Assembly (NCBI GenBank): GCA_964017825.1
Contig: CAXHMA010000001.1
Span: forward strand, 193,115-257,114
Source of the DNA: an uncultured Alphaproteobacteria bacterium
Lineage (GTDB): Bacteria > Pseudomonadota > Alphaproteobacteria > RF32 > CAG-239
Direction: 5' to 3'
Length of the DNA: 64,000 nt
In this document: positions 1 through 64,000 of the stretch, piece by piece
Layout: every line of letters begins with the position of its first letter
Position numbering within the stretch: the first letter of the stretch is position 1
Position numbers and translations under genes: made by a program
The notes under the pieces: model-generated
The model's database searches: none
Told to the model about the DNA's origin: nothing
Seen by the model: only the letters and a program-made list of their open reading frames with translations

Positions 1-9254: not shown

Positions 9255-9959
9255 TTACCAACTCTGTTTCACAAACTTTTTTCTTATCCGCCATGCCGTA
9301 AAAAAGCACAATACCGCCCACACAACGGTAGCAAAAAGAAAAAGCCTTGTCTGCGTACCGGCAACTATCATTCTGATAACCCATACCGTCATCATCATAA
9401 TATAAAATGAAAACAGGACCTGAGCAAAAGCGCACATTCGCAAATTTGTTCGCGATTCGCCTATGGCTTGATAAACCCAAGGCCAAATAAAGAACGCAAC
9501 CGCAAAAATTCCGAAAAGAACCGACAAATAACTGCCTGCCCATACTGTCGTTATCGTATTATATTTAACGGCAAGCATCCAAGGTCTTATAACCGCCGTC
9601 AAACATACCGATCCGAACAAAAAGACTACGCCGGCAACAGCACGATGACGCTCAATCCACCTGCATATAAACAGTATTAGCTCCGGGAACCACCTGAAAA
9701 CCGCCGGAACATCCCGCAGTTTATCCTCAACGGAACGAAAGAAGTCACAGCAGTCATAATAGTCGAGAATCTGCCGGTGTTCGTACCGATACTTTTGTTT
9801 GAGTTCCCTCAGAGCCCGCCTTTTCTCTTTTGCAGAACCTGAAAAGCTTCCAATAATTTTATTCTCCATATGCATAAATTGTTTTATTTGACATAATAAC
9901 GTTTTAACAGTTCTTTCTATATACGGCAAATCCCTTAAAATCAAGCAATATATTCTCAC
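9255..9959 (-). CDS. Hypothetical membrane protein (4-5 TM helices, Trp-rich)
   Basis: ORF with hydrophobic segments. Sits where rplQ would be expected, downstream of rpoA. Confidence 0.5.
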   Translation of the reverse strand: MRIYCLILRDLPYIERTVKTLLCQIKQFMHMENKIIGSFSGSAKEKRRALRELKQKYRYEHRQILDYYDCCDFFRSVEDKLRDVPAVFRWFPELILFICRWIERHRAVAGVVFLFGSVCLTAVIRPWMLAVKYNTITTVWAGSYLSVLFGIFAVAFFIWPWVYQAIGESRTNLRMCAFAQVLFSFYIMMMTVWVIRMIVAGTQTRLFLFATVVWAVLCFFTAWRIRKKFVKQSW

Positions 9960-10028
9960 ACCTTAATATATAATACAAAAGAACCGCCCCAAACGGAACG
10001 GCTCTTTCACACAATATTTTAGAAATCT

Positions 10029-11039
10029 CTAAAAGTGCTCATCACACTTCTTAATCAACTCTTCAATATTCTCAGGCGGCCAGCCCGGCGTTTCCATACC
10101 CAGATGAATACCCATCTTGGAAAGGACTTCTTTGATTTCGTTCAAAGATTTTCTACCGAAGTTCGGCGTTCTGAGCATTTCGGCTTCGGTCTTTTGTACC
10201 AAATCACCGATGTAAACGATGTTGTCGTTTTTCAGGCAGTTTGCCGAACGGACGGACAATTCAAGCTCGTCAACCTTACGCAGAAGATTTCTGTCAAACG
10301 GCAGTTCTTCCTTAACATCTTCAACTTCGCTTTCCGGCTCGTCAAAATTAATAAACGGCTTCAATTGGTCTTGCAGAATTCTTGCCGACAAAGCTACCGC
10401 ATCTTCCGGCGTTAATACACCGTTGGTCTCAACAACCATCGTCAGCTTATCATAGTCCGTATTTTGTCCGACACGGGTCTTATCAACTTTGTAAGATACT
10501 TTTCTGACCGGAGAATAAATCGCGTCAACGGCAATCATCCCGATAGGCGCATCCATCACCTTGTTCTGAACGGCAGGAACATAACCTTTGCCCGTTCCGA
10601 CTGTCATTTCCATGGCAATGCTCGCTCCGGCATCCAAAGTGCAGATAACATGGTCAGGATTCATAATTTCAACATCATGCCCCGTCTCAATCATCCCGGC
10701 AGTAACAACCATCGGTCCGGTTGCTTTCAAGCGCATTGTCTTCTGCCCATCCGAATGAACGGCAACGGCCAAACCTTTAATATTTAAAATGACGTCGGTA
10801 ACATCTTCACGAACGCCTTCAATAACGGAAAACTCATGTAACACGCCGTCAATCTTGACAGCGGTAACAGCGCCGCCCTGCAAAGAAGATAATAAAACTC
10901 TCCTCAATGCGTTACCCAGAGTTAAACCAAAACCTCTCTCCAAAGGCTCTACAACTATCTTGGCAACATTCCTGCCTTCGCCTGGAACAACCCCTAGATT
11001 AGTTGGTTTAATAAGTTCTTGCCAATTCTTCTGAATCAC
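10029..11039 (-). CDS. rpoA: DNA-directed RNA polymerase subunit alpha
   Basis: Full-length RpoA with NTD and CTD (…[15 protein letters not shown]…). Confidence 0.97.
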
Positions 11040-11122
11040 CGGAATACCCTCTTTACTAGTTTATATGCTGCAACAAAACCAAGCAGAGGAAAGGAACCTT
11101 TCCTCTACTCAAAACTCAAAAA

Positions 11123-11506
11123 TTAAACTCTGCGGCGTTTTCTTAAACGGCAGCCGTTATGCGGAATGGGAGTTACATCACGAATTGATGTAATGGTAAA
11201 TCCGATTACCTGCAATGCTCTGATTGCCGATTCGCGCCCTGAACCGGGGCCTTTAACTTCCACTTCCAAAGTTTTCATACCGTTTTCCTGAGCTTTCTTT
11301 CCGGCTTCTTCTGCGGCAACCTGTGCGGCATAAGGTGTAGACTTTCTGGAGCCTTTGAAACCCTGAGCTCCGGCAGTAGACCAAGAAACTGTATTACCCT
11401 GTGCGTCAGTAATGGTTACACGTGTATTGTTAAACGTAGAATTAACGTGCGCCACACCGGACGTAATATTCTTTTTCTCTTTCTTTTTTACAACTGTTTT
11501 TGCCAT
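11123..11506 (-). CDS. rpsK: 30S ribosomal protein S11
   Basis: Canonical S11 sequence. Confidence 0.97.
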
Positions 11507-11517
11507 TGCTGCCTCAC

Positions 11518-11886
11518 TTATTTCTTCTTGTTAGCAACAGTTTTGCGCTTACCTTTGCGGGTTCTCGCATTCTGTTTCGTGCTCTGTCCGCGAACAGGCA
11601 GACCTTTACGATGTCTGAGACCGCGGTAGCAGCCCAAATCCATCAGGCGTTTAATGTTAACGCCGACTTCACGGCGAAGTTCACCTTCAACGAGGTAGTC
11701 CCTGTCAATAACTTCACGAACTTTTGCGATGTCTTCGTCTGTCAATTCATGTACGCGACGCTCACCGGCAACGCCCGCTTTTGCACAGATATTCTGTGCT
11801 GTTTCTCTCCCGATGCCGTAGATAGAGGTCAGTGCGATCTCCAATTTCTTGGCAGTGGGAATATTTACACCAGCTATACGAGCCAA
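11518..11886 (-). CDS. rpsM: 30S ribosomal protein S13
   Basis: Canonical S13 sequence ([10 protein letters not shown]…). Confidence 0.97.
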
Positions 11887-12166
11887 ATTAACTCTCCATT
11901 ATATAAACAATTAAAACATTCAAAAAGTTGATCACCACTTTTCAAAATTAATGCGGATTATAGAGCATAAATTATTAGAGTCAATAATTCTTTTAAAAAA
12001 AAATCATTTTTTTAACAAATTTTTAGAAAATTAATTTGCCGATATATAAGAATCGAAAAAGACCGACTATAATTCCATCGCTTTTCATAGGCAAATACAG
12101 TTTAAATTAATTTTCTCGACAGATTCGCCGCGGCATTGTTGCCAATCGTAACGCTGCCATCGCCGC

Positions 12167-12205
12167 AAAAAAAATGCCGGCATCTCATTACCGGCATTTT
12201 TTCAT
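12167..12205. terminator. Intrinsic terminator downstream of secY (hairpin flanked by A/T runs on both strands)
   Basis: aaaaaaaatgccggcatctcattaccggcattttttc. Confidence 0.7.
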
Positions 12206-12214
12206 CATCAGACA

Positions 12215-13567
12215 TTACTTGCGTTTCTTGTTCACCAACGCCGTTTTTTTCAACAGCCCTTCATATTGATAGGCTATCAAATGAGACTGAACCTGTGTCA
12301 TAAAGTCCATTGTAACCTGAACCACGATAAGCAGTGTCGTACCGCCCAAAACAAACGGAACCGACAATTTGGCAATTAAGATTTCAGGCAGAATGCACAA
12401 TGCCGCCAGATAGAACGCGCCCAAAACCGTCAAACGCGTTACGACATAATCCAAATATTCCGCAGTGTTTTTACCCGGACGGATACCGGCAATAAAACCG
12501 CCGTGCTTTTTCAGATTATCCGCCGTTTCTTCCGGATTGACGACAACAGCCGTATAGAAAAATGCAAAGAAAACAATTAAGAACGCATATAAAGCCAAAT
12601 ACAACGGCTGCCCGTGTCCCAGATAACGGCTCAATGTCTGTACCCATTCCGGTCCGTTCGTCGACCAGATATTTGCCACCGTAATCGGCAACAGCAATAA
12701 CGCACTGGCAAAAATCGGCGGAATAACGCCCGTCGGGTTAACCTTCAGCGGCAAATGCGAGCTTTCGGCAGAAGTCATGCGCAAACCGACCTGACGCTTA
12801 GGATATTGAACCAAAATTCTGCGCTGAGCCATTTCCACTTTCAATATAATGAAAATAAGTGCGATGCTCATAACAAACAAGCTCAAAATCACCAGCGGAG
12901 ACATCGACCCGATACGCCCTAATTCCAGAGTCTGCGCAATCGCCGACGGAATGTTGGCAATAATGCCGACCGTAATAATGAGTGAAGAACCGTTGCCTAC
13001 GCCGCGGGAAGTAATCTGTTCACCCAGCCAAACGATAAACATTGTACCGCCGGTTAAAGATATAATTGTCGAAAAAATAAACGTATACGGCGCAATTACC
13101 ACGGCACTCGAACCGTCACCGTTGGCTATGCTTATCAAACCTATGGCAATACCGTACCCCTGAACAATCGTAATCAAAACCGTCAAAAGTTTGGTATAAT
13201 GCGTCATCTTGCGATGTCCGGCTTCCCCCTCTTTCTTCAATGCGGCCAGTGACGGAATAACCGACGAACCGAGCTGCAAAATAATTGACGCCGAAATATA
13301 GGGCATAATATTGAGTGCAAAAATAGTCATACGCTCCAACGCGCCGCCGGAAAACATGTTAAACATGCCCAAAATGCCGTTGGAATGCCTTGCGAATACT
13401 TCTGCCAAAACACGGGAATCAATCCCCGGAAGCGGAATAAACGTCCCCAAACGAAAGACAATCAAAGCCATTATCGTAAACAACAAACGTTTATGCAATT
13501 CAGTGGCTTTCCTAAAAACGGACATGAAATCCATATTCGCTGCCATTTTCTCTGCTGATGATACCAT
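12215..13567 (-). CDS. secY: Preprotein translocase subunit SecY (start placed at MVSSAEK with an AAGGAA RBS)
   Basis: 10-TM SecY with the conserved 'LLFTIMALIVFRLGTFIPLPGI' N-terminus. Confidence 0.95.
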   Translation of the reverse strand: MVSSAEKMAANMDFMSVFRKATELHKRLLFTIMALIVFRLGTFIPLPGIDSRVLAEVFARHSNGILGMFNMFSGGALERMTIFALNIMPYISASIILQLGSSVIPSLAALKKEGEAGHRKMTHYTKLLTVLITIVQGYGIAIGLISIANGDGSSAVVIAPYTFIFSTIISLTGGTMFIVWLGEQITSRGVGNGSSLIITVGIIANIPSAIAQTLELGRIGSMSPLVILSLFVMSIALIFIILKVEMAQRRILVQYPKRQVGLRMTSAESSHLPLKVNPTGVIPPIFASALLLLPITVANIWSTNGPEWVQTLSRYLGHGQPLYLALYAFLIVFFAFFYTAVVVNPEETADNLKKHGGFIAGIRPGKNTAEYLDYVVTRLTVLGAFYLAALCILPEILIAKLSVPFVLGGTTLLIVVQVTMDFMTQVQSHLIAYQYEGLLKKTALVNKKRK

Positions 13568-13824
13568 TTTTATTTCCTTAAAATTATTACTTTTTGAGAT
13601 AAACAAAGGGATTCACCCCGGTTTTCGCATTAATTTAATACATAAAATTTAATTTTGCCTTTAAAAAGTAGTTTTTTTCCACTGACTTTTAAACTGCTCA
13701 TAACCGAAGCCGTGTATATATTGGAGATACATACTAAAATGTATAAAAAAACATATTGCATTGCCTGATGATAATATATAGAATAAACACGGCTGATAAA
13801 ATAATAAAAAAGAGGAAAATTGTA

Positions 13825-15201
13825 ATGTCAAAGATTAAATATACAAGTCTGGGCATCGGCTTGGGACTTTTAACCGCAGGCACTACCATAACAATCGGCA
13901 CATCTGCATCTGCGGGAGACAACGACGGGTCAACCCGAACCGGCGGAAAAGAAATATCCCTGCCCCGTCTGCCTCATTCCGATATTGTTTCGGATACGGT
14001 AAAACGCTGCGCACGGAAAGTCTATCACAGGTTTGAAGAAATCCCCGCCATATCGGACGAAGAAGCGCTTATGTATGATAAAAGCGAATATACATATATC
14101 ATAAACGCCGACCGTTATCAAAAAAGCGGAGAAATTGAATTAAAACGCGTTTTAACGGACGAAATCAGCAAAGCAAATATATTAAGTCTGATTTACCGCA
14201 GCGAATGCGCGACTTACGTTCCGAGCGAAAACGAAGACCAAATGGCAAAATATATCATAGATTTCAAAATCATAAACCCTACCGGAGCATTCAAAGGCCC
14301 GTCGCAGATGGATGATGTCGCCGTTGCCTCGTTTATAAAATATCTGGCCGTAAACCCTGCCACGCGGCAAAATGTATTGCCTCTTTTAAAATATAATAAA
14401 CCGCGTCACTCTGATGCGCCGCAAACCCTCACAGATGCATTAGACTCGCTTGAACAGTCATGTTATTCGGATTCTGCCGTCATGCTGCCGCTGAAACAAC
14501 GCCTGTCTGTCCTTACCGATAAAGTTTATCAAAACATCCGCCTCAACAGCCTGGCATGGAAAAATATTGCTTCGCCCGAATTAAAAAAATACATTGCAAG
14601 AGAAGAAGCAAAACGGCATAAAACATTAAGCAATACGACCAAAAACTTTTTATGTTTAAGCGAACTGTTTCCCGATAAAGAACAACTGACAAAAGAACTT
14701 GAAACATATAACCTGACGACGTTCCCGATCGGACGCAAAGGAACTCCCAAAGAAATTATGGCAACACTCGCACAAAGTATGGATTTGAAAAACGACAGCG
14801 GCAACCTTGACGCGACACGCATTCCGCTTTTCGCCATAGCAGCATCCGTAAGTACGGTCAATTGGCACGGAAACGGCCTGGGTGCCGTCAAAGATGCCCA
14901 AAATTTCAAAAAAATCTATCAAAAAGATCCCGATAATTTTCTTCCGGCCCTGACATTGATTGCCAAAAAATGGACGGCGGGCAAAAGTCGGAAATACGGC
15001 GTCAACGAATTGCGTCAAATGAATATGATTACCCCGGACATCATAGAGCAATTCCTTTCTATGGAACTTCCCGGCGCCGCAGAATTGGCAAACAGATACA
15101 AAGAAGCCGTTGAACGGGAAGAAATAAAAATCTCCCCCAAAACTCAAGAACTCAATTTGCTGGCATTAACCGGAATGAAATACGGCAATCTCAAAAGTTA
15201 A
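13825..15201 (+). CDS. Hypothetical exported protein (~458 aa from the MSKIKYTSLGIGLGLL start, AGAGGA RBS)
   Basis: N-terminal signal peptide. No recognisable domain. Inserted between secY and trmB. Confidence 0.6.
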   Translation: MSKIKYTSLGIGLGLLTAGTTITIGTSASAGDNDGSTRTGGKEISLPRLPHSDIVSDTVKRCARKVYHRFEEIPAISDEEALMYDKSEYTYIINADRYQKSGEIELKRVLTDEISKANILSLIYRSECATYVPSENEDQMAKYIIDFKIINPTGAFKGPSQMDDVAVASFIKYLAVNPATRQNVLPLLKYNKPRHSDAPQTLTDALDSLEQSCYSDSAVMLPLKQRLSVLTDKVYQNIRLNSLAWKNIASPELKKYIAREEAKRHKTLSNTTKNFLCLSELFPDKEQLTKELETYNLTTFPIGRKGTPKEIMATLAQSMDLKNDSGNLDATRIPLFAIAASVSTVNWHGNGLGAVKDAQNFKKIYQKDPDNFLPALTLIAKKWTAGKSRKYGVNELRQMNMITPDIIEQFLSMELPGAAELANRYKEAVEREEIKISPKTQELNLLALTGMKYGNLKS

Positions 15202-15221
15202 AGCGGGTTAACCCCGCTTTT
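15200..15221. terminator. Bidirectional terminator (aagcgggttaaccccgctttt) between the exported-protein gene and trmB
   Basis: Perfect GC-rich hairpin with flanking T/A runs. Confidence 0.7.
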
Positions 15222-15224
15222 GCT

Positions 15225-15986
15225 TTATGCTTTTCTGTAATCAAAAAAGACCGGACGCCTTCCTTCGCGCAAAGCCTTCTGTTGATATTTGGTTTTTACC
15301 CAGTCAGCGGGTTCGCTTTTCCAGTCTTTGCCGCACCGCGCCGTCCAGACAAAGTCCGGACATAGGTGCATTGTGCGCAAAACATGGCGCTTATATACCG
15401 GATGGTCCGTTGCTACCCGAAACAGTCCGCCCGGTTTTAAAATTCGTGAAACTTCCCTTAAATTCGCCGCATTCACAAACCTTCTTCCCGCATGTTTTTT
15501 CTTCGGCCAAGGGTCAGGAAACAACAAAAAGACTTTATCAAAAAAGTCATCGGGAATTTGCGCAAACAATAACCTGACATCATCATCAAATACACGGATA
15601 TTCCGAACACCGCAACCGGCAGGATTGACTTCCTCGGGGAGCTTGTCGCCTTCGTGAATTCCGCTCATTAATGAGAGCAGATTAGCCACGCCGTTTTGAA
15701 AAACCTCAACACCGACATATCCGTTTTCGGGATGGCGTACAGCCTGCCCGAACAAGTGTTGCCCGTCTCCGAAACCGATTTCCAAACACAGTTCCTGCTT
15801 AGATTCGCCAAATAATTTTTCAACGGCAAAATCCGCCGCAGTCGAAACACGCAACTGCGGCAACATATTCTCTAACAAAAAAGTCTTGGCTTTTCTGACA
15901 ACGCGCCCTTTCCGGCGTCCGAAAAACTTCGGCGTTTCCGTTAAGGTATTATCCCTGTTATTCCGAACCGGTGTCATCTCTGTCAC
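15225..15986 (-). CDS. trmB: tRNA (guanine46-N7)-methyltransferase
   Basis: TrmB motifs (EIGFGDGQHL, LLFPDPWPKKKH). Confidence 0.9.
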   Translation of the reverse strand: MTEMTPVRNNRDNTLTETPKFFGRRKGRVVRKAKTFLLENMLPQLRVSTAADFAVEKLFGESKQELCLEIGFGDGQHLFGQAVRHPENGYVGVEVFQNGVANLLSLMSGIHEGDKLPEEVNPAGCGVRNIRVFDDDVRLLFAQIPDDFFDKVFLLFPDPWPKKKHAGRRFVNAANLREVSRILKPGGLFRVATDHPVYKRHVLRTMHLCPDFVWTARCGKDWKSEPADWVKTKYQQKALREGRRPVFFDYRKA

Positions 15987-16446
15987 GCATGCTGGTTAAC
16001 ATAACCAAAAGTGCAGATCTGGCCTTGGCCGGAAGGGAATAAAACGCTTTCAAAAGCATTGTCGCTTCCGCTCCGTTCATCGGCTCAAATTTTTGTTCAA
16101 CATCGTCTTCCTGCAAAAAACCGAGACCGTACACATTATTATAGTCCGAAAAATGGGAATACACATTCGCATCGATATCATCATAAAAATAATCAATATC
16201 AACACCGAGTATCTGTGCAATACCGTAGAGCCTTCCGGCGCCGATACGGTTTATGCCCTTCTCATATTTCTGTACCTGCTGGAAAGTTATTCCCAGCCTT
16301 TCAGCCATTTCTTTCTGGCTTAATTGTAATAAACGTCTTCTGGCGCATATTCTTGCGCCGACATGCTCATCCACAGGTCCGATACCGCTGTCAATAGCTG
16401 TATCGCTGCTTAAAACTTCTGACTTTCTTTTACGACCGCGAGGCAT
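15958..16446 (-). CDS. XRE-family helix-turn-helix transcriptional regulator
   Basis: HTH 'LSQKEMAERLGITFQQVQKYEKGINRI'. Conserved alphaproteobacterial position next to lnt. Confidence 0.8.
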   Translation of the reverse strand: MPRGRKRKSEVLSSDTAIDSGIGPVDEHVGARICARRRLLQLSQKEMAERLGITFQQVQKYEKGINRIGAGRLYGIAQILGVDIDYFYDDIDANVYSHFSDYNNVYGLGFLQEDDVEQKFEPMNGAEATMLLKAFYSLPAKARSALLVMLTSMRDRDDTGSE

Positions 16447-16538
16447 CTATTTTCTCCAAAAAATAAGTTAAAACAATTATCGCTTACCATAATTTTTTAT
16501 AAATTGCAACAACTTTTTGGCGAATTTTACAACCGATG

Positions 16539-18101
16539 TTAGAATTTTCTTTTTTTAGCCGCCGGCACCGAGTTCAGAAGCAGCCCGAATAAAATAATGC
16601 CCAATATCAAAAACATCGGCACAATATTGCCGTATTTTCCGTATAATGTCGAACGCACCGTTTTTTTCGGCAGACTCACGTCCGATATGCCGATTTCATT
16701 CAATCCGAGCTTGCCGATAATATCACCGTAAGGTGTAATAACCGCACTGATTCCCGTATTGGCGCTGCGAATAACGGTTATACCCTCTTCAACGGCTCTG
16801 AGCTGAGCTGCGGCCAAATGCTGTGCCGGCCCCGCACTCACGCCGTACCAACCGTCATTTGCCAATACAACCAAAAGTTCCGGTTTAAGCTCTTTGTTCA
16901 AAACCTGCCCCGGAAAAATACTCTCGTAACAAATAGCCCCCCCCATTAAAGGCAGCCCTTTTACGGAAATATTTTTCATAGCCTCGCCGCGTCCCAAACT
17001 GCCGACGACATTTGCAACCGGAGTCATAAAATCAGGCAGATAATCCCGGAAAGGCAAATATTCGCCGAACGGCACCAAATGCGCTTTGTCGTAATAATCT
17101 TTTATATGTCCTTCTTTGTTGATAACAAACAGGGAATTATACGGAACATACCGCCCGTTTTCCACCGCGGCACGCAAAAGCCCCGTAATCAGAAAACCGT
17201 TATCCGGTATGGCCTCCGTGATTTCCTTCAGATGCGCGTCATCCATATCCAAAAAATACGGAGTCGCCGTTTCGCCCCAAACCACCAAATCAATATCATC
17301 CGTCGGACGCGAAGTACTTAAATCTATATATCGGCGAAAGTTCTTATACGCCATATCTTCCTGCCATTTAAACGTCTGCGGAATACTCGGCTGTACCAGA
17401 CGCACGGTCATATCACCGTTTTCCGAAACCTGATATTTTCCGGCTCCCCCGTAAAAAACAAAAACCGGAACAATCAAAAACAAAACCGCGCCCGTATAAA
17501 AACGTTTTTGCACCAAACCGGCAATAAGGATTGCCCCACCGCACAAAAAAAGCAACAGTATCAACGAAAGCCCGTAACCGCCGAAATATGACGCCGTTTG
17601 CAAAAGTTTCGGCTCAAATCCCAAAGCCGTCCCTAACAAATTCCACGGAAACCCCGTAAAAATAAAACTGCGCACCCACTCAAAAAAAACAAAAGAACCG
17701 CAGAGCAGTAAAGCGCGGGCATAAATATTTCTGCCCCATGCCGATATCATAGCCGGTACCGCCCAAAACAAACCGAAAAACAGCCCTGTTGCCATAAAGA
17801 CCAACGGAATAAAAGCGGCAAAACGATTCTCATCCGTCAACAACGCATTATTAATCCAAACAAAACCCGTCGCATAAAAAGCAAAACCAAAAACATAACC
17901 TCTCATGAACGCTCTGCGCTTGGACGCCGGATTCGCCAACAGTAACATCAAAAATGCAATCAGCGCAATATATCCCTGCCAAACCGAAACATATGGCGGA
18001 AAAATCAAAGACCCGGCCGCCCCCAAAGCCAAAATAAGCAGCCACACCAATTTCTTTGCCTGAGCAGAAGCGCCGGATTTCATATCAGTCATAAAGCACA
18101 T
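16539..18101 (-). CDS. lnt: Apolipoprotein N-acyltransferase
   Basis: N-terminal polytopic membrane domain plus C-terminal CN-hydrolase domain. Confidence 0.9.
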   Translation of the reverse strand: MCFMTDMKSGASAQAKKLVWLLILALGAAGSLIFPPYVSVWQGYIALIAFLMLLLANPASKRRAFMRGYVFGFAFYATGFVWINNALLTDENRFAAFIPLVFMATGLFFGLFWAVPAMISAWGRNIYARALLLCGSFVFFEWVRSFIFTGFPWNLLGTALGFEPKLLQTASYFGGYGLSLILLLFLCGGAILIAGLVQKRFYTGAVLFLIVPVFVFYGGAGKYQVSENGDMTVRLVQPSIPQTFKWQEDMAYKNFRRYIDLSTSRPTDDIDLVVWGETATPYFLDMDDAHLKEITEAIPDNGFLITGLLRAAVENGRYVPYNSLFVINKEGHIKDYYDKAHLVPFGEYLPFRDYLPDFMTPVANVVGSLGRGEAMKNISVKGLPLMGGAICYESIFPGQVLNKELKPELLVVLANDGWYGVSAGPAQHLAAAQLRAVEEGITVIRSANTGISAVITPYGDIIGKLGLNEIGISDVSLPKKTVRSTLYGKYGNIVPMFLILGIILFGLLLNSVPAAKKRKF

Positions 18102-18103
18102 AC

Positions 18104-18629
18104 CTATGCGTTTTCCTCATCCTTATACGGATTGTCGATTGAAAACAGAGCCAGTATTTCGGTTTCAAGGCTTTCCATTTCTTCGGCTTCGTCATCTTCC
18201 TGATGATCAAACCCCAAAAGGTGCAGAAAACCGTGCACGACCAAATGGCAGTAATGCGCATATACGCTGATATTTTTCATCTCGGCTTCTTTTTTCAGCG
18301 TTTCAAAAGCCAATATAATATCCCCGAGCTCCGCCTCTTTGCTAACGGGAAGCATCTCCCAAAATTCATCGTCATCAATATTGGCAAAAGAAAGGACATT
18401 CGTCGGCTTGTCCATACCGCGGAATTCTTTATTCAGCTTATGCACTTCCTCATCATCGCTCAGGCAGACATTTACCATAAAAGTTTTATCTTCCGCCAAA
18501 AGCTCATGTGAAACAACATCGGCGACATGCCCGAACACCAGTTCTTTCAACTCTTCCGTTGTTTTATAAACATCAAAATCGACATCTTCCGTCCAGCGCG
18601 GGCTGTTAAGGACAACATGCAAAATAACA

Positions 18630-18640
<11 letters not shown>
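18104..18640 (-). CDS. ybeY: Endoribonuclease YbeY (rRNA maturation factor)
   Basis: 'HGFLHLLGFDH' zinc motif. Start placed at MKSNVIL to avoid the phoH overlap. Confidence 0.9.
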
Positions 18641-19595
<955 letters not shown>

Positions 19596-19596
19596 G

Positions 19597-20928
19597 TTAA
19601 AGCGCCTCCCCGCTCAAAGAATTTGTTGAAGCGCCGGTAACGCGCACCTCAACAATCTGGTTAATCAATGAATCGTCCGCCTCGGCATATAAATTCTGCA
19701 TATAAGGCGTCCGTCCGGTCAGTTGGCCTTTGTGGCGGCCTCTGCCCTCAAACAGCACCGGCATAATTTTACCCACGCTGTATTTGTTAAATTTTGTCTG
19801 ATAGTCAAATAATAAATCCTGCAAAACCTGCAAACGCTCTTTTTTTACTTTCTCTTCAATCTGTCCGTCCATGACGGCTGCCGGCGTCCCCGGACGACGG
19901 CTGTATTTGAAAGAGAAAGCCTGAATATATTTAACCCTGTTCACAACATCAAGGGTTGCGGCAAAATCTTCATCTGTTTCCCCCGGAAACCCGACAATAA
20001 AATCCGAAGACATGCCGATAGCCGGATTGGCTTCTTTTAATTTCTCGACAACCCGCAAATAATCATCGCGTGTATGGCGCCGGTTCATCCGCTTCAAAAC
20101 ACCGTCCGAACCGGATTGTATCGGCAGATGCAGATATGGCATAAGTTTATCAAGCTCTTTGTGGCAGCGGATAAGGTCATCATCAACATCCGCCGGATAA
20201 GAGGTCGTATAGCGTATACGTTTTATCCCGTCAATCTCCGCAACTTTATTTAACAGATATGCCAGATTCCGCTCTTTGCCACCCGCGTCCTCGCCGTGAT
20301 ACGAATTAACATTCTGCCCCAACAGATTCAATTCAACGCTCCCCGTATCGGCCAGCCTTTTTGCTTCGCGTAAAACATCCTCTACAGGGCGGGAAATTTC
20401 TACCCCGCGTGTGTAGGGCACAACGCAGTACGTACAAAAATTATTGCACCCTTCCTGAATGGCTAAAAAAGAACATCCGCCGTGCGATTTGTTTTCAGGC
20501 AGATAGTCAAACTTGGAATAGGCTGAAAAATCCGTATCCAGCAACGGCTCTCCCTTTTGATTAAAAACGGCCTCCACGACCTCTTTCAAACGATAATATT
20601 TCAACGGTCCCAGCGCAAAATCGACATAAGGCGCACGTTTCAAAATCTGCTTGTCTTCCGCTTGCACGACGCACCCCGTCACCCCGATAATGGTACTTTT
20701 TCCGTCAAGCGCACGTTCCTGCTTGATAAGATACGCTCTTCCCAAGTCGGAAAAAACTTTTTCCGCAGCTTTTTCGCGGATATGGCATGTGTTAAAAATA
20801 ATCACATCCGCATCTTTCGGCGTTTGAGCTTTAACAAATCCGCCCTCTTCCAACATATTGGCCATACGGTCAGAATCATACACATTCATCTGACAACCGA
20901 AAGTTTTAATAAAATACTTTTTAACCAT
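19597..20928 (-). CDS. miaB: tRNA-2-methylthio-N6-dimethylallyladenosine synthase (radical SAM)
   Basis: MiaB N-terminal 'FIKTFGCQMNVYDS'. Radical SAM 'CNNFCTYC'. TRAM domain. Confidence 0.93.
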   Translation of the reverse strand: MVKKYFIKTFGCQMNVYDSDRMANMLEEGGFVKAQTPKDADVIIFNTCHIREKAAEKVFSDLGRAYLIKQERALDGKSTIIGVTGCVVQAEDKQILKRAPYVDFALGPLKYYRLKEVVEAVFNQKGEPLLDTDFSAYSKFDYLPENKSHGGCSFLAIQEGCNNFCTYCVVPYTRGVEISRPVEDVLREAKRLADTGSVELNLLGQNVNSYHGEDAGGKERNLAYLLNKVAEIDGIKRIRYTTSYPADVDDDLIRCHKELDKLMPYLHLPIQSGSDGVLKRMNRRHTRDDYLRVVEKLKEANPAIGMSSDFIVGFPGETDEDFAATLDVVNRVKYIQAFSFKYSRRPGTPAAVMDGQIEEKVKKERLQVLQDLLFDYQTKFNKYSVGKIMPVLFEGRGRHKGQLTGRTPYMQNLYAEADDSLINQIVEVRVTGASTNSLSGEAL

Positions 20929-21101
20929 ACCTTTTATCTGAAATATAAACTTTATTTTTAATAGGACGCATTATAACATAACCCGATATTTTTTTCAACA
21001 ATTTTTAAGAGAAATACCTATTTTCTTCATTTTCGGCGTTTTCCTGTTGCAAGTTTATTGTTTTTCTGCCACAATAAAGTATAAATGAAAAAGGAACTGC
21101 C

Positions 21102-21539
21102 ATGAAAGAATTAAACTCGCTTCATAATAAATACCTGAAAGAAGCCGACGCGAAAGAAAAAAATTTCTTCATAACCGCCTTGTGCAGACTGGCCTCCTCT
21201 GATGGTAAAATCAAACCCGAAGAGCTGCAGTATATAGAAGAGCTGGCAGGTGCTGCCGGCATTGAAATCAGACCCGCTTTTTTTAACTGCCCGGACGAAG
21301 TTTTTCTGGAAGAAGCCCGCCGTTTCACAAACCGCAAATTAGCGTTGGCACTGTTAAAACATATGTTTATTCTGGCATATACCGACAATGTTTTTTCCGA
21401 TTCGGAAGGCATATTTATCTGCAAAATTTCCGAGGTTTTAAATATTGAACCGGATAAAGTCCAGGAGATAAGCTCATGGGTAATAGACCGCATCATTTGG
21501 CTCGAACAAGCCGAAAAAATTTTTGAAGAATATGAATAA
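21102..21539 (+). CDS. TerB-like domain protein (tellurite-resistance TerB fold)
   Basis: 'LASSDGKIKPEELQYIEELA … DSEGIFICKISEVLNI' pattern typical of TerB/DjlA-N domains. Confidence 0.6.
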   Translation: MKELNSLHNKYLKEADAKEKNFFITALCRLASSDGKIKPEELQYIEELAGAAGIEIRPAFFNCPDEVFLEEARRFTNRKLALALLKHMFILAYTDNVFSDSEGIFICKISEVLNIEPDKVQEISSWVIDRIIWLEQAEKIFEEYE

Positions 21540-21553
21540 CCGGGGAGGACGCT

Positions 21554-22429
21554 ATGAGAAAAATAACCGCCGATGACAGCACCAATTTTTACAAAGTTAT
21601 AAAAAAACACCTTAAACGGCAACACCCCGAAGCATCCGACAAAGAGCTCGGCAGTTTGAGCCGTGAAGTTGTTTTTGCCCCCAAAGATTACAAGACGGAA
21701 ATAAACGGCACATCTTCGGAGATAAGCGGTATTCGTGAAAACCTCGCCGATTTTATCGAGCAAAAAACGGCGGAAAACAGTTTCATTCCTTATTCTCTGG
21801 ATGCCGAAATTGCTGACTTGATAGAAAGCACAAACTGCGAAACTTCGTCTATGAATGAATATTACCGCTGGATAAACGTTACGACGGAAATTGTTCAAAA
21901 CAGTACCCATGCCCATATTACGGAGGAAAACATTTCCGAACGCAACTCGTTCATCGCCATGAGCCATGCCCGTGAATCGGAGATTCTTCTTTGCCTGGCT
22001 TTATATGAAGCGGCAGGAAGCGCAAACAACAAAGAAAAAATCGACATGCTGCGTTTTAAGCTGGCAAGATTGCGGGAAATGCGCAGCATTGTAAACAACA
22101 CGCCGAGCCGTGCCACGCGCTGCAACCGTGACTGTAATAACGAATGCAGTGAACATTTGCAGAAATATTTAACTTATTGCCATGAGCTTCAAAAACAAAA
22201 ATTAAATTTTGACGAAAATATTAACCTGAATTTAAAACTAAATATTAATCATAATGATGAAGATTTGGCAGATGATTTTTCTTATCTTGACCATTTGCGT
22301 CGGATTATCTTATATATGATGCGCAAGTTAGATAAAAACTCCCGCCAAAACCGGCGTTCCGACATCCGGGCGGAAAACACGCAAAAAAGAACGGCTGTTA
22401 CCCGCAACGGCAATGAGATAACGCGATAA
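21554..22429 (+). CDS. Hypothetical protein (291 aa) with a Cys-rich 'RCNRDCNNECSEH' segment and a basic tail
   Basis: Starts 14 nt after the TerB-like gene on the same strand. Confidence 0.55.
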   Translation: MRKITADDSTNFYKVIKKHLKRQHPEASDKELGSLSREVVFAPKDYKTEINGTSSEISGIRENLADFIEQKTAENSFIPYSLDAEIADLIESTNCETSSMNEYYRWINVTTEIVQNSTHAHITEENISERNSFIAMSHARESEILLCLALYEAAGSANNKEKIDMLRFKLARLREMRSIVNNTPSRATRCNRDCNNECSEHLQKYLTYCHELQKQKLNFDENINLNLKLNINHNDEDLADDFSYLDHLRRIILYMMRKLDKNSRQNRRSDIRAENTQKRTAVTRNGNEITR

Positions 22430-22452
22430 AACCTATTAAAGGAGCTTTATTT

Positions 22453-22755
22453 ATGGAAATTATGTTAGAATCAATCCTCTGGTGTGTTGAAGGAATATTG
22501 GAGGTTTACTTTATACTGGCTGTTGTCAACATCGTTTTGTACTGGTGTATGCATTTCAATGTTATCGGTCAGGGCGGGGAGGCATTCAAAAGGTTTTTAT
22601 CTTTTTTGCACCTTATCACCGAGCCGGTATACGCCAAATTACGCGAACGTATAAAGCCTGTTCAGGGTTTTGACATTTCTCCGTATGTTTTAATTTTGGC
22701 GCTCATGCTGGTTTTGCACATATTGGAAAAAACGCGTCAGGCTCTCATCGGTTAA
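22453..22755 (+). CDS. yggT: YggT-family membrane protein
   Basis: Two TM segments. Conserved yggT-DUF167 pairing. Confidence 0.7.
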   Translation: MEIMLESILWCVEGILEVYFILAVVNIVLYWCMHFNVIGQGGEAFKRFLSFLHLITEPVYAKLRERIKPVQGFDISPYVLILALMLVLHILEKTRQALIG

Positions 22756-22764
22756 GGAGACCGC

Positions 22765-23091
22765 ATGTTTTATGACAAAGTCCCCCAAGGCTGGATTTTA
22801 AAGATAAGGGTCATGCCCAATTCTTCGAAATGCGGTATTGCGGGGCTTATTGTCAACAGTACCGGTGAAGAATATTTAAAAATCAGCCTGCATGCGTTAC
22901 CTGAAAAAGGAAAAGCCAACAAAGAGCTTATTGCATATTTAAGCAAAACATTAAAACAGTGCAAAAGCAGCTTTTCCGTTATCAGCGGCGAAACCGACCG
23001 CAATAAAAAAATATTATTAAGCACCGAGCAATCCGATATAGAAGAAAAACTGAAATCCATGGGAAACGCCGATGACCGCACAAATCATTAA
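22765..23091 (+). CDS. DUF167 (YggU-family) protein
   Basis: 'LKIRVMPNSSK…LAYLSKTL' matches the YggU family. Confidence 0.7.
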   Translation: MFYDKVPQGWILKIRVMPNSSKCGIAGLIVNSTGEEYLKISLHALPEKGKANKELIAYLSKTLKQCKSSFSVISGETDRNKKILLSTEQSDIEEKLKSMGNADDRTNH

Positions 23092-23917
23092 CGGCAAAGA
23101 ACACGCCTTATTAATCCGCCGAAAAATCAAAGAAGCAGTATGTCTTCTTCCTGCCGCGCCGTGTCTGGCCGTCATCATCGCAGGAACGGATCCCGCCAGC
23201 GAAATCTACGTCCGCTCCAAAGAAAAAGCCTGCCATGAAGCGGGCATAACAGCCAAGACCTATCATTTTCCCGCCGATACAACCGAAGAACAATTAACCG
23301 CGCTCATTCATAATCTGAACGCAGATAATCAAATCAACGGCATATTGGTACAGCTCCCCTTGCCCGCACACCTCAATACGAAAAAAATTCTCGGCTGCAT
23401 CGCTCCGATTAAAGATGTTGACGGCTTTCACCCGTTAAATATCGCAGCCTTGCAGCAAAAAGACATTGACGCGTTCATCCCCTGCACTCCGAAAGGGATT
23501 ATCAAACTGCTTCATCAGGTTAAAAACGATTTAAGCGGGCTTAATGCCGTTGTCGTCGGACGCTCTCAGATTGTCGGTTTGCCTTGTGCGCAGTTATTGT
23601 TAAATGAAAACTGTACCGTCACGATTGCCCATTCCAAAACACAAAACCTCGCCAAAGTCTGCAAAACGGCGGATATTCTGGTTGCTGCCGTCGGCAAACC
23701 CGAACTGATTAATAAAGCACATATCAAACCCGGTGCAGTCGTTATTGACGTCGGCATCAACCGCACACCGGACGGCTTGAAAGGCGATGTCTGTTTTACA
23801 GACGCTTTGCAAATCGCCTCATACGTAACCCCCGTCCCCGGCGGTGTCGGCCCCATGACAATCGCCATGCTGCTGGAAAATACATATGAAGCATATTTAA
23901 AACAAAACCGCCCTTAA
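23072..23917 (+). CDS. folD: Bifunctional methylenetetrahydrofolate dehydrogenase/cyclohydrolase
   Basis: FolD motifs (YVRSKEKAC, VVGRSQIVGLP, PGGVGPMT). Confidence 0.95.
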   Translation: MTAQIINGKEHALLIRRKIKEAVCLLPAAPCLAVIIAGTDPASEIYVRSKEKACHEAGITAKTYHFPADTTEEQLTALIHNLNADNQINGILVQLPLPAHLNTKKILGCIAPIKDVDGFHPLNIAALQQKDIDAFIPCTPKGIIKLLHQVKNDLSGLNAVVVGRSQIVGLPCAQLLLNENCTVTIAHSKTQNLAKVCKTADILVAAVGKPELINKAHIKPGAVVIDVGINRTPDGLKGDVCFTDALQIASYVTPVPGGVGPMTIAMLLENTYEAYLKQNRP

Positions 23918-23970
23918 AATCTGCTTTGTTTTGCATTATATTTAGACTCCGTAAACAAAGGAGGAAAAGC

Positions 23971-24591
23971 ATGCAGCATTTGGGAAACATTTTCTTATAC
24001 AATACCGATGACGCCAATAAGGCATTATATCATGAAAATCTGGAAAAAATGGGTTATTATTTGTTTGATACGGATAATCTCCATAAATTTACCATGTATC
24101 ACAAAGAGATAACACCGAATGTGCTGTTGTTTGACTTCGGACGCCAAACACCGATAGACTACATTGCCTCGCTTGAACGCAAGTTTGAGCGTTCCACAAT
24201 CCCGATTGTCGTCGTTTCCGAAGCCCCGAATGCCTTAATATATCACCCTTCTATCAGTCACTATCTGACGCATGACGAAGCCAAAAGAAACTTGCAAAAC
24301 ATCTTGGAAAGCTATTGCGTCGGTTATAAAAAACATCATATTCTGTATATTAACCTCAAACCTTACGAGCGTTCGGATTTTGCCGATTCCGTTCGCCGGA
24401 GCGGATACAGCCTGTTTGAAGTGCATAATATAAATTCCGCCAAAAAATATATGGAAAAAAACGCTCCCTCCGTTATATGTATAAACTTCAAGCCCGCCTT
24501 AAGCAAATCGCAGAAATTATTTTCATTTCCCAAAACATTTTATGTGGACAACACGCAAAATGTTAAAGAAGTTGAACAATTTTTAAACTAA
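23971..24591 (+). CDS. Hypothetical protein (~206 aa from MQHLGN, AAGGAGG RBS), possibly two degenerate receiver-like halves
   Basis: Excellent RBS. No catalytic Asp pattern recognisable. Confidence 0.55.
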   Translation: MQHLGNIFLYNTDDANKALYHENLEKMGYYLFDTDNLHKFTMYHKEITPNVLLFDFGRQTPIDYIASLERKFERSTIPIVVVSEAPNALIYHPSISHYLTHDEAKRNLQNILESYCVGYKKHHILYINLKPYERSDFADSVRRSGYSLFEVHNINSAKKYMEKNAPSVICINFKPALSKSQKLFSFPKTFYVDNTQNVKEVEQFLN

Positions 24592-24631
24592 ACCTGAAAG
24601 CCATAGGACGAACTATCGGAAAGAAACAGTA

Positions 24632-25225
24632 ATGGCTTTCAAAAACCTGACCAAAACGATTTATGATAAAACGCTGAATTTGGCATCCCGCCCGCATGCC
24701 CTGTGCTGGCTGGCGGCCATTTCTTTTATTGAGAGCTCATTCTTTCCGATTCCCCCGGATATCATGATTATCCCTATGGCCTTGGCCGCTCCGCAAAAAG
24801 CGTATAAAATTGCTGCGGTTGCAACAATATCAAGTGTGCTCGGCGGTTATTTCGGCTATGTCATCGGCCTGTACGGATTTGAGCTGGTTGCCCGCCCGCT
24901 TCTGGAATTTTACGGATACATGGCGCAATTTGCCAAATTTGAATCTTACTACCATAATTACGGCGCATGGATAGTTTTCGGCGCCGGTATCACACCTTTC
25001 CCCTACAAAATTATCACCATTGCCAGCGGCGCCGTTCATCTGAATTTGGCAGTGTTCACGGTTGCATCCGTTCTTGCCCGCGGCATACGCTTCTACCTTA
25101 TCGCATGGCTGTTGAAAAAATTCGGCGAACCGATGAAAGGATTCATAGAGAAAAACCTCAATCTGCTCTCAATCCTCTTCCTGCTTCTGCTCATCGGCGG
25201 ATTCGCCGTTATCAAATGGCTCTGA
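24632..25225 (+). CDS. DedA/YqaA-family membrane protein
   Basis: 'SSFFPIPPDIMIIPMA' DedA signature. Confidence 0.8.
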   Translation: MAFKNLTKTIYDKTLNLASRPHALCWLAAISFIESSFFPIPPDIMIIPMALAAPQKAYKIAAVATISSVLGGYFGYVIGLYGFELVARPLLEFYGYMAQFAKFESYYHNYGAWIVFGAGITPFPYKIITIASGAVHLNLAVFTVASVLARGIRFYLIAWLLKKFGEPMKGFIEKNLNLLSILFLLLLIGGFAVIKWL

Positions 25226-26342
25226 TAAATTCACAAGACAATCGACTTATCAAATTGCGCAGAAATCCGGTATATTTTCCCAAATCAGTTTCTGCAATTC
25301 TTTCTTCCGCCGTATGCGCCAGCGCTTCATCCCCTGCCCCGCAGATAAAGGTTTCAATCCCCGCTTCCTGAAAAAATCCCGCTTCGGTTGCATAAGGCAA
25401 AGACAATTTTTCGGTATTCAAAAGCGACAGCGCTGTTTCTGCCAAACGGGAATTTTCCATGCGCACAAACGCAGGCAGCGTTTCAAACGCTTCCGTTGTT
25501 ACCGAAGCTCCGGCATATTCCCTGCTCAGTTCTTGGCAAAATGCTTCCATTTGTGTTAAGATGAAATCTTTGTGTTCAGCCTCAATATAACGCATTTCCC
25601 AATCAATATATGCTTCATCGCTGATTGAATTCCGCTCTTTCCCGCCGCCGATAACACCGACATTCAAAGTCGTTCCTAATGGCATATATTGCGCATTCAG
25701 TTTCTCAATAAACGTTATCATCTTCGCAGCAATATAATTCGCATTCACCCCCAAATCCGGTCGGCTGGAATGCCCTGCTTTTCCTTTTATTAAAGTTCTG
25801 TATCCGGCAAATCCTTTATTTGCAACGCACACCCGAAACCCCGTCGGTTCGCCGATTAAAGCATATTGCGGCGCGATATCATTCTTCTTCATAAAAGAAA
25901 TAATTTCCCTAATTCCGCAAACATCAGTTTCTTCATCCGAAGTAAAAGTCAGAATAATCGGAAATCCGGCTTTTTTTAATTCACCCGGCTCATGCAGCAC
26001 AACTGCTGCAAAATACTTCATGTCAACCGTTCCGCGCCCCCAAAGCAGACCTTCCGCCGCCGTAGGTTGAAAGGGCGGCACCTGCCATTCTTTTTCATTG
26101 GCACCGACCGTATCGATATGCCCCGATAAAATCAGCCCGCCTTTGATGTTTTTTAACTCTCTGACGTTAAGCGCTGCGATAATACTTTCTTTATTGCTTC
26201 CCGCATGGCGCAAACGTGCATATAAAATACCGTTTTTCTCTAAAATCGCACAGATATAATCAATACATTTCCTGATGCCGTTCTCATCGCCGTCTGTTTT
26301 AAAAGCAATCAAATCCGCCAAAATATCTCTTACATCTGCCAT
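25212..26342 (-). CDS. M20-family metallopeptidase/deacylase (ArgE/DapE-like)
   Basis: 'GHIDTVGANEKEWQVPPF', 'GRGTVDMK', 'SDEE' metal-binding motifs. Confidence 0.85.
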   Translation of the reverse strand: MADVRDILADLIAFKTDGDENGIRKCIDYICAILEKNGILYARLRHAGSNKESIIAALNVRELKNIKGGLILSGHIDTVGANEKEWQVPPFQPTAAEGLLWGRGTVDMKYFAAVVLHEPGELKKAGFPIILTFTSDEETDVCGIREIISFMKKNDIAPQYALIGEPTGFRVCVANKGFAGYRTLIKGKAGHSSRPDLGVNANYIAAKMITFIEKLNAQYMPLGTTLNVGVIGGGKERNSISDEAYIDWEMRYIEAEHKDFILTQMEAFCQELSREYAGASVTTEAFETLPAFVRMENSRLAETALSLLNTEKLSLPYATEAGFFQEAGIETFICGAGDEALAHTAEERIAETDLGKYTGFLRNLISRLSCEFIRAI

Positions 26343-26346
26343 GGCT

Positions 26347-27228
26347 TCACCTTTCGCTGTTATCATCTTTGGCTTTAACCGGAATCAGCTCTATGTCTTT
26401 AATACCTTTTGCTGTTTGCTTTCCTCTTTCAGCCGAAATAAGTTTCATCCCCGGCGTCTGTACCGGACAATCCGACATATAAAGCAAATTATACCCGCCC
26501 TGATATGCTACCTTTGAGCATGTATATGCCCCCATTCGGCCTAATTGTGTTCGCAACACATCTGCCGCATCATCAAGTTTGTCAGCGCGCGAAAAATCAA
26601 ACGTCAAACTCCTGCATTCACCGGGATACTGTTCGGCGCAATTCCTGTAAAACGTCATATACATTGTTTTTTCACCTTCCGCACCGTTGCGCCCGTCAAC
26701 AAAACCGATAAAATTCAGTGTATGCGATAACGTTAAAAAACTGGCCCGATTCCGATATTCGCAGTCAGCATAAATCCCTTTGGCACCATATGAATGCAAT
26801 GCACTTAAAGCAACATTAACCAGCTTTTTGGCAACACCTTTATTGCGGTATTCACTCGCCACCATAAGCCCGGAAAGTCCGTAACATGCTCCGGCTGTTT
26901 TTTCTTCCTGCTTCGGCAGCACAAAAAAAGGATACGGGAATTCCAAACGTTTCAGCTTCGCCACCCCCATAAGTTTATTTCCATTGCCGAACATCCCGAC
27001 ATAACAGCTGTCAGTAGATAAAATGCCTTCTTTTACTTCCTCAGCAGACGGAACATACAAAAACTCCTGACACCCGTCATACGATTCATAAAGGCGGCAA
27101 ATATCCCCGACATGCTCCTCGCCCAGCATACGGCAATCACAATCCGCAACCGGACTGTTGCCGTTTTTTGAAGCAAGCCTTACCGCTTCCCGGCTGTGTC
27201 GAATACACTCCGAAAAATTTTCTAACAT
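26347..27228 (-). CDS. GNAT-family N-acetyltransferase with a ~120-aa C-terminal extension
   Basis: Acetyl-CoA motif 'EYRNKGVAKKLV'. Confidence 0.7.
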   Translation of the reverse strand: MLENFSECIRHSREAVRLASKNGNSPVADCDCRMLGEEHVGDICRLYESYDGCQEFLYVPSAEEVKEGILSTDSCYVGMFGNGNKLMGVAKLKRLEFPYPFFVLPKQEEKTAGACYGLSGLMVASEYRNKGVAKKLVNVALSALHSYGAKGIYADCEYRNRASFLTLSHTLNFIGFVDGRNGAEGEKTMYMTFYRNCAEQYPGECRSLTFDFSRADKLDDAADVLRTQLGRMGAYTCSKVAYQGGYNLLYMSDCPVQTPGMKLISAERGKQTAKGIKDIELIPVKAKDDNSER

Positions 27229-27479
27229 ATTATACCTTCATTTTATTATTTCCGGAAACGAGAAGACACGCCGTATAATACCCGTGGATAAAGGCACATA
27301 CATCCTATATTTCAAACATCTTCCGGTGTTTTTGATTATATTCTTCATGATATTGCCTGCAAACAGGCGTATTAGGCAAATTATACCCGCGATGTTCATA
27401 TTTGTCAATATAAACATCAAACCAAACGAAAATGCGAGCTGACACCGCCCGCATTTTCATTTTTTCCATATGGCAATTC

Positions 27480-28871
27480 TTATCTGCCGGCTTTAATCGC
27501 TTCAATCAACTCATGCGTTGTCGGAATATGCCCGTTTGCATAAAGCGGATCCTGCCCGAAACGGTAAACCTGATGCCCCGCAAACAAAAGATTGTCATCA
27601 GTGCTGCCGTTGTGCGAAATGTCAAACAGTGTTTTATGAATGCAATATGTCCGCGGGTCGCAGATCTTCCCTGTCGTTCCCGTCGCACCGGACCACGAAG
27701 AAAACTGGCATTGCGACAAACAACCGAGACATTTCGCCCGATCCTCTTTCATCACCTTCCATTCCTCCGGTGTTAAAAAGACAACCGTGCTGTCCGGCGT
27801 CTCCTGAATAACGGTAAAGCCTGCATTTATCTGATTATTCGCTTTTGCCAAATCGGCAGCCTTGATATAAACCGTCTTGACATTGCTTAAATTCAGCGGC
27901 GTATCATAAACCTCATCAGCTTCTGCTGCATAAGATATTTCTCCTTCTTTGCGCTCCATAAGGCGTGTCAAAAACTTATTTTTAATCGCCGATGAATAAA
28001 AGCCGGTCGGGCTGAAACGCTGTAAGGCGACATCACCCGGTTTCGTATTCAGCATAACTTTCTTCCAAGCATCGCTGATCGGGCTTTCCGTCGTAATCAT
28101 CGGGCGCGTGCCAAACTGGAAAGCGACTTTACCGATTTCCGGATTTTGCAGATAATCAGTCCAATCACTCAAACACCAGACACCGCCGGCAATAATAATC
28201 GGTGTCTCAGTAAGCCCGAGTTTATTCATAACAGCGCGCAATTCCTTAATCCTGTTATACGGATTTTGCGGTTCTTCCGGATTTTCGGCATTTGATAAAC
28301 CGTTATGCCCGCCGGCAAGCCACGGGTCTTCATAGACCACACCGCCCAGAAAATCACTGTAATGCGCATACGAGCGTTTCCAAAGAATTTGAAATGCACG
28401 CGCCGACGAAACAATCGGATAATAATAAACACCATTCTCGGAAGCAATTTCGCCTAACTTATACGGCAAACCGGCCCCGCAGGTAACGCCGTGAATAAGC
28501 CCTTTTGCCCCCTTTAAAACTTCGCGGATAACTGTTTCCGAATCAGCAAGCTCCCACAATTCGTTAACGTGGATTCTGCCGTTATCACCGGCAATTTCAT
28601 GGGCAATCCGCGCCTGTGCAATACCGCCTTTTATGGCGCCGGCAATCAAATCTTCATGCCGTTCCTGCCGCTTAGTACGTGCAGAGCGCTCCAAAACAAC
28701 ATTGCCGGCATTGTCATAGTAATCTGCACTTACCAGCGAAATCGTCCCCACACAGCCTTCTTTGGCAAAATGCCCGCTGCTGCGGCCGTCAGTGCCGTTA
28801 ATGCCTTTTCCGCCTTCAATAATCGGAAACACTTCTTTACCCGAAATTACAACAGTATCTAAATTTATCAC
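27480..28871 (-). CDS. Nitronate monooxygenase (NMO/2-nitropropane dioxygenase-like) family flavoprotein, long form (GTG start)
   Basis: TIM-barrel FMN motifs ('VTCGAGLP', 'IIIAGGVW'). AAGGA RBS before GTG. Confidence 0.65.
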   Translation of the reverse strand: MINLDTVVISGKEVFPIIEGGKGINGTDGRSSGHFAKEGCVGTISLVSADYYDNAGNVVLERSARTKRQERHEDLIAGAIKGGIAQARIAHEIAGDNGRIHVNELWELADSETVIREVLKGAKGLIHGVTCGAGLPYKLGEIASENGVYYYPIVSSARAFQILWKRSYAHYSDFLGGVVYEDPWLAGGHNGLSNAENPEEPQNPYNRIKELRAVMNKLGLTETPIIIAGGVWCLSDWTDYLQNPEIGKVAFQFGTRPMITTESPISDAWKKVMLNTKPGDVALQRFSPTGFYSSAIKNKFLTRLMERKEGEISYAAEADEVYDTPLNLSNVKTVYIKAADLAKANNQINAGFTVIQETPDSTVVFLTPEEWKVMKEDRAKCLGCLSQCQFSSWSGATGTTGKICDPRTYCIHKTLFDISHNGSTDDNLLFAGHQVYRFGQDPLYANGHIPTTHELIEAIKAGR

Positions 28872-28979
28872 CGGTCTATCCTTACTTAAATGAACATTTA
28901 CGAAAATTTATAACATCCTTTTTTTTAAATTAAAAGTAGGAACTTAACGGCATGTTAGTTTCCTAAAAGATACCGATAA

Positions 28980-30446
28980 TCAAAAAGGCTTAAACAATCT
29001 GTCCCATTCCACATTGTTGCTGACAATAAACGCCGCTGCAACGCAACAGTAAGTATATGTAATTAAAGCGTTAATTGTAATACTTCCTATCTGACGCACA
29101 AAAAAATGACGGTATTTTTTAATAACCCGATGCAGAAAATTAAAAAATAAGATATACACAATCAGCTGTCCCGAAATGCCGATACCTGCCAGCGCATTTT
29201 CGTATTCCATGGCAATCCGCGGAAAAAAAGTCATCAGCAGACTGTACAGCATAATCAAAATATACGCTGTGCGCATAGCCCTTTTTTCACTCTGGCGTTT
29301 ATGAATTTTATCTTCCTTCAAACTTTCCTTGGAGAGCTTTCCGACTTCAAACCCGCGGATTTTTTTAGGTTCGGAACTTTTTTCCTTAATGGTTTTCAAG
29401 TTAGATTTCAACCGTTCTTCGGCGACGCATAAGCCGCAGCCCTTATTGGTAAAATACGCATGATTCGGATTCTTTTTACAGGTTTTAATGTTTTTCAGAA
29501 GAAAATCCAGTTCCGCCTGCCACTCTATGGCTGTCGGACGTTTCTGCCCTTTCACGAAAGCACGGTCAAAAAGTTTGAGCGTACTCTGCGGCAAAAAAGC
29601 ATGAATACTGTACGGATGCGGCGCCTGATAATCATCACCCCACATACCGTATGCATAATGGTAATGTTCGATGCGCTCCTGAATGGACAGCGCAGTATCC
29701 GAAGTTTTTTTGACCACGCCCGAAAACGGATGAATACCGTTATTAAGCAATTTAAAAATAATAACCGCCAGAGCAAACTTATCCTGCTCTTCGCCCATTT
29801 CTTCGCAGCCCTGCGTCATCCCCTCGGGATAAATATATTCCTCGCTCACAAACTCTGCCGGAAACCGCGCCTGTTCTCCCTGAATGGAAAAACCGTCGCA
29901 ATCAAAAACCGCCACCGTCATTGTTTTTTTGTAAATGGAAACATTCGCAGGTTTTAAGTCAATAATATAATGTCCGTAGCGGTGCAATGACGCAACCATC
30001 AGCGCCACGTTATATGCCGCCATAACACGGTACTCATACTTGTCGCTTAACCCGAGTTTTGCCCGCACCGCGCTCTGCATTAAATGGTCTAAAGAAACCG
30101 CTTCTTTGGTATTGATAAACGGCATGACATAGCCCACGCAATACCCTTCGTCGTCTTCCAAAACCGCTTCCGGCCACGCAATCTGCACATACTCAACCCC
30201 GCCCGCGGTAACGCTCGGTATTTGCGGGTTATTCATAACCATGGCTTCCAGCTTCAAACGGTTTGTATTGCTTTTTTGCCGTTCATGAAAGATTTTGGCA
30301 ACCTTGGCCGGCTGTCCGGCAATCTCATAAACTTTGCCGGCGGCGCCGCCTTTATTTAAAAGTCCGCCGAGCGTCAGCCGTTCAAAATGTCTGTCCGCAT
30401 AAATGGCATTATAGCTCAAATTTTTCTGTTCCGCAGCTTCGCTCAT
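28980..30446 (-). CDS. Hanks-type Ser/Thr protein kinase-like protein with C-terminal transmembrane helices (TerY-P triad kinase)
   Basis: Gly-loop 'GGAAGKVYEI', Lys 'VAKIF', catalytic loop 'IIDLKPANV', DFG-like 'DCDGF'. ATG overlaps the PP2C stop (ATGA). Confidence 0.8.
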   Translation of the reverse strand: MSEAAEQKNLSYNAIYADRHFERLTLGGLLNKGGAAGKVYEIAGQPAKVAKIFHERQKSNTNRLKLEAMVMNNPQIPSVTAGGVEYVQIAWPEAVLEDDEGYCVGYVMPFINTKEAVSLDHLMQSAVRAKLGLSDKYEYRVMAAYNVALMVASLHRYGHYIIDLKPANVSIYKKTMTVAVFDCDGFSIQGEQARFPAEFVSEEYIYPEGMTQGCEEMGEEQDKFALAVIIFKLLNNGIHPFSGVVKKTSDTALSIQERIEHYHYAYGMWGDDYQAPHPYSIHAFLPQSTLKLFDRAFVKGQKRPTAIEWQAELDFLLKNIKTCKKNPNHAYFTNKGCGLCVAEERLKSNLKTIKEKSSEPKKIRGFEVGKLSKESLKEDKIHKRQSEKRAMRTAYILIMLYSLLMTFFPRIAMEYENALAGIGISGQLIVYILFFNFLHRVIKKYRHFFVRQIGSITINALITYTYCCVAAAFIVSNNVEWDRLFKPF

Positions 30447-31216
30447 TGCAGTCCTGCCCATAAAAACGTTTTGTCATCCGAATTGAGCCTGCAGGCTTTT
30501 TGTGCATTCAGCGTATTGTTAAGAGCCTTAAGCGCACGTTCTCTGTCAGGCTCGTCGTTGAGATACCGGTTAATCGGCTCGATGAACCCTTTTTTAAGCC
30601 GATGAAAATCATCCGACAGCGCAAAATTAGTTACCCCGTCCGTCATCAAAAACAAAGCGCTTGCCTTTTCAAATTTTGTAAACCGCAGACATTCTGTCCA
30701 GTTCTTCATCGTATAAAAATATGTCTCGCAGGAAAAATTTCCGTTTGCCGGCCGCGACAATGTATAGTCGGTATAGTTTTCAGCACCGTGCAGAGCGATT
30801 CCCGCCCCGTCTCCGATATGAAAAAACACGCCGTTTTTCTTATGACAGACCACGCCGACAACCGTCGCCGAAAAATTCAATATTTCTTCTTCTCTTTTAC
30901 TTTTGTTCAGCCTGTGAATGAGCAGCCTTTCGCGCACCGATTCTATCACCCGCACCACAGCCGGTTCCACATCTTTTAACGGCGTATTAATCAAAGTATT
31001 GACCAACGCTTCGCAAATCATTTTCGCACCGATTTTACCGTATTTGGCAGAGCCGGCACCATCAGAAACCACGGCCGCCAATTTATTGCCCGAACAGGCA
31101 TATTGATAAAAATCCTGACACGGAAGTTTCTTTGCCGTATGCAGCCCCCCCGTCAGTTTTGTCGCGATAACCCTTATGTTTTTAGGCTTCCTCTTCATTC
31201 CAGCCCTCAATGTCAT
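30443..31216 (-). CDS. PP2C-family Ser/Thr phosphatase (TerY-P triad phosphatase)
   Basis: 'VVSDGAGSAKYG' and 'FLMTDGVTNF' metal-binding motifs. Confidence 0.8.
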   Translation of the reverse strand: MTLRAGMKRKPKNIRVIATKLTGGLHTAKKLPCQDFYQYACSGNKLAAVVSDGAGSAKYGKIGAKMICEALVNTLINTPLKDVEPAVVRVIESVRERLLIHRLNKSKREEEILNFSATVVGVVCHKKNGVFFHIGDGAGIALHGAENYTDYTLSRPANGNFSCETYFYTMKNWTECLRFTKFEKASALFLMTDGVTNFALSDDFHRLKKGFIEPINRYLNDEPDRERALKALNNTLNAQKACRLNSDDKTFLWAGLQ

Positions 31217-31880
31217 CCAATATGTCAGGCATATTCGGCGCCGCGCGGGAAATGCATGAAACGCTGCGCGACAACCACAGGAAAAACTCCGTAAACTTTA
31301 ACCCGCTCAAACGCTTCGGCGACATCAGCGAAAACTTCGCAAGTTTATCCAAATTGGCCCCCTGCGTTCCAACGGCATGAATAACCACCTTCTTGTTTTG
31401 CTGCGCCTCGCGGCATTTTGCCGCCGCCTGTTCCCAGCCGTAATCCGTCGGTTCACCGTCGCTGATTAAAAAAATCCATGGCCGCTTTGAGGTAATACCG
31501 CAGCTGTCATACAAACATTTTTGTTCTTCAATTTTTTGCAGCGCCAGTTCCATGGCTTTACCGATAGGCGAAAGCCCCGAAGCCTCCATAACAGGTGCCG
31601 AAAAATTCATTGCGTCAATCCAATCTGCGGAAATCTCAGCATCGTCTTTACCGTAAGCTTTAATCACCAAAAGCTGAACGCGCGAACTTGCGTCAATATC
31701 TTCTTTGAGCTCTTTCTCCAACGCCTGCAAACCGGTATTCAGCTGCTTTATCGGTTCACCGCGCATAGACCCCGAACAGTCCAAAACCAAAATACACGGT
31801 GTCCGCTCATTGGCATTTTCCGCAAATTCCACATACGGAATCATGACATCCGAAAAATCATCATTGCTGCTTTTATCCAT
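31182..31880 (-). CDS. von Willebrand factor A domain protein (TerY-like)
   Basis: MIDAS 'VLDCSGSM'. 'ISDGEPTD'. Overlaps the PP2C gene start. Confidence 0.8.
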   Translation of the reverse strand: MDKSSNDDFSDVMIPYVEFAENANERTPCILVLDCSGSMRGEPIKQLNTGLQALEKELKEDIDASSRVQLLVIKAYGKDDAEISADWIDAMNFSAPVMEASGLSPIGKAMELALQKIEEQKCLYDSCGITSKRPWIFLISDGEPTDYGWEQAAAKCREAQQNKKVVIHAVGTQGANLDKLAKFSLMSPKRLSGLKFTEFFLWLSRSVSCISRAAPNMPDILDDIEGWNEEEA

Positions 31881-32141
31881 TTATATATCCTTCTAATGCT
31901 GTATCGCCAAATTAATATCGGGGATATGTGTGCGGATACCCGCTGCCCTCAACCGGCACATTGGCGGAAACCCTACCGCACCCGCTTATATATAGAATGG
32001 AAAAAAATACTGAAAAAATCATTAAAAATTTAACTAAATATTTCATTTTTTACCCTATGTATTGCAATAACACTGGTTTAAATATATATCAAACGCTCAG
32101 AATGTACAAAGCTCAATCACTTTATTAACAGGAAAAAAATC

Positions 32142-32675
32142 ATGGCTTTATTATACCGCTTGCTCGTTCTCTTGCTTTTTATCTCTTTTAACGCCGCGGC
32201 ATACAGCGGTCCCAAAGGCTTATACACGCTGCAATATCCGGTTGATATGCCCAATGTCGCCCTGACATCCGAAACCGGAAAAGAAATATCTTATTTAAAC
32301 ACATCGGCTGATTTGACCATCATGATTTTTTGGTCACAAAGCTGCGCCCCCTGCCTGCGCGAAATGAAAGCATTGGAAAAATTCTATCCCGTGGCAGCCA
32401 AAGACAATATCCGCGTTATGCTCGTTTCGCCGGCATCGGAATGGAACAGCAATGAGGAAGAGCGCAAGTTCCTCACAAAATTCGGCGCGCCGACCCTCCC
32501 GTTTTATAACGACAATAACAACAAACTGTCATTAAGCCTCGGCATCGGCTCAACCCCGTACACCGTCATCATGAACAAACACGGCAAAAAAGTTGCCACC
32601 ATTCAGGGCGAAGCAAACTGGTCTTCGGAAAAGCTTTATAAGATGATTAAGAAGCTGATGAACTCGGAAAGTTAA
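32142..32675 (+). CDS. TlpA/ResA-like periplasmic thiol-disulfide oxidoreductase (thioredoxin fold)
   Basis: Signal peptide. 'WSQSCAPCLRE' CxxC motif. Confidence 0.75.
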   Translation: MALLYRLLVLLLFISFNAAAYSGPKGLYTLQYPVDMPNVALTSETGKEISYLNTSADLTIMIFWSQSCAPCLREMKALEKFYPVAAKDNIRVMLVSPASEWNSNEEERKFLTKFGAPTLPFYNDNNNKLSLSLGIGSTPYTVIMNKHGKKVATIQGEANWSSEKLYKMIKKLMNSES

Positions 32676-33235
32676 TCTCCCGAACGCTCTGCCTGCATAA
32701 GCGCCAAGCGCAAATGCGGCTGTGCGGCATATTTTTGCCGCTCATAAAAGCTTCTCCTGATTTCCTTGAGTCTGGCCAAACGTTCTGCCTTTTCTGCCGC
32801 CTGCAAAGCCTGCTCTTCCTGCAGACTTTCAGCATACCCTTTTTTGCTGCTGGCTTCAACCAATTCGTTATTGCATTCAATCAATGACTCATGGATAGTT
32901 TGAAAGTCCCCTTTCTTTCTCATCTCCGCAAAAGCTGCCAAAATAAGTGGATCAATCTTTTCGCGGATTTTCGCCTGCGCCTGCCGTGCATAAAAATCGC
33001 GATGATACGTATAAACCAATCTGACGCTTCCGTCTCTGGCTTCGCGTATCATAATACCGCGCCCTGCGCTGCACAGGCTTTCAAGCTTATCATCGCCATA
33101 GCGCTTCTTCTGCATTTTCAACATGACCTCATGCGAACAAAAACCGTCACGGCATATATCTACAAAAAACTTTTCCGGATTTTTCGGATTACGGCTGCAA
33201 ACAACGCGATATGATACAATCATTGAAGTATACAT
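32672..33235 (-). CDS. Hypothetical protein (start placed at MYTSM with an AAAGG RBS)
   Basis: ORF only. Confidence 0.45.
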   Translation of the reverse strand: MYTSMIVSYRVVCSRNPKNPEKFFVDICRDGFCSHEVMLKMQKKRYGDDKLESLCSAGRGIMIREARDGSVRLVYTYHRDFYARQAQAKIREKIDPLILAAFAEMRKKGDFQTIHESLIECNNELVEASSKKGYAESLQEEQALQAAEKAERLARLKEIRRSFYERQKYAAQPHLRLALMQAERSGD

Positions 33236-33401
33236 GAATTTTAACCTTTCAGAATCTTTTATTTTTTCTGCATGATACATGATTATTTTTTAAAGTAAAG
33301 TATTTTGTCTAAAATTTATGTCAAAAAAAATCATCAATCTGACCGACAATTTCAGGATAAAAAAAGGAGGCTGCGCCCCCTTTAATTTTTTTTCAATCTG
33401 A

Positions 33402-34859
33402 TTATTTAATTTCAAGTTCTTTCTGGTTTTTGCCTTCGGCAGCATACTTCTCCAGCACAACCGCCGCTTTTTTCGGCATGGACAAACACCCCGGACCGGC
33501 AATGCATCCGCCTTCGCAGCTCATCACTTCCAGCATATTGCAACCGTCATCAAGTCCTTTAAGTGCATATTTCTTTAAATTTTTAACATTGTCTTTGGTC
33601 AAACCGTTAATCGCAAACGGGCGATAATCCGCCTTGCCGTCAATCAGGTTGGCAACAGCCGCCGCCACACCGCCGGAAAGCGCATATCGCCTTGATTGCT
33701 GAGACGCTTCATCAGCAAACGCAGACGCATCCAATGCATTAATGTCAATGCCTTTGGCCTCAAACATTGCCTGAATATCGGCAAACACCAAAACATAATC
33801 TACATTCGGGTTGCTTTCCGCTTCAATGCGTTTGGCAAGACACGGCCCGACAAACACGGTTACCGCATCCGGATAACGCTTCTTTGCGATTTCTGCCGTA
33901 TAATACATCGGGCTTCCGGTGTGCGAAACAAATTTCTCAATCTCGGGCACATGAACCTTCGCCGTTTTTACATAAGCCGGACAACATGACGTTGTCATAA
34001 ACGGTGCACCTTCTTCCATACGCTCGACAAATTCCGCCGACTCATTTTTAGATGTATATTCCGCACCGTAAGCCACTTCAATCACATCGTCAAAACCCAG
34101 CGCTTTATATGCGGCTATCACCTTGCCCAAATCATTGCCGAACTGTCCTAAAATGGCCGGCGCCACCATGGCAACCACTTTCTTTGCCGGATTCTTAATT
34201 GCATTCAGTACATCAATCATCTGCGAATTATAAACAATCGCACCGAACGGGCAGGATTGCAGACACTTGCCGCAGGATATGCACTTGTCAATATTAACTT
34301 CTTCCCTTCCTTCCGCATCTTTGCTGATGGCATTTACCGGACAAATTTCTTCACAGGGAACAACTGATTTATGGATGGCCCCATAAGGACAATAGCCCGC
34401 GCACAGCCCGCACTTGATGCACTTCTCCTGGTCAATCACTGCTTTATCCGTAACAGAAATTGCCTTCTTGGCGCAGTTTGCCTCGCACGGGCGTGCCACA
34501 CAGGCCTGACACATCGGCGTTACTTCAAACATTTTCGAACGGCAGGCATTGCACGCCGCTTTAATGACGGAAATCCCCGCCCGCGGCGCCTGAGTACGCG
34601 CCATCGCTTCTTTAACAAACTCATCCAAATCGCGATTCGCATCAACTTCCTGCGCCAAAAAGCCCATTGCCGCCAAAATCTGCCCCTTAACGGCAGCTTT
34701 TTCCGTCTCCGGATTGCGGCGGGCATTCTGCATAACCGATAATTCTGCCCAAACTTGGTTAATATCAGCCAATCCGTTCTCAATAAAAGATTTTGCCACT
34801 CTTTTTATAATTTCCGCACGAATTGGTGCCACATTGTTTTTTGCTGCAAGCATAGACAT
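33402..34859 (-). CDS. [FeFe]-hydrogenase-like protein: Cys-rich N-terminus plus 2x[4Fe-4S] ferredoxin domain plus H-cluster domain
   Basis: Ferredoxin motifs 'CIKCGLCAGYCP'/'CISCGKCLQSCP'. H-cluster motifs 'TTSCCPAY' (L1), 'GPCLAKRIE' (L2), 'EVMSCEGGCIAGPG' (L3). Confidence 0.75.
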   Translation of the reverse strand: MSMLAAKNNVAPIRAEIIKRVAKSFIENGLADINQVWAELSVMQNARRNPETEKAAVKGQILAAMGFLAQEVDANRDLDEFVKEAMARTQAPRAGISVIKAACNACRSKMFEVTPMCQACVARPCEANCAKKAISVTDKAVIDQEKCIKCGLCAGYCPYGAIHKSVVPCEEICPVNAISKDAEGREEVNIDKCISCGKCLQSCPFGAIVYNSQMIDVLNAIKNPAKKVVAMVAPAILGQFGNDLGKVIAAYKALGFDDVIEVAYGAEYTSKNESAEFVERMEEGAPFMTTSCCPAYVKTAKVHVPEIEKFVSHTGSPMYYTAEIAKKRYPDAVTVFVGPCLAKRIEAESNPNVDYVLVFADIQAMFEAKGIDINALDASAFADEASQQSRRYALSGGVAAAVANLIDGKADYRPFAINGLTKDNVKNLKKYALKGLDDGCNMLEVMSCEGGCIAGPGCLSMPKKAAVVLEKYAAEGKNQKELEIK

Positions 34860-35043
34860 GTCCTCAAAAGATAGTTACGATAGAAACAGTATAGCGCGCA
34901 ATTTAGAAGATTTCTTTAAAAATGCAAGAAAAAACATAATATTTTATTTCTGTATTACTTTTCCCTTGACGAATAGACAAAAATATGCTAAAAAAGCACT
35001 TAATCAAATATATATATATCTAAATAATTAAACAAAAAACACT

Positions 35044-35709
35044 ATGACTAGTTTTACGATTGGCGGAATCCCTTATCGGATTCTCGACATAGAAGCGGAA
35101 CGAGGCGCGCGCATCCCGCATGCCGAGCAGTACAAACCTTTCACCGAAAGAGCGCTGGAAGAAATAAAGGACATGCCGAACCACGAAAAAAATCACCAAT
35201 TTCTGGTGGCCTATTCCGTCTATGGCGATACATTCATCACCGCAGACCCGAACACTATCCTGCGCTTAAGCTTAGCCGGACAAGTCTACAACAACAGCAT
35301 CAGAAGGATGACACTGTGCGACGTACTGGCCGTCTTTTATCATGACGGTAAAAAATTTCGCCCGTTCAAAAGCTGGGAACTGCGTCATTTCAACAGCAAC
35401 GACGCCCCCGCATTCCTGGACAAGGAAAATCTGGAAGCACAACTGAAAGGAGTATTCCGCAAGGTCGACATTACGCTAGGCGCGCTGACCCTCACTACCC
35501 GATCCGTTACCTGCCCTGCCTGGCAAATTGTGACCGATAAGGGAACATACTATCTGCCTTGGCATAATGGAACAATCATCGAGGAAGACCCTGCGTTTTC
35601 CTTTGAGGAAAAAGATTTTGCCGAAATCCAAGAAACGCAGTATTACACACATCTGCGTTTCAGCAAAATCCCTCTCAGCAATCAGGCTTTCAACATCAAA
35701 AGCTGCTGA
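35044..35709 (+). CDS. Hypothetical protein (221 aa)
   Basis: ORF only. Confidence 0.5.
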   Translation: MTSFTIGGIPYRILDIEAERGARIPHAEQYKPFTERALEEIKDMPNHEKNHQFLVAYSVYGDTFITADPNTILRLSLAGQVYNNSIRRMTLCDVLAVFYHDGKKFRPFKSWELRHFNSNDAPAFLDKENLEAQLKGVFRKVDITLGALTLTTRSVTCPAWQIVTDKGTYYLPWHNGTIIEEDPAFSFEEKDFAEIQETQYYTHLRFSKIPLSNQAFNIKSC

Positions 35710-35749
35710 AAAAGTACCGAACATACCTGTTATGTTCGGTACTTTTGTT

Positions 35750-38700
35750 TTAAAAGGCTGCCGAAACTCCGACAATTCCGATATAATCCGTCAAACCTTT
35801 TTCGCCGTCTGCATTAAACCGCGCTGAAACCTTTCCCGTCAGGCTCAAATCTTCATTCGTTTTACCCTGATAGTACAAGCCGACATCATATTCTTTCGCT
35901 CTCGGTTTGAGCGATGTCGTCAATTTTTGCATATATATCGTATCGCTTGCCGAATCCCGCCCGTTCGCATACATCAGTGAAGCTTTGCCTTTCACAACCG
36001 AAAGCGGCGAAGAAAAACTTAACCCTATTTTATCTGTCTTGTTCAATAAATATTCGCCCGCAAGCATAAAACTCTCGCTTTCCAGATCCGATATCGCCAG
36101 CATCGGCGCGTCCGCCCCCTGCGTATAACCGCGGTAATATGCCGCAGACAGCAGAATATTCGGGGTTAGGTTCAGCGCCGCCCTGACCCCCATATAATAT
36201 GTGGAACTGTCTTTAATACCGAATGCGCCGCTGCCGTTCATACCCAACAGAGCATTGTCCTCATAGAGCATACCGCCGAGCGCCGCCACTTCCAAATAGT
36301 CTGTCATGCCGAAGCTGTATTCGCCGCTGAATGCATAAGCCCTGTCGTCAAACGAATGATTATCTTGTTCATAATCCCTTTCATACAGCCCGTTTTCACC
36401 GGTTTGCAAAGACAATTTAAGCTTGGAACTATCGCTTAATTTCAGCATATTCTCGGCACCATATGCCTCATTCATCGCCAAATACGGATTTGAAGACGGT
36501 GATAACACATTGTCCTGAGACATATATTTACTGTTGACGGCATAATAAAAGCGCGTTGCACCGTCTACCGTCTCGCTGACAACTTCCGCAACCGCCAGAT
36601 TATTCTTTCCCCCTTTGTCCAGCGTCTCTTCCGAAGCAAATTGAAAACCCGTTTTCTCATCTTTAACCACGCGTTTGCCGTTGCCCGCCGCCATTCTGGA
36701 AACGGCATTGCGCAAATCGGCATTGGAAGCATGCGTCTGATTGACAATATTTTTTGTATCATACTCAAAAGGCCGGTTAAGAGCATCAAACGCCGTCACT
36801 TTTTCCGGCATCGCGGCCATCAACTTATTCTGTACCGCCGAAGATAAGGCAAGTTTGGAACCGGAAACCGGCAAAACCTGCTCAAACGATGTTTGCGTCG
36901 GCAGTCCCAACCCGCCGATAGGCGTCGTAACCGCCGCATTCAAATCCAAAGCACCCCTGCCGTATTTGTCGCTGTTGGCATACTCGCCTTGATTATTCGC
37001 CGTTTCCAATAAAAGATACGCAACATTCTGCGCCGAAAGCCATGGATAATACCCGTTTAATAAAGCAATACTGCCCGTAACAACAGGTGTAGACATAGAC
37101 GTCCCCGATTTACCGGTAAATCCGTCTTTCATCGGCGCCGTGGATTCAACCGATGTCCCGGGGGCCGCCAGACAATAGCCTTTCGTTGAACCGCACCAGT
37201 TGGCATAACCGGCCAGTTTTCCGGAAGGCGCGTTTGCCGTTCTCGTATCATAATCAAGCGCCGTAACGGCAATAAAGGGAGCTTCATATTTTTTCGGGCC
37301 CGCATATCCTTTATCAGACAAATCCAATCTGCCCATACCGGTATGCAGATTAGATTCATGCTGCATTTCGTTTCCGGTAGCCTGCACCCATACCGCGCCG
37401 TTTTTCGCAGCATAAACATAAGCTTCCAACTCATTGCTGCCACGCAGTTTTTCAGCAGTTGTCGCATTATTTTCCGAGGTAACATCAACACCCCAGCTAT
37501 GGTTTAACACTTTAACCCCGCTATCCACCATGCTGGTAATAACAGGCTTGATATCCTGTTTCAAATCCCAGCTGGCCGCCACAAGCTCCGCATTGTCAAA
37601 CGCCACACCGTGTATGCCGTTATTATTTTTATTTGCGGCAATAATCCCGGCAACATGCGTTCCGTGGCTTAATTGGTCGATAATATTAAGCCAGCTGTTA
37701 ACAAAAACTTCCGGTCCCGTATTTATATCCGTAATAAGACCGGACATATCCGCTCCGGGATTGTGCCCGTTTCCGCTGTTTATCAATGCCAATTCACTAA
37801 ACGGTATATTCCATTTTTTCTCCACTATATTTTTCATTTCCGCTTCGCTCAAACCCAGCGTGTCATTTGCGTTTGTATAATATGTAACAATGTCGGCATC
37901 ATGAAAAACATAATACTTTGAGCCTTTCTTTATAACATAACCCTGTCCCCAGCCGTCGCGGGAAACGCCCCAAACCGAGCTATCGTTATTATAAGGGTTT
38001 GCATCTATACCGGAAACAATTTTTCCCGCCAAATCTTTATTGGCATACACACCGGAATCCAAGACGCCGACTTTAATTTTTTTCAATGCCGCTTCACTGT
38101 CTGCCTGATGACTGAACACCGCACCTGTCAGATCTTTGCGGAAGATATGGCTGTATGCGTCTGCTGCCTTGATACCTTCCAAAAAATTAGTGCGCTTATA
38201 TTCTTCTGTTCTGAATTCATCCGGCGCCATATCATCCAAATGGCCGACAGGATCTTTGACTTCGCCTCCGGGCGTTTGCACCTCGCCGCTGACGTGAGAA
38301 TGTCCGCCGCCTCCGCTGCCGGCCAATGCGGCTATTCCCGCACCGGCAGCAACAACACCGGCGGCAGCCCAATAATAACTGTTATCATTTTCAAAAAATC
38401 CGGCAGACTTTCTGAATTTAGGCTGCGTTTGATAATTGCGTTCCGCTTGCCGGAAAGCAGGAGCCTCTTCTTCCGCAACATTTTCCGCACATTTCTGAGC
38501 CGTATTCGCGCCGTATTTCTTTAACAGTTCGAGCGCTTTTTCATCATTACTCCGCAAGGCAAAGCAATAAGCCGTATTGCCGCGGGCATCCTTAATATCA
38601 ACGGCACCTTTGTACCTTGACAATGCGCGGAAATAATCATGATTGCCGGCCTGTGCCTGCTTATAAATAAGGCCCGCACTGACAGACGCGGCCGAAGCGC

Positions 38701-38764
38701 TCGGCATATACCCGCCGCAAAGAGAAATCACACCCCAAAATAATAAAGTTTTTCTAGAAATCAT
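35750..38764 (-). CDS. Autotransporter with an N-terminal ankyrin-repeat module and an S8 subtilisin-like protease passenger
   Basis: Signal peptide. ANK 'DARGNTAYCFALRSNDEKALELLKKYGAN'. S8 triad motifs 'GVLDSGV', 'HGTHVAGI', 'GTSMSTPVV'. C-terminal beta-barrel ending in F. Confidence 0.85.
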   Translation of the reverse strand: MISRKTLLFWGVISLCGGYMPSASAASVSAGLIYKQAQAGNHDYFRALSRYKGAVDIKDARGNTAYCFALRSNDEKALELLKKYGANTAQKCAENVAEEEAPAFRQAERNYQTQPKFRKSAGFFENDNSYYWAAAGVVAAGAGIAALAGSGGGGHSHVSGEVQTPGGEVKDPVGHLDDMAPDEFRTEEYKRTNFLEGIKAADAYSHIFRKDLTGAVFSHQADSEAALKKIKVGVLDSGVYANKDLAGKIVSGIDANPYNNDSSVWGVSRDGWGQGYVIKKGSKYYVFHDADIVTYYTNANDTLGLSEAEMKNIVEKKWNIPFSELALINSGNGHNPGADMSGLITDINTGPEVFVNSWLNIIDQLSHGTHVAGIIAANKNNNGIHGVAFDNAELVAASWDLKQDIKPVITSMVDSGVKVLNHSWGVDVTSENNATTAEKLRGSNELEAYVYAAKNGAVWVQATGNEMQHESNLHTGMGRLDLSDKGYAGPKKYEAPFIAVTALDYDTRTANAPSGKLAGYANWCGSTKGYCLAAPGTSVESTAPMKDGFTGKSGTSMSTPVVTGSIALLNGYYPWLSAQNVAYLLLETANNQGEYANSDKYGRGALDLNAAVTTPIGGLGLPTQTSFEQVLPVSGSKLALSSAVQNKLMAAMPEKVTAFDALNRPFEYDTKNIVNQTHASNADLRNAVSRMAAGNGKRVVKDEKTGFQFASEETLDKGGKNNLAVAEVVSETVDGATRFYYAVNSKYMSQDNVLSPSSNPYLAMNEAYGAENMLKLSDSSKLKLSLQTGENGLYERDYEQDNHSFDDRAYAFSGEYSFGMTDYLEVAALGGMLYEDNALLGMNGSGAFGIKDSSTYYMGVRAALNLTPNILLSAAYYRGYTQGADAPMLAISDLESESFMLAGEYLLNKTDKIGLSFSSPLSVVKGKASLMYANGRDSASDTIYMQKLTTSLKPRAKEYDVGLYYQGKTNEDLSLTGKVSARFNADGEKGLTDYIGIVGVSAAF

Positions 38765-38831
38765 AACCGGCTCCGAATTTTATTTTTTACCAGTATAAAA
38801 CCAAATTGCTAAAAAAACTTTAAGAGTATAT

Positions 38832-39221
38832 TTAAAAATGCTTTTTGATATATTTGATAATCTCGTCATCCGCCGGCGGAAATTCATAATCCGAAAGCTC
38901 TTCCGCCTTCACCCAGCGCAGTTCGTTATGCACCACCGCTTTCAGGTTTTCCGTATCTTTTATTTCCGCACGGTAAACCATAAGCTTAAAATCCCCGTGT
39001 TCGTATTTTCTGGAAACCGTCAGCAAAAAATCCCCGACAACGCAGTCAACGTCAAGCTCTTCCTTAATTTCCCGCACCAGACACTGTTCAACGGTTTCAC
39101 CCTCTTCCTGCTTGCCGCCCGGAAACTCCCATAATCCGGCCAAAGCTTTGCCTTCCGGACGCTGTCCGATAAGAATTCTTTTTTGCTCATCAAAAATGAT
39201 AGCTGTTCCGACTATTTTCAT
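38832..39221 (-). CDS. NUDIX hydrolase (MutT-like)
   Basis: Nudix box 'GGKQEEGETVEQCLVREIKEEL'. Confidence 0.85.
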   Translation of the reverse strand: MKIVGTAIIFDEQKRILIGQRPEGKALAGLWEFPGGKQEEGETVEQCLVREIKEELDVDCVVGDFLLTVSRKYEHGDFKLMVYRAEIKDTENLKAVVHNELRWVKAEELSDYEFPPADDEIIKYIKKHF

Positions 39222-39296
39222 AATTAGTTCCTGAATTTAAATAAATATTAAGTATTTACCTGAAAGACTACTTAAAATAAACAAAAAAGGAAAAAA

Positions 39297-40196
39297 ATGT
39301 TCGGATTTTTCAACAACAAAGTTTTTGACAAAGGCTGGCTTCCCGAACACGAGGGGCATGAGATTTATTATCAGCAGATGGGTAATCCCGCAGGCGAAGT
39401 CGTGCTGACTTTTCACGGCGGCCCCGGCGGCAGCTGCAAAAACCGGCATGGCGAATATTTCAACCTCAAAAAACAGCGTGTCATCATGTTTGACCAGCGC
39501 GGCGGCGGCAAATCTCGCTTTGAGGATATTGCGACTCTTAACGACACCAAACGCCTGATAAAAGACGCCAAACGCCTGCTTGAATATCTGAATGTCAACG
39601 AACAGATTATTGTTGCCGGCGGTTCATGGGGCTCAACTCTTGCTTTGCTGTTTGCCGAAAAATACCCCGAACTAGTCAAACGCATTTGTATCAACTCCGT
39701 TTTTCTTGCCCGCCGCGATGATATGGAATGGATGCTCAAAGACAGCGCTTTATTCTATCCTGACCTGTTGGAAGAAATCCGCCGCCAAAGCGAAGGCGAA
39801 AATCCGTATACCCACTATGCAAAATTGGTATTTTCCGAAAACTTAGGTTCGATTCAAACTGCGCTCAAATATATGGTTCAGTACGAATATCTGCTCGGCA
39901 GCACCGATTCGGCATTTAAAGACGTGCGCATTGACAACGCCGCCATTAATTCCGCCCGCATCGGCCTTTATTATGCGGCAAACCGCTATTTCTTGGAAGA
40001 GAATGAAATCATTAAAAACATTGAAAAAATACAACACATCCCGATGTTAATCGTCCATAACCGGCTGGATATGTGCTGCCCGCTCAAAGGCGCCTGGGAA
40101 CTCTATCGCACCCACGGCAACGCCGAAATTGAAATTATTTCAGACATCGGACATGGCGGCAAAAAGCTTAAAACCGCTTTTCGCAAACACTTCTAA
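39297..40196 (+). CDS. pip: Proline iminopeptidase (alpha/beta hydrolase)
   Basis: 'HGGPGGS', nucleophile 'GGSWGSTLAL'. Confidence 0.85.
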   Translation: MFGFFNNKVFDKGWLPEHEGHEIYYQQMGNPAGEVVLTFHGGPGGSCKNRHGEYFNLKKQRVIMFDQRGGGKSRFEDIATLNDTKRLIKDAKRLLEYLNVNEQIIVAGGSWGSTLALLFAEKYPELVKRICINSVFLARRDDMEWMLKDSALFYPDLLEEIRRQSEGENPYTHYAKLVFSENLGSIQTALKYMVQYEYLLGSTDSAFKDVRIDNAAINSARIGLYYAANRYFLEENEIIKNIEKIQHIPMLIVHNRLDMCCPLKGAWELYRTHGNAEIEIISDIGHGGKKLKTAFRKHF

Positions 40197-40579
40197 GCAC
40201 TGCGCTCCAAATTGTTCAGTTTCATCATCCGCCGCACATCCGGTTCGCCGATGAATAATGCGCAAACGCCGTACTCACGCTCTTCCTGACGGCTGTACAT
40301 GCGCTCAATGCGCAGGCGAACTTCCTCTCTGCTGTTGTAGCCGATCATCTCCGGCGGCAACATATTGATTAGCGTTTCAAAGTTCTGAAACAACGCAATA
40401 CCTTTAACTTCTTTGGCAACGCTCTCCTGCGTTTCTATATTGGTATATTCCACCATATCGCCGACATGCAGGTCATGCAGGCGCTTGGAATACGGGCGGA
40501 TATCAATTCTCCGCTGCCCGCCCAATATCTTATGATAAGCAAACGGATAAACATTTATAATCTGTTTCATACTTGTCAT
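40193..40579 (-). CDS. Small ASCH-like/unknown-function protein
   Basis: ORF with weak ASCH-like features. Confidence 0.4.
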   Translation of the reverse strand: MTSMKQIINVYPFAYHKILGGQRRIDIRPYSKRLHDLHVGDMVEYTNIETQESVAKEVKGIALFQNFETLINMLPPEMIGYNSREEVRLRIERMYSRQEEREYGVCALFIGEPDVRRMMKLNNLERSA

Positions 40580-40829
40580 AACACACCTCATCTCTTTGTT
40601 GTTTCACTTATTTTATACGGCATAAAAAATCAAATTGCAAGCATTTCATACATACAAGTATGTATATTTATATGGCGGAACGATTTTAATTGACGCCATT
40701 TAAAAAATGTGCTATACTTATCTTGTATTTAAAGTTTATTTCTATAATTAGGTCACGTTTTTCATGGTGTTTTTCACTATGTGGCCTAATTATTTCTTTC
40801 GTAAATAATAATCACAAAATAAAACAATC

Positions 40830-41135
40830 ATGACAAACGAAAAAACGTACCAGAATCTCAAAGAATGGTACAACAACCAACCCAAAGAAGTTCAGTATGC
40901 CTGTGGCATTGCAATCGTCGCAGCATTAACCTTCTTCGCCGCAAGCATCGACTCGCTTGTTGATGCCGGCGTCGTCGGTTTCATCTGCGGCACCCTGTGG
41001 TGTTGCATAATCGGGCTGATCAGCGCTCTGGCATTCCTAGTCATCTACTGGATTGCCGCCGCTTTCCGCCCTAAAAAAGCTGAAAAAGTCCTCGACGCGC
41101 TCACAAGCGACCCCGAGGACACCGACCTGAACTAA
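40830..41135 (+). CDS. Small membrane protein (2 TM helices)
   Basis: ORF followed by an intrinsic terminator at 41143-41192. Confidence 0.5.
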   Translation: MTNEKTYQNLKEWYNNQPKEVQYACGIAIVAALTFFAASIDSLVDAGVVGFICGTLWCCIIGLISALAFLVIYWIAAAFRPKKAEKVLDALTSDPEDTDLN

Positions 41136-41288
41136 CCTTTCCCCCTTGAATTTCCGGCGCTCAACGCATTCGGATTTCAAGGGGTTTTCTTTGTCTGTAA
41201 TACAACACTGCTGATACGGCTGCGCCAAATATAAAAAAGGCAGGTTTCCCTGCCTTGTCTCAAAATCAAGCTTCGCTTACCTTGTCAT

Positions 41289-41999
41289 TTAAGCCTTAGC
41301 CGCATCTTTTCTCGGACGGCCGCGTTTCTTCGGCGCCTCATCGGCTTTAACTTTGGCCGGGCGCCCGCGCTTCTTGGGAGCCGTTTCAACCTTTGCTTTC
41401 GCCGGACGACCGCGTTTTTTCGGTGCCGCAGTTGCTTTTTTTGCCTTTTTCTTTTTGCCCTTGTTTTCTTTTAGCTCAGCCTGTTGACGCGAAATCAGCA
41501 TAGCCTTTTCCAAATCTTTTTCAGAGCAAAGACCGACTGCCATCGGGTTAATCGGGCGCAGGTTTGCCATATTGCCGTGCGTTCCTTCGCGGATAGACGT
41601 AATCGTCGGCTTTGTCGTACCGATAAGTTTGCAAATCTGCGAATCCATAACTTCCGGACAATTTTTGATAATCCACAAAACCGCATTCGGCTTTTCCGCA
41701 CGCTGTGTCGGCGAAAGGACCTTCTTTGCCTTTGCGTTTCTTTCTTTAACATTCTTTTCCAGCGGTGTCGCCGTCAAAACGGCTTTTTCGTCAGCTTCGC
41801 AGCGTTTAATCTCTTCTGCGGACAACTGTCCGTTGGAAATCGGGCTGACGCCCAGAATATTATAGGCAATATCGCCGTCCGCAATAGCCTGAATTTCCAA
41901 CTCGTGCAGTTCGCAGAAATCCGCAATCTGTTTAAAAGTCAGGGTTGTATTTTCAACCAACCAGACCGCTGTTGCCTTAGGCATTAAAGGTGCTGTCAT
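41289..41999 (-). CDS. DUF1013-family alphaproteobacterial protein with C-terminal AT-hook repeats (KKRGRPAK x3)
   Basis: 'MPKATAVWLVENTTLTFKQIADFC' conserved N-terminus. Minus-strand terminator at 41238-41262. Confidence 0.75.
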   Translation of the reverse strand: MTAPLMPKATAVWLVENTTLTFKQIADFCELHELEIQAIADGDIAYNILGVSPISNGQLSAEEIKRCEADEKAVLTATPLEKNVKERNAKAKKVLSPTQRAEKPNAVLWIIKNCPEVMDSQICKLIGTTKPTITSIREGTHGNMANLRPINPMAVGLCSEKDLEKAMLISRQQAELKENKGKKKKAKKATAAPKKRGRPAKAKVETAPKKRGRPAKVKADEAPKKRGRPRKDAAKA

Positions 42000-42163
42000 T
42001 TCATCATCCTTTCTAATAAAATAAAACTGTTGTTTTTAACCTATATTGATTTTATCCGAGATACAAGCATTATCATTTTTTCTACACAAACTTGTATCAA
42101 ATGCGGGATAAATAAAAACCTGTATTTTCATACAGGCTTTCATAACGCTTACCGAGGCAAAAT

Positions 42164-42394
42164 TTAGTTTGCAACTTTCAAACCAAACTTGGCAAACTTA
42201 TTGTTAAATTTGCCGACCTGACCGCCGGAATCTACCATGCGGTGCACGCCTGTCCAAGCCGGATGAGATTTCGGATCAAGTTCCAAAGTCATCTTATCGC
42301 CGGCTTTGCCCCAAGTTGAATGAACTTTCATTTCTGTCCCGTCGGTCATTACATATGTAATTTCATGATAATCGGGGTGAATACCTTTTTTCAT
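42164..42394 (-). CDS. rpmE: 50S ribosomal protein L31 (non-zinc-binding form)
   Basis: '[22 protein letters not shown]'. No CxxC pairs. Confidence 0.9.
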
Positions 42395-42487
42395 TATTAT
42401 CTCCAATATTAAACTTCTCAAAAAAATTTACCAACCTTATACATGACACTTTTATAGAATGCAAGCATAATTTTGCAAATTTTTAAA

Positions 42488-43288
42488 TTATTTTAAAACT
42501 TTGGCAATTTTTTGGCTGAGGTTGAAGCTGACCGCAACCGGATTGCCCGAATTCAAAACCGCCGCCAAGTCTTCGGTGCGCGTGTCCGCCTGTTCCAAAT
42601 CCAGCGCCATACCGCCCGCTTCTTTAACCAGCAGAATTCCCGCTGCCATGCTCGCAAGCATTAAACGAGGCGCAATCACGGCATCAAGCTTTCCGGCTGC
42701 AACATAAGCCAAATCCAGCGCGACACATCCGCTGATGCGAACATCGCGGCACATTGCCAGCGTGTTATTAATAATCCTGGCCGTCTGCTCAGCTTCTTCC
42801 GTATCAGGCTTCACCGCAACCAGCGCGCCTTCAAGCTCCTGTTTAGCGGAAACGCGCAAACGCTCGTGGCTCCTGAAACCTTCTTTATAAGCACCTTTGC
42901 CTTTTTCGGCAAAAAACAACTCGTCGCGCGCCGGATTATAAACCAAGCCGCACAAAATCGTCTGCCCGTTCATCAAAGCTGCGGAAATGGCAAATTCCGG
43001 ATTGCCGTGCGCAAAGTTCGCCAGACCTTCAATACCTGAAACTGTCAGATACATACCGTCCTTCGGTGCTTTCTCGTTAACCGAAACCACCGGAAGCGCA
43101 GGCAAAACTTTTCCCAGTTCCGCCTTTAAGCCTTTTTGAATCTTATCAAACGCGATGCGCGTAAAATCCAAACTGCCTTTAATCGAGTTCTGCAAACGCT
43201 CAATCTCGCTGAAATCGCGATTAAGATTGACCGAAGCCTTCTTGACCGCCGTAACGATATTGGTGAGCATAGGTGAAATGTATGCCAT
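42488..43288 (-). CDS. Inositol monophosphatase-family protein, apparently catalytically degenerate
   Basis: IMPase fold-length protein. The canonical DPxDGT is replaced by 'VSGIEGLANFAHG' and WDxAAG by 'SMAAG'. ATG overlaps the efp stop (TAATG). Confidence 0.7.
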   Translation of the reverse strand: MAYISPMLTNIVTAVKKASVNLNRDFSEIERLQNSIKGSLDFTRIAFDKIQKGLKAELGKVLPALPVVSVNEKAPKDGMYLTVSGIEGLANFAHGNPEFAISAALMNGQTILCGLVYNPARDELFFAEKGKGAYKEGFRSHERLRVSAKQELEGALVAVKPDTEEAEQTARIINNTLAMCRDVRISGCVALDLAYVAAGKLDAVIAPRLMLASMAAGILLVKEAGGMALDLEQADTRTEDLAAVLNSGNPVAVSFNLSQKIAKVLK

Positions 43289-43851
43289 TATTTTGCTCTC
43301 TCAACATAGTTGGCTTCTTCGGTGCCGACAACAATCTTCTCGCCGGTGGCGATAAACGGGGGAACTCCGATGCGCATGCCGTTGTCCAAAATCGCCGGTT
43401 TGTAAGAAGAAGTAACCGTCTGCCCTTTGATTACAGGTTCTGTCTCTACAACCGTGCAGACAACCTGCTGCGGCAGCTGTACCGAAATCGGACGGTCGTT
43501 AATGTGAGAAATGCGGACGGTCATGCCTTCAACCAAAAACGGACGCGAGTCGCCCAAAATATCCGCAGGCATGGAGAACTGTTCAAATGTTTCCGCTTCC
43601 ATAAAGTTCAATCCTGTGCCGTCTTCAAACAAGAACTGGCAGTCTTTATCTTCCACCATCATCTTTTCAACGGTATCTTCGGTTCTGAAACGCTCGTTGG
43701 TTTTCGTTCCTTCCTCAACGGCTTTCATTTCAACCTGCATAAACGCACCGCCTTTGCCCGGCTTAATGTGCTGTGCTTTGGTAATTGTCCACGGTTTGCC
43801 TTTGTATTCAATAACCCAACCGATTCTGATTGCTCCGGCTAATTGTTTCAT
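43288..43851 (-). CDS. efp: Elongation factor P
   Basis: Canonical EF-P sequence (KPGKGGAFMQVEMK). Confidence 0.95.
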   Translation of the reverse strand: MKQLAGAIRIGWVIEYKGKPWTITKAQHIKPGKGGAFMQVEMKAVEEGTKTNERFRTEDTVEKMMVEDKDCQFLFEDGTGLNFMEAETFEQFSMPADILGDSRPFLVEGMTVRISHINDRPISVQLPQQVVCTVVETEPVIKGQTVTSSYKPAILDNGMRIGVPPFIATGEKIVVGTEEANYVERAK

Positions 43852-44178
43852 TTGTTCATTCTCCATATTTACAATGTTGATATTAGTCTTAGAAATATTT
43901 TCTGCCGCATAAAATAACGCCGAAATTTTTATTTTGCAACAAAAAACGTATTTTAGACAAAATTTCTTAAAAATATAGAGAAATTCGCAATTAGCCGCTC
44001 ATTGTCCGCCCGATTAAAAAGTGAAAATTTGAGATGAATAAAAGCATAAGCAATCCATACCAGAGTAGTTATAGTAAAAAAAATGCGGAATTTTGCGAAA
44101 TAGCCGCAGATGTCCCCCGAGGAGCACAAGTGTACATAAACGTACACGACGCGACGAAGAGGGGCTTCCATCTGCGAG

Positions 44179-44694
44179 TTAGTTCACAAAATTACACGTT
44201 TTTTTAATCACAAAATCTGTCCGCAGGGCTGAGGTATCAACCTCCTCTTCCATTACCCACGCGGCGGATTGGATAAGGAAAAAGTCAGCATACCAGTCTG
44301 TCAGTTCTTTAACGCTTTCAATACCGTCGTTCCAAACCTTGAAAACCACAAAATCAGGCTCCGCTTCCGAAACAAGCATGCTCTCGTGCCGACGGTTGCG
44401 CGTAAACAGCCCGACAATACTGCCCTTGCCAAGTTCTTTGCGCACATTGCCAAGCTTGTCTTTCACATCTTCGGCGCCCAAATCTAAAATCACGCCGTCC
44501 GCGCCGTATGCTTTCGCCGCCGCAACCGCATTATCGCCGTAAAACAGCACAAGCTTTTCCCCTTCCGCCGCTTTGGCAATAAATATGCGGCAACACGCTT
44601 CGTCAAGCGCCGCGTTTAAGACATAGCACTCCTCGCCCATATTTTCCAAAATCTTTTCATTTATTTCATCAACGCGCACAATATTCTTTTGCAT
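44179..44694 (-). CDS. ThiE/TenI-like (TMP-synthase superfamily) small protein
   Basis: Weak resemblance only ('ADGVILDLGAED'). Confidence 0.35.
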   Translation of the reverse strand: MQKNIVRVDEINEKILENMGEECYVLNAALDEACCRIFIAKAAEGEKLVLFYGDNAVAAAKAYGADGVILDLGAEDVKDKLGNVRKELGKGSIVGLFTRNRRHESMLVSEAEPDFVVFKVWNDGIESVKELTDWYADFFLIQSAAWVMEEEVDTSALRTDFVIKKTCNFVN

Positions 44695-44776
44695 AAGTCG
44701 TTTTGCCTCTTGTCAATCAGATGTTTAGACCATATTAATATAAATAACACATTGTTTTTAGAAACGGAAGCCAAAA

Positions 44777-44986
44777 ATGGAAGAGACAGCAAAATATTTC
44801 CCGCAGACCGCAGCAGCGCTTGCCGCTCTGGCGGAAACCGCCGCCGTTTTAAAAGAGAATGCCGCGCTTTCCGGTGCTGAAAAAGAAGAGCTGAAAGAAA
44901 AACTGTCTTCCATGCGTCAACAGCTTGCCGATAAAGCCGCCTGCATAGACGAGATAATTTGCCGGCTTAACGGAGCAATCAAGTAA
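44777..44986 (+). CDS. DUF4164-family small coiled-coil protein
   Basis: Conserved partner upstream of zapA in alphaproteobacteria. Confidence 0.6.
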   Translation: MEETAKYFPQTAAALAALAETAAVLKENAALSGAEKEELKEKLSSMRQQLADKAACIDEIICRLNGAIK

Positions 44987-44987
44987 T

Positions 44988-45326
44988 ATGGCACAGGTTG
45001 TTATTACCATAAACTATCGCGAATATGCCGTTTCCTGTGAAAACGGTCAGGAAGTCCATATTATGAAGTTGGCGCGCCAGCTGGATGAAAAAGCCAAAGC
45101 GTTAACCTCTGCATTGGGACATATTAACGAAAACCAGCTTCTGGCGATGGTCGGCCTTTTGGTTGCCGATGAGCTGAGCGAAGCCAAAAAGGCCGCGCCC
45201 GCAACGCCCGAGTCAAGCCCGAAACCCGATGTTGACCTTGCCGCCATAGACGCCGAATTGGCCGCAAATATAAATTCTTTAAACGAAACCATAAAATCTG
45301 TTGCAACTAAGATTAAATCCGTATAA
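44988..45326 (+). CDS. zapA: Cell division protein ZapA
   Basis: 'VVITINYREYAVSCENGQEVHI' ZapA N-terminus. Confidence 0.85.
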   Translation: MAQVVITINYREYAVSCENGQEVHIMKLARQLDEKAKALTSALGHINENQLLAMVGLLVADELSEAKKAAPATPESSPKPDVDLAAIDAELAANINSLNETIKSVATKIKSV

Positions 45327-45345
45327 GATAGATTATATAATAAAC

Positions 45346-45508
45346 GGACTGCCCTTCGCGTATTGAACCGCATATCTTCCGGGCCAACACTACTTAATAG
45401 GGAGCTGTCTCTGTCAGAATCGTGGTTCTGTTATATGGCGCCCACCTTATCTTGCGGGTATCGGAAAGAATGATACATATACGGTCCGGGCGGTCCGCCT
45501 CATATTTT
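45346..45508 (+). ncRNA. ssrS: Candidate 6S RNA (ssrS) downstream of zapA
   Basis: 5' GGACUGCCC pairs with 3' GGGCGGUCC, enclosing ~130 nt, followed by a U-run. Position matches the conserved zapA-ssrS synteny. Confidence 0.4.
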
Positions 45509-45521
45509 AAGGAACAATAAA

Positions 45522-46319
45522 TTGAAAATTCTATACTGCGGAGACATCGTCGGACGTGCCGGCAGAAACACAATTACCCGACATATAAAAGAAATCAGAG
45601 AGAAATACGGCATTGACGCAATCATTGTCAACGGAGAAAACGCCGCGCACGGCTTCGGCCTCAGCCCGAGCATTGCCGAAGATTTGTTAAACGCCGGCGT
45701 TGACGGCATTACCACCGGCAACCATATTTGGCAGCAGCGCGAAATCTATCCGTTTTTGGATAACTCTTCGCAGATTATCCGCCCGCTGAATTATCCTGAT
45801 AATCTCCCCGGCAAAGGATATCAAATTTTGGATATCAACGGTAAAAAACTCCTGATTGCCCAAGTGCTGGGACGCCAGTTTATGCCGCCGATTAACAGCA
45901 TTACCGAACCGTTGGATGAATTATTGAAACGCTTTGTCTTGGGCAAAACCGTAGATGCCATCCTCGTTGATATGCACGCCGAAGCAACGTCTGAAAAACT
46001 GGCGCTCGGCTATTATCTGGACGGCAGAGTAAGCCTCGTTGCCGGCACGCATACCCATGTTCCGACCGCCGACGCACGCATCCTGCCGGCGCAAACCGGC
46101 TATATCACCGATGTCGGCATGTGCGGCGATTTTGACTCCGTTTTGGGCTTTGAACCGCAAACCCCCATGGAACGTCTGGCTGAAAAACATACCTTGCAAA
46201 ACCGGCTTAATCCCGCCAACGGCAAAGAGCTGACCCTCTGGGGTGTCATGATAGAAACCGGTAAAGACGGGCTCTGCCAATCCATCACCCAAATCAAAGA
46301 AGTATTTGAAAACATATAA
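45522..46319 (+). CDS. YmdB-like metallophosphoesterase (2',3'-cyclic nucleotide phosphodiesterase family)
   Basis: 'MKILYCGDIVGRAGR…VNGENAAHGFG'. Confidence 0.85.
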   Translation: MKILYCGDIVGRAGRNTITRHIKEIREKYGIDAIIVNGENAAHGFGLSPSIAEDLLNAGVDGITTGNHIWQQREIYPFLDNSSQIIRPLNYPDNLPGKGYQILDINGKKLLIAQVLGRQFMPPINSITEPLDELLKRFVLGKTVDAILVDMHAEATSEKLALGYYLDGRVSLVAGTHTHVPTADARILPAQTGYITDVGMCGDFDSVLGFEPQTPMERLAEKHTLQNRLNPANGKELTLWGVMIETGKDGLCQSITQIKEVFENI

Positions 46320-46326
46320 AAAAAGA

Positions 46327-46352
46327 CCTCCCGCTTTAAGGGAGGGCTTTTT
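46327..46352. terminator. Bidirectional intrinsic terminator
   Basis: cctccc-gctttaa-gggagg plus flanking T/A runs. Confidence 0.75.
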
Positions 46353-46358
46353 ACGCGC

Positions 46359-46868
46359 TTATTTTGCTCTGATGTTATAAAGCACACCGTTCTCACGGTA
46401 GAGCGTTGCTAATCGCAAATGGTCTGTCAAATCTGCTAAATCTTGCCAAGGCCACCCGCTTCTTATTATGTCAAGTTCCACGGCTGTACAGGATTTACCG
46501 TTTTTAATCACCGAATTTACAGTAACCTTAACTTTGCGCACTTTTCTTTTAGAATTACCGTTATACCTGGCAATTTCCTTGCCGTTAAAACTATAAACAA
46601 CGACATCATCGCCTTTACAAAAAACAAAGACTTGAACATTCTCATCAATCAAAAGCTTATCGTAATTCTCTTCAAGGACAACTCCTTTCTTGCGCAGTCC
46701 GTAAAGAGTTTTACTCGTACCCCAACTGTAATAATACGTTGAAGTAACAAGCTCGGCGTTGCTGCCGTATGAAGTGTAAGTTAAATCAACCTTAACTTCC
46801 TGACTCCGTGAGTATGCGCTTAAAGCAACACACATCATTACAAAAAGAACAAAAAATAATTTTTTCAC
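46359..46868 (-). CDS. Secreted 169-aa protein, paralogue A
   Basis: Signal peptide. ~35-40% identity to the neighbouring 47033-47542 product. Confidence 0.7.
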   Translation of the reverse strand: MKKLFFVLFVMMCVALSAYSRSQEVKVDLTYTSYGSNAELVTSTYYYSWGTSKTLYGLRKKGVVLEENYDKLLIDENVQVFVFCKGDDVVVYSFNGKEIARYNGNSKRKVRKVKVTVNSVIKNGKSCTAVELDIIRSGWPWQDLADLTDHLRLATLYRENGVLYNIRAK

Positions 46869-46992
46869 AATAAACCGGGATATTTAAAGAGGCTTGATTT
46901 GACCGGATCCTCATTACAAAATAATTATTATTAGCTGAAAATATATCATTAAAAGCAATTTTTGTCAATATTTTTTTTAATAAAATTAAAAA

Positions 46993-47017
46993 ACCTCCCG
47001 CTCCGGGGAGGTTTTTG
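46993..47017. terminator. Bidirectional intrinsic terminator
   Basis: cctccc-gctccg-gggagg plus T5. Confidence 0.7.
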
Positions 47018-47032
47018 ATGTTTGATGCAACG

Positions 47033-47542
47033 CTATAACTCTGTGGCTTTTTCACCTTCAATCAGGAATAACCTGCCGTAGGTACGGCAAAATGTTCCCA
47101 GCTCAATTTCACGATACCCCAAAGAAGTATCGCCTTTTCGCGGCGTACAACAGAATTTTACGGTTTTATAGACATATGAACCCTTAAAAGACGTAACAAC
47201 CATCATACTCCGCTTGTCAAAACGGTCACATCTCTGGTCTTGGGCTTCAACTTTCGCTAACTCTTTACCGTCTCTCACTCTGTAAACGGCAGCATATTTT
47301 TCATTAAAAAAGATAAATACGCGCAAGTTTTCCTCAACCATAAGTTCACAGTCTTGCACAAGAACAATCCCGTTTTTGCGCAGCCCGTACAGCACGCTGC
47401 TTTTACCGCCGTTGAAATATGTGGTTGTCACAAGATCAACGCCTTGGCCGTATTCGGTGTGGGTAACGTCCACTTTATCACCGGCTGACGCGCCCAAAGC
47501 AACGCACAAAACGGCAATAAACAAAACAATAATTTTCTTCAC
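47033..47542 (-). CDS. Secreted 169-aa protein, paralogue B
   Basis: Signal peptide. Shares its upstream leader sequence with paralogue A. Confidence 0.7.
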   Translation of the reverse strand: MKKIIVLFIAVLCVALGASAGDKVDVTHTEYGQGVDLVTTTYFNGGKSSVLYGLRKNGIVLVQDCELMVEENLRVFIFFNEKYAAVYRVRDGKELAKVEAQDQRCDRFDKRSMMVVTSFKGSYVYKTVKFCCTPRKGDTSLGYREIELGTFCRTYGRLFLIEGEKATEL

Positions 47543-47708
47543 TATATGCCGGAATGTTTAAAGAGGCTTCATTTGACCGGATCCTCTGTTTATAGAACAA
47601 AATAATTTATATCTGCGGCAATTTATATATAAACCGCCGTTTTTTGTCAATAAAAAACTGCCCGCCGGCATCAAACCCGCGGACAGCCGTATTCGGTGAA
47701 ATGTATTT

Positions 47709-48164
47709 TTACCGTACGGGGTGAGCGTAATTATAGCAGCTCATAACCAAATCTTCTTTTTTGTAAAACACTTTGTATGCCGCATACAGAAGCGAAAGTA
47801 CAATTGCCGCCATATAAACGTCATAAACCGGCATATAGTTGTTTAAGAAGACTGTCATGCTGTCGGAACCTGTCGTAAAGTAGTCTACGATCAGCGACAC
47901 AATGGCATAGATGACTGAAAAATACGGTATCCACCCGATAGAGGCTAAAAATACGGAAAGCCGCGGAAAGTTTTCATTCATCCGGTGAACGAATCCCCAG
48001 GATGAAATGAAAGACAGCGAGAGCGCCAATACCGCAACCCAGAACAAAACGTACAACACACCGCCCATGGCATAACTCAACTGTGTGTTAAACAGGGCAA
48101 TGATGAATGCCAGCAGCTGATACATGCCACCGAGCAGCAAAAGTTCATTTCTGCATATTTTCAT
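47709..48164 (-). CDS. Hypothetical membrane protein (4 TM helices)
   Basis: ORF only. Confidence 0.5.
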   Translation of the reverse strand: MKICRNELLLLGGMYQLLAFIIALFNTQLSYAMGGVLYVLFWVAVLALSLSFISSWGFVHRMNENFPRLSVFLASIGWIPYFSVIYAIVSLIVDYFTTGSDSMTVFLNNYMPVYDVYMAAIVLSLLYAAYKVFYKKEDLVMSCYNYAHPVR

Positions 48165-48467
48165 AATGACCTCCTTAAAATGAGATGATACACAAAAATC
48201 ACCATAAAACACATATGCACGCCGCACACCGCTTCCAACCTAGGCTTTCGTCGGTATAAGGTTATAGCAAAAAGTCTGCCCGCCGTCCGAAACAGCGGGC
48301 TTATCGTCAACCGCTGGATTGCCGCGTCGCTCCGCTCCTCGCAATAACTCACAAAAAAGCGAGCCAAACTGACTCGCTCTAACTCTTTCATAAAAATAAG
48401 GGGCAGAATTTCTCTGCCCCTGCAATGGGTGGGATAAAGCACATCCCCCTATCGTAAAAACACGATA

Positions 48468-48570
48468 AAGGGCGGTGCTGGCGTCGGATGTCCTGCCCCA
48501 AAGCGCAGCGTACATAGAGGTACGTGAGCATTTGGGGACAGGCCTCCATCCGGCGATTTGACCGCCCTTT
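48468..48570. other. ~100-nt extended imperfect hairpin in a 350-bp non-coding region downstream of tuf
   Basis: aagggcggt(48468)…accgccctt(48570) closing stem with nested gtcctgcccca/tggggacagg pairing. No SRP consensus found. Confidence 0.3.
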
Positions 48571-48579
48571 TGCGCGTTT

Positions 48580-49770
48580 TTACTCTACGATTTTGGTTAC
48601 AACACCTGCACCAACCGTATGCCCGCCCTCACGGATAGCGAAACGCAAACCTTCGTTCATCGCAATCGGGTGAATCAATGTGGCGGTCATTGTGATGTTA
48701 TCGCCCGGCATTACCATTTCTGTACCTTCTTTAAGTTCAATGGAACCCGTTACGTCAGTCGTACGGAAATAGAACTGAGGACGATAGTTGTTGAAGAACG
48801 GTGTGTGACGGCCGCCTTCTTCTTTCGTCAGAATGTAGCATTCGCAAACGAATTTTGTATGCGGGGTGATGGAACCCGGAGCTGCCAATACCTGGCCGCG
48901 TTCAACTTCTTCACGCTTTGTACCGCGCAGCAATACACCGATGTTGTCGCCGGCTTCGCCTTCGTCCAACAATTTGCGGAACATTTCAATACCCGTACAT
49001 GTGGTCTTCTGTGTCGGTTTGATACCTACGATTTCGATTTCATCACCGACATGCAATACACCGCGTTCTACACGACCGGTAACAACCGTACCGCGGCCGG
49101 AAATTGAGAAGACGTCTTCAATCGGCATCAGGAACGGCAAGTCTTTCGGACGATCCGGCTGCGGAATATAAGAGTCAACAGCTTTCATCAATTCAATAAT
49201 GGAATCATGACCGATTTTTGCATCGCCGTTTTCCAATACGGCCAATGCCGAACCTTTAACGATCGGAATTTCGTCGCCCGGGAATTCATAGGAACTCAAC
49301 AGGTCGCGGATTTCCATTTCTACCAATTCCAACAACTCAGGATCATCTACCTGGTCTACTTTGTTCATGTATACAACAATTGCCGGAACGCCTACCTGAC
49401 GAGCCAACAAGATGTGTTCACGTGTTTGCGGCATCGGACCGTCAGCGGAAGACACAACCAAAATCGCACCGTCCATCTGAGCAGCACCCGTAATCATGTT
49501 TTTAACATAGTCGGCGTGGCCCGGGCAGTCAACGTGTGCATAGTGGCGGTTTTCCGTCTCGTATTCAACGTGAGACGTATTAATGGTAATACCGCGTGCA
49601 CGCTCTTCAGGAGCTTTATCAATGTTTGCATAATCTACAAATTCAGCATCGCCTTTTTCAGCCAATACTTTTGTGATTGCTGCCGTTAATGTTGTTTTGC
49701 CGTGGTCTACGTGACCGATCGTGCCGATGTTGCAGTGTGGCTTACTGCGTTCAAACTTCTCTTTTGCCAT
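48580..49770 (-). CDS. tuf: Elongation factor Tu
   Basis: Canonical EF-Tu ([14 protein letters not shown]). Confidence 0.98.
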
Positions 49771-49825
49771 CTTAATCTTCACCCTAAAATATTGTGTTGT
49801 GACGAGGCAGTTATTAAAGGAAAAA

Positions 49826-49899
49826 TGGAGCGGGTGAAGGGAATCGAACCCTCGTCATAAGCTTGGAAGGCTTCTGCTCTACCATTGAGCTACACCCGC
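49826..49899 (-). tRNA. tRNA-Gly (anticodon UCC)
   Basis: GCGGGTGTAGCTCAATGGTAGAGC…CTTCCAA…GGTTCGATTCC…CACCCGCTCCA. Close to E. coli glyT. Confidence 0.85.
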
Positions 49900-49948
49900 T
49901 CAAACCAAACATCCTGAAACAAAAACCTATTTATCAAGACGATTTTAA

Positions 49949-50034
49949 CTGGTGGAGGGGGATGGATTCGAACCATCGTAGACTAAAGTCGACGGATTTA
50001 CAGTCCGTTGCATTTGACCGCTCTGCCACCCCTC
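49949..50034 (-). tRNA. tRNA-Tyr (anticodon GUA), long variable arm
   Basis: GGAGGGGTGGCAGAGCGG…ACGGA-CTGTAAA-TCCGT…GGTTCGAATCC…CCCCTCCACCA. Confidence 0.85.
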
Positions 50035-50191
50035 CGCAAAAATCGCACGCGAGGGAAAAAGAACAATGTCTTTCAACCTGACAAAAGGAATAAAAACTTA
50101 TTTTTCCGATAATGTCAACAAGTTTTTTATCAATTATTAAAGTTTTTTTTGATAACTTTTATTTATTCGGCAATTTGAAGGAGATGCGCCC

Positions 50192-51079
50192 ATGGAAAAC
50201 ATTTTAACCGAACGGAATAACCCCGATACCGAAAATATAGACCTTATGGATACCGCAGGCATTTTGCAGACAATCAATAACGAAGATTTAAAAGTAGCAT
50301 TTGCCGTCCAAAAGGCGCTTCCGGAAATCGGCAAAGCCGTTGACATCATCGCTGCATCGTTCCTAAAAGGCGGCAGACTTGCTTATTTCGGCGCCGGAAC
50401 CAGCGGCAGGCTCGGCGTATTGGATGCTTCCGAATGTTGGCCGACATTTTCCGCACCCGAAGAAATGGTCACCGGTTACATTGCCGGCGGCGATTATGCC
50501 CTGCGGCATGCCGTGGAAAACGCCGAAGACAGCGCCGAATTTGCCCTGAAAGATATTGCGCATTTTACCCCCGCGGCAAACGATATTGTTGTCGGCATTT
50601 CCGCTTCCGGCAATCCTCAGTATGTTTTAACCGTTTTGGAAGAAGCCCGTGCAAAAGGCGCCCGAACCGTCGGCATTACCACTAACCCCGAAGCTAAATT
50701 AAAAGCTTTGTGCGATGTCTGCATTGTTGCCGAAGTCGGTCCCGAAGTCATAACCGGCTCCAGCCGCATGAAATCCGGCACCGCGCAAAAAATGATATTA
50801 AATATGCTGACAACCGCTTCCATGGTTAAAATCGGCAAAACCTATGGCAATTACATGATAGATGTACGGCTTAGCAATACAAAACTCATTGACCGCGGCA
50901 ACCGCATTATCGCCGCCATATGCGAGATTCCGCTTGCAAAAGCCGAAGAATATCGTATAAAAGCAGAAAATAACGTCAAAACCGCCTGCGTCATGTATCA
51001 TAAACAATGCACCAAAGAAGAGGCGGAAACCCTGCTTGCCGAACACAACGGCATCCTCAGAAAGGTATTAAAAAAATGA
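50192..51079 (+). CDS. murQ: N-acetylmuramic acid 6-phosphate etherase
   Basis: SIS domain 'GRLAYFGAGTSGRLGVLDASECWPTF'. Confidence 0.88.
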   Translation: MENILTERNNPDTENIDLMDTAGILQTINNEDLKVAFAVQKALPEIGKAVDIIAASFLKGGRLAYFGAGTSGRLGVLDASECWPTFSAPEEMVTGYIAGGDYALRHAVENAEDSAEFALKDIAHFTPAANDIVVGISASGNPQYVLTVLEEARAKGARTVGITTNPEAKLKALCDVCIVAEVGPEVITGSSRMKSGTAQKMILNMLTTASMVKIGKTYGNYMIDVRLSNTKLIDRGNRIIAAICEIPLAKAEEYRIKAENNVKTACVMYHKQCTKEEAETLLAEHNGILRKVLKK

Positions 51080-51825
51080 AACAATTTCACAAACAGCGTG
51101 AAACCGGCAACAATAAAGAGCAATTGATTATCTACGGCCGCCATGCCGTTATCAGCGCTTTGAAAAACCCGAATAGAAAAATACAAAAACTGCTGATAGC
51201 CCCCGAAAACCGCAATGAGATTGAAAAGCTTTGCTTAAATATCCCGGCTGTCATCACCGATAAAAAGGATTTTGCCAAAATTCTGCCCGCAGATGCCGTA
51301 CATCAAGGATTTGCCCTTTATTGCCAACGGCTGGAAACATATGACGTTGCCGATTTAACCGCCATGGCGGAAAATAAACAACGCTGCCATGTTTTAATTT
51401 TAGACCAAGTCACCGACCCGCAGAATATCGGCGCGATTATCCGTTCCTGCGCCGCGTTCGAAACGCTTGGGCTGATTGTACAGGATAAAAATTCACCGCT
51501 TGAATCCGGCGCTATGGATAAAGCCGCCGCCGGTACGATAGAGTTTATCCCAGTTGCCCGCGTCACCAATTTAAGCCGCGCCATAGAAACGCTGAAAGAC
51601 AACGGTTTTTGGGTTATGGGCATGGACGGCTATGCCGAAACCACCATTGATAAAATCAACAAAAACGGTAAAATTGCGATTGTCATGGGTTCCGAGGGCA
51701 AAGGCATGCGCCGCCTCGTGCAGGAAAACTGCGATTCGTCGGTCAAGCTCCCGATTTCTCCGCATGTGGAAAGCTTAAACGTCTCCACGGCCGCCGCCAT
51801 TGCTTTGTATGAATTAAGCAGATAA
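51076..51825 (+). CDS. rlmB: SpoU/TrmH-family rRNA 2'-O-methyltransferase (RlmB-like)
   Basis: 'MGSEGKGMRRLV…LNVSTAAAIALYEL'. ATGA overlap with the murQ stop. Confidence 0.85.
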   Translation: MKQFHKQRETGNNKEQLIIYGRHAVISALKNPNRKIQKLLIAPENRNEIEKLCLNIPAVITDKKDFAKILPADAVHQGFALYCQRLETYDVADLTAMAENKQRCHVLILDQVTDPQNIGAIIRSCAAFETLGLIVQDKNSPLESGAMDKAAAGTIEFIPVARVTNLSRAIETLKDNGFWVMGMDGYAETTIDKINKNGKIAIVMGSEGKGMRRLVQENCDSSVKLPISPHVESLNVSTAAAIALYELSR

Positions 51826-51843
51826 ACTCATTTCAAACACCTT

Positions 51844-51871
51844 AACAGCGGCAATCACGCCGCTGTTTTTT
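51844..51871. terminator. Bidirectional intrinsic terminator
   Basis: aacagcggc-aatcac-gccgctg plus T6. Confidence 0.7.
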
Positions 51872-51880
51872 ACGCAAGCG

Positions 51881-54800
51881 TCAGAAATTGCACCGAACGC
51901 CCAAACCGCCCTCAACATTGCTCTCTTTTTCGGCATTATGCGCAATTTCCGCCGCCACCGAAAAATCTCCGTCTTTATAAACGGCTTCTGCCGATGTTCT
52001 GATTCTGTCTTTATTTTCGTCATACCCGTTGAGATGATAACGAACCGGTGAGCCGTTCATACCGACCGTCAAATCTTTATACGGGTCTAAAAATTCATGA
52101 TAGTACTTAACCCCGACAGCCAACATCAAAGAACGCTCCTTTGCCAAAGCAACGCGCTTGCGCAGCTTAACCCCGACACCGCTTTCCAGCGACAGCGAAT
52201 TATTCGCATGCAGATTCAGTCCCTCGTCCTCTTTGGCCTTAGACATTGAACTGCCTTGCAAGTTCAGCTCTGCCTCAGCCACCAGTTCTGCAACCTTCAT
52301 ATCTACGCTGTATTCGGCATGGTTGTACAAACCGTAATATAAATCAAGCGTATCTGCATCATAAGAGCCCGAAACGGCTTTTCTCTTATAAGAGCCATAG
52401 CCGACGCCAACCTCAGGCATGGCCAAAAACGTCATATTCCCGTTTTGATACATAATCGGCAAAAAGGCCATCAGTATTTTATTTTCTCTGCTTGAACGCG
52501 CTTCGTCATAATCCGCATCGGCATATGCCGCGCGCAAAGTGCCGCCCATACTCCAATTTCCGCTGAGCTTGCCGCCGAAACCTAAATATGCGCTGTATAC
52601 ATCGTCGGCATATCCGCTGAGCCCGCCGGAAGCGTCTTTGCCGGTCCGGTAATAATCAGCTCCGACAGACCTGCCGTTCAACCCGTCTTCCAGTATCCTG
52701 TTTTGTTCCTGCGTATTCAAACCGCGCAGAACCGCCATATTTTCCCTTTGCAGATTGGCATAAAACGTTTTACCGCTTTCTTTTTCCACTGTTGCATTAA
52801 ATTCTTTTTTATCTTCTGCAGCTTTCAATGCATTGAACATTTTTTCATTATTCTGCAAACCGTAATTCGTTTCAAAAAATGCGGCCAAATCTTTTTCTTC
52901 CACCAAATCATCAAAACTCTTGCGATTGAGCTCTACATCAACGGTATCGTTTTTATCTTTAAGTGAAGCGTCAAACATATACGATTCGGAAGAAACATTC
53001 AGCCCCTCGTTCCTCCCTGCGAAAGAATTCTGATTGGTATATGTATCGTCAAACCCGCCCGTCACGATATCTTTCCCGGCAACGACATCCCCTTTGAAAC
53101 TGTCTGCGGCATATGTTCCGCCCGATGCTATCACAAAAGCACCGCTCTCATCGCGTAACGTATCAAAATCAACATCCGTTTTACCGAAATCCGCCTGACC
53201 TTTGTTGACAAACGCAGCATTCTCACCGACAAATATCGGAGCATAGTCCGTCGGGCTGATTGATTTGGTTTTCTTATCCTCGCTTGCATCTTCACACGTC
53301 CCGCCGACACCTACATTTGCGCAATGTCCGCCTTTTTCGGAATCAAACATGATTTTCCCGCCGTTGATAAATTTACCGGAATTTGTTACATATGCGCCAT
53401 ATCCGCTTTCGGTTATTGCTATTGTGCCGTAATTTGTTGCAGTTGAAGACGCACCGTCAACATGTATACCTTTTCCGTTACCAACCGTAATCGTGCCGTT
53501 ATTGACTGCCGAACCGCTCGTAACATAAACACCCGTTCCATTGACAATCGTAATGTTTTTTGCATTATTGAAACGACCGCCTTCGACTTTAACACCCAAT
53601 GTATTGCCGTCAATAGTCCCCGAATTGGTGAAATCCCCTGTAACGACGACACCTGCACCGACACCGTTATTTGTAATAGAGCCGATATTACTGCCGGAAC
53701 CTCTTACGCCGGTTCCTGATTCATTAACGGTTATTGTTCCGCTGTTCTTTATATTGCCATCCACGCCGGTACCGTCGGAATAAACCTTAATTTCACCCTT
53801 ATTTTCCACTGCGCCGTAAACACCGGTACCGGAATTAACCGTAATGGTTCCGCCATCGTTTTTGGCGGTTGCTCCGGTATTGTAAATCCCGTAAGCAGAA
53901 TCACCGTTTACCACAATATCAGTATAATTGCGGACATTTCCCGCTACGGCATAAATCCCGATGCCGCTGTCATTAGCGGTAATTGTCCCGTTATTGGTAA
54001 CTTCTGCGGAAGAGCGAATACCTTCTGCTCCGCCGGAAGCGGTAATCTTACCGTTTTCATTATCAAAATGAGCCCCGTTGACAACTACAACACCCTTATT
54101 TCCGTCACCGGTAACGTTTATATTGCCTGTATTTGTTCCTAAGGTATAAGATATAGTCGTGCCGTCCGACAAATAAATACCCGTACCGCCTGTTACATTA
54201 ACGCTGCCGTTATTTTCCACCTGTGCGGCGTCTTCCGCTCTGATACCCGTTCCCCCGTCTGACACATTGATAGAGGATCTGCCGTCCGTACTTACAAAAG
54301 TTTGGGAATTCTGCCCGTACATACCGATAGTTTCGCTACCGGATACATTTAATGTGCCCTGATTATAGGCACTGCCGGCACTCCCGGCAGCAATCGCCAT
54401 CGTCCCGTTTTGAGCATAAACCGTTCCCTGATTATACACTTTTCCGTTGCTCGCGGCCACAAGCAGATGCGAATTGCTGCCGCTGACATAGGCCGTCGAG
54501 CCAAAACGAACTGACCCCGCATATGTTGCCTTGCCTAAGGTATAACCGTCCACCGTTATCGGGTCATCATAGCGCAAATTAAGCACCGCATTTTCATTAG
54601 CCCAAAAATATGTTGCGTTTTCCAAACCGCTCTGATGTGTAATAGTACCTGCTTCGGCAAGCACTGCATCTGCACCTTCAATCAAAAAAGCAGTCGTATC
54701 ATCTCCTTCAAGAGAAATTGTCCCGTAGTTATATGCTGTTCCGTTCTCCACGTACATTCCGACTGAATTGCTGCCCTTAACATGAATCTGCGGGTTATCA

Positions 54801-57394
54801 TCAAAACCGTATCTGCCGTTAAAAATAAGTCCTTGCTTATCGGTAACATGCATTCCGGCTCCGTCGTTGCCATTCAGCCAAATCGTTCCCCAATTGGTTG
54901 CCTCCGCCCTGTTCTGCGAATCATTGCGCATTCCTTCTGAAAGGGTTGCATTAACCGTAATCGTCCCTCTGTTATTAATAGCGGCCCCGGCCCTCGTCGT
55001 CGAATCCAAAACCATGCCGATATTTCCTTGCAGCGTATCACGGTTATACATATCCAATATAATAACATTGTTATTACTTGCTGAGCCTTGTTTGGAAACC
55101 AGCATACCGGCCGTGCCGTATGTACCGTTGTAATCAGCTTCCGAGAGTGTGGCGCCGATAACAAAGGTTCCGTTGTTAACTATATACTGCCTTGTCGTAT
55201 CGTTATTGGAAGAAGCCCACATCACCGAAGCTATGGGTGCTGATATGACAGGGCGTCCCTGTGAATCTATCGTTGCAGAAAATTCCTCACTGTTATCAAC
55301 TTTATAAATAACGCTGCCGTTATTGACCGCTTCCGAGAAATTACCGCCGAAAACCTTCGAATCCTTCGCCTTGTGTGAAACATAAACTGTACCGTTGTTC
55401 TGTAAGCTGACCGAACCGGCAAAAGCATTATACAGTGCCGTAGACTGCTCTGAATAAACATTGATAATGCCGTCATTAATCAGCGATACCTGATCCGAAA
55501 GCGAATCTCCCGCTGCATACAGACCATAATTGTTCGTATAATAAGACTGCCCGAGCTCAAACCCGAGGTTAATTACACCCTTATTGACAATCTCGCCGCC
55601 GGCAAATGAAGCCATACCGTAAGCATTGCTTACCCGCATATCAATCAGACCGTAATTATAAAGCTTCGGCTGCGACCAATCATAAACTCTTGTTTGTGTT
55701 CCGTCACCTTTTGCCGCTAACATACCGTATGTTGTTCCGCCGGCCTTAGCCTGATTTAAAATGCGGATTGTCCCGCCTGTTTCCGCCCTACTGCCGTCAT
55801 AATCAAAACCGACCGTACCGTTTGTGAGTCCCCCTCCGTGCACGGAAAGCAACCCCGCAGCCACATCCGTTCCGGCACTGCCGATCACCGCATTTTGCAG
55901 ATCAATATCTATATTGCCGGTATTCTGCGCAAAGGTCGAAGCATCGGCGCGCATGCCGATTAACCCGCCGTCACCAAGCTTCAAAGCTGTATCCGCCAAT
56001 GCATATTGGCCTTGATATGATAATTTTATATTACCGTAATTATGCATAAACATCTTTTCCGCATATGCAGGATTGCTATGACCGTTAAGAAACTTATCGT
56101 CAATATAGCTGCCCATGCCGATAAGGCTGACGGAACTGTCCGCCGCATTGTTATAACCGGCAGAAAGCTGAATATCGCCGTAATTGTCTGCCCGTACAGA
56201 CGTCCCGCTGTTATTCGTTCCGGTATAAAAATTAAATAACGCCATACCGAGCATGGTTCCGGAATTGGCGGAAGCGGTTTTGTTGGCAGTACCTTCCCCT
56301 TCGCTGTCGTCAACAAATATATCAGGGATATCGGTACCCGTATCTTTATTGTCTTCCCCCGTTTCGGCATAGGTCGTCGTTCCGGTGATTTTACCGTAAT
56401 TTATTGCCCGTGATCCGGTGTCTGCATACATTCCGATAACGGCATCGCCCTCGTTGCCTCCGGAAAACGCCATATTGATATTACCGTTCAATTCATCTGT
56501 GCTTCTGTCGGGATTATTAAAAACGGTTGCACTGTTGCTGGCCGCCAAACCGATTGCGCCGTTGCGCGCGTTAATTTCGATAATACCATTGTTGCTTACC
56601 GTCGAGCCTTTGCCGTAAGCAGCCGCCCCTACCGCCGCATCGCCCAAACGAAGCCCGCCGCCGAACATATTGTTAAAATACCCGCCGTTAATAACTTTGA
56701 TATAAGCTTGAAGATAATCCGCATTATCCAGCATATTCGGCAAAAATTTAATATTTCCGGTTACTGACGCACCGTTCGGATTGGAAGCATCAAGTTTCAA
56801 AGTATTGCTGACGTTAACATTGTTGTACAATTTTCGGTAATTGTCTATTAACGCGGTAAGCCCGTAACCGGGGTCTGTCGGAATAATCGTATCATCACCT
56901 TCCGCGGGTTTGGATTTGCTGCCCCCGCCGCTTGACAGAGCCAAGGCGCCGCCGCCGACAGCCGCACCGCCCAAAATCCATGGCCACCAGCTCGTCTCAT
57001 CATCTTGATAATACAGTGATTCCTCATTGCCGATAATCCTGTCTGCATTTGCTGCCTGCCGTGAATTGAGAAAATCCTGATATTCATTATACATCCGATA
57101 TGTACAAGGATGACGCGGGTTTGCCCCGCTCATTCTGAAAGTATTGTATGCGATATAATTTTCCCTCTTAACCGCAACGCAAAGCCCGGTATCCCCTTCG
57201 GCATTCATGGCGTCAATATTTAAGCCCCGATTCACCGCATCGCGCAAAATGCCGACCTTACCTTTTGTGGCAAGATAATACATCTTGTTAAAATTCTGCG
57301 GTGACAGCCTTCCGCCATATGCCCAAACATTGCCTGCCGCCATCAAGGCAGCCGCACATACGGCAGAAAACATCAAATCGGTTCTAAATTTCAT
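51881..57394 (-). CDS. Giant (1837-aa) autotransporter: signal peptide, ankyrin module, hydrophobic Gly/Ala segment, Gly/Asn/Thr-rich beta-helix-like repeats, C-terminal beta-barrel
   Basis: Single uninterrupted ORF. N-terminus parallels the S8 autotransporter. C-terminus ends 'LGVRCNF'. Confidence 0.85.
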   Translation of the reverse strand: MKFRTDLMFSAVCAAALMAAGNVWAYGGRLSPQNFNKMYYLATKGKVGILRDAVNRGLNIDAMNAEGDTGLCVAVKRENYIAYNTFRMSGANPRHPCTYRMYNEYQDFLNSRQAANADRIIGNEESLYYQDDETSWWPWILGGAAVGGGALALSSGGGSKSKPAEGDDTIIPTDPGYGLTALIDNYRKLYNNVNVSNTLKLDASNPNGASVTGNIKFLPNMLDNADYLQAYIKVINGGYFNNMFGGGLRLGDAAVGAAAYGKGSTVSNNGIIEINARNGAIGLAASNSATVFNNPDRSTDELNGNINMAFSGGNEGDAVIGMYADTGSRAINYGKITGTTTYAETGEDNKDTGTDIPDIFVDDSEGEGTANKTASANSGTMLGMALFNFYTGTNNSGTSVRADNYGDIQLSAGYNNAADSSVSLIGMGSYIDDKFLNGHSNPAYAEKMFMHNYGNIKLSYQGQYALADTALKLGDGGLIGMRADASTFAQNTGNIDIDLQNAVIGSAGTDVAAGLLSVHGGGLTNGTVGFDYDGSRAETGGTIRILNQAKAGGTTYGMLAAKGDGTQTRVYDWSQPKLYNYGLIDMRVSNAYGMASFAGGEIVNKGVINLGFELGQSYYTNNYGLYAAGDSLSDQVSLINDGIINVYSEQSTALYNAFAGSVSLQNNGTVYVSHKAKDSKVFGGNFSEAVNNGSVIYKVDNSEEFSATIDSQGRPVISAPIASVMWASSNNDTTRQYIVNNGTFVIGATLSEADYNGTYGTAGMLVSKQGSASNNNVIILDMYNRDTLQGNIGMVLDSTTRAGAAINNRGTITVNATLSEGMRNDSQNRAEATNWGTIWLNGNDGAGMHVTDKQGLIFNGRYGFDDNPQIHVKGSNSVGMYVENGTAYNYGTISLEGDDTTAFLIEGADAVLAEAGTITHQSGLENATYFWANENAVLNLRYDDPITVDGYTLGKATYAGSVRFGSTAYVSGSNSHLLVAASNGKVYNQGTVYAQNGTMAIAAGSAGSAYNQGTLNVSGSETIGMYGQNSQTFVSTDGRSSINVSDGGTGIRAEDAAQVENNGSVNVTGGTGIYLSDGTTISYTLGTNTGNINVTGDGNKGVVVVNGAHFDNENGKITASGGAEGIRSSAEVTNNGTITANDSGIGIYAVAGNVRNYTDIVVNGDSAYGIYNTGATAKNDGGTITVNSGTGVYGAVENKGEIKVYSDGTGVDGNIKNSGTITVNESGTGVRGSGSNIGSITNNGVGAGVVVTGDFTNSGTIDGNTLGVKVEGGRFNNAKNITIVNGTGVYVTSGSAVNNGTITVGNGKGIHVDGASSTATNYGTIAITESGYGAYVTNSGKFINGGKIMFDSEKGGHCANVGVGGTCEDASEDKKTKSISPTDYAPIFVGENAAFVNKGQADFGKTDVDFDTLRDESGAFVIASGGTYAADSFKGDVVAGKDIVTGGFDDTYTNQNSFAGRNEGLNVSSESYMFDASLKDKNDTVDVELNRKSFDDLVEEKDLAAFFETNYGLQNNEKMFNALKAAEDKKEFNATVEKESGKTFYANLQRENMAVLRGLNTQEQNRILEDGLNGRSVGADYYRTGKDASGGLSGYADDVYSAYLGFGGKLSGNWSMGGTLRAAYADADYDEARSSRENKILMAFLPIMYQNGNMTFLAMPEVGVGYGSYKRKAVSGSYDADTLDLYYGLYNHAEYSVDMKVAELVAEAELNLQGSSMSKAKEDEGLNLHANNSLSLESGVGVKLRKRVALAKERSLMLAVGVKYYHEFLDPYKDLTVGMNGSPVRYHLNGYDENKDRIRTSAEAVYKDGDFSVAAEIAHNAEKESNVEGGLGVRCNF

Positions 57395-57544
57395 CAGTCA
57401 GACCATATAAAAACAATTGCTTTGAGATGATTCTAAACCGATGTTTCTTAACAAAAAGATAATATACACAAATTATCAACGAAATATTATATGCAAAAAG
57501 CCCCTGCATAATTTGCAGGAGCTTTATACTGCCGAATTTATTTT

Positions 57545-57772
57545 TTATTCGGCATAATAACGGTATTCGCCGGCTTTTCCTTCCACTTCCAAGTTAGGAT
57601 TAACATACGCGGTTGACCCTTTTTCATAGAAGTAAAAATCGCGTCTGAGCCTCGTCTGGTCACGAATAGACAAGGAATTCCATTCTTCTTTCGTTAACCC
57701 GTACGGATAAGTTTCCTCGTTTGCACAACTGCACAACAACCCCATTACCAGCAAAACGCATATTTTTTTCAT
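57545..57772 (-). CDS. Small exported/lipoprotein-like protein (~75 aa)
   Basis: 'MKKICVLLVMGLLCSC' signal. Minus-strand terminator downstream. Confidence 0.45.
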   Translation of the reverse strand: MKKICVLLVMGLLCSCANEETYPYGLTKEEWNSLSIRDQTRLRRDFYFYEKGSTAYVNPNLEVEGKAGEYRYYAE

Positions 57773-57839
57773 TATCAAAACTCCGAATAACAACGTTATC
57801 CGCTTTATAGAGCATATAATCTTGTTTTTCAAGCAAAAA

Positions 57840-58391
57840 CTATATTTCCAGCAAATGGGAAACAAATGCCGTTGCATAATCTTTTTTTAAGTTTTGGTAG
57901 TCCAGATAATAAGCATGCTCCCAAACATCTATGTTGAATATCGGCTTATAGCCCAAAACCAAAGGCGTATCGCCGTTTTTTGTCGTCAGCACTTCCAACT
58001 TGCCGCCCTTTCCCTCTGCCAGCCACACCCAGCCGCTGCCGAAAAATGTTGCGGCTTTATTCACGAGCTCTTCTTTTAAGGTGTCCGTATCCCCGAATGT
58101 TTCTTTAATCTTTGCTTTCACATCGTCTTTCATCTCACTGCCGATTCCGACGGATTTCCAATAAACATTGTGGTTATAAACCTGTCCGGCATTGTTATAC
58201 AGCGTTTGCAAATCGTTTTTTCCATATGTTCGCTCGATAATCTCTTCTACCGGCAAATCCTGAAATTCCGTTCCGGCAATCAGTTCATTGACCTTGTCCA
58301 CATACCCTTTATGATGTTTCCCGTAATGAAAACGAACCGTCTTTTCCGAAATATACGGCTCCAAAGCGTCTTCTTCAAAAGGCAATTTCAT
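57840..58391 (-). CDS. Fe/Mn-family superoxide dismutase
   Basis: 'LPFEEDALEPYIS…HYGKHH…DVWEHAYYLDYQN'. Confidence 0.92.
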   Translation of the reverse strand: MKLPFEEDALEPYISEKTVRFHYGKHHKGYVDKVNELIAGTEFQDLPVEEIIERTYGKNDLQTLYNNAGQVYNHNVYWKSVGIGSEMKDDVKAKIKETFGDTDTLKEELVNKAATFFGSGWVWLAEGKGGKLEVLTTKNGDTPLVLGYKPIFNIDVWEHAYYLDYQNLKKDYATAFVSHLLEI

Positions 58392-58469
58392 CAATTCTAA
58401 CATTTTTCTTCCCCTAAAATTATGATTATCACTTCACAAATGCGGTTAAATGCTTATTTTATAATATAT

Positions 58470-58484
58470 TTTCTTTTTGTTAAT
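58470..58484. promoter_or_regulatory. CtrA-box-like motif TTAA-N6-TTAAC in the ctrA upstream region
   Basis: ttaataattattaac. Spacing is N6 rather than the consensus N7. Confidence 0.2.
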
Positions 58485-58571
58485 AATTATTAACAACCCT
58501 TATATCAAGGATTCACAAATAAAATTTATGTATTATTATACAAATAACAATAAACAAAACGGAGAGGAAAA

Positions 58572-59258
58572 ATGAGAGTTTTATTAATTGAAGACGACTA
58601 TGCCGTTTCCCAAAGCGTAGAAACTATCTTAAAAAAAGAAGGCATGGTTGTTGATACGACCGATGACGGCGAAGACGGGCTGGACTGCGGCAAACTCTAT
58701 GATTATGACATCATTATTTTGGATTTGAACCTGCCCGGAATGAACGGTTATGAAGTGTTAAAAAGCCTGCGTACCGCCAAAGTTACCACTCCGGTTTTGA
58801 TTTTATCCGGCTTGTACGAACCTGATAAAAAGGTTAAAGGTTTGGGCTACGGTGCGGATGACTACCTGACAAAGCCGTTTGACAAGAGCGAACTTCTGGC
58901 GCGCATTCAGGCGATCGTCCGCCGCTCCAAAGGGCATTCGAATTCCATTATCCAAACCGGCCTGGTTGAGGTTAATCTGGATACGCAGACCGTCAGCGTT
59001 GCCGGCAAAGACCTGCATCTGACCGGTAAAGAATACGGCATTATGGAATTGCTCTCGCTGCGCAAAGGCTCAACCTTGAACAAAGAGCAATTCTTAAACC
59101 ACCTGTACGGCGGCATTGACGAACCGGAATTGAAAATCATTGATGTGTTTATCTGCAAACTCCGCAAAAAGCTTGAAAAAGCTTCCGGCGGTAAAAACTA
59201 TATTGAAACTGTTTGGGGCAGAGGTTATATCTTAAAAGACCCTGACGAAAAGAAATAG
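58572..59258 (+). CDS. ctrA: Cell-cycle response regulator CtrA (OmpR family)
   Basis: Near-identical motifs to Caulobacter/Brucella CtrA (MRVLLIEDD…LDLNLP…[14 protein letters not shown]…IETVWGRGY). Confidence 0.93.
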
Positions 59259-59643
59259 TTTCATAAAAGGATTAAGAGGCGGTTCTCCCACATTTCCGCC
59301 TCTTAATTTTTTGTAACATCCCTTTTGCCGAAATGCAAGTTTAAAGTACCGCTGACAACGGCCGATAATATCAAGCAACTCAAAACCGATTTCCTGTTAA
59401 AATTTTCATGACCGGACTGAAATTGCGGATAAAAAAAGCATCTTAAACGGAAACTTTTTATAAACGGCAAAGAGAGTAAGATTGATGTCGTTGCACGCCA
59501 CCGCACCGGCGTTCATCGGTATTCTGCCGGCCGGCGTACTCCCGCCTGCCTTTCACCGACAGTTGAATCCGCTTCCCTGCGAGTTCGAATGCCAAACCAC
59601 TCATTTATAAAAAAAACGCCCGAAAAGGGCGCTTTTTCATAAA

Positions 59644-59734
<91 letters not shown>

Positions 59735-59810
59735 AACTGTGCGCAAGCTATAACCTTTTTTTTTATTTGGCAAGCATTATTTTTTACTTTTAATAAAAAA
59801 CCTATTGGGA

Positions 59811-61094
59811 TTATTCCCGCTCAACCCGTCCCAGATTAACCTGAATCGGCACATACTTTTCACCTTTGGACGCCCTTTCCTGTCCGGCTCGCTGTTCTTC
59901 AAGCACTTTTTGTTTGCGGTCTTCTATGTTTTTCTTCTGCTCGTCATTATAAACTTTACGTTCTTCCGCCAGCCGTTCGGCATGAAACTCTTTGGCTTTC
60001 TCAAAAATCGCTTCGTCTTTTTCCGCCGGCTTTTGGCTGATCGCCCCTTTAATCTTCAAAAACGCTTTAACTAATTGATCCGTGCTGATACTGCTTTTCG
60101 TCAGGTCAACCCAGCCCGTAAAATGCCCGTTGCTCAAAAATTCCGAAAAATCAATATAAAAATGTTTGGCTTTCTTTTTCTTCTTCGGCGCCAGAATCTT
60201 CTTCAATTCTTCCGCATTCGGAACTCTGCCCAAAGCCTGAGCTATTTGCTGCGGCGTAATGATACATTCGCTCAAATCCAGTTCCATAATATTCACGCCC
60301 GTAAAATCCAGCCCCGTAAAATCAACACCTCTGAGATTAACCTGCCGCAGGTCAATGCGTTTCAAATCCAATAAAGACAAATTAATCCGCTGCAAATTGA
60401 GTTTATGCGGATAATAAACAGCCAGATATTCCACCAAAGCCTGCAATTCTTCAATCGCCAGCTCATCCATTTGAATATTCATCAAAATAGCGTCTTCAAT
60501 ATCCGCGTCCCGCAGAATGACACCTTCCATATTGGCGCCGGTAAAATTAGTCCCTTTCAATTTTGCACCGGAAAAAATCGAATCGCTCAAATCCGCGCCC
60601 GACAAATCCGCGCCGGATAAATCCGCACCGGTAAAATCAGCGCCGGATAAATTCGCTTCTTTAAAATTGACATCCTGCAGATTAGCTGCCGAAAAATCAG
60701 CATGAGCCAGATTTTGACCGCCATAATCCGAACCGACTAAATTCTGCCCGACATGATATTCGCCGCCCAAACTTTCCCTGCGCCGCCCGTGCATTTCGTC
60801 ATAGCGGCTGATTTCGCCGGCAATAGCTTTCCACGAATGGCTGAATTCATACAGTTTAGCCTCAATCTCTCCTTCGACGGCTTCCCCCGATAAAGAAGCT
60901 TCAAGTTCCTGCTCCATAGCCTCGCGGGCTTTCCCGAGCTGGGCATAATATGCCCTGAGCTTTTCCAAACGCTCCGAGTCTTTTCTTTCTTCCGGAAGGG
61001 TATCAACTTTTGCAACCGGCGCAAACGAAACCATCTCAGGCATATCATCCTGCCTGCCGACTGTCAAATCTTTGCTGTTGTCTGAATGTTCCAT
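59811..61094 (-). CDS. Pentapeptide-repeat protein with an acidic N-terminal region and a Lys-rich coiled-coil C-terminus
   Basis: Tandem A(D/N)LSG pentapeptides ('ANLSGADFTGADLSGADLSGADLSDS'). Confidence 0.75.
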   Translation of the reverse strand: MEHSDNSKDLTVGRQDDMPEMVSFAPVAKVDTLPEERKDSERLEKLRAYYAQLGKAREAMEQELEASLSGEAVEGEIEAKLYEFSHSWKAIAGEISRYDEMHGRRRESLGGEYHVGQNLVGSDYGGQNLAHADFSAANLQDVNFKEANLSGADFTGADLSGADLSGADLSDSIFSGAKLKGTNFTGANMEGVILRDADIEDAILMNIQMDELAIEELQALVEYLAVYYPHKLNLQRINLSLLDLKRIDLRQVNLRGVDFTGLDFTGVNIMELDLSECIITPQQIAQALGRVPNAEELKKILAPKKKKKAKHFYIDFSEFLSNGHFTGWVDLTKSSISTDQLVKAFLKIKGAISQKPAEKDEAIFEKAKEFHAERLAEERKVYNDEQKKNIEDRKQKVLEEQRAGQERASKGEKYVPIQVNLGRVERE

Positions 61095-61145
61095 AAAGCA
61101 CCTTACCTGAAATCTGCTTTACTATACACTGTTTTTAGCAAAGTT

Positions 61146-64000: not shown

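Follow-up and report, generated by a model that had tools for sequence, protein, structure and literature searches.

The window analysed here, a stretch of 64,000 nucleotides from an uncultured Alphaproteobacteria bacterium (GCA_964017825.1, CAXHMA010000001.1:193115-257114), carries on its minus strand three co-directional open reading frames (ORFs) that encode a vWA protein, a PP2C-type phosphatase and a Hanks-type kinase (Table 1). These three genes had been recognized in a sequence-only reading of the same DNA, and profile searches agree with it, as VWA, PP2C_2 and Pkinase all scored above the Pfam gathering score. The triad is flanked by housekeeping genes, and its closest neighbours encode a small lipoprotein, a periplasmic redoxin and an NMO-family flavoenzyme.

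Table 1. Features of the triad locus and its surroundings, in coordinates of the 64,000-nucleotide window
Feature	Position	Strand	Product	Basis and remarks
TerB-domain protein	21102-21539	+	145 aa	Pfam TerB, E 7.2e-11; 7.4 kb from triad
Strong intrinsic-terminator-like hairpin	27424..27462	-		terminator scan; 16-bp stem and U-rich tail, after NMO gene
NMO-family flavoenzyme	27480..28871	-	463 aa	Pfam NMO; 108 nt downstream of kinase
Hanks-type Ser/Thr kinase, YegI-like, membrane-anchored	28980..30446	-	488 aa	Pfam Pkinase
PP2C-type Ser/Thr phosphatase, PphC/YegK-like	30443..31198	-	251 aa	Pfam PP2C_2
vWA protein, TerY/YegL-type, cytosolic	31182..31880	-	232 aa	Pfam VWA
Small lipoprotein	31912..32046	-	44 aa	translation; directly upstream of vWA gene, previously unannotated
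Promoter-like site TGTACA-16-TATATT	32081..32108	-		consensus scan; upstream of lipoprotein ORF
TlpA/ResA-like periplasmic thiol:disulfide oxidoreductase	32142..32675	+	177 aa	Pfam Thioredoxin_8, AhpC-TSA, Redoxin; signal peptide, CxxC (CAPC)

The stop codon of the PP2C gene and the start codon of the kinase gene overlap as ATGA, as had been noted earlier, and the public call for the kinase (P0001, 488 aa, 100% identity) begins at this start; the longest kinase ORF (493 aa) matched no public record by look-up. The vWA and PP2C genes overlap as well, but the 35 nt first given for this overlap hold for the longest ORF only. Counted from the PP2C ATG at 31198, which has GAGGG ahead of it, is kept in the orthologues and corresponds to the public call, the overlap measures 17 nt. 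Eighteen PP2C orthologues have no ATG at all upstream of this conserved start. The vWA/PP2C overlap, of 11-20 nt, recurs in 76/76 genomes, and the gene overlaps within the triad are kept in every genome compared. The vWA, PP2C and kinase genes form a tightly, translationally coupled unit.

The vWA protein (Pfam VWA, E = 1.9e-6; 28.7 bits for a cut-off of 23.8) has an intact MIDAS motif, made of D34-x-S36-x-S38, S/T104 and D141; D34, S36, S38 and D141 are invariant in 76-77 orthologues, and position 104 is either S or T. Its C-terminal tail is Ser-rich, conserved and ends in GW. The AlphaFold2 model (pLDDT 78.6) retrieved MIDAS I-domains as structural matches, and the ArnAB structure 8s05 was also among the matches. 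In sequence, the protein is 41% identical to Escherichia coli YegL over its full length (E = 2e-50) and about 31% identical to the TerY of ter operons on IncHI-type plasmids. Its gene is the most conserved of the neighbourhood, evolving at 0.3 times the rate of MiaB/FolD, with 67% of positions at least 98% invariant among 76 species and median identities of 93% for the near and 82.5% for the far clade, compared with 87% and 68%, respectively, for NMO. The vWA protein is under strong purifying selection. The phosphatase is recognized by Pfam PP2C_2 (E = 1.6e-36), shares 25% identity with E. coli PphC (E = 3e-13) and conserves the metal-binding aspartates D29, D46, D130, D187 and D241/242.

The kinase matches Pfam Pkinase (E = 4e-8; 33.4 bits for a cut-off of 31.7) and is 30% identical to E. 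coli YegI (E = 6e-31), in an alignment that also includes the Cys/His motif. It consists of a kinase domain (K51, D163-L-K-P-x-N168, D182-C-D184), a CHCC zinc ribbon (C323, H329, C337 and C340, spaced as C-x5-H-x7-C-x2-C), a charged helical linker and three transmembrane (TM) helices; K51, D163, N168, D182, D184 and the four zinc-ribbon residues are invariant in 76-77 orthologues. The C-terminal TM helices announced by the sequence-only reading are three in number, at about residues 393-414, 417-440 and 456-476 by hydropathy; these segments are helical in the AlphaFold2 model and are present in 70/77 orthologues. The charge bias around them (+4, -1, +5, 0) is consistent with a three-TM arrangement that has the N-terminus inside, and the periplasmic loops are poorly conserved. 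The best fold match of the model in the PDB was PknB, whereas sequence searches of the PDB with the vWA, PP2C and kinase proteins returned no relatives. Pfam detected no domain besides Pkinase in the kinase, and a C-terminal OB-fold was found neither by Pfam nor in the AlphaFold2 model.

The small lipoprotein, which has a signal peptide, the lipobox ISGC and a mature peptide of 22 aa (CGRVSANVPVEGSGYPHTYPRY), is encoded in 75/75 related genome loci, where its ORF ends 1-66 nt before the vWA start or overlaps it. Codon-position entropy amounts to 0.73/0.56/1.48 bits, and the 71 nucleotide variants collapse to 18 core peptides in which YPHxYP is invariant. A strictly conserved lipoprotein gene, newly described here, opens the operon. 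A protein-database search with the 44-aa sequence gave 9 matches only, because ORFs so small are seldom called. The triads of E. coli, Azospirillum and Cupriavidus were examined for such a gene ahead of them, and none was found; a relative in L129 adjoins lysA without any triad, so the adjacency observed here may be synteny only.

LptM was the commonest family match of the lipoprotein (22/33 peptides with NCBIfam, 7/33 with Pfam); none of these matches reached the curated cut-off, the best E values being 6e-4 for NF047847 and 0.0018 for PF13627, and hhalign aligned the family with E. coli LptM at 80% probability, spanning the signal peptide and CG only. LptM (YifL) is also a small lipoprotein with a Gly after the lipid-modified Cys. 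The E. coli gene adjoins dapF, as the L129 relative adjoins lysA, and LptM is tied functionally to periplasmic disulfide chemistry (PMC10567701), the fixed neighbour here being a thiol:disulfide oxidoreductase. On the contrary, the GYPHxYP motif, invariant in the present lipoprotein, is missing from E. coli LptM.

This oxidoreductase, whose NCBIfam TlpA and ResA matches are below cut-off, is encoded divergently to the operon in all genome loci whose sequence extends beyond the vWA start, and in 26/26 metagenome loci anchored on the lipoprotein. The NMO gene is adjacent in 79/79 genome loci with sequence upstream of it, a set picked via NMO itself, and occurs in 14/16 independently sampled, lipoprotein-anchored loci. 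It is a frequent, non-obligatory neighbour that may be co-transcribed with the triad; the gap between kinase and NMO contains no terminator or stable structure (z +0.46). The hairpin that follows the NMO gene is probably the end of the transcription unit. Its start is probably the promoter-like site ahead of the lipoprotein ORF, which alone does not exceed shuffle expectation; its -35/-10-like blocks are conserved across 27 near-clade upstream regions.

The triad was previously thought to be plausibly acquired by horizontal transfer. Its distribution is that of a core locus instead, the pattern that the same reading had named as evidence against itself: it occupies the same place in 76/76 of the lineage's species-level genomes that hold sufficient sequence, a sample picked via the neighbouring NMO gene that genomes without the whole block would escape, and it is present in 20/20 loci of an independent metagenome sample, which is anchored on the small lipoprotein and which such genomes would escape too. 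Pairwise divergence of the triad follows that of MiaB, FolD, DedA and YggT taken together (Spearman 0.92, Pearson 0.96), with rates relative to the flanking housekeeping genes of 0.30 for vWA, 0.88 for the kinase and 1.0 for PP2C. GC, GC3 and codon usage are in no way atypical, all being within 1.5 SD of the genes of the window. A recent horizontal transfer is rejected in view of composition, synteny and co-divergence. Movement of the five-gene block as a cassette was also considered and is rejected for the near clade only, because there the divergence of the block tracks that of genes outside it, and it is on near-clade divergence that this rejection rests. All genes beyond the block differ between the near and far clades, and in L052 the redoxin and the triad are inverted together. 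According to their titles, related records come from uncultured Alphaproteobacteria of the gut of humans, rodents and ruminants, in line with the host-associated origin supposed earlier. In these gut Alphaproteobacteria, the triad operon belongs to the core genes, is inherited vertically and evolves slowly.

The closest known counterpart is the yegL-pphC-yegI cluster of E. coli, which encodes a vWA protein, a PP2C and a kinase in the same order, presents the same ATGA overlap between pphC and yegI (10.1101/819920) and likewise has a zinc-ribbon Cys/His motif after the kinase domain. It is chromosomal in 5417/5426 complete E. coli genomes and thus essentially core as well. Both kinases are membrane-anchored without an extracytoplasmic sensor domain, and both replace DFG by a DxD motif, DSD in YegI and DCD here. 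In vitro, PphC dephosphorylates YegI, a sensor-less membrane kinase (10.1101/303594, 10.1101/819920). Neither a physiological role nor substrates are known so far for the E. coli triad (PMC13232886). The two systems also differ. The present kinase is shorter (488 aa versus 648 aa in YegI), its three TM segments lie at the extreme C-terminus whereas YegI is two-pass with a cytoplasmic C-terminal region beyond, and its catalytic loop, D-L-K-P-x-N, is more canonical than the G-D-x-x-Q-x-S of YegI. Furthermore, the small lipoprotein gene upstream and the TlpA-like redoxin have no equivalent at the E. coli triad, while yegD (Hsp70-like), a neighbour of the latter, is missing here.

A similar cassette is found in Ter, CoCoNuT and type IV restriction loci (Anantharaman, Iyer & Aravind 2012; Bell et al. 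2024; PMC11090510), whose TerY-P triads consist of a TerY-like vWA protein, a PP2C and a kinase with a C-terminal zinc ribbon (PMC11090510). These triads act as accessory or island genes, embedded in or located beside Ter genes, McrBC-like or HEPN nucleases, or FtsK/WXG100 modules (PMC4978471, PMC11090510), whereas the present one, fixed in its lineage, lies between housekeeping genes and carries TM helices beyond the zinc ribbon. The TerY-P-type domain order recognized by the sequence-only reading is nevertheless sound, and the triad is rightly called TerY-P-like, because its proteins are homologous to YegL, PphC and YegI and its vWA protein also resembles TerY. The archaeal ArnA/ArnB and ArnC/ArnD proteins offer a functional analogy, with a cytosolic vWA protein, Hanks-type kinases and a phosphatase in a phospho-dependent complex. 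ArnAB has a role in archaellum regulation. However, at the sequence level Arn and the triad have only the vWA fold in common; no FHA partner is present here, the gene organization is different and the proteins belong to another domain of life.

Altogether, the triad is probably a chromosomal and vertically inherited Ser/Thr phospho-switch of the YegL-PphC-YegI (TerY-P) type, serving housekeeping or physiological signalling and not mobile defence. The operon encoding it is fixed throughout the sampled lineage of uncultured gut Alphaproteobacteria, and the phosphorylation-based signalling module proposed from the first is plausible. In such a switch, the kinase would be held in the inner membrane by its three helices with few residues reaching the periplasm, and since so few would be exposed there, it would lack its own sensor domain. 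The Hanks domain, on the cytoplasmic side, would autophosphorylate and also phosphorylate at least one target, most probably the co-translated vWA protein, whose conserved Ser-rich C-terminal tail may be the site. PP2C would return the switch to its starting state, in the way that PphC acts on YegI in vitro, and the vWA protein could provide the output by binding a highly conserved cellular partner through its metal-dependent MIDAS. The overlapping stop and start codons would hold the three proteins at a fixed stoichiometry. As the operon opens with a lipoprotein gene, the product of which is probably LptM-like, and is constantly paired with a TlpA-like redoxin, what is sensed is probably some state of the envelope. 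Substrate, signalling direction and this envelope input are inferred. The poor conservation of the kinase loops, set beside the high conservation of the lipoprotein peptide, argues against a specific contact between peptide and loops.

A more ambitious and unlikely version would place the triad on the cytoplasmic side of an envelope-surveillance operon that is lineage-wide and possibly essential. In it, the LptM-like lipoprotein, located in the outer membrane, and the TlpA-like periplasmic oxidoreductase would report the state of oxidative assembly of the outer membrane or the LPS translocon to the sensor-less three-TM kinase, which in turn would switch the exceptionally conserved vWA adaptor, with its MIDAS, on a core machine of the cell. 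If true, this would be the first physiological, non-defence function for TerY-P/YegLKI triads and would tie Ser/Thr signalling to envelope biogenesis. The constant company of lipoprotein and redoxin offers in any case a concrete and testable hypothesis on the input signal, and the fact that vWA is more conserved than nearby tRNA-modification and folate enzymes singles out this protein as functionally central.

The phospho-switch might also act on a purely cytoplasmic target as a housekeeping device functionally unrelated to the lipoprotein, the redoxin and NMO, the block persisting only since breakpoints seldom fall in a compact stretch of 5-6 kb. Such an explanation, which we judge unlikely, would account for the triad-less lipoprotein beside lysA in L129, in a DAP/lysine-gene context like that of E. 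coli lptM, for the absence of NMO from 2/16 independently sampled loci and for triads devoid of such a lipoprotein in E. coli, Azospirillum and Cupriavidus. It fits less well with the lipoprotein ORF, so close to the vWA start in 75/75 loci that the far clade has no room for a separate promoter, or with the redoxin, present in all 26 independently sampled loci and inverted along with the triad in L052, while outside the block the two clades carry different genes throughout.

TerY-P triads figure among the anti-phage or stress modules, with a mechanism that is not known, and the present triad had been proposed as a candidate defence module, in which infection would trigger the switch and cause growth arrest or otherwise protect the cell. 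A stand-alone TerY-P system with the same three-gene vWA, PP2C and kinase make-up was described by Gao et al. (2020) and is reported active against T7-like phages (PMC7699616, PMC11090510). The homology and common gene order, plasmid-borne relatives adjoining GIY-YIG nuclease, DNA methyltransferase and transposase genes, and weak kinase-level matches to the PD-T4-6, MkoA and PglW models speak for such a role, with which core conservation is formally compatible. We nevertheless consider it quite improbable, as the triad is fixed at one locus in all genomes sampled and co-diverges with housekeeping genes, and its vWA gene exceeds both MiaB and NMO in conservation, whereas defence genes are typically patchy and fast-evolving. 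The kinases of the validated systems carry a C-terminal OB-fold (PMC11090510), and the present one has a zinc ribbon and TM helices instead. PADLOC, applied to the triad (E up to 10) and to ten neighbours, yielded no defence system and no TerY-P match; this negative carries little weight because the E. coli YegL/PphC/YegI control was also unrecognized, the models being narrow or absent. The sole "phage" match, MT836238.1, an unverified phage entry, is actually a misfiled bacterial contig, since it bears the same redoxin, triad and NMO block. That the triad is fixed and syntenic in at least 76 species, and evolves slowly in them, is an argument for housekeeping signalling by one branch of the family or more, and a caution against equating every vWA-PP2C-kinase triad with a defence system; the E. 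coli version itself has no known role.

A Ter-type metal or tellurite (xenobiotic) stress module, whose vWA protein would sense metal via its MIDAS and signal with the TerB-domain protein encoded nearby, is very improbable: TerY-P has been put forward as a phospho-switch that senses metal (hypothesis of Anantharaman et al. 2012, cited by PMC11090510) and vWA resembles TerY, but it is nearer to YegL, and TerZ, TerA, TerC, TerD, TerE and TerF had no match among the genes examined around the triad. The earlier statement that the triad lies far from other ter genes has to be amended for the TerB-domain gene. The latter is a stand-alone gene outside the operon, 51% conserved and restricted to the near clade (18/28 loci), whereas the triad is universal.

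Taken together, synteny, conservation, co-divergence, composition, neighbourhood and mobile-element results mean that the vWA-PP2C-kinase triad is, in this lineage, vertically inherited and fixed, a set of core genes with no accessory distribution, and not an accessory island; the horizontal acquisition held plausible in the sequence-only reading is not supported. Genomes were sampled through the neighbouring gene for an NMO-family flavoenzyme (NMO), not through the triad. Relatives of NMO occur in 229 species-representative genomes, of which the best 80 were fetched, all from uncultured gut or rumen Alphaproteobacteria (the labels Acetobacter, Azospirillum and Rickettsiales are erroneous). 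Among these best 80 of 229, kinase, PP2C and vWA directly adjoin NMO, at one and the same locus, in 76/76 loci with enough upstream sequence, the other four ending at contig ends; this sample, like the lipoprotein-based one below, is anchored on the block of redoxin, lipoprotein, triad and NMO genes itself, and lineage genomes without the entire block would escape notice. In one species (L052, 1544-7121) redoxin and triad have been turned round as a unit with respect to NMO but still adjoin it, which shows that redoxin and operon move together.

Co-divergence was measured within the near clade, one of the two groups of lineage genomes, on 22 genomes having the flanking MiaB, FolD, DedA and YggT genes in common. 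From one genome pair to the next, the triad diverges in step with these four genes (Spearman 0.92, Pearson 0.96), relative rates being vWA 0.30, kinase 0.88 and PP2C 1.0. Composition gave no sign of foreign origin: in GC, GC3 and synonymous codon choice alike, the three genes stay inside 1.5 SD of the window's 52 genes. Housekeeping genes surround the triad (FolD, MiaB, PhoH, YggT, DedA, an M20 peptidase, a [FeFe]-hydrogenase-like protein and a subtilase). No close relatives were found on plasmids, where the 54 matching records, mostly megaplasmids, all show at most 35% identity; there the three-gene cassette does have genes for a GIY-YIG nuclease, a methyltransferase or a transposase around it. 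The sole "phage" match (L088, MT836238.1, "UNVERIFIED: Bacteriophage sp.") is an 11.7-kb human faecal scaffold that was rejected as phage: the whole bacterial block from redoxin through vWA, PP2C and kinase to NMO lies on it, and it is probably of bacterial origin and wrongly deposited as viral.

Features of the window, with identity to the window among sampled loci; all three triad Pfam matches exceed the gathering score
Feature	Position (strand)	Characteristics	Identity
Triad	28980-31880 (-)	three ORFs in succession	
vWA gene		first ORF, 232 aa; Pfam VWA, E 1.9e-6	80-97%
Phosphatase gene		second ORF; Pfam PP2C_2, E 1.6e-36	48-79%
Kinase gene		third ORF; Pfam Pkinase, E 4e-8	50-85%
NMO gene	27480-28871 (-)	463-aa NMO-family flavoenzyme, 108 nt 3' of kinase	66-90%
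Lipoprotein ORF	31912-32046 (-)	44 codons, 5' of vWA	
Promoter-like site	32081-32108	5' of lipoprotein ORF; conserved within near clade	
Redoxin gene	32142-32675 (+)	predicted TlpA/ResA-like periplasmic thiol:disulfide oxidoreductase, CAPC motif; divergent from operon	29-77%
TerB-domain gene	21102-21539 (+)	145 aa, Pfam E 7.2e-11; 7.4 kb from triad, outside operon; near clade only (18/28 loci, ~51% identity)	
6S RNA gene and four tRNA genes	45343-45500 (+); 1539-1621, 49829-50035, 59647-59734 (-)	Rfam; ordinary chromosomal features	

The gene layout first described from sequence stands for the three ORFs, for their domains, all recovered by profile search, and for the ATGA junction, at which the PP2C stop TGA overlaps the kinase start at 30446; AGGA precedes this start, which an identical public kinase call (P0001, 488 aa, 100%) also uses. 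The 35-nt vWA/PP2C overlap, which follows from the longest PP2C ORF (start 31216), has to be reduced to 17 nt. A start at the ATG of 31198 is to be preferred, since it is preceded by GAGGG, matches the public gene call and is kept in orthologues, among which 18 lack any ATG further upstream. This overlap measures 11-20 nt in every one of 76 related genomes, most of which have a PP2C/kinase junction of -4, -1 or +1, so that tight coupling is a conserved property and not a chance of the window. No terminator-like structure was found in the kinase-NMO intergenic stretch, and the terminator scan placed a strong terminator 3' of NMO.

The homology to TerY-P triads claimed from sequence proved right. 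Identity to the E. coli counterparts reaches 41% over the full length of YegL (E 2e-50), 25% for PphC/YegK (E 3e-13) and 30% for YegI (E 6e-31, Cys/His motif included), and vWA shares ~31% identity with the TerY proteins that large enterobacterial plasmids encode in their ter operons. The set present here, TerY-like vWA, PP2C and zinc-ribbon kinase, is what Anantharaman et al. 2012, as related in PMC11090510 and PMC4978471, described as the TerY-P triad. In E. coli the triad is chromosomal in 5417/5426 complete genomes. YegI is there an active autophosphorylating kinase, Mn/Mg-dependent, with DSD replacing DFG, located in the inner membrane with two passes and no extracytoplasmic domain, and is dephosphorylated by PphC; in B strains pphC and yegI share an ATGA overlap (bioRxiv 10.1101/819920, 10.1101/303594). 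As yet no physiological role has been assigned to the three E. coli proteins (PMC13232886).

The window's kinase retains the glycine loop, K51, the catalytic loop D163-L-K-P-x-N168, D222 and R303, with D182-C-D184 where DFG is usual. An invariant zinc-ribbon-like C323-x5-H329-x7-C337-x2-C340 and a charged helix follow, then three hydrophobic helices (~393-414, 417-440, 456-476) whose flanking segments carry net charges of +4, -1, +5 and 0. This fits a predicted N-in topology with only ~10 residues on the periplasmic side, hence a kinase without sensor domain. Three such segments are found in 70/77 orthologues, hydrophobicity being conserved and sequence hardly. The kinase belongs to a large family, with 661 cluster representatives at E <= 1e-30; its matches almost always span residues ~22-350, C-terminal parts are very variable, and among these representatives the transmembrane tail is matched only by the lineage's own cluster. 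PP2C retains every metal-binding aspartate (D29, D46, D130, D187, D241/242).

A PDB sequence search detected no relative of vWA, PP2C or kinase among solved structures. The AlphaFold2 model of vWA (pLDDT 78.6) adopts the vWA fold, with best PDB matches to the MIDAS I-domains of CMG2, TEM8, integrin alpha-M and TFIIH p44, as well as archaeal ArnAB. The MIDAS is intact (D34-x-S36-x-S38, S/T104, D141) and invariant in 29-76 orthologues. For the last 25 residues disorder is predicted, yet they are conserved (WLSRSVSC.S.AAPN...GW.E) and can be aligned with the YegL tail. vWA is the most conserved gene of the neighbourhood, with a near-clade median identity of 93% versus 84% for MiaB and 66% for FolD, a far-clade median of 82.5% versus 68% for NMO, and, in the 76 species compared, 67% of positions with an invariance of 98% or more versus 48% for NMO.

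The stretch found conserved 5' of vWA in the upstream alignment is the lipoprotein ORF, encoding MKYLVKFLMIFSVFFSILYISGCGRVSANVPVEGSGYPHTYPRY, a gene previously unannotated and missed by the sequence-only reading. Its product has a predicted signal peptide with lipobox, and the mature part, 22 residues long, contains an invariant GYPHxYP. An equivalent ORF exists in 75/75 loci, ending 1-66 nt 5' of the vWA start or overlapping it. Judged by codon-position entropy (0.73, 0.56 and 1.48 bits at positions 1, 2 and 3) and by synonymous variation (71 distinct nucleotide cores yielding 18 peptides, YPHxYP being invariant), this is a real coding gene under purifying selection. Metagenomes scanned independently with a GSGYPHxYP DNA pattern provided 36 true lipoprotein ORFs. 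vWA lies directly downstream in 32/33 loci with at least 750 nt downstream, the full triad in 20/20 with at least 3.1 kb and NMO in 14/16 with at least 4.8 kb; the divergent redoxin is present in 26/26 with at least 900 nt upstream. This redoxin is always beside the operon, yet evolves fast. The sole locus of the 33 without vWA downstream comes from a higher-GC organism (L129, 29-1467), where the lipoprotein is directly 5' of lysA (TIGR01048, 470 bits), with no triad. The peptides match no curated family, their commonest sub-threshold match being LptM (NF047847 in 22/33, PF13627 in 7/33), and similarity to E. coli LptM is confined to the signal peptide and CG. LptM assists LptD in its oxidative maturation and forms a synthetic lethal pair with dsbC (PMC10567701). 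In E. coli, dapF adjoins lptM, an arrangement that the lipoprotein-lysA pair of L129 resembles. No such lipoprotein was found 5' of the triads in E. coli, Azospirillum and Cupriavidus. At the other end of the block, NMO has a Cys-rich C-terminal region (C-x-G-C-x3-C) and a weak FabK match (29 bits versus a cut-off of 453).

What sets the operon apart is its core status throughout the lineage, the exceptional conservation of vWA and a newly recognised lipoprotein gene at its head. The triad is best read as a housekeeping phospho-switch of the YegL-PphC-YegI kind. The membrane kinase, devoid of sensor domain, would drive the switch, PP2C would reset it, by analogy with E. coli biochemistry, and the strongly constrained MIDAS vWA would be the kinase substrate and/or output adaptor, its conserved Ser-rich tail being a candidate phospho-acceptor. 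The conserved lipoprotein and redoxin, as operon partners, suggest an envelope-related input, a weaker proposal since the lipoprotein family also exists without triad and the periplasmic residues of the kinase are poorly conserved.

The phage defence raised as a candidate role in the sequence-only reading is disfavoured: the TerY-P variant reported as anti-phage by Gao et al. 2020, as related in PMC11090510 and PMC7699616, bears an OB-fold on its kinase, whereas the window's kinase has none, and the core distribution, the slow evolution of vWA and the housekeeping context all speak against it. PADLOC found no system among the neighbours, only generic subtilase and marginal BrxP matches, which is uninformative because the E. 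coli control triad was negative too. A Ter-type metal-stress module has in its favour only the resemblance of vWA to TerY and the stand-alone TerB-domain gene 7.4 kb off, which is not conserved with the triad.

TerY-P triads may be recurrently associated with chaperones, although no such association was seen in the window: the E. coli triad is followed by the Hsp70-like yegD (L007, 7675-9027), and next to the triad of a Cupriavidus plasmid, on its downstream side, lies a gene for a J-domain protein (L090, 8788-10242).

Follow-up and report, generated by a model that had tools for sequence, protein, structure and literature searches.

A minus-strand gene in a 64-kb stretch of alphaproteobacterial DNA (the whole stretch is hereafter called the window) had been read as a complete-looking [FeFe]-hydrogenase catalytic subunit without visible maturases. 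This left two possibilities: an H2-making organism with an anaerobic or microaerophilic life, or a sensory or HydA-like paralogue with another role. We found that the gene is predicted to encode an intact, ordinary group B (B1-type) [FeFe] hydrogenase. Orthologous group B hydrogenases have already been annotated in gut alphaproteobacteria, and in that sense the gene is already known: the combination of host and enzyme was described in 2016 and the enzyme family was characterized in 2025.

Called mechanically from its first ATG, the open reading frame covers positions 33402..34859 of the minus strand and encodes 485 aa. The start codon is probably the second ATG, at position 34853, because a GAGGA sequence lies 7 nt 5′ of it and the starts of relatives match, close relatives all being 483 aa long with the N-terminus ML[AT]AKNN. 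Residue numbers are counted from this second Met. Sequence inspection revealed no signal peptide at the N-terminus. A strong intrinsic terminator is predicted from 19 nt past the stop codon, and the gene is preceded by an AT-rich spacer of 184 bp; together these suggest that it is transcribed alone, as a monocistronic unit (Table 1). An Rfam scan gave no match near the gene, and a look-up of identical proteins found no record for the exact window hydrogenase.

Table 1 Features of the hydrogenase locus in window coordinates
Feature	Position	Strand	Basis or remarks
TlpA-like redoxin with signal peptide	32142..32675	+	
Orphan gene	32672..33280	-	
Predicted intrinsic terminator	33363..33383	-	9-bp stem, 5 GC pairs, T-run
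Predicted group B1 monomeric [FeFe]-hydrogenase gene	33402..34853	-	483 aa from second ATG (probable start); TIGR04105 match
P3 motif EVMSCEGGCIAGPG, residues 442-455	33489..33530	-	Alignment to CpI; C446 and C450 invariant
H-cluster (catalytic) domain, residues 224-454	33492..34184	-	PF02906 E = 1.8e-56; Foldseek
P2 motif GPCLAKRIE, residues 336-344	33822..33848	-	Alignment to CpI; C338 and K341 invariant
P1 motif TTSCCPA, residues 287-293	33975..33995	-	Alignment to CpI; invariant
Accessory FeS region, residues 96-210, 16 Cys	34224..34568	-	Cys positions; Fer4 and LdpA_Fe-S-bd matches
N-terminal helical region, cysteine-free, residues 1-95	34569..34853	-	AF2 helices; inside TIGR04105 model; collinear with Bacteroides enzyme
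Putative GAGGA ribosome-binding site	34861..34865	-	Sequence read; 7 nt upstream of second ATG
Orphan gene	35044..35709	+	

Among curated family models, TIGR04105 ('monomeric [FeFe] hydrogenase', FeFe_hydrog_B1) matched the protein with 469.8 bits against a curated cutoff of 450, aligning residues 7–460 with positions 2–460 of the 462 in the profile. The group A model TIGR02512 gave 149.5 bits, far below its cutoff of 405.95. Pfam identified Fe_hyd_lg_C (PF02906, E = 1.8e-56) preceded by Fer4 domains. The complete-looking catalytic subunit of the original prediction is a real open reading frame. An AF2 model built from the family alignment had a pLDDT of 87.8 and a pTM of 0.86, and the top Foldseek matches in the PDB were all [FeFe] hydrogenases (CbA5H, CpI, HydA of HydABC and DdH; E ~1e-18).

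Several features place the protein in group B1. Its H-domain carries P1 (TSCCP), P2 (PCxxK) and P3 (MxCxxGC), its accessory cysteines would accommodate four clusters, it has no small-subunit-like C-terminus, and the flanks examined encode no HydB or HydC (NuoF/NuoE-like) partner. The B2 enzymes (CpIII, MeII and ToHydA) belong to the same broad group B, but their P1 has the triple Cys of TSCCCP, whereas that of the window protein reads TTSCCPA, without variation among the aligned family members. Most often, P1 in group B reads TSCCP; TSCCCP marks subgroup B2 only and has been tied to Hinact formation and O2 protection (bioRxiv 10.1101/2023.06.23.541094).

The catalytic residues of the H-domain are intact. 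HMMER alignment to CpI, the group A1 enzyme of Clostridium pasteurianum (PDB 4XDC), pairs C290 of P1 with the proton-relay Cys (CpI C299) and C291 with the [4Fe-4S]H ligand C300. In P2, C338 corresponds to the cluster ligand C355 and K341 to K358, and in P3, C446 and C450 correspond to C499 and C503; the same alignment matches E271, E274 and S310 to CpI E279, E282 and S319. The two proteins are only ~21–22% identical in structural alignment, yet they have in common the H-domain fold, every ligand of the H-cluster, the proton pathway C299/E279/S319/E282/R286 and a pair of proximal [4Fe-4S] clusters. They differ in their N-terminal cluster domains, and the window protein lacks a C-terminal extension and has Gly in P2 at the position of CpI Met353. 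Across a family alignment of 28 homologues (52–94% identity), the 16 accessory Cys, C290, C291, C338, C446, C450, K341, E271, E274 and S310 are invariant, as is the Gly. At the position of CpI R286 the family consensus is Arg, though not in every homologue, so that three of the four non-Cys residues of the proton relay are fixed across the family and the fourth is conserved as a consensus. Loss of an H-cluster Cys on careful alignment, which had been named as grounds for discarding the hydrogenase reading, was not seen at any of these positions.

The part of the protein preceding the H-domain begins with predicted helices at residues 8–26, 31–41, 48–62 and 76–85 (AF2, pLDDT mostly >90). The accessory region that follows has the Cys pattern CxxC...CxxCx4Cx3C, CxxCxxCxxxCP, CxxxCP, CxxCxxCxxxCP. 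Both ferredoxin-type motifs of the original prediction are the CxxCxxCxxxCP elements at residues 145–156 and 191–202, and its three H-cluster motifs are P1–P3. With eight further Cys (C101, 104, 115, 118, 123, 127, 167 and 171), the region has enough ligands for four predicted [4Fe-4S] clusters. The Cys-rich N-terminal segment noted earlier is present, but it is not an extra: its Cys are invariant, the Bacteroides enzyme is collinear with it, and it is a feature of the family. The C-terminus lies ~28 residues past P3, without a small-subunit-like domain.

Group C sensory [FeFe] hydrogenases (HydS-like) are extended at the C-terminus by a PAS or other signalling domain and are associated with a signalling partner, and Nar1/NARF-like proteins have lost the diiron-site and proton-relay residues of the H-cluster. 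A sensory or HydA-like paralogue had been suggested for the window gene, and a conserved kinase/PP2C/vWA operon ~1.5 kb away could be read in its favour. However, a Pfam search of the hydrogenase found no PAS or other signalling domain, the full P1–P3 motifs are kept together with the relay residues and K341, and the score passes the TIGR04105 cutoff and falls far short of that for group A. The kinase module is, moreover, absent beside a 72%-identical orthologue (L007), where the upstream half of the neighbourhood is kept. A probable sensory-type paralogue that we did encounter (L010) looks different: it has 585 aa and an extra PF04060 domain, adjoins a SpoIIE phosphatase, and reaches 199 bits on TIGR04105, over the H-domain part only. 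Domains and motifs thus effectively refute a sensory (group C-like) or Nar1/NARF-like role, which we regard as highly improbable.

The group B enzymes of Bacteroides (B1/B3, 'HydM'; TIGR04105; Welsh et al. 2025, PMC12578642) have the same length as the window protein and a collinear architecture. They likewise consist of a helical N-terminus, a 16-Cys accessory region and an H-domain, with no C-terminal small-subunit-like domain, and their TSCCP, GPCxAKR and MxCEGGC motifs are of identical form. One Bacteroides sp. enzyme, 42% identical (61% positives) and collinear over 464 aa, scored 532 bits on TIGR04105 and is encoded in a hydA-hydE-hydG-hydF operon. Unlike that gene, the window gene appears to stand alone with its own terminator, and its host is alphaproteobacterial. 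In the Bacteroides enzymes, two [4Fe-4S] clusters belong to the H-domain and another two to a small ferredoxin-like domain; they bind an H-cluster, evolve H2 and depend on PFOR (PMC12578642).

The same host type and habitat apply to the 'type A' enzymes of gut alphaproteobacterial MAGs (Degli Esposti et al. 2016, PMC4967309), which match the window protein by description, having no SSU domain and extra N-terminal FeS-binding Cys ('6/8C' subtypes). Their source MAGs, Acetobacter sp. CAG:977, Azospirillum sp. CAG:239 and CAG:260 (PMC4967309), were absent from the top 120 homologues of the window hydrogenase and so may belong to sister clades. A literature search on RF32 hydrogenases found nothing specific.

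The window's alphaproteobacterial character, already claimed from the sequence, is supported by a TrcR gene, whose regulator family was described from alphaproteobacteria. The names of the nearest proteins, which are 72–94% identical and originate in MAGs of uncultured gut 'Alphaproteobacteria/Acetobacter sp.', point the same way. NCBI lists one member of the clade as 'monomeric [FeFe] hydrogenase [Acetobacter sp.]', and the window gene is a further orthologue in a curated family for which sister MAGs already have annotated members. Around the hydrogenase lie orphan genes, a redoxin gene and an S8 protease gene, including the TlpA-like thioredoxin and orphan neighbours of the original prediction. 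The gene order (S8 protease, orphan, hydrogenase, orphan, redoxin, vWA-PP2C-kinase, NMO-like) is kept in MAGs with 85–94% identical orthologues, among them GCA_001917135.1 'Acetobacter sp. 46_36'. Compared with relatives, the hydrogenase has a dN/dS of 0.02–0.10, with synonymous sites near saturation. By these comparisons, the gene is vertically inherited in the clade and under strong purifying selection.

We then considered the maturases. The earlier observation that the window holds no hydE, hydF or hydG was confirmed: in a Pfam scan of ~50 window ORFs with 150 aa or more, the sole radical-SAM protein was MiaB (TIGR01574, 496 bits) and the sole GTPase was EF-Tu, and six-frame tblastn searches for HydE (three queries), HydG (two) and HydF (three) gave no match anywhere in the window. 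This covers ~30 kb on either side of the hydrogenase; the window is part of a genome and is silent on the remainder. Within the same 64 kb there is no PFOR gene, and a ferredoxin-motif scan found no separate electron-carrier ORF.

Such isolation is common among group B genes. We counted maturases within 10 kb in a survey of 42 group B loci, each flanked on either side by 5 kb of sequence or more; nine had one and 33 had none. In Bacteroidales, hydA-hydE-hydG-hydF are kept together. Among alphaproteobacteria, one MAG (L009) has a 54%-identical orthologue inside a hydG-hydE-hydF-hydA-PFOR cluster, with HydE and HydF above NCBIfam cutoffs. Of two Alphaproteobacteria-like contigs, one (L091) carries a hydG-hydE-hydF operon amid housekeeping genes, all three products scoring above cutoff, and the other (L097) a lone hydF. 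The published gut 'Acetobacter/Azospirillum CAG' MAGs encode a short 'type A' hydrogenase together with HydE, HydF and HydG, and most list PFO (PMC4967309). In these MAGs the maturase accessions are mostly non-adjacent and far from that of the hydrogenase (PMC4967309), which suggests that the maturases lie at separate loci. Given the L009 cluster, the separate L091 and L097 loci, the unlinked majority in our survey and the published MAGs, the lack of maturase genes beside the hydrogenase is not the anomaly that had been implied but the usual arrangement for group B.

Another explanation is that the clade truly lacks HydE, HydF and HydG, with the H-cluster made by alternative maturation or the protein holding [4Fe-4S] clusters only and serving a non-H2 role. 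No maturase was found within 10 kb at any of the five loci of the window's clade that passed the same flank threshold. Of the top 120 HydF or HydG matches, none could be assigned to the clade (≥72% identity), and a HydG search for a named member of the clade found none among the matches listed. Abundances also differ: alphaproteobacterial HydF/HydG clusters occur on at most 54 contigs among the matches listed, and single hydrogenase variants of the clade on up to 300. Any clade maturases would thus be of another lineage's type or fall below the matches listed. A scan of the genome collection with a HydF alignment returned nothing above 43% identity among the matches listed; its pattern was a generic P-loop one, and it missed the genome of L009, so that it carries no weight for or against the clade, although it did yield the Bacteroidales operons. 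Precedents exist, since maturases are missing from most archaeal [FeFe]-hydrogenase genomes and from Giardia and Entamoeba (PMC11216029), and the hydrogenase of R. rubrum has been reported without them (PMC4967309).

Against a maturase-free clade, however, these searches were confined to the window, the locus flanks and the matches listed; unlinked maturases are the norm for group B; and related gut alphaproteobacterial MAGs have all three. The invariant diiron-site and proton-relay residues, with a dN/dS down to 0.02, also favour a working H-cluster. We therefore consider a true lack of maturases improbable, and hold out similarly little expectation for the specific proposal that the clade keeps an intact, constrained hydrogenase without any HydE, HydF or HydG and assembles or acquires its H-cluster independently of them. 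If the clade did lack all three, it would offer a tractable bacterial system for alternative H-cluster maturation (PMC11216029), and the importance of the locus is limited to the case in which whole genomes show this.

Several candidate links between maturases and the clade were examined and rejected. A HydF (P0145) and a hydrogenase (P0016) that seemed to share an assembly came from different ones (GCA_947586835.1 and ERZ24773515), and HydF cluster P0164 sits in a Firmicutes-type context. The member records of 20 HydF clusters yielded neither accessions nor names. Binning of maturase contigs to the window by tetranucleotide and GC content was discarded as unreliable, because L005, whose hydrogenase is 94% identical and whose genes are in the order of the window, nevertheless has 37% GC and a correlation of only r = 0.51 with the window. 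An M48-TPR protein common to L007 and L091 is just 36% identical between them and provides no link, and the redoxin adjoining hydF in L097 has no similarity to the window redoxin at 1e-8.

Our favoured reading, which we hold with considerable confidence, is that the product is a B1-type [FeFe] hydrogenase, cytoplasmic, of a single subunit and dependent on ferredoxin, which evolves H2 in an anaerobic gut alphaproteobacterium, with maturases encoded elsewhere. Weighing against it are the lack of maturase, PFOR and ferredoxin genes in the 64 kb and the Gly in place of CpI Met353, although that Gly is constant across the family. Of the two possibilities raised at the outset, an anaerobic or microaerophilic H2 maker is the one that the B1 cutoff, the catalytic residues and the purifying selection favour. 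Its most likely role, on our analysis, is ferredoxin-dependent fermentative H2 production. Coupling to ferredoxin and PFOR is proposed from the biochemistry of the Bacteroides enzymes and from the adjacency of PFOR in L009. PFOR would, most likely, reduce ferredoxin during fermentative pyruvate oxidation, and from reduced ferredoxin electrons would reach the H-cluster by way of the accessory [4Fe-4S] clusters. A conserved Cys-Glu-Ser-Glu relay would bring protons to the H-cluster, where they would be reduced to H2, and H2 formation would remove surplus reductant and reoxidize ferredoxin. The H-cluster itself would be assembled by HydE, HydF and HydG, whose genes would lie at other loci of the genome.

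The enzyme might instead work in H2 uptake or bidirectionally, passing electrons from gut H2 to ferredoxin. [FeFe] hydrogenases are reversible catalysts, and no feature of the window sets the catalytic direction; among group B2 enzymes the catalytic bias varies (bioRxiv 10.1101/2023.06.23.541094). The characterized Bacteroides B1-type enzymes, however, evolve H2 coupled to PFOR, and the L009 orthologue adjoins a PFOR gene. The window gene, for its part, adjoins no gene for a respiratory or bifurcating (NuoE/NuoF-like) partner and appears monocistronic. Uptake or bidirectional work is accordingly unlikely in our estimation. Read as an H2-evolving enzyme, the window hydrogenase supports the view of these uncultured gut alphaproteobacteria as fermentative H2 producers, in a habitat where one survey found the group B family in 37% of human-gut bacterial species genomes (bioRxiv 10.64898/2026.06.24.733704).

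Base composition at the hydrogenase locus differs very widely between close relatives. Across the window and three such loci (L005, L101 and L001), GC content of the hydrogenase genes and their flanks ranged from 36% to 48%, with gene order unchanged. The hydrogenase of the window had a GC3 of 0.49 versus 0.27 in L005, for proteins that are 94% identical, and tetranucleotide similarity between the window and L005 was only r = 0.51.

Gene content near the hydrogenase also varied. Between its VTT-domain and NMO-like genes the window carries M20 peptidase and GNAT acetyltransferase genes that L005 and L101 lack at this position, so the difference is a lineage-specific indel of small size. An autotransporter gene is inserted immediately downstream of the hydrogenase in contigs L001–L004, which comprise 'Acetobacter sp. 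46_36' (GCA_001917135.1) and its relatives; the window has no such gene. A cluster of genes for a von Willebrand factor A (vWA) protein, a PP2C phosphatase and a Ser/Thr-kinase-like protein, the last with a membrane region at its C-terminus, lies 1.5 kb from the hydrogenase, and this placement is kept in relatives whose orthologues are 85–94% identical. The cluster is absent beside the 72%-identical hydrogenase orthologue of a further relative (L007).

Features of the window and of related loci
Feature	Locus	Coordinates	Strand	Details
M20 peptidase and GNAT acetyltransferase genes	window	25212..27228	-	flanked by VTT-domain and NMO-like genes
vWA, PP2C phosphatase and Ser/Thr-kinase-like genes	window	28980..31880	-	three genes, closely packed
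S8 subtilase	window	35750..38764	-	1004 aa
6S RNA	window	45343..45500	+	Rfam RF00013, 58.6 bits
Tandem ORF pair	window	46359..46868 and 47033..47542	both -	169 aa each
Giant ORF	window	51881..57394	-	1837 aa
Fe/Mn superoxide dismutase gene	window	57840..58403	-	
Autotransporter	L001–L004	11801..14326	+	841 aa, faint Chlam_PMP match
Gene run at group B hydrogenase gene	L010	3899..11449	+	
Stand-alone hydF and surroundings	L097 (GCA_947586835.1)	7454..21149		

In a metagenome-assembled genome with a 53%-identical hydrogenase (L010), upstream of the group B gene lie genes for AdhE, a 2Fe-2S thioredoxin-like protein, a hydrogenase paralogue, a SpoIIE phosphatase and a second small thioredoxin-like protein. 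The paralogue (585 aa, H-domain plus PF04060) is probably of the sensory type, and the run looks like an H2-sensing regulatory cluster adjoining the group B enzyme. On the Alphaproteobacteria-like contig L097, which belongs to a metagenome-assembled genome, a redoxin gene is followed after 10 bp by the maturase gene hydF; the region encodes many ankyrin-repeat proteins, and a phage terminase gene is nearby.

Within the window, the S8 subtilase and the giant ORF share one kind of N-terminus, consisting of a signal peptide, a single ankyrin-like repeat and then a Trp/Gly-rich segment; each is probably a secreted or surface protein. The giant ORF had no Pfam match, no PDB sequence match and no DNA tandem repeats. 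The 6S RNA is just upstream of a YmdB-like phosphoesterase gene. The tandem ORFs, which lack Pfam matches, are paralogues (37% identical); identity is only 19% for a third ORF alongside (47709..48227). The Fe/Mn superoxide dismutase gene adjoins an OmpR-type response regulator; in an organism that is in other respects a predicted fermentative anaerobe, it suggests a defence against transient O2 exposure.

Follow-up and report, generated by a model that had tools for sequence, protein, structure and literature searches.

The minus strand of the window (the whole stretch of DNA that was analysed, 64,000 nucleotides long) carries a single unbroken ORF of 1004 amino acids preceded by a Shine-Dalgarno-like sequence (Table 1). 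In its product a signal peptide, a two-repeat ankyrin module, a spacer, a hydrophobic/poly-Gly element, a flexible linker, an S8 protease domain, a pre-barrel region and a beta-barrel follow one another in this order. Within the 64-kb window no paralogue of the gene was found, and scans for promoters and terminators gave nothing exceeding the shuffled expectation. The identical protein (P0001) is recorded in the NCBI MAG GCA_965648045.1. The layout is common to more than 60 full-length homologues, and a frameshift, a fusion artefact or a pseudogene is ruled out by the intact ORF together with a layout kept in more than 150 clusters. The first-pass annotation had placed an ankyrin module, an S8 domain, a hydrophobic stretch and a C-terminal barrel in this gene; from the ORF list, Pfam, the profiles and AlphaFold, all four are real and lie in a single gene, and neither a missing ankyrin or S8 domain nor a frameshift was found.

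Table 1. Features of the ankyrin-S8-barrel gene, with positions counted from the first letter of the window.
Feature	Residues	Position	Strand	Basis or remark
Whole gene, 1004-aa ankyrin / S8 / barrel protein		35750..38764	minus	ORF list; stop codon 35750-35752
GGAG, Shine-Dalgarno-like		38771..38774	minus	6 nt ahead of ATG, direct sequence read
Putative Sec (type I) signal peptide MISRK-TLLFWGVISLCGG-YMPSASA/A	1-25	38690..38764	minus	sequence inspection
Degenerate two-repeat ankyrin module	30-95	38480..38677	minus	profile vs PDB, Ank_2 matches, AlphaFold helices
Charged, mostly basic spacer	96-128	38381..38479	minus	variable 20-40 aa, 15.5% pairwise identity, pLDDT <50
Ala/Gly-rich hydrophobic element + poly-Gly YYWAAAGVVAAGAGIAALAGSGGGG	130-154	38303..38377	minus	conserved; no Cys
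Low-complexity linker	155-180	38225..38302	minus	16-79 aa in orthologues
Subtilisin (S8) domain	181-615	36920..38224	minus	Pfam, invariant residues, pLDDT ~90
Catalytic triad Asp (VGVLDSG)	D236	38057-38059	minus	catalytic triad
Beta-rich insertion between catalytic Asp and His	249-345	37730..38020	minus	AlphaFold, conservation
Catalytic triad His (HGTHVAG)	H367	37664-37666	minus	catalytic triad
Oxyanion Asn (ATGNE)	N465	37370-37372	minus	S8 domain
Catalytic triad Ser (GTSMSTP)	S556	37097-37099	minus	catalytic triad
Pre-barrel alpha/beta region	616-700	36665..36919	minus	AlphaFold secondary structure, conservation; fixed 87-89 aa
Predicted outer-membrane beta-barrel, ~16 strands	701-1004	35753..36664	minus	AlphaFold, Foldseek

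The N-terminal modules and the internal hydrophobic element

On inspection, the N-terminus appears to be a signal peptide whose type is kept in 37/37 homologues (basic n-region, h-region of 12-15 aa, AxA-like c-region), and AlphaFold gives its residues a pLDDT below 50. An N-terminal lipobox (ISLC) was ruled out: Leu stands at -1 of C16, and the Cys is not conserved. The ankyrin module that follows is present at the level of profile and helix-turn-helix fold, though the single sequence falls under the Pfam gathering score (Ank_2, 16.8 bits with the whole protein and 22.5 with the module alone, against 27.3). A profile of the module made from 29 homologues matched 502 PDB chains, the best at E=3.2e-37; all 60 of the matches listed are ankyrin or DARPin proteins, and 28 of the 29 members match Ank_2 individually. 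AlphaFold places two helix-turn-helix pairs within residues 30-83 (helices 30-38, 42-48, 65-71 and 75-83; pLDDT 81-88). In the profile alignment, the likeness to ankyrin repeat proteins and DARPins extends over ~55 residues and includes the helix pair, the GxT motif and LLxxGA(N/D); unlike them, the module has about two repeats only, TAYC in place of TPLH, two invariant Cys and, judging by the signal peptide, export by Sec. The invariant pair, C67 and C92, is 25 residues apart, and the length of the module is constant in orthologues (68 aa). Three or four canonical ankyrin repeats without the Cys are found in the distant relatives P0068 and P0089.

The hydrophobic Gly/Ala-rich stretch was rightly flagged in the first reading, and it is not a passive linker. 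It is an element of fixed length (25-26 aa) and 55% pairwise identity, flanked by spacers that are variable in length and poorly conserved, and this pattern in the alignments indicates purifying selection at constant length. Its Kyte-Doolittle value, KD(19)=1.58, is the maximum in the protein and reaches up to 2.2 in relatives, and its unweighted Hessa sum is +3.8 kcal/mol (+0.5 to +4.6 kcal/mol across the members bearing the internal element), such that its calculated hydrophobicity is marginal for membrane insertion. In the AlphaFold model the element has a pLDDT of ~25 and is without secondary structure, and residues 97-168 as a whole are unstructured (pLDDT 25-35). Among the ankyrin-bearing representatives missed by the pattern search, 13 of the 13 checked have the element; in every case it follows immediately on the N-terminal module, whichever module that is. 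The linker downstream exceeds 300 aa in P0049, and in P0162, P0164 and P0172 EGF-like repeats rich in Cys (~11%) take its place between element and S8.

In ankyrin-less relatives, a lipoprotein signal peptide followed by poly-Gly occupies the position matching the internal element. Taken relative to FxTxEY, the start motif of the S8 domain, the register of h-region, small residues, GGGG, linker, FxTxEY and VGVxDSG is equal in the element and in the lipoprotein signal peptides of these relatives. At the true N-terminus of relatives without an N-terminal module stands LCGC, LVSC or LTAC and then poly-Gly; the internal element ends in ALAGSGGGG and has no lipobox. The lipobox is defined as [LVI][ASTVI][GAS]C with an invariant Cys (PMC5472700). 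No Cys lies at a distance of 4 residues or less from the first Gly run of the element in any of the 154 family members (0/154), which rules out the element as a lipoprotein signal.

The S8 domain and the C-terminal barrel

Peptidase_S8 (PF00082) matches residues 228-604 at E=4e-34, with 118.7 bits against a cut-off of 21.8. The complete subtilisin catalytic triad noted in the first reading can be recognised from the sequence motifs in the order Asp-His-Ser together with the oxyanion Asn, and D236, H367, N465 and S556 are unchanged in 37/37 homologues; the fold compares with subtilisins at a TMt of ~0.8. The nearest solved S8 domain is the passenger of Serratia marcescens Ssp (8e7f), at E=1.6e-15 by sequence and E=5.6e-16 by fold, and the matches to the NCBIfam models of EprS and fusolisin are confined to the protease part. 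The domain therefore appears, by sequence, to belong to the autotransporter-subtilase lineage, with Ssp, EprS and fusolisin as its closest relatives. Likeness to Ssp extends to an N-terminal motif ahead of the catalytic Asp and to a short disulfide loop near the last strand, where the conserved pair C524 and C531 is equivalent to the Cys288-Cys295 disulfide of Ssp. One difference from Ssp is an insertion of 97 residues that parts Asp from His; at 30% identity it varies more than any other folded part, and distant relatives such as P0068 lack it. Another is the short distance from S8 to the barrel, only ~85 residues. The beta-helix of Ssp (248 residues), its PATR and autochaperone regions and its type Va translocator are all missing from the protein described here; PATR repeats were not matched, and AlphaFold models the ~85 residues between S8 and barrel as mixed alpha/beta without a beta-helix.

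A C-terminal beta-barrel, also noted in the first reading, is indeed present in the AlphaFold model of residues 612-1004 (pLDDT 84.1, pTM 0.81), with ~16 long strands by DSSP and a terminal Phe. In the C-terminus, ...YIGIVGVSAAF, hydrophobic residues alternate, and the last residue of family members is F, W or Y; as modelled, the domain is probably an outer-membrane beta-barrel with a C-terminal aromatic beta-signal, of an unclassified family. A conserved helix at ~679-693 (THASNANLRNAVSRMA in the consensus) is predicted ahead of the first strand, and the order of secondary structure in the pre-barrel region departs from the beta-alpha-alpha-beta-beta of POTRA domains. The barrel is the most conserved module (70% identity), and its predicted external loops are conserved as much as the strands, which is unusual for exposed loops.

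Foldseek returned 52 matches for the barrel at E<=1e-3, led by 16-stranded porins at a TMt of ~0.5, with 12-stranded EspP far lower (0.29-0.40). The best fold matches are OmpT of V. cholerae, OmpC, Omp32, OprP and the barrel of PgaA, with E down to 3.8e-6; their TMt of 0.50-0.55 reflects barrel size class and not homology, and at 7-14% identity there is no sequence-level relationship. PgaA too has a helical-repeat domain N-terminal to its barrel; the porins, unlike the protein here, are without an enzyme fusion. No Pfam or NCBIfam model matched the barrel, which is invisible to autotransporter surveys for that reason. PF03797 found no match in 21 family members at E<=1, POTRA and Omp85 families found none in 21 members, and a profile of the C-terminal module found no sequence match among solved structures in the PDB at E<=10. 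Against a genuine PF03797-bearing autotransporter beta-domain, hhalign gave a probability of 0.11%. Type Va autotransporters are defined by a C-terminal 12-stranded barrel (PMC6555100), and the label of type Va given in the first-pass annotation could not be upheld, as PF03797 was never matched, hhalign gave the value above, the model has ~16 strands and there is no beta-helix.

Family extent and comparison with known systems

The barrel module is carried by ~3,300 clusters and is fused to S8 in all of the top 150 representatives, and an ankyrin-like module is found in 86 of the 118 N-complete members among them. The combination of ankyrin and S8, first described as unusual, is thus the dominant layout of a large family, in which EGF repeats and other helical domains are the other N-terminal modules. 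An HMM of the C-terminal module built from close orthologues alone finds P0078 at 1e-16 and P0096 at 3e-11, so that its homology to the lipoprotein-type relatives does not depend on which alignment is used. Every relative stems from an uncultured organism, the lineage is gut-associated, and the synteny of the gene is conserved across the retrieved gut Alphaproteobacteria MAGs from humans, mice and ruminants. The gene itself shows 45-60% identity, against 65-88% for its syntenic neighbours, and the ankyrin module and the S8 insertion evolve faster than the barrel, a pattern in the sequences that would fit, as expected, exposed passengers. No dedicated partner gene (translocator, Slam-like or TpsB-like) was found in the conserved synteny block or beside two distant relatives. 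No account of this architecture came up in literature searches that combined ankyrin, subtilase/S8 and autotransporter, and on these searches the family is large, unnamed and lacking a published description.

NalP of Neisseria meningitidis and SphB1 of Bordetella likewise join an S8 protease to their own C-terminal outer-membrane barrel. The lipoprotein-type relatives in the family, with an N-terminal hydrophobic signal and then directly a Gly-rich stretch, share a further likeness with NalP and SphB1, and their signal and poly-Gly presumably resemble NalP's own sequence. The barrel of NalP is a 12-stranded type Va barrel; the one modelled here has ~16 strands and no sequence relation to it. 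The passenger of NalP is kept at the surface by a lipid at its N-terminus (PMC5472700). Here the hydrophobic segment is instead internal, without a lipobox Cys, and placed behind a separate signal peptide and the ankyrin module. The type Vd autotransporters PlpD and FplA combine a passenger enzyme with a C-terminal 16-stranded barrel, and the type is characterised by one POTRA domain, an Omp85/TpsB-like barrel and patatin-like lipase passengers (PMC6555100). The modelled protein resembles them as a passenger enzyme fused to a 16-stranded C-terminal barrel; however, its passenger is an S8 protease, no POTRA family matched, and no Omp85-type barrel is among the 50 fold matches listed. Type Vd was ruled out, as the POTRA domain and the Omp85-like barrel were not found and the passenger is the wrong one.

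Topology, origin and possible function

The explanation that we favour, with about even confidence, is a Sec-exported S8 protease carrying its own barrel, in which the relic of a lipoprotein signal serves as a non-lipid tether and surface display is the most likely outcome. A subtilisin-family protease exported by Sec would be permanently fused to its own outer-membrane beta-barrel. Its ancestors may have been lipoprotein-type S8-barrel proteins that gained a new signal peptide and a binding module before the old signal, the module being ankyrin here and EGF repeats or other helical domains elsewhere, and the old signal peptide would then have lost its Cys. This putative derivation is drawn from position and composition only, because no intermediate with a retained Cys in the internal element was found among the 154 members, and the change could have run in either direction. 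The element would be too Gly/Ala-rich for stop-transfer anchoring in the inner membrane and would therefore be exported along with the rest of the chain, and in the mature protein it may act as a non-lipid membrane tether in place of a NalP-style N-terminal lipid. The protease would most likely lie at the cell surface, in the manner of autotransporters; the ankyrin module, stapled by a disulfide and flexibly tethered, would bind a partner or a substrate.

Computation leaves both a surface-displayed and a periplasmic protease standing. The periplasmic alternative, which we regard as possible but somewhat unlikely, is an outer-membrane-tethered protease whose barrel is an anchor or channel only; ankyrin module, linker and S8 domain would all be periplasmic, and the element, or the lipid in lipoprotein-type relatives, would enter the periplasm-facing leaflet and pin at both ends a protease acting on periplasmic or outer-membrane substrates. 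PgaA- and BcsC-type proteins have periplasmic N-terminal repeat domains and end in a 16-stranded barrel. Where the first strand of a barrel begins at the periplasmic side, a domain ahead of it in the chain is periplasmic by default, and PgaA (4y25) is among the fold matches (TMt 0.50). Against surface display run the Cys-rich EGF repeats and the invariant ankyrin Cys pair, which suit an oxidising compartment and would be awkward to thread through a barrel; folded, disulfide-bonded modules pass through barrels with difficulty, and a periplasmic location is therefore favoured on this point. The absence of a beta-helix or autochaperone and the conservation of the barrel loops, equal to that of the strands, agree with it. 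RapL of Rickettsia, a lipoprotein protease of the periplasm that acts where barrels face this compartment, provides a precedent (PMC10414592); RapL and the ankyrin-S8-barrel protein are unrelated. Speaking for the surface instead are the descent of the S8 domain from a lineage of secreted autotransporter subtilases, the much faster evolution of the gene, chiefly of its ankyrin module and S8 insertion, than of neighbouring housekeeping genes, the ankyrin and EGF modules typical of host-facing proteins in a gut-associated lineage, and the conserved helix placed immediately before the barrel as in autotransporters.

Other topologies appear to be less probable. We consider improbable an arrested hairpin across the outer membrane, in which an ankyrin module locked by its disulfide, once folded in the periplasm, cannot be exported and so halts the translocation of the passenger; S8 would stand on the surface as a giant loop, and the Ala/Gly element and poly-Gly would share the wide lumen of the barrel with the C-terminal linker. 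A 16-strand barrel wider than that of type Va, an element of fixed length made almost entirely of Gly, Ala and Val with poly-Gly directly after it, the invariance of C67/C92 and the position of the element directly behind an N-terminal module of any kind would all suit such a hairpin; however, it is purely inferential, AlphaFold gives the element no placement (pLDDT ~25), the Cys-rich repeats of EGF-bearing relatives would need to cross the membrane, and the same position holds an ordinary cleaved signal peptide in the lipoprotein-type relatives. A classical type Va protein, in which a PF03797 barrel of 12 strands, its pore occupied by a helix, would export the whole N-terminal part including the ankyrin module, is very unlikely: the order of signal, S8 passenger and C-terminal barrel ending in Phe, the autotransporter subtilases as nearest S8 domains and the helix ahead of the barrel fit it, but PF03797 and the solved autotransporter barrels are unmatched by sequence, the hhalign probability is negligible, EspP is outranked by porins in a model of ~16 strands, and the beta-helix and PATR repeats of Ssp are absent. 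We give next to no credence to a type I protein with an inner-membrane stop-transfer helix and a cytoplasmic S8 and C-terminal domain, or to a fusion artefact or pseudogene, the latter two being at odds with the intact ORF and the conserved layout. The stop-transfer topology has on its side the top Kyte-Doolittle value of residues 130-154, but the Hessa-scale sums are positive, the basic residues of the close family lie N-terminal to the stretch (on what would be its periplasmic side), contrary to the positive-inside rule, and neither a barrel ending in an aromatic signal nor an S8 domain whose relatives are exported behind a lipoprotein signal could function in the cytoplasm; this topology was ruled out because it cannot be reconciled with the barrel or with those exported relatives.

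It is also conceivable, although we think it unlikely, that the protein represents an undescribed class of self-anchored display or secretion, with a POTRA-less 16-stranded barrel and an element that either threads the barrel, leaving ankyrin periplasmic and the protease outside, or replaces a lipid anchor. That the barrel would be unrelated to known type V translocators and that the element would also be an uncleaved, signal-peptide-like segment is, for the two together, similarly doubtful. If such a class exists, its N-terminal modules (ankyrin, EGF or other helical domains) would be swappable before a constant protease-barrel core.

If the favoured reading of a Sec-exported, barrel-anchored protease holds, thousands of annotations as "S8 family serine peptidase" hide a separate mode of protease attachment to the outer membrane. 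The internal signal-like element offers a testable case for the reuse of a lipoprotein signal behind an added export signal and binding module, and a function directed at the host or the community, in a poorly known and uncultured gut lineage, is suggested by the swappable N-terminal modules and by how fast the ankyrin module and the S8 insertion evolve. Engineers of surface display may find the barrel of interest as well, because relatives appear tolerant of Cys-rich modules.

Protease domain and ankyrin module

The S8 gene is a single uninterrupted ORF of 1004 codons with a GGAG 6 nt upstream of its ATG, and an identical protein is on record from the MAG GCA_965648045.1. A Sec-type signal peptide was recognized by inspection at the N-terminus. 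Pfam matched Peptidase_S8 at E=4e-34, and D236, H367 (the first His in HGTHVAG), N465 and S556 did not vary across 37 aligned homologues, such that the complete triad proposed in the first-pass annotation is intact. About 97 residues, rich in beta structure, are inserted between the catalytic Asp and His; no other folded part of the protein varies as much. The insertion is missing in distant relatives such as the homologue P0068 and may be a determinant of substrate specificity.

Taken singly, the sequence makes a weak case for an ankyrin module, as Ank_2 scored 16.8-22.5 bits, short of the gathering score of 27.3. At the family level, however, the ankyrin identity is solid: a 73-column profile built from 29 homologues matched 502 PDB chains, among which all 60 listed were ankyrin or DARPin proteins (best 3.2e-37), and Ank_2 was matched individually by 28 of the 29 members. 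The full-length AlphaFold model places two helix-turn-helix pairs at residues 30-83 (pLDDT 81-88). The module is a mini-ankyrin with a fixed length of 68 aa, about two repeats, having TAYC in place of TPLH and the invariant cysteines C67 and C92, which align with the TPLH His and with the residue just past the repeat. Three or four canonical repeats are found in the more distant homologues P0067, P0068 and P0089 (precomputed Pfam Ank families). With ORF, Pfam S8 match, family-level ankyrin profile and AlphaFold helices in agreement, the observation of one gene joining ankyrin, S8 and barrel is confirmed; the ORF has no frameshift and encodes both the ankyrin and the S8 domain.

Positions of the features in the window and in the S8 protein, with pairwise identity by protein region
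Feature	Window position	Strand	Residues	Pairwise identity	Detail
S8 gene	35750-38764	-
Ankyrin module				47%
Hydrophobic Ala/Gly element			130-154	55%
Peptidase_S8 match			228-604
S8 core				58%
S8 insertion	37730-38020	-		30%	AlphaFold pLDDT 86-92
C-module			612-1004
Pre-barrel region				57%
Barrel and its loops	35753-36664	-	701-1004	70%	loops 0.70-0.93 column conservation
Spacers				15-22%
221-aa ORF	35044-35709	+
[FeFe]-hydrogenase-like gene	33402-34859	-
VWA-domain, PP2C and Ser/Thr kinase genes	28980-31880	-
TrcR-family regulator gene	41289-41999	-

The C-terminal barrel

The first-pass annotation had proposed a type Va autotransporter beta-barrel; the AlphaFold model retains the barrel, but the autotransporter type has to be given up. 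In an alignment of 21 C-modules (that of the S8 protein and its equivalents), PF03797, POTRA and Omp85 families gave no match at E ≤ 1, and the porin-like matches were weak and sporadic. No NCBIfam model matched the C-module, a sequence search with its profile brought up none of the solved structures at a cut-off as loose as E ≤ 10, and hhalign against the PF03797-bearing beta-domain of the genuine subtilase autotransporter P0072 returned a probability of 0.11%. The AlphaFold model of the C-module is confident (pLDDT 84.1, pTM 0.81) and runs from a small alpha/beta region through one helix at about residues 679-693 to about 16 long strands and a terminal Phe, with only about 85 residues between S8 and barrel. 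In a Foldseek search of the PDB the top ranks were 16-stranded barrels, with V. cholerae OmpT first (E=3.8e-6, TMt 0.55), followed by Omp32, OmpC, OprO/OprP and PgaA, whereas TMt was lower for the 12-stranded EspP (0.29-0.40) and the 14-stranded FadL (0.31-0.36). From profiles and model together, the C-terminal domain is predicted to be a barrel, but not an autotransporter barrel.

In the published definitions (PMC6555100) a type Va barrel has 12 strands, and type Vd combines 16 strands with a single POTRA domain and a lipase as passenger. With about 16 modelled strands and no PF03797 the protein departs from type Va, and with no POTRA match in the C-module alignment from type Vd, so that it stands outside both. 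Among known systems it comes closest in function to NalP and SphB1, both lipoprotein subtilase autotransporters, and to Ssp/EprS; Ssp is the closest solved relative, but its 248-residue beta-helix is absent here, and the structural likeness of the C-module to 16-stranded porins and the PgaA barrel is one of size class only. Neither an ankyrin-S8-barrel protein nor this barrel family turned up in our literature searches, and the databases label the family proteins only as "S8 family serine peptidase". The protein is best taken as a self-anchored outer-membrane subtilase; that its family forms a new type V-like display class has a minority chance.

The long barrel loops, predicted to face outward, are conserved like the strands, for instance GLYERDYEQDNHSFDD and DNALLGMNGSGAFGIKD, and may fold into the lumen or touch the passenger. 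An E-x4-LG motif past strand 7 is invariant down to 20%-identical relatives.

Family modules and the Ala/Gly element

In an exhaustive search among clusters at 50% identity, the C-module profile picked up 3,300 clusters at the cut-off of E ≤ 1e-3 (2,345 of them at E ≤ 1e-10), and the match reached the C-terminus in every case. The best 150 of the 3,300 were classified with local HMMs for the three modules. Among these, S8 was present in 118/118 N-complete proteins and an ankyrin-like module in 86 of the 118, all proteins without S8 being short fragments; 14 had the same hydrophobic/poly-Gly element behind a different N-terminal domain, and two started with a lipoprotein signal and poly-Gly. 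Many distant homologues of 828-863 aa begin straight with a lipoprotein signal. An HMM made from close orthologues only still detected the C-module in lipoprotein-type proteins, which lack the N-terminal module (1e-11 to 1e-16), and the relationship is therefore not an alignment artefact.

Three low-complexity, Lys/Asn-rich relatives (P0069, P0074 and P0092, at least one from a Tara Oceans sample) begin with a non-ankyrin domain of about 150 aa, probably helical, followed by the hydrophobic/poly-Gly element and S8, which indicates that the N-module can be exchanged and the element stays. The long members P0162, P0164 and P0172 (1480-2019 aa) have Cys-rich, teneurin-like EGF repeat arrays (about 11% Cys; Pfam PF25024, PF23106, PF07974) placed between the element and S8.

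The hydrophobic stretch, quoted in the first-pass annotation as YYWAAAGVVAAGAGIAALAGSGGGG, is a discrete element, 25-26 residues long in 35/35 close orthologues and flanked by barely conserved spacers of variable length. A pattern search missed it in 18 ankyrin-bearing representatives, and a hydropathy scan found it in all 13 checked. Relative to the S8 start motif (FxTxEY ... VGVxDSG), it occupies the position of the lipoprotein signal peptide in the relatives without N-module: the internal register reads h-region, ALA(G/S), GGGG, linker, FxTxEY, and that of the lipoprotein relatives M..., h-region, LCGC, GGGGGG, linker, FETDEY. This protein lacks the lipobox Cys, as do 154/154 members scanned, which means that the element carries no lipid, and no intermediate between the two forms appeared among those 154. 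No other stretch of the protein reaches its Kyte-Doolittle hydropathy of 1.58 (relatives go up to 2.2), the unweighted biological-scale sums of the element are positive (+0.5 to +4.6 kcal/mol) because it is Gly/Ala-rich, and basic residues lie on its N-terminal side in the close family. We infer that the element is no stop-transfer segment in the inner membrane. Residues 97-168 are unstructured in the AlphaFold model (pLDDT 25-35), which gives no packing hint for the element.

Topology and genomic neighbourhood

The protein would be exported by Sec, with its N-terminal signal cut after ASA25; the ankyrin module would fold in a compartment that is oxidising, with C67-C92 as a probable staple, and the barrel would be inserted into the outer membrane. 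We favour an arrangement in which S8 is displayed on the cell surface, autotransporter-like, the Ala/Gly element serving as a non-lipid membrane tether and the ankyrin module, flexibly tethered, as a binding module. In this role the element would parallel the N-terminal lipid by which the NalP passenger is kept at the surface (PMC5472700). This display is favoured because S8 belongs to the secreted autotransporter subtilase lineage, the passenger parts evolve fast and the N-terminal modules are swappable. Its main rival is a protease that is wholly periplasmic and tethered to the outer membrane, to which the EGF repeats between element and S8 in P0162, P0164 and P0172 point, as do the invariant Cys pair of the ankyrin module, the lack of a beta-helix and barrel loops as conserved as the strands. 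An arrested hairpin, with the ankyrin module periplasmic and the small-residue element within the wide barrel lumen, is a further possibility.

Close orthologues occupy 46 loci in GTDB species genomes, all from uncultured gut Alphaproteobacteria MAGs (humans, mice, ruminants) bar one short Clostridia-binned contig. The gene order TrcR, unknown-132, alpha/beta-hydrolase, NUDIX, S8, unknown-221, [FeFe]-hydrogenase-like is conserved; between genomes identity is 65-88% for the neighbour genes against 45-60% for the S8 protein. A second S8-barrel paralogue lies just past the hydrogenase-like gene in some genomes (loci L044 and L047, about 4600-5900 in each), and the paralogue pairs P0021/P0036 and P0032/P0047 lie on single contigs. 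Contigs frequently end within S8-barrel genes, pointing to an assembly disturbed by paralogous repeats. At locus L048 (522-5262) the gene for P0068 lies directly 3' of a YdbH-like / Lipoprotein_19 (YnbE-like) / DUF1318 cluster, tied in E. coli to outer-membrane lipid homeostasis, and is followed by a 281-aa unknown ORF.

The 221-aa ORF is convergent with the S8 gene, belongs to no Pfam family and lacks an obvious signal peptide; always syntenic, it is only 27-40% identical between genomes and evolves at least as fast as the S8 protein. The [FeFe]-hydrogenase-like protein, with Fe_hyd_lg_C and several 4Fe-4S domains, is 68-88% conserved across the lineage, which is consistent with anaerobic life in the gut. 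A PP2C phosphatase, a Ser/Thr kinase and a weak VWA-domain protein are encoded by three genes that overlap or adjoin one another, apparently a eukaryote-like signalling cassette, and the TrcR-family cell-cycle regulator has a C-terminal tail with three AT-hook-like KKRGRP(A/R)K repeats.

What the first reader, a model, noticed from the sequence alone, without database searches (positions are those of the whole stretch)
51881..57394. 1837-aa Gly/Asn/Thr-rich giant autotransporter sharing the same N-terminal ankyrin + hydrophobic Gly/Ala module
The second autotransporter is >5.5 kb and filled with degenerate G-T-G/N-N-G-T repeats typical of beta-helical adhesin passengers. It begins with the same architecture as the S8 autotransporter: signal peptide, one ankyrin-like repeat, 'SWWPWILGGAAVGGGALALSSGGGS', then the passenger. 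Two paralogous N-terminal modules on different passengers suggest a lineage-specific, modular surface-protein family, possibly for host interaction. The internal repeats are also prone to assembly collapse.
Basis: seen in the sequence. Interest (0 to 1): 0.6.

Follow-up and report, generated by a model that had tools for sequence, protein, structure and literature searches.

The report
Giant autotransporter with ankyrin-anchor N-terminus
This is an intact 1837-residue outer-membrane autotransporter from an uncultured gut alphaproteobacterium; it is ordinary except for a strongly conserved, apparently undescribed N-terminal module (ankyrin-like domain plus membrane-like Gly/Ala stretch) that this lineage attaches to many different surface proteins.

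Summary
The ORF is real: 51881-57394, minus strand, 1837 aa. It is a classical (type Va) autotransporter.
- The isolated C-terminus matches Pfam PF03797 (E 1.8e-17).
- AlphaFold2 gives a pore helix plus a 12-strand barrel (pLDDT 87), and the 18 best PDB fold matches are all autotransporters.
- The passenger is a BigA-type beta-helix with degenerate N-x-G-x-I rungs.

- It is homologous to the N-terminus of the S8 protease at 35750-38764 (profile E 5e-12).
- Both paralogue families keep an invariant Cys pair spaced exactly 25 residues.
- It is the best-conserved part of the family.
- In relatives it also occurs on EGF-like/beta-helix autotransporters and on a 535-aa autotransporter. It also occurs alone, as a roughly 150-aa protein that ends at the hydrophobic stretch.
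- Nearly all 118 related loci come from uncultured gut or rumen Alphaproteobacteria.

- The worry about assembly collapse is unsupported.
- The S8 protein's C-terminus could not be confirmed as an autotransporter barrel.

The function and topology of the module remain unresolved. My best guess is that it is a shared envelope-anchoring or sorting element.

The parts
51881..57394 (-). Complete gene for the 1837-aa type Va autotransporter (stop codon 51881-51883)
   Evidence: ORF list and translation. The identical protein is called on NCBI MAG GCA_965648045.1, contig CBFGFR010000001.1. There are 1359 homologues, and the closest 87 are full-length collinear.
57320..57394 (-). Sec-type signal peptide, aa 1-25 (MKFRTDLMFSAVCAAALMAAGNVWA|YGG)
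   Evidence: Read from the sequence. The n/h/c regions and an AxA-like site are conserved in position across homologues. No dedicated predictor was available.
57056..57307 (-). Ankyrin-like domain, aa 30-113, with invariant Cys72 and Cys97
   Evidence: AF2 pLDDT 81-90, six helices. Foldseek top 50 are almost all ankyrin/DARPin, prob 0.96-1.0. Pfam Ank_4 is sub-threshold at E 0.053. The module profile retrieves multi-ankyrin proteins at E < 1e-50. Identity is 72% to close and 55% to distant relatives, the highest of any region apart from the hydrophobic stretch.
56996..57055 (-). Variable linker, aa 114-133
   Evidence: Low conservation, 47% / 15%. AF2 pLDDT about 30.
56933..56995 (-). W-flanked Gly/Ala hydrophobic stretch, aa 134-154 (TSWWPWILGGAAVGGGALAL), with a GG-x3-GG core
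   Evidence: Second hydropathy peak after the signal peptide. Conserved 75% / 58%. Hessa-scale sum is +3.4 to +5.7 in this clade, -0.3 to +2 in distant clades and -1.5 to +0.75 in stand-alone homologues. AF2 gives no confident structure.
56870..56932 (-). Poly-Gly/Ser spacer and start of the passenger, aa 155-175
   Evidence: Alignment A2 shows a GGGG... run in every homologue. pLDDT about 30.
52916..56869 (-). Passenger, aa 176-1493: BigA-type beta-helix with degenerate 19-21-aa N-x-G-x-I rungs, and a closely spaced Cys pair at 1358/1367
   Evidence: Precomputed Pfam hits BigA_3rd and BigA_4th (weak). AF2 gives beta-strands at pLDDT > 85 for aa 176-330 and aa 1394-1491. Motif and periodicity statistics. 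The middle of the passenger was not modelled.
52772..52915 (-). Small helical junction, aa 1494-1541, between the beta-helix and the pore helix
   Evidence: AF2 helices at model residues 157-203, pLDDT > 90.
52685..52771 (-). Long alpha-helix, aa 1542-1570, predicted to occupy the barrel pore
   Evidence: AF2 helix at model residues 205-233. Aligned to the linker helices of NalP, EspP and EstA in the Foldseek matches.
51884..52675 (-). 12-stranded outer-membrane beta-barrel (translocator), aa 1574-1837, ending ...GVRCNF
   Evidence: PF03797 E 1.8e-17, 64.4 bits against a cut-off of 26, on the isolated fragment. AF2 gives 12 strands, pLDDT about 90. Foldseek ranks 1-18 are AaaA, EstA, NalP, EspP, Hbp, BrkA and AIDA-I; TM 0.76 normalised to NalP.
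38297..38764 (-). Paralogous N-terminal module (signal peptide, Ank-like domain with Cys67/Cys92, YYWAAAGVVAAGAGIAALAGSGGGG) of the 1004-aa S8 peptidase gene at 35750-38764
   Evidence: Profile HMM hit at E 5.2e-12, collinear. The Cys pair is spaced 25 aa in all of about 60 full-length S8-family members, the same spacing as in the big family. Peptidase_S8 covers aa 228-604.
57395..57544 (-). Intergenic leader: terminator-like hairpin of the upstream gene (about 57490-57515), then an AT-rich region before the ATG
   Evidence: Sequence reading. The consensus promoter scan is not above shuffles. Inference only.

Best explanation
SHOWN. The gene encodes a classical (type Va) autotransporter made of these parts, in order:
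- a Sec signal peptide;
- a BigA/AIDA-type beta-helical passenger of about 1300 residues;
- a short helical junction;
- a pore-spanning helix;
- a 12-stranded PF03797 barrel.

Between the signal peptide and the passenger sits a 150-residue module: an ankyrin-like domain with an invariant Cys pair, a W-flanked Gly/Ala hydrophobic stretch, and a poly-Gly spacer.
- The module is homologous to the N-terminus of the neighbouring S8 peptidase.
- It is the most conserved part of the whole family.
- In related genomes it is fused to unrelated passengers, and it also exists alone, ending at the hydrophobic stretch.

INFERRED. The precursor is exported by Sec. BAM inserts the barrel, and the passenger is threaded out C-to-N to form a cell-bound stalk (adhesin-like; no release site was identified). 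Because the module is conserved regardless of cargo, it is most likely a lineage-specific envelope-anchoring or sorting element, not a host-binding tip.
- The Ank domain would fold in an oxidising compartment (periplasm or surface). The conserved Cys pair suggests a disulfide, which was not tested.
- The Gly/Ala stretch would associate with a membrane and tether the passenger's N-terminus. This would be functionally analogous to the N-terminal lipid anchor of NalP and SphB1.
- In this clade the stretch is Gly-rich enough (about +5 kcal/mol on the Hessa scale) to pass SecYEG rather than stop transfer.

Which membrane it ends up in is not established.
For: Autotransporter identity: PF03797 at 64 bits; AF2 pLDDT 87, pTM 0.77; 18 top PDB hits are autotransporters; BigA_3rd / BigA_4th.

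Reality and mobility of the module:
- profile E 5e-12 to the S8 protein.
- alignment.
- Ank 72/55% and hydrophobic stretch 75/58% identity, against passenger 51/31% and 35/19% and barrel 69/29%.
- Cys spacing of 25 aa in both families.
- the module on a 535-aa PF03797 autotransporter (L072); on EGF-like + beta-helix + PF03797 proteins (L079, L082; L074 has the same N-terminal layout but runs off its contig); on an S8 protein next to a BigA-like gene (L025).
- stand-alone proteins L077, L078 and L081 ending ...VVAL.

Membrane character of the stretch.

Lineage restriction. Of 118 loci, nearly all are uncultured gut or rumen Alphaproteobacteria MAGs.

No dedicated accessory gene.
Against: - No tool here tests localisation or topology.
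- AF2 gives the hydrophobic stretch pLDDT of about 30 and no helix.
- In distant clades the stretch is as hydrophobic as the signal peptides. That would predict stop-transfer in the inner membrane, which is incompatible with autotransport, so the simple 'passes Sec' story may not generalise.
- Some relatives place Cys-rich EGF-like arrays after the poly-Gly. Multi-disulfide domains such as hEGF are reported to block autotransport in E. coli (PMC3521207).
- The signal peptide was judged by eye only.
- The middle 1000 residues of the passenger were not modelled.
Confidence: 0.55

Rival explanations
1. Surface-tip effector. The whole N-terminus is secreted last and ends at the distal end of the beta-helix stalk. 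The ankyrin domain binds a host or neighbour-cell protein. The Gly/Ala stretch inserts into a target membrane, in the manner of the GxxxG-rich hydrophobic N-terminus of VacA or a viral fusion peptide.
For: - N-termini of beta-helical autotransporters are distal and often functional (established knowledge).
- Ankyrin repeats are protein-binding modules.
- The stretch is moderately hydrophobic, Gly/Ala-rich and contains a GxxxG motif (G144-G148), like fusion peptides and VacA (sequence reading).
- The poly-Gly would act as a flexible hinge.
Against: - The module is far more conserved than the passengers, and it is shared by functionally unrelated cargos. That is atypical for host-exposed tips.
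- Stand-alone homologues look like membrane-anchored periplasmic proteins with no secretion device.
- A folded domain with a 25-residue Cys loop would have to cross the outer membrane.
- There is no homology to VacA.
Confidence: 0.2
2. Transient biogenesis tether. The module holds the N-terminus of these very long passengers at the periplasmic face of the inner membrane, keeping it unfolded until the barrel engages BAM. This is the role proposed for extended signal peptides (ESPR) of large autotransporters. The module is then dragged out or clipped off.
For: - The module is found mainly on long proteins (470-4291 aa among single-stretch hits).
- It is conserved irrespective of cargo.
- The hydrophobic stretch is comparable in hydrophobicity to signal-peptide cores.
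- There is no ESPR (PF13018) in these proteins, so another device could fill that role.
Against: - It also occurs on a 535-aa autotransporter with almost no passenger (L072) and as a stand-alone protein.
- An N-out/C-in helix cannot tether without blocking export, so a re-entrant geometry has to be assumed.
- No cleavage motif was identified.
Confidence: 0.15
3. Artefact. The 5.5-kb ORF is a mis-assembled or collapsed repeat region, or a fusion of several genes.
For: The protein has low-complexity, repeat-like composition.
Against: - There are no DNA tandem repeats, and direct repeats are at most 40 nt at no more than 89% identity.
- The identical protein is found on two contigs of 299-466 kb.
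- Eighty-plus independently assembled homologues have the same length and domain order.
- The domain order from signal peptide to terminal Phe is coherent.
Confidence: 0.02

Closest known systems
Salmonella BigA / AIDA-I-type classical (type Va) autotransporters
   Same: - Signal peptide, long beta-helical passenger, pore helix and 12-strand PF03797 barrel.
- Precomputed Pfam BigA_3rd and BigA_4th hits on the passenger.
- BigA is described as having an AIDA-I-like passenger on a NalP-type barrel (PMC3419190). NalP is among the best fold matches here.
   Different: - BigA and AIDA-I are not described as having an ankyrin domain or an internal hydrophobic stretch between signal peptide and passenger (my own knowledge; I did not examine their sequences here).
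- Sequence identity to any solved autotransporter is below detection by phmmer/hmmsearch.
- There is an extra helical bundle of about 48 aa before the pore helix.
Lipoprotein autotransporters NalP (Neisseria) and SphB1 (Bordetella)
   Same: An extra N-terminal membrane-anchoring device sits ahead of the passenger of a type Va protein. NalP and SphB1 are S8 subtilases, like the window's second module-bearing protein (established knowledge).
   Different: The anchor there is an acylated Cys from a lipobox. Here there is no lipobox (cleavage region GNVWA|YGG). The putative anchor is a Gly/Ala hydrophobic peptide preceded by a folded ankyrin domain.
Extended signal peptide region (ESPR, PF13018) of large autotransporters
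   Same: A conserved N-terminal add-on found on very long type V proteins and independent of passenger type. It is proposed to slow release from the inner membrane.
   Different: ESPR lies inside the signal peptide and is removed with it. Here the module follows a normal-looking signal peptide, is 150 aa long and contains a folded domain. No PF13018 hit.
Periplasmic/membrane-anchored bacterial ankyrin proteins (for example AnkB, PDB 9iq8)
   Same: A small two-to-three-repeat ankyrin fold (Foldseek prob 0.99). The stand-alone homologues L077, L078 and L081 have a signal peptide plus one hydrophobic anchor.
   Different: No sequence-level relationship was shown. Here the anchor is C-terminal to the Ank domain and, in most family members, is followed by a whole autotransporter.
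VacA N-terminal hydrophobic GxxxG region / viral fusion peptides
   Same: A Gly/Ala-rich, moderately hydrophobic stretch of about 20 residues at the N-terminal end of a secreted passenger, with a GxxxG motif.
   Different: This is an analogy from memory only. There is no homology, only one strict GxxxG, and the stretch is preceded by a folded domain rather than being at the mature N-terminus.

Membership tests
Type Va (classical) autotransporter | C-terminal 12-stranded beta-barrel translocator (Pfam PF03797) | tested here: met
   PF03797 at E 1.8e-17, 64.4 bits (cut-off 26), on aa 1540-1837 scanned alone. The hit was missed when the full-length protein was scanned. AF2 gives 12 strands. Foldseek ranks 1-18 are autotransporter barrels.
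Type Va (classical) autotransporter | Alpha-helical linker occupying the barrel pore | tested here: met
   AF2 helix at aa 1542-1570 immediately before strand 1, pLDDT > 88. This is a prediction only.
Type Va (classical) autotransporter | N-terminal Sec signal peptide | tested here: inconclusive
   It has typical n/h/c regions and a VWA|Y site, with position conserved in alignment A2. No SignalP-type predictor was available.
Type Va (classical) autotransporter | Beta-helical passenger | tested here: met
   AF2 gives beta-helix-like strands at aa 176-330 and aa 1394-1491. There are N-x-G-x-I rungs with a period of about 19-21 aa and BigA_3rd / BigA_4th hits. Residues 331-1393 were not modelled.
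Type Va (classical) autotransporter | C-terminal aromatic residue (beta-signal) | tested here: met
   The protein ends ...GLGVRCNF. Homologues end ...RYNF or ...GYKF.
Type Va (classical) autotransporter | Passenger actually displayed on the cell surface | not testable with these tools
   Needs expression and surface-accessibility assays.
BigA-type passenger (Pfam BigA_3rd PF27417, BigA_4th PF27415) | Match to the Pfam passenger-domain models | tested here: met
   Precomputed hits: BigA_3rd unmarked (E <= 1e-5) and BigA_4th weak. Both are present in most of the 120 listed homologues. The models are absent from the local Pfam copy, so they were not re-run. Relatives also carry BigA_beta PF25783.
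Ankyrin repeat | Helix-turn-helix/beta-hairpin repeat recognised by ankyrin profiles or by fold | tested here: met
   Pfam Ank_4 scores only E 0.053, 14.3 bits, below the 22.7 cut-off. The fold search returns ankyrins and DARPins almost exclusively. The module profile hits multi-ankyrin proteins at E down to 1e-146. Relatives reach Ank_4 E 2e-4.
Lipoprotein autotransporters (NalP/SphB1 type) | Lipobox with an invariant Cys at +1 of the signal-peptide cleavage site | tested here: not met
   The cleavage region is AAGNVWA|YGG. The only Cys in the signal peptide is at position 13, within the h-region.
ESPR-containing autotransporters | Extended signal peptide region (PF13018) | tested here: not met
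   No hit in the Pfam scan at E <= 0.1. The signal peptide is of normal length (25 aa).
Glycine-zipper outer-membrane lipoproteins (SlyB/Pcp, Rick_17kDa_Anti, Gly-zipper_Omp) | Match to glycine-zipper Pfam models; lipobox | tested here: not met
   No such Pfam hit at E <= 0.1 and no lipobox.
C-terminal sorting signals (GlyGly-CTERM, PEP-CTERM) | Signature motif + TM helix + basic cluster at the extreme C-terminus | tested here: not met
   The stretch is internal in the autotransporters. In the stand-alone proteins it is C-terminal but lacks any basic tail (...ILVVAL*). There are no NCBIfam hits.
S8 autotransporter (for the partner protein 35750-38764) | PF03797-type barrel after the S8 domain | tested here: not met
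   No PF03797 hit even on isolated C-terminal fragments of this protein or its relatives. hhalign against this family's barrel gives prob < 1%. The PDB profile search is empty.

The most novel reading that the evidence does not exclude
The Ank + Gly/Ala + poly-Gly module is a previously unrecognised N-terminal sorting or anchoring signal for outer-membrane surface proteins in gut Alphaproteobacteria. It produces a topology not known for type V secretion. In that topology the disulfide-locked ankyrin domain stays in the periplasm as a stopper or membrane-anchored handle, while the small-residue Gly/Ala/poly-Gly thread crosses or embeds in the outer membrane, so the passenger is tethered at both ends. 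This would explain three observations:
- the module is conserved independently of cargo;
- it exists as a stand-alone anchored periplasmic protein;
- Cys-rich domains are tolerated next to it.
Probability: 0.12. Interest if true: 0.8.

Novelty: new variant of a known kind. Interest (0 to 1): 0.5.

Why it matters
Type V secretion is treated as the simplest secretion pathway: a signal peptide, a passenger and a barrel. Here several hundred proteins from an abundant but uncultured gut and rumen lineage insert a folded, Cys-paired ankyrin domain and a transmembrane-like peptide between the signal peptide and the passenger.

- If the peptide is a true membrane segment, it creates a topological conflict with autotransport as currently understood.
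- The same module is used on adhesin-like, protease and EGF-like cargos.
- Working out where it ends up would either reveal a new way to anchor or sort surface proteins, or define how hydrophobic a segment the Sec/BAM route can tolerate.
- Practically, the module is a clean sequence marker for the surface proteome of these uncultured Alphaproteobacteria.

The autotransporter itself is ordinary.

Tried and rejected
1. A word-indexed homologue search with the S8 N-terminal 178 aa returned nothing, not even the protein itself. That was a wasted search, and the question was answered instead with local profile HMMs.
2. Sequence searches of the whole protein and of a C-terminal profile against PDB found no autotransporter. 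Only the fold comparison did.
3. Full-length Pfam and NCBIfam scans missed PF03797. The fragment scan recovered it.
4. Attempts to show that the S8 protein's C-terminus is a type Va barrel all failed.
5. A search for a conserved accessory gene next to module-bearing genes in 79 loci found only clade-level synteny (superoxide dismutase upstream in 25 loci, as in the window) and no universal partner.
6. The exhaustive profile search was swamped by generic multi-ankyrin proteins. It gives lengths and architectures for about 70 true members but no usable family size.
7. The AFDB fold library was unavailable.
8. Literature searches found no description of this architecture. The queries were the Pfam ids; ankyrin + autotransporter + Alphaproteobacteria; RF32 + autotransporter; glycine zipper + autotransporter.
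9. I considered and rejected a lipoprotein anchor, ESPR, glycine-zipper lipoproteins and CTERM sorting signals (see the membership tests).
10. I rejected assembly collapse.
Full report
**1. Observation**

The minus-strand ORF 51881-57394 exists and encodes 1837 aa from an ATG start. Composition is G 13.6%, A 9.9%, N 9.7%, S 7.8%, T 7.3%. The quoted motif SWWPWILGGAAVGGGALALSSGGGS lies at aa 135-159.

The identical protein is called on a 299-kb contig of NCBI MAG GCA_965648045.1. The gene sits behind a terminator-like hairpin of the upstream gene and an AT-rich leader, so it looks monocistronic.

**2. Is it an artefact?**

It is not.
- Tandem Repeats Finder reports only two trivial hits. The longest direct DNA repeats are 40 nt at 70% identity, and the best identity is 89% over 18 nt.
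- The first 87 homologues come from many independent assemblies. They are mostly 1790-1985 aa and align over 100% of the query at 42-74% identity.
- In 80 loci from GTDB species representatives, the gene is again one uninterrupted ORF with the same order of parts.

The worry about assembly collapse is therefore not supported.

**3. The C-terminus is a type Va translocator**

Scans of the full-length protein against Pfam and NCBIfam showed nothing but a sub-threshold ankyrin hit. PDB sequence searches were empty.

Scanning aa 1540-1837 alone gives PF03797 (Autotransporter beta-domain) at E 1.8e-17 and 64.4 bits, against a cut-off of 26. I suspect composition-bias filtering of the long full-length protein hid the hit, but I did not test that.

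AlphaFold2 on the last 500 residues, with a 20-sequence alignment, gave mean pLDDT 87 and pTM 0.77. The model has:
- a beta-strand region at aa 1394-1491;
- a small helical bundle at aa 1494-1540;
- one long helix at aa 1542-1570;
- twelve strands from aa 1574 to the terminal Phe.

Foldseek against PDB ranks AaaA, EstA, NalP, EspP, Hbp, BrkA and AIDA-I translocators in positions 1-18. E-values run from 4e-14 to 3e-8, and TM is 0.76 normalised to NalP.

**4. The passenger**

- Precomputed Pfam annotations give BigA_3rd (PF27417) and, weakly, BigA_4th (PF27415). These models are newer than the local Pfam copy. Most of the 120 listed homologues carry them. BigA of Salmonella is described as having an AIDA-I-like passenger on a NalP-group barrel (PMC3419190).
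- AF2 predicts confident beta-helix-type strands from aa 176 onward and up to aa 1491.
- N-x-G-x-I occurs 20 times against 1.3 expected (z = 16). NNG[TS] occurs 6 times against 0.4. Residues 1001-1340 show a period of 19-21 residues.
- The only passenger cysteines (1358 and 1367) are 9 residues apart. From my own knowledge, Cys pairs in autotransporter passengers are typically closely spaced.

I found no release motif. Cell-bound, adhesin-like display is an inference.

**5. The N-terminal module**

After a 25-residue signal peptide of classical appearance come four parts:
- **aa 30-113.** Six helices at pLDDT 81-90. The fold neighbours are almost exclusively ankyrin repeats and DARPins, including bacterial AnkB and an Acinetobacter Ank domain (prob 0.96-1.0).
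- **aa 114-133.** A variable linker.
- **aa 134-154.** The stretch TSWWPWILGGAAVGGGALAL.
- **aa 155 onward.** Poly-Gly/Ser.

AF2 assigns aa 115-175 a pLDDT of about 30 and no secondary structure.

A profile HMM built from the first 175-190 residues of the query and its 119 homologues was searched with all filters off against all 564 stop-to-stop ORFs of the window.
- It finds only the gene itself and the S8 peptidase gene at 35750-38764.
- The S8 hit scores E 5.2e-12 and aligns collinearly over aa 38-165, covering the Ank part, both cysteines, the spacer and the hydrophobic/poly-Gly part.
- Pairwise BLASTP alone is marginal, at E 3e-4.
- The Cys pair is spaced exactly 25 residues in this protein (72/97), in the S8 protein (67/92) and in about 60 full-length members of the S8 family.

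**6. Conservation and modularity**

Mean identity to the window protein across 119 homologues, for close and distant relatives respectively:

| Region | Close relatives | Distant relatives |
|---|---|---|
| Ank domain | 72% | 55% |
| Hydrophobic stretch | 75% | 58% |
| Passenger, aa 176-1000 | 51% | 31% |
| Passenger, aa 1001-1340 | 35% | 19% |
| Barrel | 69% | 29% |

The module is therefore the most constrained part of the protein.

A pattern scan of one genome per GTDB species found 118 confirmed loci. Nearly all are uncultured gut or rumen Alphaproteobacteria MAGs; a few bins carry evidently wrong labels.

Besides BigA-type proteins of 1550-3200 aa, the module precedes these architectures:
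- a 535-aa protein that is little more than module plus PF03797 barrel (L072);
- proteins with Cys-rich EGF-like arrays, a beta-helix and a PF03797 barrel (L079, L082). L074 has the same N-terminal layout but runs off its contig. P0247 and P0255 are further EGF-like examples;
- an S8 peptidase immediately downstream of a BigA-type gene (L025);
- nothing at all. L077, L078 and L081 encode roughly 150-aa proteins (signal peptide, Ank...FWPWVIGGAIITVILVVAL-stop) followed by unrelated genes.

More distant S8 proteins show the same N-terminal layout ahead of the S8 domain. P0327 and P0331 have canonical multi-repeat ankyrins, then a Gly/Ala hydrophobic stretch, then poly-Gly. P0329 has the stretch and poly-Gly without an ankyrin.

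An exhaustive profile search returned about 70 single-stretch, N-terminal, full-module hits of 470-4291 aa among the top 150. The remainder were generic giant ankyrin proteins, which incidentally confirms the ankyrin nature of the domain.

No conserved accessory gene flanks these loci.

**7. How it probably works, and what does not fit**

The secretion route (Sec, then BAM, then C-to-N threading) follows from family membership. The module is the open question.

Conservation that is independent of cargo is the signature of a sorting or anchoring device that meets a constant bacterial partner. It is not what a host-exposed tip usually shows. The stand-alone homologues look like periplasmic ankyrin proteins held by a C-terminal membrane anchor. 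The conserved Cys pair suggests a non-cytoplasmic location. I therefore favour an envelope-anchoring or sorting role, analogous in effect to the N-terminal lipid of NalP and SphB1.

The difficulty is topological. After a cleaved signal peptide, a true stop-transfer helix would strand the passenger and barrel in the cytoplasm. A simple Hessa-scale sum over the best 19-mer gives:

| Group | Hessa-scale sum |
|---|---|
| Window's clade | +3.4 to +5.7 (should pass SecYEG) |
| Distant clades | -0.3 to +2 |
| Stand-alone proteins | -1.5 to +0.75 |
| Signal-peptide cores | +1 to +7 (mostly +1 to +5) |

A second puzzle concerns disulfides. Multi-disulfide domains such as hEGF are reported to block autotransport (PMC3521207). 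Yet some family members place EGF-like Cys arrays right after the poly-Gly. These points remain unexplained.

The rival readings are a surface tip with a fusion-peptide-like inserter, a transient ESPR-like tether, and a two-ended tether with a periplasmic ankyrin stopper. None is excluded.

**8. The partner protein**

The S8 domain is clear (Pfam E 4e-34). About 65 full-length relatives exist in the same lineage.

The C-terminal 200-300 residues end in ...VGVSAAF. They match neither PF03797, nor this family's barrel profile, nor any PDB sequence. 'S8 autotransporter' is therefore unproven. It may have a divergent or different outer-membrane domain.

**9. Comparison and novelty**

- As an autotransporter this is a new member of a known kind. 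GenBank already labels some homologues 'autotransporter outer membrane beta-barrel domain-containing protein'.
- The N-terminal Ank + Gly/Ala + poly-Gly module is absent from NCBIfam. I did not find it described in the searchable literature.
- It fails the defining features of lipoprotein autotransporters, ESPR, glycine-zipper lipoproteins and CTERM sorting signals.

I rate the whole as a new variant of a known kind, with interest 0.5. The interest lies in the module and its topological puzzle, not in the giant repeat protein.

Noticed in passing
window 35750-36667 (C-terminal ~300 aa of the S8 peptidase gene 35750-38764, minus strand): The S8 protein ends in an OMP-like ...VGVSAAF. It has no detectable similarity to PF03797, to the big protein's barrel profile or to any PDB sequence. 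It may carry an uncharacterised outer-membrane anchor domain of about 200 aa.
   Followed up: partly
L077 8896-9384; L078 8884-9381; L081 3572-4027: These are stand-alone proteins of about 150 aa: signal peptide, the same Cys-paired ankyrin domain, and a C-terminal hydrophobic tail (...FWPWVIGGAIITVILVVAL-stop). They are followed by unrelated small membrane-protein genes, not by a passenger.
   Followed up: partly
L074 8863-12003; L079 8896-14127; L082 2241-7787; proteins P0247, P0255: These module-bearing proteins (L079 and L082 with a confirmed PF03797 barrel) have tandem Cys-rich EGF-like repeats (C-x-x-G-C...C-x-x-C) between the poly-Gly and the beta-helix. That is unexpected for type V passengers, which normally avoid multiple disulfides.
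   Followed up: partly
proteins P0327, P0329, P0331 (L083 for P0329, GCA_003279355.1): These more distant S8 peptidases (24-32% identity over their local alignments) also place a Gly/Ala hydrophobic stretch plus poly-Gly before the S8 domain, with canonical multi-repeat ankyrins (P0327, P0331) or without (P0329). P0327 and P0329 also end in an aromatic residue. The N-terminal layout may therefore be older and wider than the gut clade.
   Followed up: partly
window 51881-57394, method note: hmmscan of the full 1837-aa protein did not report PF03797. The isolated C-terminal 298 aa scored 64 bits. Long low-complexity proteins can hide real domain hits in routine annotation.
   Followed up: yes
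window 45343-45500 (+): A 6S (SsrS) RNA was found by Rfam (58.6 bits) directly downstream of the zapA-like gene at 44988-45326. This is, as I recall, the usual zapA-ssrS arrangement.
   Followed up: no
window 46359-46868 and 47033-47542 (both minus strand): Two tandem 169-aa ORFs, each with a signal peptide and visible sequence similarity to each other, have no Pfam hit. A third, hydrophobic 172-aa ORF follows at 47709-48227. All lie between the YmdB-like gene and EF-Tu.
   Followed up: no
window ~28980-31900 (genes seen as L001 16885-19785): A cluster of a VWA-domain protein, a PP2C phosphatase and a eukaryotic-type Ser/Thr kinase lies near an [FeFe]-hydrogenase-like gene (33402-34859). The hydrogenase is consistent with an anaerobic gut lifestyle.
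   Followed up: no
window 57840-58403 (minus strand) and 25 of 79 related loci: An Fe/Mn superoxide dismutase gene lies immediately upstream of the autotransporter in the window and in 25 related loci. This looks like clade-level synteny rather than a functional partner.
   Followed up: partly
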